Shown: positions 1 through 23,234 of the stretch, piece after piece
Numbering within the stretch: the first letter of the stretch is position 1
Layout: every line of letters starts with the position of its first letter
Assembly (NCBI GenBank): GCA_031364845.1
Contig: JANLWX010000026.1
Location: forward strand, 1 to 23,234
Origin: Candidatus Eiseniibacteriota bacterium
GTDB taxonomy: Bacteria; Eisenbacteria; RBG-16-71-46
Direction: 5' to 3'
Length of the DNA stretch: 23,234 bases
Position numbers and translations under genes: made by a program
The notes under the pieces: model-generated
Told to the model about the DNA's origin: nothing
Databases searched by the model: none
What the model saw: the letters and a program-made list of their open reading frames with translations, nothing else

Positions 1-2
1 AG

Positions 3-110
3 CTGTTCGACTACATCGAGGTATTCTTCAACCAGCGTCGTCGGCACTCGACGATCGGCCAGGTCAGCCCCGCCGCGTTCGAGAAGGAGTGGGCGACTCA
101 GGCGGCGTAA
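3..110 (+). CDS. IS3-family transposase OrfB, C-terminal fragment (5' partial)
   Basis: Frame from position 3 reads LFDYIEVFFNQRRRHSTIGQVSPAAFEKEWATQAA*, matching the IS3 integrase-core end (YIEVFYNxxRRHSxLGxxSPxxFE). Too short for the supplied ORF track. Confidence 0.92.
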   Translation: MFDYIEVFFNQRRRHSTIGQVSPAAFEKEWATQAA

Positions 111-141
111 TCAAACCGTCCACGAAAGTGGGCCAAGCTCA
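111..141. repeat. Right terminal inverted repeat region of the IS3 element
   Basis: TCAAACCGTCCACGAAAGTGGGCCAAGCTCA directly follows the transposase stop and ends in CA. The partner left repeat is not in the window, so the inner boundary is approximate. Confidence 0.7.
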
Positions 142-371
142 CCCATGACCATGCCCATCTGCGGCGCCATCCCTCCGCGCTCCTCGCGAAGCCCGCGGCG
201 GATGTAGGAGTGCCCGTCCTCGTTGAGCTCGGGCAGACGGAAGTGGCACATCTGGCACTTGGCAGATTCGCGCCGTGCGAAAGCGGGTACCGCTTGAGAG
301 GTCCGGACTTGGAGAAGGGACGCGCCAACAACGAGGAGCAGCAGGCACAGAACGGCGATCGTCAGCTTCAT
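142..371 (-). pseudogene. 5' part of a secreted monoheme c-type cytochrome (Cyc2-like cytochrome-porin N-terminus), interrupted by IS3
   Basis: ATG at 371 with an AGAGGT RBS, signal peptide MKLTIAVLCLLLLVVGASLL, then AVPAFARRESAKCQMCHFRLPELNEDGHSYIRRG (PxFAR...CxxCH...PxL). The frame runs into the IS end at 141 and stops at 111-113. Confidence 0.75.
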
Positions 372-464
372 CGGTCTACCTCTACGCGCGGGGGCTCGCG
401 ACGCATGCGGACGGTCGCGCGTGCATCGTCCAGACGGCGCTCCGCCGGGTGCTTCTATAGTCAC

Positions 465-479
465 GCCAGATTCATGCCA
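465..479 (-). promoter_or_regulatory. Putative sigma54 (-24/-12) promoter for the cytochrome gene
   Basis: Minus strand TGGCATGAATCTGGC has GG-N10-GC spacing, close to consensus TGGCACG-N4-TTGC. It lies about 95 nt upstream of the ATG in the correct orientation. Confidence 0.5.
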
Positions 480-537
480 CCACGCTGATGTCGCAAGCTG
501 CCCACCAAAGCGCAAGCAACGCAAGTGATGGAAGCCG

Positions 538-550
538 CAAGCGTTTGATC
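538..550 (-). promoter_or_regulatory. IHF-like binding site
   Basis: Minus strand GATCAAACGCTTG versus consensus WATCAANNNNTTR (one mismatch), about 60 bp upstream of the putative -24 box. Confidence 0.4.
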
Positions 551-684
551 TGGGCCGCGATTGCGCTCCGGAAACAGCGCTGCAGACGGCGAAGCATGCA
601 CGCCCCTGGGAAGGATTTTCAAAGCGGTCACCGCGATGGTCTGGTGATCGGGCGAGATGGCGGGCCTGCGCGAACCCGAGTGCC

Positions 685-1314
685 TCAGCGTGCCGAACCC
701 CGCAACACACGGATCCACGCCACCTCGAGGAGGAACGGACCAGGCGTCCCGTCGGCCAGCAGGAACCCGACTGACGCGACGCGGCCGGGGTCCACTTGCC
801 CGGCCCCCGCCATTGGCCGCCCGAACGACGTCGCCTCGAAGCGCTCCAACGGGATGCGAACCTCGCTCCATTCGCTCCTGCGGGTCGGCATGGGCGCCCG
901 GTACGAGAAGGCCATCCTGCGCGATGGCGTGTAGAGATGCATTTGGTACTCGCGCCCGTCGCCGCGGACGCGGGCCGCGAGCGTATCCCCCGCCTGAAGG
1001 CCGAGCATCCGGCGACGGGAACGCACCGATGCGAATCCCCCGTTGTTCTCGAGCGAGAGCGTCCCCCGGAACTCGAGCGTCTGGCGGTCGGTGATTCGTA
1101 AGCGGCCGTCGGATACGCCACCCATCACGCCGTCGTTGACGGTCTGCCATTCTGCCGCGGCGGCGGACGACGGGAAGGCGAACAACGGCAACTCGAGCGT
1201 GCGCGCGATGGCCGGCCTCCCCAGGCAGACCACCAGTACCGCCGCGATCATCACGATCGCGATCGGCAGCCCCGCAGCATTCAGGACCGCTTCGGGAGCC
1301 ATCTTCTTCGTCAT
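685..1314 (-). CDS. CIA30 (complex I intermediate-associated protein 30) family protein with N-terminal hydrophobic/signal segment
   Basis: WQTVNDGVMGGVS, FRGTLSLENNGGFASVRS, RVRGDGREY and GPFLLEVAWI are typical CIA30 motifs. Start is uncertain (1362, 1314 or later). Confidence 0.88.
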   Translation of the reverse strand: MTKKMAPEAVLNAAGLPIAIVMIAAVLVVCLGRPAIARTLELPLFAFPSSAAAAEWQTVNDGVMGGVSDGRLRITDRQTLEFRGTLSLENNGGFASVRSRRRMLGLQAGDTLAARVRGDGREYQMHLYTPSRRMAFSYRAPMPTRRSEWSEVRIPLERFEATSFGRPMAGAGQVDPGRVASVGFLLADGTPGPFLLEVAWIRVLRGSAR

Positions 1315-1629
1315 GAGCGGGCTGAATGGATTCGTCCAGCTCTGAGTCTCCTGAGGCGTCATTGGTCAACGTATCCCTCGTGAGCGTCATTGCACGCACG
1401 ATTGAGAACACCCGCGGAGTGTCCGCGACGCGCACGGCATTGGACGCCGAAACACTCGAAGGGGTTCACACCAACACCTCACGGCACGTTCGGAAGCCGA
1501 GCGTCCCTAGAGTACTGTCGCGAGTGCAATGCCTTTTGTTCAAGGCGCCGGCCGGCTGAGCGCCAGGGGCCGCACACTCGGTGTGTCGCGGGGTTCGACG
1601 CGAGCCGCACAAAGCGTGGAGATCGAGAC

Positions 1630-2133
1630 ATGCGCGTCCCGGACGAAATCGCAGGCGAGGCAACCTCGGACCGCGGTTCGGGCGAGGACCTCGACAGGAT
1701 CATCAGACGGCTCCTCGATGGCCAGCTGTACGGCGTGCTATGCACGCAGGGCCAGGGGCAACCCTATGGTTCCCTGGTGGCCTACGCCATGTCCCCTGAA
1801 CTCGATTCAGCGGTCTTCGCGACACAGAAGGCCACGAGGAAGTATTCCCTGCTCTCGGAGTGCCCACACGTGGCGCTCGTTGTCGACAACCGATCGGCGC
1901 TTCCCGGTCAGCTCATGGACGTCGAAGCCGTGACGGCGACCGGCCACGCGCACGAAGTGGCGACGGGACCCGCGTTCGAGCAGTGGTCCCGGTTGCTCAT
2001 CGACCGGCACAGCTACCTCGACCCGTTCGTTCGCTCCGCGTCCTGCGGTCTCTTCCGCATCGACATTGTTCGGTACTTGCACGTCACCCGTTTTCAAGAG
2101 GTCCGCCAGTGGGTTCCAACCCGTCCTGCATAG
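1630..2133 (+). CDS. Pyridoxamine 5'-phosphate oxidase-like (flavin-binding split barrel) protein
   Basis: YGVLCTQGQGQPYGSLVAY, FATQKATRKY and PHVALVVDNR motifs. ATG at 1630 with upstream GGAG; 167 aa. Confidence 0.85.
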   Translation: MRVPDEIAGEATSDRGSGEDLDRIIRRLLDGQLYGVLCTQGQGQPYGSLVAYAMSPELDSAVFATQKATRKYSLLSECPHVALVVDNRSALPGQLMDVEAVTATGHAHEVATGPAFEQWSRLLIDRHSYLDPFVRSASCGLFRIDIVRYLHVTRFQEVRQWVPTRPA

Positions 2134-4361
2134 TTCCTCTGGCGGAAGCTGCGGGTGCTGGAGACGGGCTGGTTGGCGGCAAAGCGGCCACGCTCGGCGC
2201 ACTCATCCAGGCGGGATTCAGGGTTCCCCGAGGTTTCTGCATCACGACGCGAGCGTACGAGCAGTTCATCGCTGAGGCCGGCCTGACCCAGCACCTGGCG
2301 ATGGAGCTCGGACGTAAGCCCCTGGACGCGATGCGGTGGGAAGAGCTGTGGGACGCCGCGCTGCGGATCCGCTCCGCCTTCCTGCGAGCCGGTGTCCCAG
2401 ATGCCATCGCGGCCGAGATCCGCCAGGCGCTGGCGCAACACATCGGTGATGGCGCCGTTGCCGTTCGCTCGTCCGCGCCCGGGGAGGACTCGCAGGCGAT
2501 GTCCTTTGCCGGGCTCCACGAGTCCATCGTAGGGGTGAACGGTGATCGCGCCGTCCTCGATGCGGTGCGGACGGTGTGGGCCTCGCTGTGGTCGGATGCT
2601 GCGCTGCTCTATCGGCGCGAGCTATCGCTCGACCCGAACCGGAGCCGCATGGCGGTGCTCGTTCAGGCTGTGGAACTGGCGAATTGTTCAGGCGTGGCAT
2701 TTAACCGCGATCCGCGCAGTCCGGACGCCGACCGCGCCATGATCGAGGCCGTGCCCGGCCCGTGCGCTCTCCTGGTTGACGGTTCAGTGGACCCGGATCG
2801 CTGGATCCTGGTACGAACCTCGCGCGAGCTGGTCGAGTGGCGGCCCGGGCGCCGCGGATCGGACGTGGACGAACCGCTGCTGGACGCACGGGATCTGGAA
2901 CACTTGCTCGGCGTGCTCAGCCGGATCGAGACGTTGTTCGGGTGGCCGCCCGACGTCGAATGGATCGGTCGGTCGCCGGACACGGTGGTGCTCCAGGCCC
3001 GGCCCATCACGACCACGCGGCCGGACGCTGAAGACGAGCGCGGCTGGTACCTCACGCTGCGGCCGAATCTACGACGTCTCTCTGAACTCGCGTCCCGCGT
3101 CGCCGGCGAACTGATTCCCGCCCTCGAATTGGAAGGCATGCGTTTCGCCTCGCACGATCTCGCCGCATACACCGATGCTGAACTGGCCGCAGCACTGCTC
3201 GAGCGTTCCGAATCACTGCGCCGGTGGAAGGAGATCTACTGGGACGATTTCATTCCGTTGGCGCACGGGGTCCGCCAGCTTGGCCGGTACTACACCGATG
3301 CGGTGCGTCCAGGCGACCCGTACGAGTTCGTCGGACTGCTGAAGTCGGTCGACATGCTCGCATCGCGGCGCAACCTGGTCATGGCCGATCTCGCGGCAAC
3401 GCTGCGGGTGAATCCCGGACTGAGGCACGCCATCTCGGTCGCCCACGTCGCCATGGCTGTTGCCCACGCCAGGACGTGGCGACAGACGCTGGAGTCCGTG
3501 CGCGAGTGTCCGGGCGGCCCCGGGTTCCTCGACGCGTTTGATGCGTTGGCGTCCCAGTACATGGACGTCATGTACGGCGCCGAGCGGCTGCTGGATCGCC
3601 CGGATCTGCTGCTGCACACGCTGCTCGAACTTGCGGACGCCCTCCCCCGCGACGCTCGTCCTGCCGAGCCGCCTCTGGGCGCCGGTCGTGCCGAGTTGGA
3701 GGCACGCTTGTACAACGCCGTCGGCCCGGCACGCCGCGACGAGGTGGTTGAAGTGCTGCGGATCGGGTGTGTGAGCTGGCGTCTGCGCGACGACGACAAC
3801 CTGCTGCTCAGCCGCCTGGAGAGTCAGTTGAATCGCGCTGTGGCGATGGCAATCGACCGGCTGCGCGCTTCGGGCCGACTTCGGCAGGAGCCGCGGCGCA
3901 GTGACGAGATGGTGCGCGCCGTCGCCACGGCACTCGGAGATCCGGGAGCGGTGCTCGACCTGCCTGCCGCCACTCCAGCGGACGCCAAGGTCAGTATCCT
4001 TCCGCAGGACACCCCCCGACAGCTCATCGGTCAGCCGGCCTCGCCGGGTCTGGCAAGCGGCAGGGTCTGTCGCATCACGTCCGGCGAAGACATCGGGAGA
4101 TTCCGAGCCGGCAACGTTCTGGTGTGCGATGCGATTCAGCCGATGATGACCCACATGGTGCCGTTGGCGGCCGCCGTGGTGGAGCGGCGCGGCGGCATGT
4201 TGATCCACGGGGCCATCATCGCGCGTGAGATGGGGATTCCCTGTGTCAACGGAGTTGCGCGCGCAGTGGAACAGCTTCGCGATGGCGACCTGGTCACGGT
4301 GGATGGGTACCTGGGAATCGTCACGGTCGGCCCGCCGGAGTTCGACATGGAACTGACGTGA
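2109..4361 (+). CDS. PEP-utilizing enzyme: N-terminal PEP/pyruvate-binding ATP-grasp domain, central helical domain, C-terminal His swivel domain (rifamycin phosphotransferase-like architecture)
   Basis: VGGKAATLG, VPRGFCITT, AVRSSAPGEDSQAMSFAGLHES, VWASLWS, DVEW and LQARPITT at the N-terminus; ERRGGMLIHGAIIAREMGIPCV and VTVDGYLGIV at the C-terminus. Probable GTG start at 2109 after AGAGG, overlapping the upstream gene by 25 nt. Confidence 0.88.
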   Translation: MGSNPSCIVPLAEAAGAGDGLVGGKAATLGALIQAGFRVPRGFCITTRAYEQFIAEAGLTQHLAMELGRKPLDAMRWEELWDAALRIRSAFLRAGVPDAIAAEIRQALAQHIGDGAVAVRSSAPGEDSQAMSFAGLHESIVGVNGDRAVLDAVRTVWASLWSDAALLYRRELSLDPNRSRMAVLVQAVELANCSGVAFNRDPRSPDADRAMIEAVPGPCALLVDGSVDPDRWILVRTSRELVEWRPGRRGSDVDEPLLDARDLEHLLGVLSRIETLFGWPPDVEWIGRSPDTVVLQARPITTTRPDAEDERGWYLTLRPNLRRLSELASRVAGELIPALELEGMRFASHDLAAYTDAELAAALLERSESLRRWKEIYWDDFIPLAHGVRQLGRYYTDAVRPGDPYEFVGLLKSVDMLASRRNLVMADLAATLRVNPGLRHAISVAHVAMAVAHARTWRQTLESVRECPGGPGFLDAFDALASQYMDVMYGAERLLDRPDLLLHTLLELADALPRDARPAEPPLGAGRAELEARLYNAVGPARRDEVVEVLRIGCVSWRLRDDDNLLLSRLESQLNRAVAMAIDRLRASGRLRQEPRRSDEMVRAVATALGDPGAVLDLPAATPADAKVSILPQDTPRQLIGQPASPGLASGRVCRITSGEDIGRFRAGNVLVCDAIQPMMTHMVPLAAAVVERRGGMLIHGAIIAREMGIPCVNGVARAVEQLRDGDLVTVDGYLGIVTVGPPEFDMELT

Positions 4362-4496
4362 CCGCCTGCTCGCCCAACACTTTGGCCGTGACGCCGCTGT
4401 TCAGCGCGAAGCGTCTGGCGACGAGCGCACGGGAGCAGCCAGTCGTCGCGATGCCTCGGCTGGGGGCGAGTCGCGTGATGCAGAGTCCATCGCTGC

Positions 4497-5276
4497 TCAG
4501 AATCGGCACTCGATTCCCACCACGGCGTAATGGAGCCACGCGAACGTGTAGACCTCGTCCACGTCAGCGCCGCCCTCGACTGATCGGTAGCCGGCGGTCA
4601 CGGTCCAGGCATCACCGAGATCGCGGCCCAGCGTGAGCGCGACGTCCTCGGCGCGGCCCGGGCCGCCGGCCAGCGCGTCGGCATCGAGGCCCAGCCGCCA
4701 GCGCGGCGCGAATCGCCAGTCGCCCGCGACGTGCAGCAGCGGCACGAAGCCAAGGTCCTTCTTGCGGCTCGTGATGGCGCCCTGTCGGAGTTCGATCTTC
4801 GCGTCGCGTATCTTGCCGGTGAATCCCGTCCACCACGTCCAGCGCTCGCCCTCGTGCAGTTGGTAGCGGTAGGTGATCCGATACGAGTTGAACTGGTAGG
4901 TCGCCTCGACGGGCACGCCGGACGAATAGGTGGCGCCCGCAAAGTCGATTTGCTGGCCGGGCACGCCGGTCTCGGTGATCGAGAACGGCGCCACGAGCGC
5001 GCGCAGCGCGTGCCGCTCGCCGGTGCGCCACGTGAGGTAAGCGCGGGCCGCGGGCCACGACCCGGAACCTGCAAGGTCATAGAGCGAGAAGCGGGTGCCC
5101 GAGGCATCGTTCGGAATCTGCACATCGTTGAGGCTCTGCCACGCGGGGCCACCCTCGATCCGCACGGTAAGGCGTGGCGCCTGAGCGGCGCGTGCTGCTG
5201 GGGCGCGACAAACGACGGCGAGACAGACGGCGCTCAAAGCGATCGCGATCGCCACCGGAAATCGGACAGTGCTCAT
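4497..5276 (-). CDS. Secreted hypothetical protein, probable outer-membrane beta-barrel
   Basis: GGAGGAG RBS, signal peptide, alternating aromatic strands (YRITYRYQL, LHVAGDWRF, WTVTAGYR) and C-terminal Phe (VVGIECRF). Confidence 0.7.
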   Translation of the reverse strand: MSTVRFPVAIAIALSAVCLAVVCRAPAARAAQAPRLTVRIEGGPAWQSLNDVQIPNDASGTRFSLYDLAGSGSWPAARAYLTWRTGERHALRALVAPFSITETGVPGQQIDFAGATYSSGVPVEATYQFNSYRITYRYQLHEGERWTWWTGFTGKIRDAKIELRQGAITSRKKDLGFVPLLHVAGDWRFAPRWRLGLDADALAGGPGRAEDVALTLGRDLGDAWTVTAGYRSVEGGADVDEVYTFAWLHYAVVGIECRF

Positions 5277-5316
5277 GGTGCTCCTCCAACCAATGGCTTT
5301 CGCTCGGTCTCAAGCC

Positions 5317-5724
5317 CTATGCAAGCGGCGCGGACACGCCCAGCTTGAATCCGTCCAAGTCCTTGAACTGGAACATCCGGACACCCCACTCACGGTTCGC
5401 CGGCTCACTCAGCAACGCTCCGCCCGCGGCCTTGATCCGCGCAGCCGCAGCGTCGACATCCGCGAGATCCGCCACGTTGATCTGCAGATAGAAGCCCTGC
5501 CCCTTGATCCGATCCCAGCCCAGCTTGCCGTCGTCCTGATTGAGGACGATGCGGATATCTCCCGCTGCGACGACAGCGGCGACGACCTTCCCTTCGTGCG
5601 CGTACGTGTCGGCCACCACAAAGCCGACGGCGTCGCGGTAGAAGCGGATCGAGGCATCGAGGTCCTTGCAGGTGAGCGAGCAGCCCAGTTGGGTCGCGTG
5701 GAGTACGGCGGTTGTCGCGGGCAT
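5317..5724 (-). CDS. VOC family (glyoxalase/bleomycin resistance-like) protein
   Basis: LTCKDLDASIRFYRDAVGF, DVDAAAARIKAAGG and EPANREWGVRMFQFKDLDG motifs. ATG at 5724 with GGAGG RBS. Confidence 0.9.
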   Translation of the reverse strand: MPATTAVLHATQLGCSLTCKDLDASIRFYRDAVGFVVADTYAHEGKVVAAVVAAGDIRIVLNQDDGKLGWDRIKGQGFYLQINVADLADVDAAAARIKAAGGALLSEPANREWGVRMFQFKDLDGFKLGVSAPLA

Positions 5725-5972
5725 CGTTTCCTCCGGTGGTGTACTGGACGATCGAGAGAGGTGTTCAGGCGAGAACACGCAGTGTGCGGTGGTCGAGCGG
5801 ACGGCGAAAATGCGCGCCGCTGACTCGTGTGTTTCGCCGACGCCGCACATGCTCGCCCATCGCCTGCCGGCAGTGCAACGATGGAATCGACCAGTCGCTC
5901 GCGGACCGCATCGCAGCCGCGAAGATGGCGCTGCATGGGCATACCGCGCTTCACTTCCCCCCGGGCGAATCT

Positions 5973-6632
5973 CTAGGCGCGCCGCAGGCCGATGCTACGC
6001 AGGAACGCCATCCACCGCGGGTCCGCGTGCAGCGGATCGAGTTGAGGGGTGACCGGCGCGACCGAGAGCCCCGCATCATGTAACTCGAATGAGCGCTCGA
6101 GCCAGCGGAACGCATCGTCGTGCTCGCCCCTCACCGCATGGACGGTCGCGATCTGGCATCCCCAGTTCTCGCCCAGGGCAATCAATTCCTGCAGCGAGCG
6201 GTCCGATGCCTTCTTGTCGCCCTGCAAGTGCTGGAACGCACTCTCGCAGTAGAGCCGGTAGCCGTTCCTCATTTCGTTGCGCGTCGCCGCGGCGGCCTCT
6301 GCGGTCTTGCCCTGGTAGTGGAGCGCCCAGGCCAGTTGCGTCCAGCCGCTCGCAATGTCCGGACTCAGTTCCAGCGCGCGCCGATAGTGGTATTCAGCTT
6401 CGGCGTGGAGGCGTGCCCAGGACAGCACGCGCCCGCGGTTCATGATGGTCGCTGCGGAGATTGGATCGAGCGAGCGCGCGCGTTCACTCAGCGAGAGCGC
6501 CGCGCGCATATCGCCCAGGACGGCTTCGAAGTGGCTGAGCATCATGAGGATTCTGCCGTTGCCGGGCGCGAGAGCGCTGGCCTTGCGGATGGCTTCGTGT
6601 ACTCCAGGCCAGCGGAACTCGATCGGACCGAG
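5973..6632 (-). pseudogene. 5'-truncated duplicate of the TPR C-terminus of the kinase at 7968-10241 (could be translated as a 190-aa TPR protein from ATG 6545)
   Basis: Gap-free alignment to the kinase tail, 143/190 aa identical by hand count. Homology continues 29 codons upstream of the first ATG (LGPIEFRWPGVHEAIRKASALAPGNGRIL vs LGPVEFRWAEAHEAIRRASDLAPGNGSIL) and then ends. Confidence 0.8.
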
Positions 6633-6685
6633 TATCGCCTTCTTACCGAAACGTACCGCGAGAGCAGAACGATCCGCCCCTTGCT

Positions 6686-7621
6686 TCAGCCCGATACGAG
6701 TCGTTGCATCTCCGGGGGTTCTTCGCCGAGCCAGGCCGGGTTCTGCGCGGTGCCGTCGAAGAGCGAGGTTGTCTTGAATGGCTCGAACACGCCCTCGGCC
6801 GCGGCTGCGGCAGACTTCGCCAGCAACGGTTGGAGTTCGTGGTCGCTCATGGGGCGGAACGTACGCACGGCTTCGAGTGCCTGGTCGAGGATCTCCATGC
6901 TATCGATGCCGGTGATGACCACCGAAGTGGGTAGGTTCAACGCGTAGTGGAGACATTCGAGTGCCGTGACCGTGTTGGATTTGAGCAGGGCACCGCTCCC
7001 CAGGCTCTTCATTCCGAGGATGCCGATGCCTTGCCGAACCAACTCTGGAACTACCAGCTGTGAAAAGCTGCGATAGTGCGCGTCGAAGAGATTCAAGGGC
7101 AGTTGAACCGTGTCGAAATGAAAACCGCGCTGCGCGGCGATCTCGAGCATATAGAGGTGTATGCGCGGGTCTTTGTGGCCCGTGAAGCCGATGTAACGGA
7201 TCGTGCCGGCCTCCCGCGCCTCGATCAACGCGGCATGGGCCCCCTGCTCATGAAAGATCCGGTGCGGATCCTCGTAGCGGATGATTTCATGATGCTGGAC
7301 GAGATCGATGTGGTCCACGCCCAGCCGCTCAAGCGACTCCTGGAGTTGGCGGGATGCTTCCTTCTTCGAGCGGCCATCGATCTTCGTCATGAGGAAGGCC
7401 TTCTCGCGATATCCGTCGCGAAGCGCCTTTCCCATGCGGAGTTCGCTAGCCCCGTTGTTGTAGTCCCAGCAGTTGTCGAGAAAGTTGATGCCGCTGTCGA
7501 GGGCCGTGCGCACGATGCGGATGGCGAGGTCTTCGGCAATGTTTTCCAAGCCGAGATGCCAGCCTCCGACTCCAACGGCGGAGACCTTCTCTCCGGTACT
7601 TCCGAGCTCGCGATAGATCAT
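6686..7621 (-). CDS. Aldo/keto reductase
   Basis: MIYRELGSTGEKVSAVGVGG, GINFLDNCWDY, FLMTK, SLERLGVDHIDLVQHH and IRYIGFTGH; the Asp/Tyr/Lys/His catalytic pattern is present. Confidence 0.95.
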   Translation of the reverse strand: MIYRELGSTGEKVSAVGVGGWHLGLENIAEDLAIRIVRTALDSGINFLDNCWDYNNGASELRMGKALRDGYREKAFLMTKIDGRSKKEASRQLQESLERLGVDHIDLVQHHEIIRYEDPHRIFHEQGAHAALIEAREAGTIRYIGFTGHKDPRIHLYMLEIAAQRGFHFDTVQLPLNLFDAHYRSFSQLVVPELVRQGIGILGMKSLGSGALLKSNTVTALECLHYALNLPTSVVITGIDSMEILDQALEAVRTFRPMSDHELQPLLAKSAAAAAEGVFEPFKTTSLFDGTAQNPAWLGEEPPEMQRLVSG

Positions 7622-7628
7622 GGGTCGC

Positions 7629-7637
7629 AGTCTAGCA
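7629..7637 (-). promoter_or_regulatory. Extended -10 element, probable leaderless promoter of the aldo/keto reductase
   Basis: Minus strand TG-C-TAGACT, 7 nt, then ATG; no Shine-Dalgarno in between. Confidence 0.6.
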
Positions 7638-7813
7638 CCGCCCCGCCTCCTGGAACGCGATCAATCGCGCCTCGATCGCGTGAACCGAGAAGAACACTCG
7701 CGGGGTCGGTGGCGCGCCGCTCGCCTCGGGGGTTTATTACGGTCGAATGAGCGGCGACGACGGCTCCCGCATGACGCGGGTCGTGCTGGTCCGGTAGTAC
7801 GAGGCTATCGACG

Positions 7814-7845
7814 AACGGCGCGGCTGCTTCGGTGGCCGTGCCGTT
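7814..7845 (+). terminator. 14-bp stem-loop with cUUCGg tetraloop (terminator-like or sRNA hairpin)
   Basis: AACGGCGCGGCTGC-TTCG-GTGGCCGTGCCGTT pairs fully only on the + strand (three G-U pairs). The following U-tract is weak. Confidence 0.4.
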
Positions 7846-7854
7846 GCGTTGAGG

Positions 7855-7944
7855 GTCACGCCGCCTGCTTCTTCGGATAGACCTCGCCATCATTCCGAAA
7901 GGGCCGCGGTCCGATCACGCCGCGCGAAACGCTGGCGGCGTGAC
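7855..7944. repeat. Nested inverted repeats downstream of the kinase
   Basis: GTCACGCCGCC (7855-7865) is the exact reverse complement of GGCGGCGTGAC (7934-7944). TCACGCCGC (7915-7923) can pair with the same arm. Confidence 0.55.
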
Positions 7945-7967
7945 GCCGGGCATCGCCTCTCGAGCCC

Positions 7968-10241
7968 CTACCCCGGTCGCCGCAGCCCGATGCGATGCAG
8001 GAATGGCACCCAGCGCGGGTCCGCGTGCAGCGGCGCGAGCTGCGCGTTGACCGTCGTGAGCGAGAGTCCGGAATCGTGCAACTCGAACGAGCGCTCGAGC
8101 CAGTGGAACGCCTCGTCGTGTTCGCCCCGCACCGCATGGACGCACGCGATCTGGAATCCCCAGTTCTCGCCCAGGGCAATCAGTTCCTGCAGCGAACGGT
8201 CCGATGCGCCCGCGTCGCCCTGCAGGTGCCGGAACGAGCTCTCCCACCAGAGTCGGTAGCCGCTGCGCTTTTCGTTGCGCGCCGCCGCCTCGGCCTCTGC
8301 GGTCCTGCCCTGGTACAGGAGCGTCCAGGCCAGCTGCGACCAGCCGCTCTCGATGTCCGGGCTCAGTTCCAGCGCGCGCCGGTAGTGCACTTCGGCTTCA
8401 GGATTGCGGCGAGCCCAGTGCAGCACCCGGCCGCGGTTCATGATGATGTTCGCGGAGAGTGGATCGAGCGCGAGTGCACGTTCGCTCAGAGTGAGCCCCT
8501 CGCGGATGTTTCCGAGCACGGCTTCGAAGTGGCCGAGCATCATGAGGATGCTGCCGTTGCCGGGCGCGAGATCGCTGGCCCTGCGAATGGCTTCGTGAGC
8601 TTCCGCCCAGCGGAACTCTACTGGCCCGAGCGCCATGGCCATGGTCTCCCACGCTTGGGCGAGATTCGGGTCGAGCGCCACCGCGCGATCGACCGCCTCC
8701 CTGGCAAGCCGGTAGGTCTCGGGCTTGCCGGCCTCCTCTCCCCGGTAGTACTGCGTCAGCCGGGAGTAGGCGAGCCCCGCCCACGCACGGGCATCGCTCG
8801 GCACCATGGCGATCGCTTGATCGTAGAGCGCAATCGCGCGCTCGATCGAGGCGTCACTCTGCTGCTGCGCGAAGTGATGCGCGTGCAGCAGCAATTCGAA
8901 CGTCTCGGCGTTCTGCGGCGCGGGCGCGGCTGGCTGCGTGCCGAGCAAGGTCACGTTCATCGCCAGCGACACACACTTCGCGATCTCGTCCTGCACAGCG
9001 AAGATGTCGTCGAGCACGCGATCGAACGTTTCGCTCCACAGGTGGAAACCGTCCGAAACCTTCACGAGCTGCACGGTGATGCGCACGCGATTGCCGGCCT
9101 TGCGCACGCTGCCCTCGAGCAGCGTCGCCACTCCCAGCTTCTGGCCGATCTCGCGCAGGTCCTCGTGCTTGCCCTTGAATGCGAAGCTCGACGTGCGGCC
9201 GACCACGCGGAGTCCCGGGTTGCGGGCGAGCACGTTGAGCAGTTCTTCGCTGAGGCCGTCGGAGAAGAACTCGTTCTCGGGATCCGCACTCATGTTGGCG
9301 AACGGCAGCACCGCGAGCGATGGCGCCACGGCGGTGGCCCCCGTGCCGCTTGCGGCGGATGCCACGCCGGATTCGAATTCGCGCCGCACCGCGTCGAGTT
9401 CGGTGCGCAGGTCGGCCGCGGTGGCAAAGCGGCGCTCGCGCTCCTTTTCGAGACAGCGGCCCACGATGCGGTCGAGCGAGGGCGGCAGCTCGGGCCGGAT
9501 CGATTTCATCGTGGCCGGCAGGTCGCGCAGGATGGACGAACTGACGTCGGCGGTTGAACGGCCGGTGAACGGGCGGCTCCCGGTGAGCATCTCGTACATC
9601 ACGACGCCGAACGCGAACAGGTCGGCGCGCGCATCGAGCTTTTCGCCGCGGATCTGTTCGGGCGCCATGTAGGGCGCGGTGCCGACCACCTGGCCCAAAG
9701 CCGAGATCGGCGCCGGCGCCGTGAGCGCCTGCGTGTGCGTGCTCGGATCCGACGAGTTGCCGTCGTCGAGCTTGGCGAGCCCGAAGTCGAGCACCTTGAG
9801 CCGGCCCTCGCGCGAGATCATCACGTTGGCGGGTTTCAGGTCGCGGTGGACGATTCCGCGCTCGTGCGCGGCCACCAGCGCGTCGGCCAGCGCAAGCGCC
9901 CACTTGAGCGTGGGCAACGGCGGCAGCCCGGCCGGCGAGATGCGCTGGTCCAGGCTGTCGCCCTCGACCAGTTCCATGGTCAGGAAGCGCACGCCGTCCG
10001 CTGCTTCGATTGAGTGGATCGTCACGATGTTCGGGTGGTTGAGCACCGCTACCGTGCGCGCCTCGCGTTCGAAGCGCGCCAGCCGCTCGGGGTCGGCCGC
10101 CACGGATTCGGGAAGCACCTTGAGCGCTACGTCACGCCCCAGCCGGGTGTCGCGCGCTCGATAGACCTCGCCCATCCCCCCCGCGCCGAGCGGCGCGATG
10201 ACTTCATAGGGACCGAGGATGGACCCAACTGTCAGTGGCAT
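7968..10241 (-). CDS. Cytoplasmic Ser/Thr protein kinase with TolB-like N-terminal-type middle domain and TPR repeats
   Basis: LGAGGMGEVY, VALK, HRDLKPAN, DFG and GTAPYMAPE, then SLAVLPFANMSADPENEFFSDGLSEELLNVL...EGSVRKAGNRVRITVQL and TPRs. No transmembrane segment seen. Confidence 0.95.
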   Translation of the reverse strand: MPLTVGSILGPYEVIAPLGAGGMGEVYRARDTRLGRDVALKVLPESVAADPERLARFEREARTVAVLNHPNIVTIHSIEAADGVRFLTMELVEGDSLDQRISPAGLPPLPTLKWALALADALVAAHERGIVHRDLKPANVMISREGRLKVLDFGLAKLDDGNSSDPSTHTQALTAPAPISALGQVVGTAPYMAPEQIRGEKLDARADLFAFGVVMYEMLTGSRPFTGRSTADVSSSILRDLPATMKSIRPELPPSLDRIVGRCLEKERERRFATAADLRTELDAVRREFESGVASAASGTGATAVAPSLAVLPFANMSADPENEFFSDGLSEELLNVLARNPGLRVVGRTSSFAFKGKHEDLREIGQKLGVATLLEGSVRKAGNRVRITVQLVKVSDGFHLWSETFDRVLDDIFAVQDEIAKCVSLAMNVTLLGTQPAAPAPQNAETFELLLHAHHFAQQQSDASIERAIALYDQAIAMVPSDARAWAGLAYSRLTQYYRGEEAGKPETYRLAREAVDRAVALDPNLAQAWETMAMALGPVEFRWAEAHEAIRRASDLAPGNGSILMMLGHFEAVLGNIREGLTLSERALALDPLSANIIMNRGRVLHWARRNPEAEVHYRRALELSPDIESGWSQLAWTLLYQGRTAEAEAAARNEKRSGYRLWWESSFRHLQGDAGASDRSLQELIALGENWGFQIACVHAVRGEHDEAFHWLERSFELHDSGLSLTTVNAQLAPLHADPRWVPFLHRIGLRRPG

Positions 10242-10247
10242 GAAGAG

Positions 10248-10253
10248 AATCTA
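10248..10253 (-). promoter_or_regulatory. Possible -10 element for leaderless expression of the TPR kinase
   Basis: Minus strand TAGATT, 6 nt, then ATG 10241. A GAGGT overlapping its upstream edge could instead be a distant RBS. Confidence 0.4.
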
Positions 10254-10309
10254 CCTCATCGTGAGCGGTCGTTGCGCGCGCGGGCGTGGGACCGCTGCGA
10301 AAGTCGATG

Positions 10310-12970
10310 TCACTTCTTCGCGATGTCCGCCATCCAGTTGAGCACCACCGTGGTGGTGGGAAGTGCGCGCTCCGCCAGGGGGCGGAACAGGATGAACGTG
10401 CTCCCGTCATGGGTCACCGCGTAGTGACTGCGCTGCTGGCCGGGCGAGAGGATCTTGGTCTGGAACAGCACGACCGGGGTGCCGGGCCCGAAAGAGGGTG
10501 ACAGCGTGATCGGCGTGGACATCATCTGCTGCTCCGGCGACAGATAGAAGAGTTCGCGTCCGCCATTGCCCCAGTGCGGGTCGTCACCGCCGCGGACCGA
10601 GATCTGCCACTTGTCGCTGCGGTCCGGGTAGGTCTGAACGTAGACCTCTTCGCGACCCGACTCGTCGGACACGTAGGCGAGATAGCGGCCATCGGGCGAC
10701 AACCGCCCCGAGAACTCGTTGAACGCCCCGTTGAGGAACGGTTTCACCTTGTGGTCGCCCGCAACCGAGAGCGTGCCGATATCCGATCCCATCGCGCCGA
10801 ACACGTCCAAGAAGATCGTCGCGCCATCAGCCGACCAGTCCTTGATCGTAACCTCGTCGGCCAGGGGCGCGAGCAACTCCGTCTCGCCGGACCCGGTGAG
10901 CTGCTTGGCGACGACTCCCGAAGCGCCGGGCGCATCCGACCAGTAGGCGATGCGCCTTCCGTCCGGCGACCACATCGGATAGTTCTCGTTGGTGGGTTCG
11001 AACGAGAAGCGCGTCGAAATCCCGCGCTCACGATCGAGGATCCACACATTGCGGCTGCGCGTCTGCGGATCCATCGCGCGTACCGCGATGCGCCGGTCGT
11101 CGGGCGAAAGCGTGGGCATCAGCGCCGAGGGTGGGCACTCGAGTGGCCGGACCAGCCGGCCGGAGCGATCGAGTTCAACCAGCTCACCGGCCTGAGCCCC
11201 ACGCGTGGAGTAGACGAGCACGCCGTTCTCCGAAGCGCGGAAGTCGGAGCCGCCCACGACGCTGGTGCCCACCTGCTCGGCGATCGGCACCGGCTCGCCC
11301 TTGAACTTGAGAGCGCGCGTATCGAACGGCTGGAGCACCAGCGAGCCGCCCCGCGAATAGAGCAGATGGCCGGGTGCGACGTATTGCACCTGGGACTCGC
11401 ATGGGCCGAGCGCGCGGGTCTCCTTCGAGCCGAGCGTGCCCACGCGCAACTCCGGAGTCGGCAGGATGCTGAGATAGAGGAAGTGCTTGCCGTCGGGCAA
11501 AAACTCCGGCCAGCCCACCTGCTGAACACCCTTTGAGGTGTCCGGCTTCACTTCGGCCGTCGCGACGCCACCGCTGGCCGGCACGCGCATGAGGGGATCG
11601 ACGCCAGTGCCGTCGAACAGGATGACCCCACCCCTGCCCCACGTGCCGTCCGCTCCAGTCGGCGCGTCGCAGATCACCGATGGCGGCCCCCCCGCGATGT
11701 TCACCTTCTTGAGCTTGCCTCCGGAGACGAAGGCGAGATAGCGGCTGTCCGGCGACCAGAACGGCCGCCTGGCACCGTCGGTGCCCGGCAGCGCCTGTGC
11801 GACGAGCGCGCTCAGCGGCCGGATCCAGACGCGCACCGTGCCGGTGGAGTCGGTCGCGCTGTAGGCAAGCGTGCGGCCGTCGGGCGAGATGCGAGGGGAG
11901 TCCTGTGTCTGAACCGAACTCGGCGTCGTCACCTCGAAGCGCATGGGCTGCGGCGCGGGTGGGCGAAGCACAAACGTCATCACCGCGAGCGCGATCGCGG
12001 CCGCAGACGCGACGCCACCGAAGATCCACGCCATGCGCTCGCGGCTGCGGCGCCGCGCGGACACCGGCGCGGGCCCGCCCGCCTGCGAGCCGCCCTCGAC
12101 GATCCAGCGCAGGTGCATGCGCACTTCGCGCGCGGTCTGGATGCGCTCTTCGGGATCCTTCTCGAGGCACGCGCGCACCAGGCGGTCGAGGCCGGGCGGC
12201 GAAAGCTGCAGCACTTCGCTGATCGGTGCGGGCTGATCCTTCATGATCGAACTGATGAGGCTCGCCTGCGTGGCCCCTGCGAACGGGCGCTTGCCGGTCG
12301 CCATCTCGTACAGCACGCAGCCGAGCGCCCACAGGTCGCAGCGCGCGTCGGCTTCGGCGCCCTCCAACTGCTCGGGGGCCATGTACTGGAACGTGCCGAC
12401 GATCGCACCCTTGGCGGTGAGCGGCTGCGCCACCGTCGGCGCCACCGTCAAGCCCGAAAGGCTGGCGAGACTGCCGGAGCCGCCGCCCGCAACCTCGGTG
12501 GCCCGCGCGAGACCGAAGTCCATCAGCTTGGCGCCGGTCTTGGACAACATGATGTTGCCGGGCTTCAAGTCGCGATGAATGATGCCGGCGCGATGCGCCT
12601 TTTCGAGCGCGTCGGTGATCTCGCCGCCCAGCTTGAGGACCTGCTCGATCGGCAGCGGCCCGTTGGCGAGCCGCTCGCCGAGCGTCTCCCCTTCGACCAG
12701 CTCCATCACGAGGTAGTCCGTTTCGCCCTCGCGCCCGATGTCGTGCAGCGTACAGATGTGCGGGTGGTTCAGGCTCGACACCGTGCGCGCTTCCTGCTCG
12801 AAGCGCGCGCGCACTTCGGCGTTCTCAGTCAGATGGCCGGGCAGCACCTTGATGGCCACGTCGCGGCCGAGCCGCGTGTCGCGGGCTCGATACACCTCGC
12901 CCATGCCACCGGCGCCGAGCGGAGAGACGATTTCGTAGGGTCCGAGCTTGGTGCCGGCAGTCAGGGTCAT
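10310..12970 (-). CDS. Membrane Ser/Thr protein kinase with extracytoplasmic PD40/TolB-like beta-propeller
   Basis: LGAGGMGEVY, VAIK, HRDLKPGN, DFG and GTFQYMAPE; TM segment MAWIFGGVASAAAIALAVMTFVL; repeated ISPDG/WSPDS/LSPDD/WSPDG/LSPDG. Start is 12970 or 12976. Confidence 0.95.
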   Translation of the reverse strand: MTLTAGTKLGPYEIVSPLGAGGMGEVYRARDTRLGRDVAIKVLPGHLTENAEVRARFEQEARTVSSLNHPHICTLHDIGREGETDYLVMELVEGETLGERLANGPLPIEQVLKLGGEITDALEKAHRAGIIHRDLKPGNIMLSKTGAKLMDFGLARATEVAGGGSGSLASLSGLTVAPTVAQPLTAKGAIVGTFQYMAPEQLEGAEADARCDLWALGCVLYEMATGKRPFAGATQASLISSIMKDQPAPISEVLQLSPPGLDRLVRACLEKDPEERIQTAREVRMHLRWIVEGGSQAGGPAPVSARRRSRERMAWIFGGVASAAAIALAVMTFVLRPPAPQPMRFEVTTPSSVQTQDSPRISPDGRTLAYSATDSTGTVRVWIRPLSALVAQALPGTDGARRPFWSPDSRYLAFVSGGKLKKVNIAGGPPSVICDAPTGADGTWGRGGVILFDGTGVDPLMRVPASGGVATAEVKPDTSKGVQQVGWPEFLPDGKHFLYLSILPTPELRVGTLGSKETRALGPCESQVQYVAPGHLLYSRGGSLVLQPFDTRALKFKGEPVPIAEQVGTSVVGGSDFRASENGVLVYSTRGAQAGELVELDRSGRLVRPLECPPSALMPTLSPDDRRIAVRAMDPQTRSRNVWILDRERGISTRFSFEPTNENYPMWSPDGRRIAYWSDAPGASGVVAKQLTGSGETELLAPLADEVTIKDWSADGATIFLDVFGAMGSDIGTLSVAGDHKVKPFLNGAFNEFSGRLSPDGRYLAYVSDESGREEVYVQTYPDRSDKWQISVRGGDDPHWGNGGRELFYLSPEQQMMSTPITLSPSFGPGTPVVLFQTKILSPGQQRSHYAVTHDGSTFILFRPLAERALPTTTVVLNWMADIAKK

Positions 12971-13137
12971 GACCATACCGGCTGGATCACGGCTTCGAAG
13001 CGGGGATGCATGCGGATCGTCTCCCAGAAGGGTGTGATGCGTTGCAAGTGTGTTGGAAGTGCGGGGCTCCGCCCCGGATCAAGACCTTATTCAACTCGTT
13101 GCGCGTGAAGAATGCGAGCCAGCCCCGTTGCGCGCGG

Positions 13138-15165
13138 TCAGACCCGGCGCACCACCAGCAGCGTGACGTCGTCGACGTGCATGCCCTCGCCCGCCACCGC
13201 GTGGACATCGGCGAGCATCCGCTCCACGATCTCGGCAGAATCCGGATGCTCCGCCGCGAGCGCGAGCGCGCGCTCGCGCAGCCGCTCGTCTCCATAGAAT
13301 TCCTTCGGCTGCGCTCGTTGTGGCGCCTCGGGGATTCCATCGGAGTAGATCACGAGCGTGTCGCCGACAACGAACTTCACGTCCTTGCCGGCGTAGGGCA
13401 TGTCCTCCAAGATGGCGAGCGGCACGCCGGTCGCGTCCAGCTCGATGACCGCGCCGTTGCGCAACAGGAGCGGCGGATTGTGACCCGCGTTGCAGTAGCT
13501 CAGCCGCTGTTCCTCGACCGAGATGATGCCGAGGAAGAACGTCGCGAACTTGCCGGGGAGCGCGGCGCGCGCGAGTGAGCTGTTGACGGCCTCGACCATC
13601 TCCACCGGTGTGCGACCGGGCTGTGCCACCGCATGGAACGACGCCCGGATGTGCGCCATCAGCAGAGCGGCCGGGACGCCGTGTCCGCTGACGTCGCCCA
13701 CGACCACCGCAAGCGATCCGTCCTTGAACGGGATCCAGTCGAAGTAGTCCCCGCCCACCAACTGGGCGGGGATGTTGCGGCCCGAGACATCGAGTCCGGC
13801 CACATTGGGAGGCCCGGCCGGCAGCAGGTGCTGCTGGATCGAGCGCGCGACTTCGAGTTCCCTGGCCTGCGCGCGGGCGCGCTCCTCGGCCTCGCGGCGC
13901 CACGCGTTCTGCACCGCGGCCCATGTGATCGGTGGCACCAGCAGCGCTGCCAGCGGGGGAACGTCGAGGTCCGCGAAGACGAACAGGCTGTAGTCGATCG
14001 CCGCCACACAGACGATCGCTCCGAGCGCGACGAGGGCGGCGCTCAGGAGCGAGACCCGCGAGTACCAGAGGCCGAGGCCGGTTGCGAGCGCGATCAATGC
14101 CAGGATCATCCACGGAGATCGTTCCGGGACTTTCCTCACGAACCGTCCCTGGAGCGCGGCGTTCACGGCATTCGCGTGGACATAAACGAGCGGCGTGAGG
14201 CTCGAGTACGGAGTGACACCGAGGTCGAACGCATTCGGACCGGTCGTCGTGGATCCGATCAGCACCAGCTTTCCGCGGAATGCCCGGGCGAGCGACGTCG
14301 TGTCGGCGTCCCGATACCACTGCAACACCTGGAGCATGGAGTGACGGTTCTTGAATGCACGCTCGTCGCCCGCGAAGGCGATCGTGGTCCCGCCTTCTTC
14401 GTCTGAAGGCACCTGCGCGCGGCGTCCCCTCCACTGGACTTCAAGTCGGTCCGAGGCCAGTTCGAAGCGCGGCAGAGTGCTGTCGCGGCGAGCGGCCACC
14501 TCGACCAGGCGGATCACGAGCGAGCCGTAGGCCGCCTTGCCGAATCGGATGAAGTGCGGGATGCGGCGGATTACGCCATCGGCGTCGACGAGCACCGCCG
14601 TGTGTCCGACGTCGTGGGTGGCGGAGAGCAGGTCACCGAACGGCAGCGCGACGGCCTGTGCGATTGCCAGGCGCTTGCCCGAAGTCGGACGGCCGTGACG
14701 GATGAGTTCCGAGGAATCGGCGATCGCCGCCATCGAGCTGGACATCGACCTCTCACCGCGCTGGAAGGAAATCGCCTGGACCAGGTTGTCCTGGGCCCCG
14801 GTGATGGATGCCAGCAACTGGTCGCCGGCCGGATCCTGGGGGTCTTCCCCGAGGAAGACGAGGTCGAATACGAACGCCAGCGCGCCGGCGTTCTCGAGCG
14901 CGTCGATCACGATGGCGTAGTTGCGACGTGGGAGCGGCCACACGCCACCGATTGCCGTGATCGTCTGATCGTCGATCTCAATGATGGCGACGCGGTCCGA
15001 GGCCGCAACCGGACCACGCAGATGATAGCGCCAGTCCTGAAGCAACAGATCCACAGGGCGCGTCACGCCGATCGCCCAGACGACCGCCGCGAGCAAGCCG
15101 CAGACGGCACCAATCCTGGCGCCCTTGCCAGCGGAGACGCGCTCGATCGCGCTCGATCCGCTCAC
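13138..15165 (-). CDS. CHASE2 sensor domain + 3 TM + PP2C/SpoIIE-type Ser/Thr phosphatase
   Basis: CHASE2 motifs VAIIEIDDQT, WPLPRRNYA, FDLVF, DADGVIRR, FRGKLVLIG and VHANAVNAAL. PP2C motifs VGGDYFD, VGDVSGHGVPAALLMA, YCNAGHNPP, YSDGIPEA and DDVTLLVV are intact. Confidence 0.93.
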   Translation of the reverse strand: MSGSSAIERVSAGKGARIGAVCGLLAAVVWAIGVTRPVDLLLQDWRYHLRGPVAASDRVAIIEIDDQTITAIGGVWPLPRRNYAIVIDALENAGALAFVFDLVFLGEDPQDPAGDQLLASITGAQDNLVQAISFQRGERSMSSSMAAIADSSELIRHGRPTSGKRLAIAQAVALPFGDLLSATHDVGHTAVLVDADGVIRRIPHFIRFGKAAYGSLVIRLVEVAARRDSTLPRFELASDRLEVQWRGRRAQVPSDEEGGTTIAFAGDERAFKNRHSMLQVLQWYRDADTTSLARAFRGKLVLIGSTTTGPNAFDLGVTPYSSLTPLVYVHANAVNAALQGRFVRKVPERSPWMILALIALATGLGLWYSRVSLLSAALVALGAIVCVAAIDYSLFVFADLDVPPLAALLVPPITWAAVQNAWRREAEERARAQARELEVARSIQQHLLPAGPPNVAGLDVSGRNIPAQLVGGDYFDWIPFKDGSLAVVVGDVSGHGVPAALLMAHIRASFHAVAQPGRTPVEMVEAVNSSLARAALPGKFATFFLGIISVEEQRLSYCNAGHNPPLLLRNGAVIELDATGVPLAILEDMPYAGKDVKFVVGDTLVIYSDGIPEAPQRAQPKEFYGDERLRERALALAAEHPDSAEIVERMLADVHAVAGEGMHVDDVTLLVVRRV

Positions 15166-15189
15166 GTGACGATGTTGAGAATCAGCGAC

Positions 15190-15837
15190 TCAGCGCTTCC
15201 AGTAAAGGAGCTGCGGAGTCTCGCTGCCGTCGGAAGCGCGCGGGCCTGCCGACCGCCACGCCGACGGGGCCTTGCCCGTGGACGTCTTGACGCCGGAACC
15301 CGCGGACTCGACCTTCCCGGTTGGAACCGCGCTCGCCGCCTGCTTCAGCATTGCACGGATCTGTTCGGGGTCGATCGCGGTCTTCTTGGAAGCGCGCTCG
15401 GTCGGCTCCTTCGGAACGGCCGGCTCCTTCGGGATGCCCATCAGCGCCGCCGCCGCCTCGGGTCCGCCGGCCAGCTTCACCCCGCGGGCGAAGGCCGCTT
15501 CCGAGCGCGCCTGGTTGCCCAGCAGCATGAGCGCGGTCGCGTGGTTCAGGTGAATTCCCGCATCGAGCGAGTCGCCGCGCAGCGCGCGCTCGTAGAACGC
15601 GAGCGCCACACTCGTCTCACCTCTCAGGAGGCGGATATTGCCGAGGTTGTTCAGCGCGCGCGCATCGCCCTTGGTGTGGGACAGCATCGTGATGAAGAGC
15701 GATTCCGCGCGGGCTTCCTCGCCGCTGATCGCGAGGGTCACGCCATATTCCGAACGGGCATCGGTCGCGTGCAGCGGCGCGGTGACCACCGTGACCAGAA
15801 GTGCCGTCACGGCCAAGAACAGCAGGTTGCGTCGCAT
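15190..15837 (-). CDS. Secreted TPR protein
   Basis: Signal peptide MRRNLLFLAVTALLVTVVTAPLHA; TPR ALNNLGNIRLLRGETSVALAFYERAL; GAAGGG RBS; starts 11 nt after the upstream stop. Confidence 0.85.
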   Translation of the reverse strand: MRRNLLFLAVTALLVTVVTAPLHATDARSEYGVTLAISGEEARAESLFITMLSHTKGDARALNNLGNIRLLRGETSVALAFYERALRGDSLDAGIHLNHATALMLLGNQARSEAAFARGVKLAGGPEAAAALMGIPKEPAVPKEPTERASKKTAIDPEQIRAMLKQAASAVPTGKVESAGSGVKTSTGKAPSAWRSAGPRASDGSETPQLLYWKR

Positions 15838-15848
15838 GGCGGTTCCCT

Positions 15849-18377
15849 TCACTCGATCCAGTACAGGTACCTGGACAGTTCACTCGGTGGCACGTTCGAG
15901 AGTATCGGCGTGGATGACGGCGGACCGGAGACTTTGCCTTGCTCCTTGCCCGCCAATTCACTCTGCTGAAGGACACTACGGATTCCGTTTCGCAGGGTCA
16001 ACAATTCATCTGAAAAGTCGTCCGCGCGATCGTGGGTGCCGTCAGGATCGAGGCCGACAAGCCTGCACGCCGCGGCATACCCACCGGCCTCCGCGACGGC
16101 GGGACCGAGCAGCGACATGGCAGAGGCGCCGTCACCGCGCGCCCAGCGCACGATTCCGCGGTTCAACGCGATCCCCGGGTCCCGCCGGCCCAGCGCCAAT
16201 GCGGCCTGCCAGTGTTCGTCGGCAATCGCTGCGCTGTCCATCCCGGCGAGCACGTCGCCGAGGTTGTTGTGCGCGCTCGCCGATTGCGGCGCCTTGGCAA
16301 GCGCTCCCCTGAGCCGGGAGCCTGCGCCTTCGAGGTTCCCGCCTTCGAACTCGATCCGTGCAACTTCCTCCAGCGCACCGGCGGTCGCCTCGAGCTCGCG
16401 CGCGCCGGCGCCAAAGCGGGCCGCGAAGTACTGCTCGCGGATCGCCGAGACTTCCTTCGCCTCGGCCTCGAGCCGCGCGCTGAAGCGCTCTTCGACGAGA
16501 CTGCGCACATTGCGCTCGCCGGGCGGTGTGGCGGGTTCGAAGTTCACCTGAGCCTGGGTGACATCGAAGTAGTGGACTTTGTTCGTCGCGGTTCCGGCCG
16601 CGATCGCGTCGGCGCCGTCACGCCACGCTTTGACGAACCCCTGGGCCAGCGACGTCGTCTCGAGCGGAATCCATACCCGCTCGTTGTCGATCACCATGAG
16701 TGTGCTGTCGACGCCGAGGGCGGCGCGGTTGCGCTCGTTGAGGCCCGTGTCGGCCAACAGGAGGATGTGGCCAGGAACATCCACGAACTGCGTGTTCACG
16801 CCGAGGTTCCCGAGCATCGACGCCATCAGCACGGTGGTGTCGTCGCAGTCACCGCTCAGCCGGTCGAGCGTCTGGTAGGGATAGTGGATCGTGTCCACTG
16901 CGTGCGGAGTCGCGGAGATGGTGGAGAAGGGATTGGTGGGGTCGGGAACGTATGCGACTCCCAGTTCCGCGAGGGCATCGGTGACCGCGGCGGCGAACGC
17001 CATGTTGCGAATGCCGAACGGGTTCTTGTCGAGCGCGAGCGCGAGCCGGCCGGCCTGGCGCGCGAGCGCGTCGACCGCGGGGTCTCGCGGGGTGACGAAG
17101 GCCGCCGCCTGCGTCATGCCCTCGCCCCAGTTGATCGCTCCGGGCCCGTAGGCGAATGTTCGCGCCGTTCCCTTCTCGCGGCGCACGAGCCGCTTGCTCT
17201 GATAGCTTGCGCTCACTTGCACCTGAACCGGACGGTCACCGCGCTGGCCGAGGACGGTCTCGTCCAGCACGGCCGTGAGCGGCATCTCGTTCACCGCTCC
17301 CGGACGCAGCGTCACCTCCTGCTCGCTGGGCGCGGTCATCAACTCCGGGATGAAGACGGAGACCCGCGTCGTCAGCGGCCTATCCTGTAAGTTTCGCAGC
17401 TGGACCTTGCCGAACGCGTCGCGCGCGTACGACTTGTAGAGCGACGTGTAGATCTCGTCGGCCTGCACCTTCTCGATCCGCACCTGGGCGGGGTTGAAGT
17501 TGAACTCCAGCGCGAAGGAGAAGTGATCGGTGGGGTCGAGTGTCGGTGGAACGCTGCGCGCCCAGTCGATACGCGCCAATCCCACCTTTAAGCCGAGACC
17601 CATCGACCAGGCGATGTCTTCACGTCCCTCCCGGTCACGCTCGGCGCCACCGCGGAGCGCGAGCAACGCGTGCGGCGTCACTTCGAGTCCGAGGTGCCAT
17701 CGGTCGTCGACGTCGAACGCCGCGGTGGCCAGTCCGGGCCGGGTGTATGCCGTCGCGAGGCGGAGGTTGCGCGAATAGGCGTTGTCGCCTTTCCCCTCGG
17801 AGGAGCGCACGTCGGTGCCGGTGACGTCCTGCCCGACGAGGCCGATCCGCCAGTGATCGGTGGGCGAAACGAGCAGGCCGGCGTCGAACCCAATGCCGCG
17901 GCCCGAGACGATGCTGAGGCCGTCGAGCCGGGTGCCGCGCGTCAGCAGTTTCGCGCCCGTGCCTGCCCAGAGCCACGGCCGCACCTTGAACGCCATGCCC
18001 ACGGTCGCGCGGTTCTCAGAGAAGCCGAGTTCATCGTCCTCGAAGCCCGAGTGATACCAGTCGGCGGCCATCGCGAAGCCGGGCGAGAGCGGCAGGACAA
18101 AGGCCGCGAGATCTTCGCGGATCCCCACTCCGAACAGGTTCGCGTGCGACGCCGTCAACTCCTGGTTTCCGACTCCCACGAGGCCGGCGGGATTCCAGAA
18201 CAAGGCACTTGCGTCGTCGGCGATCGCGCTGAACGCGCCGCCCATGGCGATCGCGCGCGGACCCACCGGCACCTGGTTGCTCGGCGTGCGCGCCAGCGCC
18301 TCACACGCCGGCGTGAAGGTCGCGCAAGCGGCCAGCAGCGCCGCGAGCCGAAGCCACCGCGCGTTCCAAGAGGTCAT
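15849..18377 (-). CDS. PorV/PorQ-like outer-membrane barrel fused to a transglutaminase-like cysteine domain and C-terminal TPR (842 aa)
   Basis: ATG 18377 overlaps the upstream stop (ATGA). Signal peptide; VGPRAIAMGGAFSAIADDASALFWNPAGL; beta-strands ending HFSFALEFNF; then YPYQTLDRLSGDCDDTTVLMASML...PGH...WIPLETT; TPR AHNNLGDVL. Confidence 0.85.
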   Translation of the reverse strand: MTSWNARWLRLAALLAACATFTPACEALARTPSNQVPVGPRAIAMGGAFSAIADDASALFWNPAGLVGVGNQELTASHANLFGVGIREDLAAFVLPLSPGFAMAADWYHSGFEDDELGFSENRATVGMAFKVRPWLWAGTGAKLLTRGTRLDGLSIVSGRGIGFDAGLLVSPTDHWRIGLVGQDVTGTDVRSSEGKGDNAYSRNLRLATAYTRPGLATAAFDVDDRWHLGLEVTPHALLALRGGAERDREGREDIAWSMGLGLKVGLARIDWARSVPPTLDPTDHFSFALEFNFNPAQVRIEKVQADEIYTSLYKSYARDAFGKVQLRNLQDRPLTTRVSVFIPELMTAPSEQEVTLRPGAVNEMPLTAVLDETVLGQRGDRPVQVQVSASYQSKRLVRREKGTARTFAYGPGAINWGEGMTQAAAFVTPRDPAVDALARQAGRLALALDKNPFGIRNMAFAAAVTDALAELGVAYVPDPTNPFSTISATPHAVDTIHYPYQTLDRLSGDCDDTTVLMASMLGNLGVNTQFVDVPGHILLLADTGLNERNRAALGVDSTLMVIDNERVWIPLETTSLAQGFVKAWRDGADAIAAGTATNKVHYFDVTQAQVNFEPATPPGERNVRSLVEERFSARLEAEAKEVSAIREQYFAARFGAGARELEATAGALEEVARIEFEGGNLEGAGSRLRGALAKAPQSASAHNNLGDVLAGMDSAAIADEHWQAALALGRRDPGIALNRGIVRWARGDGASAMSLLGPAVAEAGGYAAACRLVGLDPDGTHDRADDFSDELLTLRNGIRSVLQQSELAGKEQGKVSGPPSSTPILSNVPPSELSRYLYWIE

Positions 18378-21300
18378 CGCACCACCGCCAGCGCGCGCGT
18401 TTGCTTCTCTCCCAGCGCTTCGACGGTCACGAGGTACATTCCCGATCCGGCATCCTCCCGATCCTCCGTCTGACCGTCCCAGCTCACCACGTTGGTTCCG
18501 GGACCGAGCGACTGACCCGAGGTCACCACGCGCACCAGGCGGCCCGCGCGGTTGTGGATCGTCACCCTCACGTCGCCCGCGCGCGCCATCGTGAACGCGA
18601 TCCGAATGGGCGTGTTCGCGAACCCCGCGCGGGACGAAAGGACGCGCGGCGTGAGCGAGAGCTCGAGCGACGCGCCGGAACTCGGCGGGCTCAGCGAGGC
18701 GGCAAAGAGCGCGAACGATCCCGGCGCGGAGAACGAGATCGTGATCCGCGCACCGGTCGGGTCGAGGGTGCCGCCCACCCGGCGCCACGTACCGTCGGAT
18801 CCGGATGCGTAGAGCGCGAGGCGTGTGCCGGCAGGGGCCACGGCGCCGTCGACGGTGAGTTCGAGAACGGCGTCCTTCTCCATGGGGACGCCGCCGGTGC
18901 CGATGGCGAACCCCGGCGCCAACCGGGTGGCTCCATCGGGCAGCGTTGTGGGAACGGCCAGCTCGTCGAGTTGTTCGATCGTAACCGTCGCGTCGCGCTG
19001 CAGCGCGCGCGGGGGGATATAGACGTGGGCTTCGCGGTGGGTGGTGAATACGTCGCCGCCGCTCAGCGCCGAAATCAGCGCCGGAGAAGTTTGCGCGGCG
19101 ACCGGCGCCTCGTTGTCGACGACGAACGTGACCCGCGCGACCCCGGTGAGCCCCAGCGTGTCCTGCACCGCGAGGCGCAGCTCGTAGTCGCCATCCGGCA
19201 GAGTCCTGGTCGGGAAACTCGCGAGCGATCCGTCGGCGACGGGTGTGGTCGACCGTGAGAGCGGCGTCGCTTCGGGCGGATCCCACGAGGTCGCTCCGGC
19301 GGGCCGCAGGTCGACTCGGAACGATCGGAATCGCAGGGCTTCCGCCGTTCCCCTCACGATCAGCGTGTCGCGCACCGGCTGGCGGAACACCGGCGAAGTG
19401 ATGACCGGAGCCGGCGGTGTGGCGGCGATTTCGAACGTCGAGGACGCGGGCGTGGGATCGACGTGCTGCAAACGGTCGCGCGCGACGACGCGCAGCGTGT
19501 GCACACCGTCCCCGAGGTCGCGTCCGATCCAGGTGTCCTCGGTGCTCCACGGCGACCAGGGCGCCGAGTCCAGTGAGGTCGAGAATTCGATCCCGATCAC
19601 CTGGCGGTACGCGGCGAGGAATTGCACGGTCTGTAGCGTGTTCGCGGAAAGCAAGGGCGGTGCGCTCGAGATCACCGTCTGAGGTGGCACGCGCGCGGGC
19701 TCGTGGAGGACGGCTCCCGAAGCGGTTCCGAACCACAGACTGCCCGAGCGTTCGCACCACGCGGCGCTCACCGTTCCATCGGGCAGGCCATCCTGGGTCG
19801 TGTGGGTCAGCCACACGTGGGCACCGTCGAACCGGCTCACGCCGCTGCCGGCGGTGCCGATCCAGAGCACGCTGTCGGGCGTCTCGGCGATGCAGAGCAC
19901 CCAGTCGGCCGCAAGCCCGTTCTCGGTCCGGTAGGTCCGCCAGGTGGAGCCGTCGAAGCGGCTGAGCCCGCTCGTCGTGCCGAACCACATCACATTCGAA
20001 TGATCCTGGAACACCGCGTAGACATTGACCCCGGCGAGGCCGTCGGCCGTCGAGTAGCGCGTCCAGGCGCCGCCGTCGAGAACCGCGACTCCGCCGGTGG
20101 TGCCGCACCACACCCGCCCCGCGCGATCCACCCACAGCGATCGCACTCGATTCGCGGGAAGTCCGTTGCCGGTGTTGTAGGAGATCCAGGTCGCGCCGTC
20201 GTATCGACTGAGGCCCGATGTCGTGCCCAGCCACACGGCCCCGCTCGAATCGCGCGCAAGGGCGGTGACGTTGTTTCCGGCGAGGCCCTCGGACGACGTG
20301 AACGTGCGCCAGGCGTTTCCGTCGAAGCGCGATGCTCCGGCGTTGGTCGCGAACCACAGCGCGCCGTCCGCTTCCTCGAGCACGGCGTTGACCACATCGC
20401 TCGCGAGTCCCCCGCCGGTGGACTTGGTGGTGACGCTCGACCACGTCGCGCGGTCGTAGCGCGCCACGCCGGCGCCGGAGGTCGCCGCCCAGACGTTGCC
20501 GGCGCGATCCTCGATCACGGCCTGGGCTCCATACGTGCCGAGTCCGGCGTCGAGGTGCGGAGTCCAGCTCTCGCCGTCGTAGCGGCTCACCCCGTTGTCG
20601 GTCGCGATCCATCGATTCCCGGCGCGATCGATGATGAGTGAAGCGACTCGGTTTCCGGCGAGACCGTCCGCGGTGGTGTAGGCGCGCCAGGTCCGGCCGT
20701 CGTAGCGCGCCACGCCCGAGGTCGATCCGACCCACAGGATCCCCGATGCGTCTTCGGCCAGGGCCATCCCATCGACGAACGTCAACGATCCGGCAGTGGT
20801 GTGGCGGGTCCATGTCGTCCCGTCGAAGCGGGACAGCCCGCCCGCCCGGGTTCCGATCCACATCGCGCCATCTCGGGTCTGGAGGATGCTCTCGATCCAG
20901 TCGGCGGCGAGCCCCGATGAGGTGTTGACGGTCGTGTAGGTGGTCCAGGTCGCGCCGTCGAAACGGCTGACGCCTCCACCCTGCGTTCCGAACCAGAGGT
21001 TGCCGGCGCGGTCCTCGTGGATACACGTGAGCTGGTTTGCGGCGAGGCCGTCGGACTGCTGGAAGGTCGTCCAGGTCGTGCCGTCATAGCGGCTGACGCC
21101 GAAATCACCGGTCGCGAACCACAAGCGGCCGGCGCGATCCTCGAGCATGGCGCGCACGTCGCTCGAGACGAGGCCGTCGCTCACGCCGAATGACGTCCAC
21201 GTGCCGCGATCGTAGCGGCTCACGCCCTGGGCGGTGGCGAACCAGATGCGCCCGGTACGATCCGGCAGCACCGCCCGCACGTCGTCGCTCGCAAGGCCAT

Positions 21301-21598
21301 CGGCCTGGCCGAAGCTGCGGAAGAACGCTCCGTCGTAGCGGGTGACGCCGCGCTCGGAGGCGAACCACAGGTTCTCGTCGAGGTCCTGGGCGATCGCCGT
21401 CACGCGCAGCGCCGATAGACCGTCGATCAGGCCGAAGGTTTGCCAGTCGCACCACGCGGGCCGCGCGCCGAGCAGAGCGAGGAGGCACGCGCCGAGCGAA
21501 ACGACGCGTGCCGTGATCGAACGAAAGGGGCGCCCGGAGTGTAACGCGAGGCTCACGCCGCTCGGCGTGTGGCGCGTCGTGGTCCGGCCGTTGTTCAA
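18374..21598 (-). CDS. Secreted protein: 14 two-component-regulator propeller repeats, Y_Y_Y-like/Ig domains, C-terminal FlgD Ig-like (T9SS-CTD-like) domain
   Basis: Signal-like VVSLGACLLALLGARPAWC; GLxxxxVxxxxxDxxGxxWxGTxxGxSRxDG repeats; LGDGVHTLRVVARD; C-terminus VRVTIHNRAGRLVR...VSWDGQTE...GSGMYLVTV...ALAVVR. Start is uncertain (TTG 21598 with GAAGGG, or GTG 21556). Confidence 0.88.
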   Translation of the reverse strand: MNNGRTTTRHTPSGVSLALHSGRPFRSITARVVSLGACLLALLGARPAWCDWQTFGLIDGLSALRVTAIAQDLDENLWFASERGVTRYDGAFFRSFGQADGLASDDVRAVLPDRTGRIWFATAQGVSRYDRGTWTSFGVSDGLVSSDVRAMLEDRAGRLWFATGDFGVSRYDGTTWTTFQQSDGLAANQLTCIHEDRAGNLWFGTQGGGVSRFDGATWTTYTTVNTSSGLAADWIESILQTRDGAMWIGTRAGGLSRFDGTTWTRHTTAGSLTFVDGMALAEDASGILWVGSTSGVARYDGRTWRAYTTADGLAGNRVASLIIDRAGNRWIATDNGVSRYDGESWTPHLDAGLGTYGAQAVIEDRAGNVWAATSGAGVARYDRATWSSVTTKSTGGGLASDVVNAVLEEADGALWFATNAGASRFDGNAWRTFTSSEGLAGNNVTALARDSSGAVWLGTTSGLSRYDGATWISYNTGNGLPANRVRSLWVDRAGRVWCGTTGGVAVLDGGAWTRYSTADGLAGVNVYAVFQDHSNVMWFGTTSGLSRFDGSTWRTYRTENGLAADWVLCIAETPDSVLWIGTAGSGVSRFDGAHVWLTHTTQDGLPDGTVSAAWCERSGSLWFGTASGAVLHEPARVPPQTVISSAPPLLSANTLQTVQFLAAYRQVIGIEFSTSLDSAPWSPWSTEDTWIGRDLGDGVHTLRVVARDRLQHVDPTPASSTFEIAATPPAPVITSPVFRQPVRDTLIVRGTAEALRFRSFRVDLRPAGATSWDPPEATPLSRSTTPVADGSLASFPTRTLPDGDYELRLAVQDTLGLTGVARVTFVVDNEAPVAAQTSPALISALSGGDVFTTHREAHVYIPPRALQRDATVTIEQLDELAVPTTLPDGATRLAPGFAIGTGGVPMEKDAVLELTVDGAVAPAGTRLALYASGSDGTWRRVGGTLDPTGARITISFSAPGSFALFAASLSPPSSGASLELSLTPRVLSSRAGFANTPIRIAFTMARAGDVRVTIHNRAGRLVRVVTSGQSLGPGTNVVSWDGQTEDREDAGSGMYLVTVEALGEKQTRALAVVR
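19700..21425 (-). repeat. 14 degenerate intragenic coding repeats (Reg_prop blades, about 40-45 aa each)
   Basis: Counted in the translation from GLSALRVTAIAQD to GLPDGTVSAAWCERSGSLWFGT; boundaries approximate. Confidence 0.85.
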
Positions 21599-21623
21599 GT
21601 GACCCTTCGTACTGCGGCTCGCT

Positions 21624-23234
21624 TCAATCCACCAGCCTCGACGAGAAGATCTCCGTGGATCCGCCGACCGACGAGAACCAGACGATGACCGGAGTTCCGG
21701 TTCCATCGAGAATGATCTTCGCGCCGCGTGGTTCCCCGACCGTAGGCGAGGTGGCGCTCGTGACATCGACTGCCGGACCCCAGGTCGCGCCGCCATCTGC
21801 GGAGCGGGTGTAGTAGAGCGCGGTGCCGCACTCGCCGACCAGCGCGTGGATCTCGCCGCCGGGACTGACCGCGAAGCTCTTCGGGCAGAGCGAGCCGCGG
21901 GCGGCGGGTTCGGGAAGGTGACTGACCAGGTCGAAGGTCAGACCGTCGTTGGTCGATCTGAGGAACGCAACGCCGCCCGCTTCGTCGAGCCCCATCACGT
22001 AGAGGGTGCCGTCGGAGCCGATCTGCGCGTCACCGAGAGATGAGAGCTTCAACGTGCTCGTCAGCGGGTTCGACTCGTCGCGCACGCGGCGCGCCGGGCC
22101 GAACGTCGCGCCGGCGTCGGTGGAGCGGCGGTAGAGCACGCGATGGATCCCAGGACTGCCGGGCTCGTCGTACTGCCAGAACACGAAGACATGATCCCCG
22201 CTCGAGGCACAGATGCGCGCCATCGAGTTCTGGTCGGTTCCCCCGTTGGGCGCGATCGCGTAGGGCGCGCTGAAATCATCGCCTCCGGTGAGCGACCGCG
22301 AGTAGTAGATGCCCGCATCCGTCCGCTCCCAGGCCGCGTGGAAGTGCTCGCCGCTTCCGACCGTCAGGGCCGGGTAGCGCGTCGGGTTCCCGTCCACGGG
22401 CGTGATCAGAGGATCCATCTGGAATCCGCCGTCGGTCGACTGTCTGAAGAAGAGCTGTTCGACGCCCGCGCTGAGCATGCCGATCTTGTTCGAGGGCGTG
22501 ACCGCCAGCGCCGGCTGCGCGCTCTGCTGCGAGTTCGGGACGGCAACGGACCAGTTCTGCGTGTTGTCGAGCGAGAGGGAGTGCACCGACTCGTAGTGGA
22601 TGCGCCACCAGGCCATGAACAACTCGCCGTTGGTGCCGCGCACGATGTCCGGGTCACGGGATTGCGTCGCGGACTTGGAAACGTCGAGCGGCACGCTGAA
22701 CGTCGGAACCGGCCCGTAATCGAGAATGTCGTCATCGCTTCGAGGGAAGATCGCGAACGTTCCGCCGACCCGCCCCAGAACCCCGGTGACGGTCACGATC
22801 TCGCCGGCTGCGGCGCCGAAGGCGAAGTTCTCTGCCGCATTGGCGATCAGGATTTGATTCTGAGGTCCAGAGTTTGTCCGTGGGAGATTCGGGCTCGATT
22901 CTCCGACGTCGGTGCCGGGAATCTCGACGAAGAAGTTTTCACCCGGCGGCGCGTCATCGACGACGGCCACGCGGTCGACGGTCACCAGCATGCCCTCGTA
23001 GTCGTCCCCGGTGAGGAACCGCTGTCGATCATCGCACGTGTCGTCGGTCAGGATGCGGATCGACTGGAGCGCCGGCACGAACGACGGACCCGGCCCGAGG
23101 TCCCGGACGTAGACCAGGCCAGTCGCCCGCGTCTGGCCCGCAATGTCCCTCAAGGTTCCGGACAGCACATATGTGTGGCCGACGCTCAGACCGATTTCTG
23201 ACGGGCTCACCCACAAGCCTGCTCGCGGGTTCGA
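21624..23234 (-). CDS. Extracellular-type protein with OB-fold-like module and C-terminal BNR/Asp-box (sialidase-like) propeller; 5' partial
   Basis: Frame is open to the window edge. YEGMLVTV...GEIVTVTGVL...FAIFPRSDDDI resembles OB modules of extracellular nuclease-type proteins. Asp-boxes: STDGGFQM, SLTGGDDF, STDAGATF, STNDGLTF, SADGGATW. Confidence 0.8.
   Translation of the reverse strand, partial: SNPRAGLWVSPSEIGLSVGHTYVLSGTLRDIAGQTRATGLVYVRDLGPGPSFVPALQSIRILTDDTCDDRQRFLTGDDYEGMLVTVDRVAVVDDAPPGENFFVEIPGTDVGESSPNLPRTNSGPQNQILIANAAENFAFGAAAGEIVTVTGVLGRVGGTFAIFPRSDDDILDYGPVPTFSVPLDVSKSATQSRDPDIVRGTNGELFMAWWRIHYESVHSLSLDNTQNWSVAVPNSQQSAQPALAVTPSNKIGMLSAGVEQLFFRQSTDGGFQMDPLITPVDGNPTRYPALTVGSGEHFHAAWERTDAGIYYSRSLTGGDDFSAPYAIAPNGGTDQNSMARICASSGDHVFVFWQYDEPGSPGIHRVLYRRSTDAGATFGPARRVRDESNPLTSTLKLSSLGDAQIGSDGTLYVMGLDEAGGVAFLRSTNDGLTFDLVSHLPEPAARGSLCPKSFAVSPGGEIHALVGECGTALYYTRSADGGATWGPAVDVTSATSPTVGEPRGAKIILDGTGTPVIVWFSSVGGSTEIFSSRLVD

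Follow-up and report, generated by a model that had tools for sequence, protein, structure and literature searches.

Related systems

The ligands of CHASE2 domains were stated to be unknown in the accessible text of a 2016 paper (PMC5192318). One genetically defined CHASE2 route was found, NsrA with the CHASE2 cyclases CyaK, CyaD1 and CyaD2 of Sinorhizobium meliloti. It is a precedent for signalling from an outer-membrane barrel to CHASE2, and the accessible part of its description gives no transfer mechanism. In the locus analysed here a barrel is likewise genetically linked to a CHASE2 enzyme (28 of 30 loci). Compared by description, it differs from NsrA-CyaK in its predicted 14-strand PorV/FadL-type barrel with a transglutaminase-like (TG) arm, its cargo with a C-terminal domain (CTD) and its motif-bearing TPR partner, and the output in the barrel-type cassette is PP2C or kinase instead of cyclase. 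Exported partners also adjoin CHASE2 in clusters with FecR-domain/TPR partners (a Campylobacterota cyclase cluster, a Burkholderia LysM-FecR/CHASE2 kinase, and mtxA), whose sensed factor is given as unknown in the accessible text (PMC9239204, PMC5192318, PMC4439547). Our cassette has no FecR domain, and those parts of the papers describe the clusters without type IX cargo or TG-like enzyme.

In the LapG/LapD/LapA system, a periplasmic TG-like cysteine protease cuts at small residues and there is a Trp anchor (PMC3032545, PMC4359373, accessible parts); LapG cleaves between alanines, leaving AGPSAAG (PMC3032545). LapG is a free enzyme with Cys-His-Asp, belonging to inside-out c-di-GMP signalling and a type I adhesin. 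Our cassette would likewise couple a TG-like enzyme to a receptor in the inner membrane and a protein at the surface; unlike LapG, the putative enzyme here forms part of a barrel protein and carries Cys-His-Glu, and its candidate receptor is a CHASE2 protein with catalytic output.

In the type IX pairs PorZ-PorQ, PG1035-PorP-PorE and type B CTD proteins with SprF-like shuttles, each barrel gene directly follows the gene of its own cargo, the cargo is surface-bound, and the barrel is bound from below by a periplasmic partner of TPR type (PMC9143113, PMC12618676, PMC10947112, accessible parts). Unlike our barrel, those barrels are described there without fused enzyme and without linked CHASE2 sensor. 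Our cargo and barrel (g1 and g2 below) are also under the cut-offs of the PorZ, PorQ, PorV and type B models, and no PorP/SprF, OmpA or PorE family is among the matches for g2 or the TPR partner g3. No peptidoglycan-binding domain was found in the cassette. As the original prediction supposed, we found no description of this gene combination in the open-access literature (main texts, without supplements).

Gene organization

The window is the whole stretch of DNA analysed, an entire contig of 23,234 nucleotides (G000:C45). Genes g0 to g4 are co-oriented on its minus strand, and re-reading the contig confirmed the gaps first reported between them in this order, 25, -4 (ATGA overlap), 11 and 24 nt. 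The features are:

21624..23234, minus strand: g0, 5' end lost at the contig edge, BNR_2 matched weakly and under cut-off
18374..21598, minus strand: g1, TTG start, 1074 aa, predicted cargo of type IX secretion, with Reg_prop and FlgD_ig both above cut-off
18377..18661, minus strand: CTD of g1, a distinct subfamily by profile scores
15849..18377, minus strand: g2, 842 aa, signal peptide, PorV/FadL-like barrel, Ig, transglutaminase-like domain, TPR, tail
17493..18284, minus strand: predicted outer-membrane barrel of g2, residues about 32-295, N-terminal plug
16539..17492, minus strand: Ig (296-410) and TG domain (414-613) of g2, from AF2 and Pfam
16659..16847, minus strand: predicted catalytic Cys511, His537 and Glu573 of g2, from alignment of homologues
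15852..16382, minus strand: TPR repeats, helix, linker and C-terminal LYW tail of g2, from AF2 and homologue tails
15190..15837, minus strand: g3, 215 aa, signal peptide, TPR
15193..15258, minus strand: motif tail of g3, W-R-S-A-G-x-R-A...L-Y-W-K, from alignment of g3 proteins
13138..15165, minus strand: g4, 675 aa, CHASE2 (residues 23-362) and SpoIIE/PP2C (482-674), both over cut-off

The locus had been read as a five-gene operon. Genes g1 to g4 stood as a conserved unit, but g0, which has weak BNR repeat similarity and no CTD, is not a core member: its homologue was present at one of 20 examined loci (L018). The kinase gene downstream of g4 was rejected for the core too, because it adjoins only here and in G027 among 20 loci. 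Scanning for promoters and terminators gave no more than shuffled sequence does (1 against 1.0 and 7 against 7.3), and so carries no information on co-transcription. A match to anti-phage ProA (24.2 against 1500 bits) was rejected as domain-level similarity.

Conservation in the phylum

The original prediction depended on co-occurrence of the barrel homologues with CHASE2 and CTD-bearing genes, and this was found among 172 genomes of the phylum, 29 with the TG domain and 143 without it; the counts are not independent because the genomes are related. CHASE2 was present in 28 of 29 TG-positive versus 18 of 143 TG-negative genomes, and in 24 of the 29 it lay on the contig of the TG gene, within about 3 kb. 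The propeller gene g1 was likewise present in 28 of 29. At barrel-type loci, g3 and CHASE2 followed at 28 of 30 having at least 2.5 kb downstream, and a CTD gene preceded the barrel directly at 24 of 30 having at least 1.5 kb upstream. Genes g1 to g4 are thus a conserved unit in uncultured Eisenbacteria. In one genome (G103) g1-g1-g2 and g3-g4 are 1.9 Mb apart and both are kept, and in another (G014) g1 is kept on a different contig. In several genomes each barrel is accompanied by two or three propeller paralogues. Additional g1-g2 copies that lack g3-g4 (L050, L055) occur in a genome which also carries a full cassette (L042).

The propeller protein and type IX machinery

Protein g1 has a signal-peptide-like N-terminus with a hydrophobic stretch, then propeller blades and an Ig-rich middle region, and ends in a CTD of FlgD_ig type (Reg_prop 174.5 bits, FlgD_ig 36.4 bits). 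There are about 14 blades (13 repeats were matched, 41-45 aa apart except at one gap), likely forming two 7-bladed propellers. The middle region was found in 30 of 172 genomes, 28 of them TG-positive; a ZU5-like reading of it was rejected, as neither Pfam nor PDB supported it. Against NCBIfam PorZ, g1 scored 73.5 bits, below the cut-off of 260.

The CTD has the motif PR-x-x-S...NRAG...WDG...VVR and features between type A and type B. It reached 21.8 bits on the type A model TIGR04183 (cut-off 23), which three of 21 homologous CTDs passed, while none of the 21 passed the type B model TIGR04131 (best 26.1, cut-off 35). On its own subfamily profile, which contains the g1 CTD itself, it scored 127.5, and none of the genome's 166 further CTD-like ORFs exceeded 58.1. 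The genome check suggested with the original prediction found SprA (564 bits, cut-off 200) and PorU (479, cut-off 420) over cut-off; on the PorKLMN side GldK was below it (33.9, cut-off 350), and GldM and GldN had no match in this genome or in any control genome. From its sequence, g1 is predicted to be a type IX secretion cargo.

The barrel and its transglutaminase-like arm

The AF2 model of g2 (mean pLDDT 91, pTM 0.67) has a barrel of 14 strands with an N-terminal plug and an aromatic last strand. Its top structural match is 6h3i_F (Z 30.3, rmsd 2.5, 259 aligned), which we take to be PorV, and the FadL homologue 3dwo ties with it (Z 29.9). The PorV-like barrel first proposed was thus upheld by strands, plug and fold, but not at family level, where g2 was below the NCBIfam cut-offs (PorV_fam NF033709 53 bits, cut-off 90; PorQ 15.6, cut-off 220; PorVQ2 56.7, cut-off 325). 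The model predicts a PorV/FadL-like barrel.

The Ig-TG part was modelled with pLDDT 93.5 and pTM 0.90, and barrel topology would place this arm in the periplasm. Full-length g2 had no Pfam match for the TG domain. With the isolated domain, Transglut_core was matched at E<=0.05 in 61 of 74 aligned members (best 3.8e-6), and an Atlas neighbour carried Transglut_core at 0.93. Foldseek gave weak matches to the TG-fold proteins TG2, TgpA, 3isr and PNGase, and LapG was absent from the matches listed. A PDB sequence search gave LapG (4u65_E) as best of two matches, with E 0.98 (not significant) and the Cys motif aligned; a 17-sequence TG alignment gave no match, and the full g2 alignment gave solely TPR proteins among 60 of 241 matches listed.

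Residues 295-842 had 217 homologues after 90% clustering. Cys-His-Glu was present in 120 of 120 protein homologues and in 80 of 81 locus sequences, where the exception is a gene with a frameshift; in the locus sequences only His and Glu are independent, as the search pattern contained the Cys motif. The three residues are invariant across at least five phyla. By alignment the third position is Glu, versus Asp in BTLCP/LapG proteases. The domain was at first taken for a transglutaminase; a LapG-like cysteine protease is now the likelier prediction, ahead of a cross-linking enzyme.

After a low-confidence linker, tail residues 831-842 of g2 are ordered in the AF2 model (block pLDDT 92 and 88). 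The G-x-R part of this tail is degenerate in this genome and retained in many homologues, and 114 of 120 homologues have a YW-type tail.

The TPR partner and the shared motif

Protein g3, named at first as a TPR adaptor, is a TPR protein but not a generic adaptor: it is a paralogue of the C-terminal arm of g2 (30% identity over 159 aa, E 3e-6) with an invariant motif which tracks the TG domain. The motif G-x-R-[AG]...YW is common to the g2-tail and g3 lineages, and the Arg, Tyr and Trp of the g3 tail, after a variable linker, did not vary in any of the 29 g3 proteins aligned. Among distant TG proteins, 38 of 50 end with an R/K-[AGS]...W tail, versus 100 of 3183 control ORFs (one of the 38, L101, is a chance regex match), and for seven of the 12 tailless ones the motif is on a small downstream signal-peptide protein. 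The motif thus follows the TG domain across phyla, fused or on a separate small protein. This, with the origin of g3 as a barrel-tail paralogue, is new beyond the original prediction.

The regex alone matched 12 of 21,901 stop-to-stop ORFs of the genome, so the motif is meaningful only with position and conservation. When the profile of g3 was compared with that of the small proteobacterial protein, the match was not significant (probability 2%); the two have the linear motif in common without detectable domain homology, and a circular permutation between them is conjectural. We also considered the strict motif G-x-R-[GA]...YW as a property of all CHASE2 partners and rejected it: among 19 other CHASE2 loci of the phylum, only the g3-type L117 and L119 had it. 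The others had a loose K/R-G at most, and the strict motif was absent from the FecR-, SH3- and CHAT-associated partners.

The CHASE2 sensor

Gene g4 is the single CHASE2 match of the genome. Its SpoIIE domain scored 164.7 bits, over the Pfam cut-off, with four metal-binding Asp motifs present, and hydrophobic segments lie at 15-42 and 368-400, which is consistent with a predicted inner-membrane CHASE2 sensor with PP2C phosphatase. The Ser/Thr dephosphorylation expected at first fits the predicted phosphatase of this genome but is one of three interchangeable outputs, since the suspected swap of output domains was found: barrel-type loci had PP2C (22) or Ser/Thr kinase (five), with one cut, and cyclase occurred only in barrel-free versions and L102. 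A plasmid search gave seven distant CHASE2 records.

Fusions and barrel-free versions

Reg_prop-YYY-TG-TPR occurs as a single chain (L066, L069-L072; L069, L071 and L072 are without motif tail), and NHL-fn3-TG-TPR adjoins a CHASE2 cyclase (L080-L082, L086, L101). A search with the small motif protein alone found a TG gene at every one of the 39 loci where 1.5 kb or more of upstream sequence was present, and a CHASE2 cyclase at 14 of the 15 with 6.5 kb or more. Barrel-free versions have propeller and TG in one chain, so surface display is not required there; mostly they have no lipobox, and from sequence their propeller is probably periplasmic. Their three-gene unit has no separate surface cargo.

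In spirochaetes the TG protein carries what is predicted to be a small outer-membrane barrel, and its gene often precedes one for a lipoprotein that contains Ig, beta-helix or FG-GAP domains. The tail is retained in the TG proteins of spirochaetes and Latescibacterota, and no CHASE2 was in the fetched flanks; one of ten genomes of this type had no CHASE2 match anywhere. The motif tracks TG better than CHASE2.

Proposed mechanism and alternatives

We propose, at about even chances, that surface sensing is relayed to CHASE2 by periplasmic proteolysis of the motif loop. Protein g1 would be exported by the type IX translocon of the genome and retained on the surface, with its CTD held by its own barrel g2. 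Ligand on the propellers may alter barrel or plug, activating the Ig-TG-TPR arm on the periplasmic side. The TG domain would bind the G-x-R-[AG]...YW loop of g3 and its own tail, and would cut the loop at small residues near the invariant Arg in LapG fashion. The CHASE2 domain of g4 may then read the unmasked peptide end or released fragment and switch the phosphatase; in relatives the same step would switch kinase or cyclase.

The observed basis is gene order, co-occurrence, domain content, invariant Cys-His-Glu, shared motif and output swap. The relay is favoured by the co-occurrence with retention of separated genes, the fusions linking propeller, TG, TPR and CHASE2 cyclase loci, the tracking of TG by the motif, SprA and PorU in the genome, the NsrA-CyaK precedent, LapG as the best PDB sequence match with its Cys motif aligned, and the resemblance of the LapG product AGPSAAG to S-AGPRAS of g3. 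Counting against it are the LapG match at E 0.98, with Glu for Asp and LapG absent from the Foldseek matches listed; the tail kept without nearby CHASE2 in spirochaetes and Latescibacterota; the tailless fusions; the lack of the strict motif in FecR-, SH3- and CHAT-associated CHASE2 partners; the single propeller-TG chain of barrel-free versions; GldK below cut-off and GldM/GldN not found (nor in controls); and the plugged 14-strand barrel, an obstacle to signal passage.

A relay without proteolysis is unlikely and is the best placed of the alternatives. The tail would be a docking or pseudo-substrate peptide with a Trp anchor holding g2, g3 and CHASE2, and the signal would pass by conformational change or transamidation. 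This suits the ordered g2 tail, its degenerate G-x-R in this genome and the Tyr-Trp of g3, as invariant as the Arg; the LapG receptor also holds LapG by a Trp anchor in the accessible text (PMC4359373). Against it stand catalytic residues invariant over at least five phyla, and an Arg that lies among small residues, behind a linker that is variable and modelled with low confidence, like a bait loop.

Signalling could also run inside-out as in the Lap system, the CHASE2 protein gating a protease which releases or remodels g1 (adhesin shedding), with enzyme output secondary. The LapG likeness of the TG domain fits this, and so do the spirochaete proteins with small predicted barrel, downstream lipoprotein genes and no CHASE2 nearby. 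We consider it improbable, since on the cytoplasmic side there are catalytic outputs, their motifs intact, which are exchanged between PP2C, kinase and cyclase, unlike a ligand-binding input, CTD-held cargo has no periplasmic segment to cut, and the barrel-free unit has no separate surface cargo.

A monitor of envelope or secretion, in which g1 left unsecreted, or its CTD, would act from within the periplasm or damage would be sensed, with no external ligand read at the surface, we judge about equally improbable and place next. PorA CTD activates PorY in the periplasm according to the accessible text (PMC12152298), the propeller of barrel-free versions is probably periplasmic, and no motor genes were found in the genome (GldM/GldN also unmatched in controls). 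Against this stand a dedicated barrel directly downstream of the cargo at 24 of 30 loci, the layout of cognate cargo-shuttle pairs (PMC12618676, accessible part), and the several propeller paralogues per barrel, which resemble a receptor repertoire.

That cargo-barrel pair and CHASE2 sensor are functionally unlinked and merely co-inherited, as the g1-g2 copies without g3-g4 and the distant TG genes without adjacent CHASE2 might suggest, is very improbable and already largely refuted by co-occurrence, since those copies share a genome with a full cassette, separated halves are both retained (G103, G014), and TG and CHASE2 are found linked again in architectures and phyla that are unrelated.

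The proteolytic relay may tentatively be generalized, in a form we hold to be possible and rather doubtful: CHASE2 of this class would be a receptor for a protease-unmasked peptide, the type IX cargo-shuttle pair an outside-in receptor whose barrel-fused Cys-His-Glu protease cuts a G-x-R bait loop, and other proteases beside CHASE2 interchangeable ligand-makers. The protease classes seen here beside other CHASE2 genes are M48 with SH3, CHAT, and FecR, and FecR self-cleaves.

Implications

The cassette supplies candidates for an enzyme and for its substrate motif (about 20 residues), together with a receptor, and so a lead on what CHASE2 detects; as all three are soluble and expressible, the question of the CHASE2 ligand is directly testable. 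Depending on the phylum, the same catalytic arm is carried by a PorV-like barrel, by a predicted small barrel in spirochaetes or by a propeller, which suggests a portable transducer. If our reading is true, type IX biology would extend to Eisenbacteria, with SprA and PorU and without detected motor genes, and type IX cargo-shuttle pairs would gain a signalling role.

Gene content of the locus

The window is one complete contig (G000:C45) of a 4.6-Mb genome with 66% GC; those of its relatives that carry a name belong to Candidatus Eisenbacteria. The genome contains 167 ORFs resembling the C-terminal cargo domain of type IX secretion (CTD), 11 barrel-like ORFs and one CHASE2 gene. The five minus-strand genes (g0-g4) are spaced by 25, -4, 11 and 24 nt, just as the original prediction described. 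Pfam domains were found in g1 (Reg_prop and FlgD_ig), g2 and g3 (TPR) and g4 (CHASE2 and SpoIIE). The CHASE2 domain carries invariant Asp residues. NCBIfam matches to the PorV family, PorZ and the type A CTD were below threshold, and no cassette protein reached the family cut-offs of PorV, PorQ, PorZ or type B CTD. We regard g0 as a neighbour, since it runs off the contig, lacks a CTD and is present in one of 20 related loci; of the proposed five-gene operon, the unit g1-g4 stands and g0 drops out.

Two Ser/Thr kinase genes in tandem, from a large paralogous family (32 tblastn matches each), follow g4 after a gap of 161 nt. They could be local counterparts of its PP2C phosphatase; the adjacency is not kept among relatives.

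Features downstream of g4
10310-12976, minus strand, Ser/Thr kinase with PD40 propeller
7968-10241, minus strand, Ser/Thr kinase with TolB_N-like and TPR regions
5973-6632, minus strand, second copy of the last 218 aa encoded by 7968-10241 (the kinase-TPR gene), at 76% identity

The copy lies 1.3 kb downstream of the kinase-TPR gene, past an aldo-keto reductase gene, and by its sequence looks like a truncated duplicate of it.

Conservation of the four-gene unit

Among 172 genomes of the phylum, each at least 80% complete, the transglutaminase-like (TG) domain of g2 was found in 29, the middle region of g1 in 30 and CHASE2 in 46. TG-positive genomes had g1 in 28 of 29 cases and CHASE2 also in 28, and CHASE2 was present in 18 of the 143 TG-negative genomes; these counts were taken over related genomes, and the samples are not independent. 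In 24 of the 29, about 3 kb or less separates TG from CHASE2. The remaining five are three genomes interrupted at contig ends, G136, with TG on a 1.9-kb contig and CHASE2 unmatched in the genome, and the single-contig G103, which keeps g1-g1-g2 and g3-g4 distant from each other. The distribution is patchy, and a genome of the same genus (G001) lacks the unit.

There were 34 barrel-type loci. Where at least 2.5 kb of downstream DNA was available, g3 and CHASE2 were present in 28 of 30, with PP2C (22) or Ser/Thr kinase (5) as the CHASE2 output and one gene cut; the other two loci are additional copies, and their genome also holds a full cassette. Thirty loci had 1.5 kb or more of DNA upstream: in 24 of them the next gene upstream encodes a CTD, and 26 include a g1-like gene somewhere in the locus; three genomes of the four loci without g1 carry it elsewhere. 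The Reg_prop/FlgD, TPR and CHASE2 neighbourhood proposed for the TG barrel is thus conserved, and the suggested swap of the CHASE2 output does occur, to kinase here and to cyclase beside TG loci with a small motif protein.

A second, frameshifted g1-g2 copy (L033/L055, G012:C8:1-14000) is located beside a Tn3 transposase fragment. In four loci of family f3 (L027, L028, L029, L030) the cassette is directly preceded by a gene pair for a histidine kinase and an OmpR-type regulator.

Structure of g2

Features of the AlphaFold2 model of g2 (74 sequences, pLDDT 91, pTM 0.67)
Residues 72-292, plug and 14 strands
Residues 299-410, Ig domain
Residues 414-613, alpha/beta domain
Residues 666-773, TPR helices, then a further helix
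C-terminus, low-confidence linker, then ordered LYW tail

Among known structures the barrel matched best to 6h3i, a type IX translocon, at chain F (Z 30.3, rmsd 2.5), which we take to be PorV; a FadL homologue ties. Outer-membrane barrels with an even number of strands have the C-terminus on the periplasmic side, so the strand count of the model indicates that the C-terminal arm should be periplasmic. The genome encodes two more PorV-like barrels (G000:C98:3430-6567 and C73:7589-10108), each with a long extension at its C-terminus and immediately preceded by a CTD gene, so the fusion of a barrel to a periplasmic arm appears to recur in it.

The middle domain is transglutaminase-like. Transglut_core was matched by 61 of its 74 members at E<=0.05 and is also one Atlas neighbour, and Foldseek weakly matched TG2, TgpA, 3isr and PNGase amid many Ig-only matches. 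Cys511, His537 and Glu573 are kept in 120/120 protein homologues and 80/81 locus sequences. The TG enzyme can be likened to LapG, although cysteine proteases of the LapG class (BTLCPs) have Asp at the third catalytic position where g2 has Glu. The best PDB match of the TG profile was 4u65_E (E 0.98, not significant), part of a LapG complex (PMC4359373), and may be taken as a lead, not as a significant match.

Tail motif and its partners

The g3 protein is a paralogue of the C-terminal arm of g2. After a variable linker its tail keeps Arg, Tyr and Trp invariant in 29 aligned g3 proteins, and the same pattern ends many g2 homologues. A tail pattern was matched by 38 of 50 distant TG proteins (one by chance) versus 100 of 3183 controls. 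Seven of the 12 without one adjoin a small signal-peptide protein bearing TTAVGGVRG...YWK or a close variant, for which there are 154 homologues. A metagenome search with this small protein alone kept 80 of 99 loci; all 39 that had 1.5 kb or more of DNA upstream carried a TG gene there, and 14 of the 15 that had 6.5 kb or more carried a CHASE2 cyclase. The motif accompanies the TG enzyme in cis or in trans, with few exceptions (L069, L071, L072). Its supply wherever the enzyme occurs argues that the motif may bind the enzyme arm.

One TG-TPR protein (L102:5382-10498), whose N-terminus is unannotated and whose tail carries the full motif, directly precedes a CHASE2 cyclase; a small partner protein of its own is absent there.

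Related arms and CHASE2 loci

Outside Eisenbacteria, the Ig-TG-TPR arm has other N-terminal partners: Latescibacterota and Gemmatimonadota place it behind Reg_prop-YYY, Proteobacteria behind NHL-fn3, and spirochaetes behind a domain predicted to resemble a small outer-membrane barrel. A lipoprotein gene often comes next after spirochaete TG genes; in L074, L084, L090, L094, L103, L107, L112 and L115 the predicted small barrel-Ig-TG-TPR-tail protein is followed by one with varied extracellular domains. CHASE2 was absent from the fetched flanks of spirochaete and Latescibacterota TG genes and present elsewhere in 9/10 such genomes, a figure that has no baseline. Two architectures show a strong TG-CHASE2 link, but it does not hold everywhere. 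In L088:5394-9509, from a genome without CHASE2 match, a papain-family C1 peptidase and a lectin-like domain are fused to the front of a small barrel with the TG arm.

Partners at 19 further CHASE2 loci of the phylum were SH3 protein with M48 peptidase (4), FecR (3), CHAT-TPR (3) and g3-type (2); at the others the contig was limiting or the neighbours lacked annotation. The recurrence of proteases beside CHASE2 genes is suggestive. The strict motif was not found in the SH3/M48, FecR and CHAT-TPR partners, so one universal motif ligand for CHASE2 is not supported. L118, L120, L122 and L126 share a three-gene unit in which an SH3 protein with a conserved LAGKGF stretch accompanies an M48 peptidase and a CHASE2 cyclase. 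Exported, unannotated proteins of 290-340 aa are encoded directly upstream of CHASE2 genes in L128, L129, L131, L132 and L134, with a CHAT-TPR gene nearby in L129 and L131.

Proposed mechanism and comparison with known systems

The type IX machinery sought in the genome was found in part. SprA and PorU homologues were above cut-off (G000:C67:20948-25276 and C186:28033-39864), with a PorV-like gene immediately after the latter; GldM and GldN had no match in the genome, and control genomes were equally silent. Eisenbacteria possibly have a type IX system without motor.

The genes g1-g4 almost certainly act in one pathway, of which we infer every physical step. The best model, with about an even chance of being right, is ligand-triggered TG cleavage of the motif read by CHASE2. 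Propeller g1 would be displayed at the surface on barrel g2; ligand there would switch on the periplasmic TG arm, which would cleave the motif loop in g3 or in g2's own tail; CHASE2 of g4 would sense the product and switch the phosphatase. LapG cleavage between alanines leaves AGPSAAG (PMC3032545), to which S-AGPRAS in g3 is similar, a resemblance only. A docking relay without proteolysis is unlikely, and Lap-like shedding from the inside outwards is rather more doubtful. A monitor of secretion or damage in the periplasm is hardly probable, and a gene cluster without functional link is very improbable.

In layout the unit resembles NsrA-CyaK, the outer-membrane-to-CHASE2 pair of Sinorhizobium meliloti (PMC7529298, PMC13001267), and its outer half resembles cognate type IX cargo-shuttle pairs (PMC9143113, PMC12618676, PMC10947112). 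CHASE2 clusters with FecR, TPR, DUF928 or MtxA partners are on record (PMC9239204, PMC5192318, PMC5587647, PMC4439547). The combination of g1-g4 parts, unrecognised in the original prediction too, had no description in the main texts of the open-access literature searched. Both terms looked for do stand in PMC8195603, in unrelated contexts. The g1-g4 unit is a real, conserved, envelope-spanning module of four genes, and it appears to be a form of outer-membrane-to-CHASE2 signalling new to those papers.
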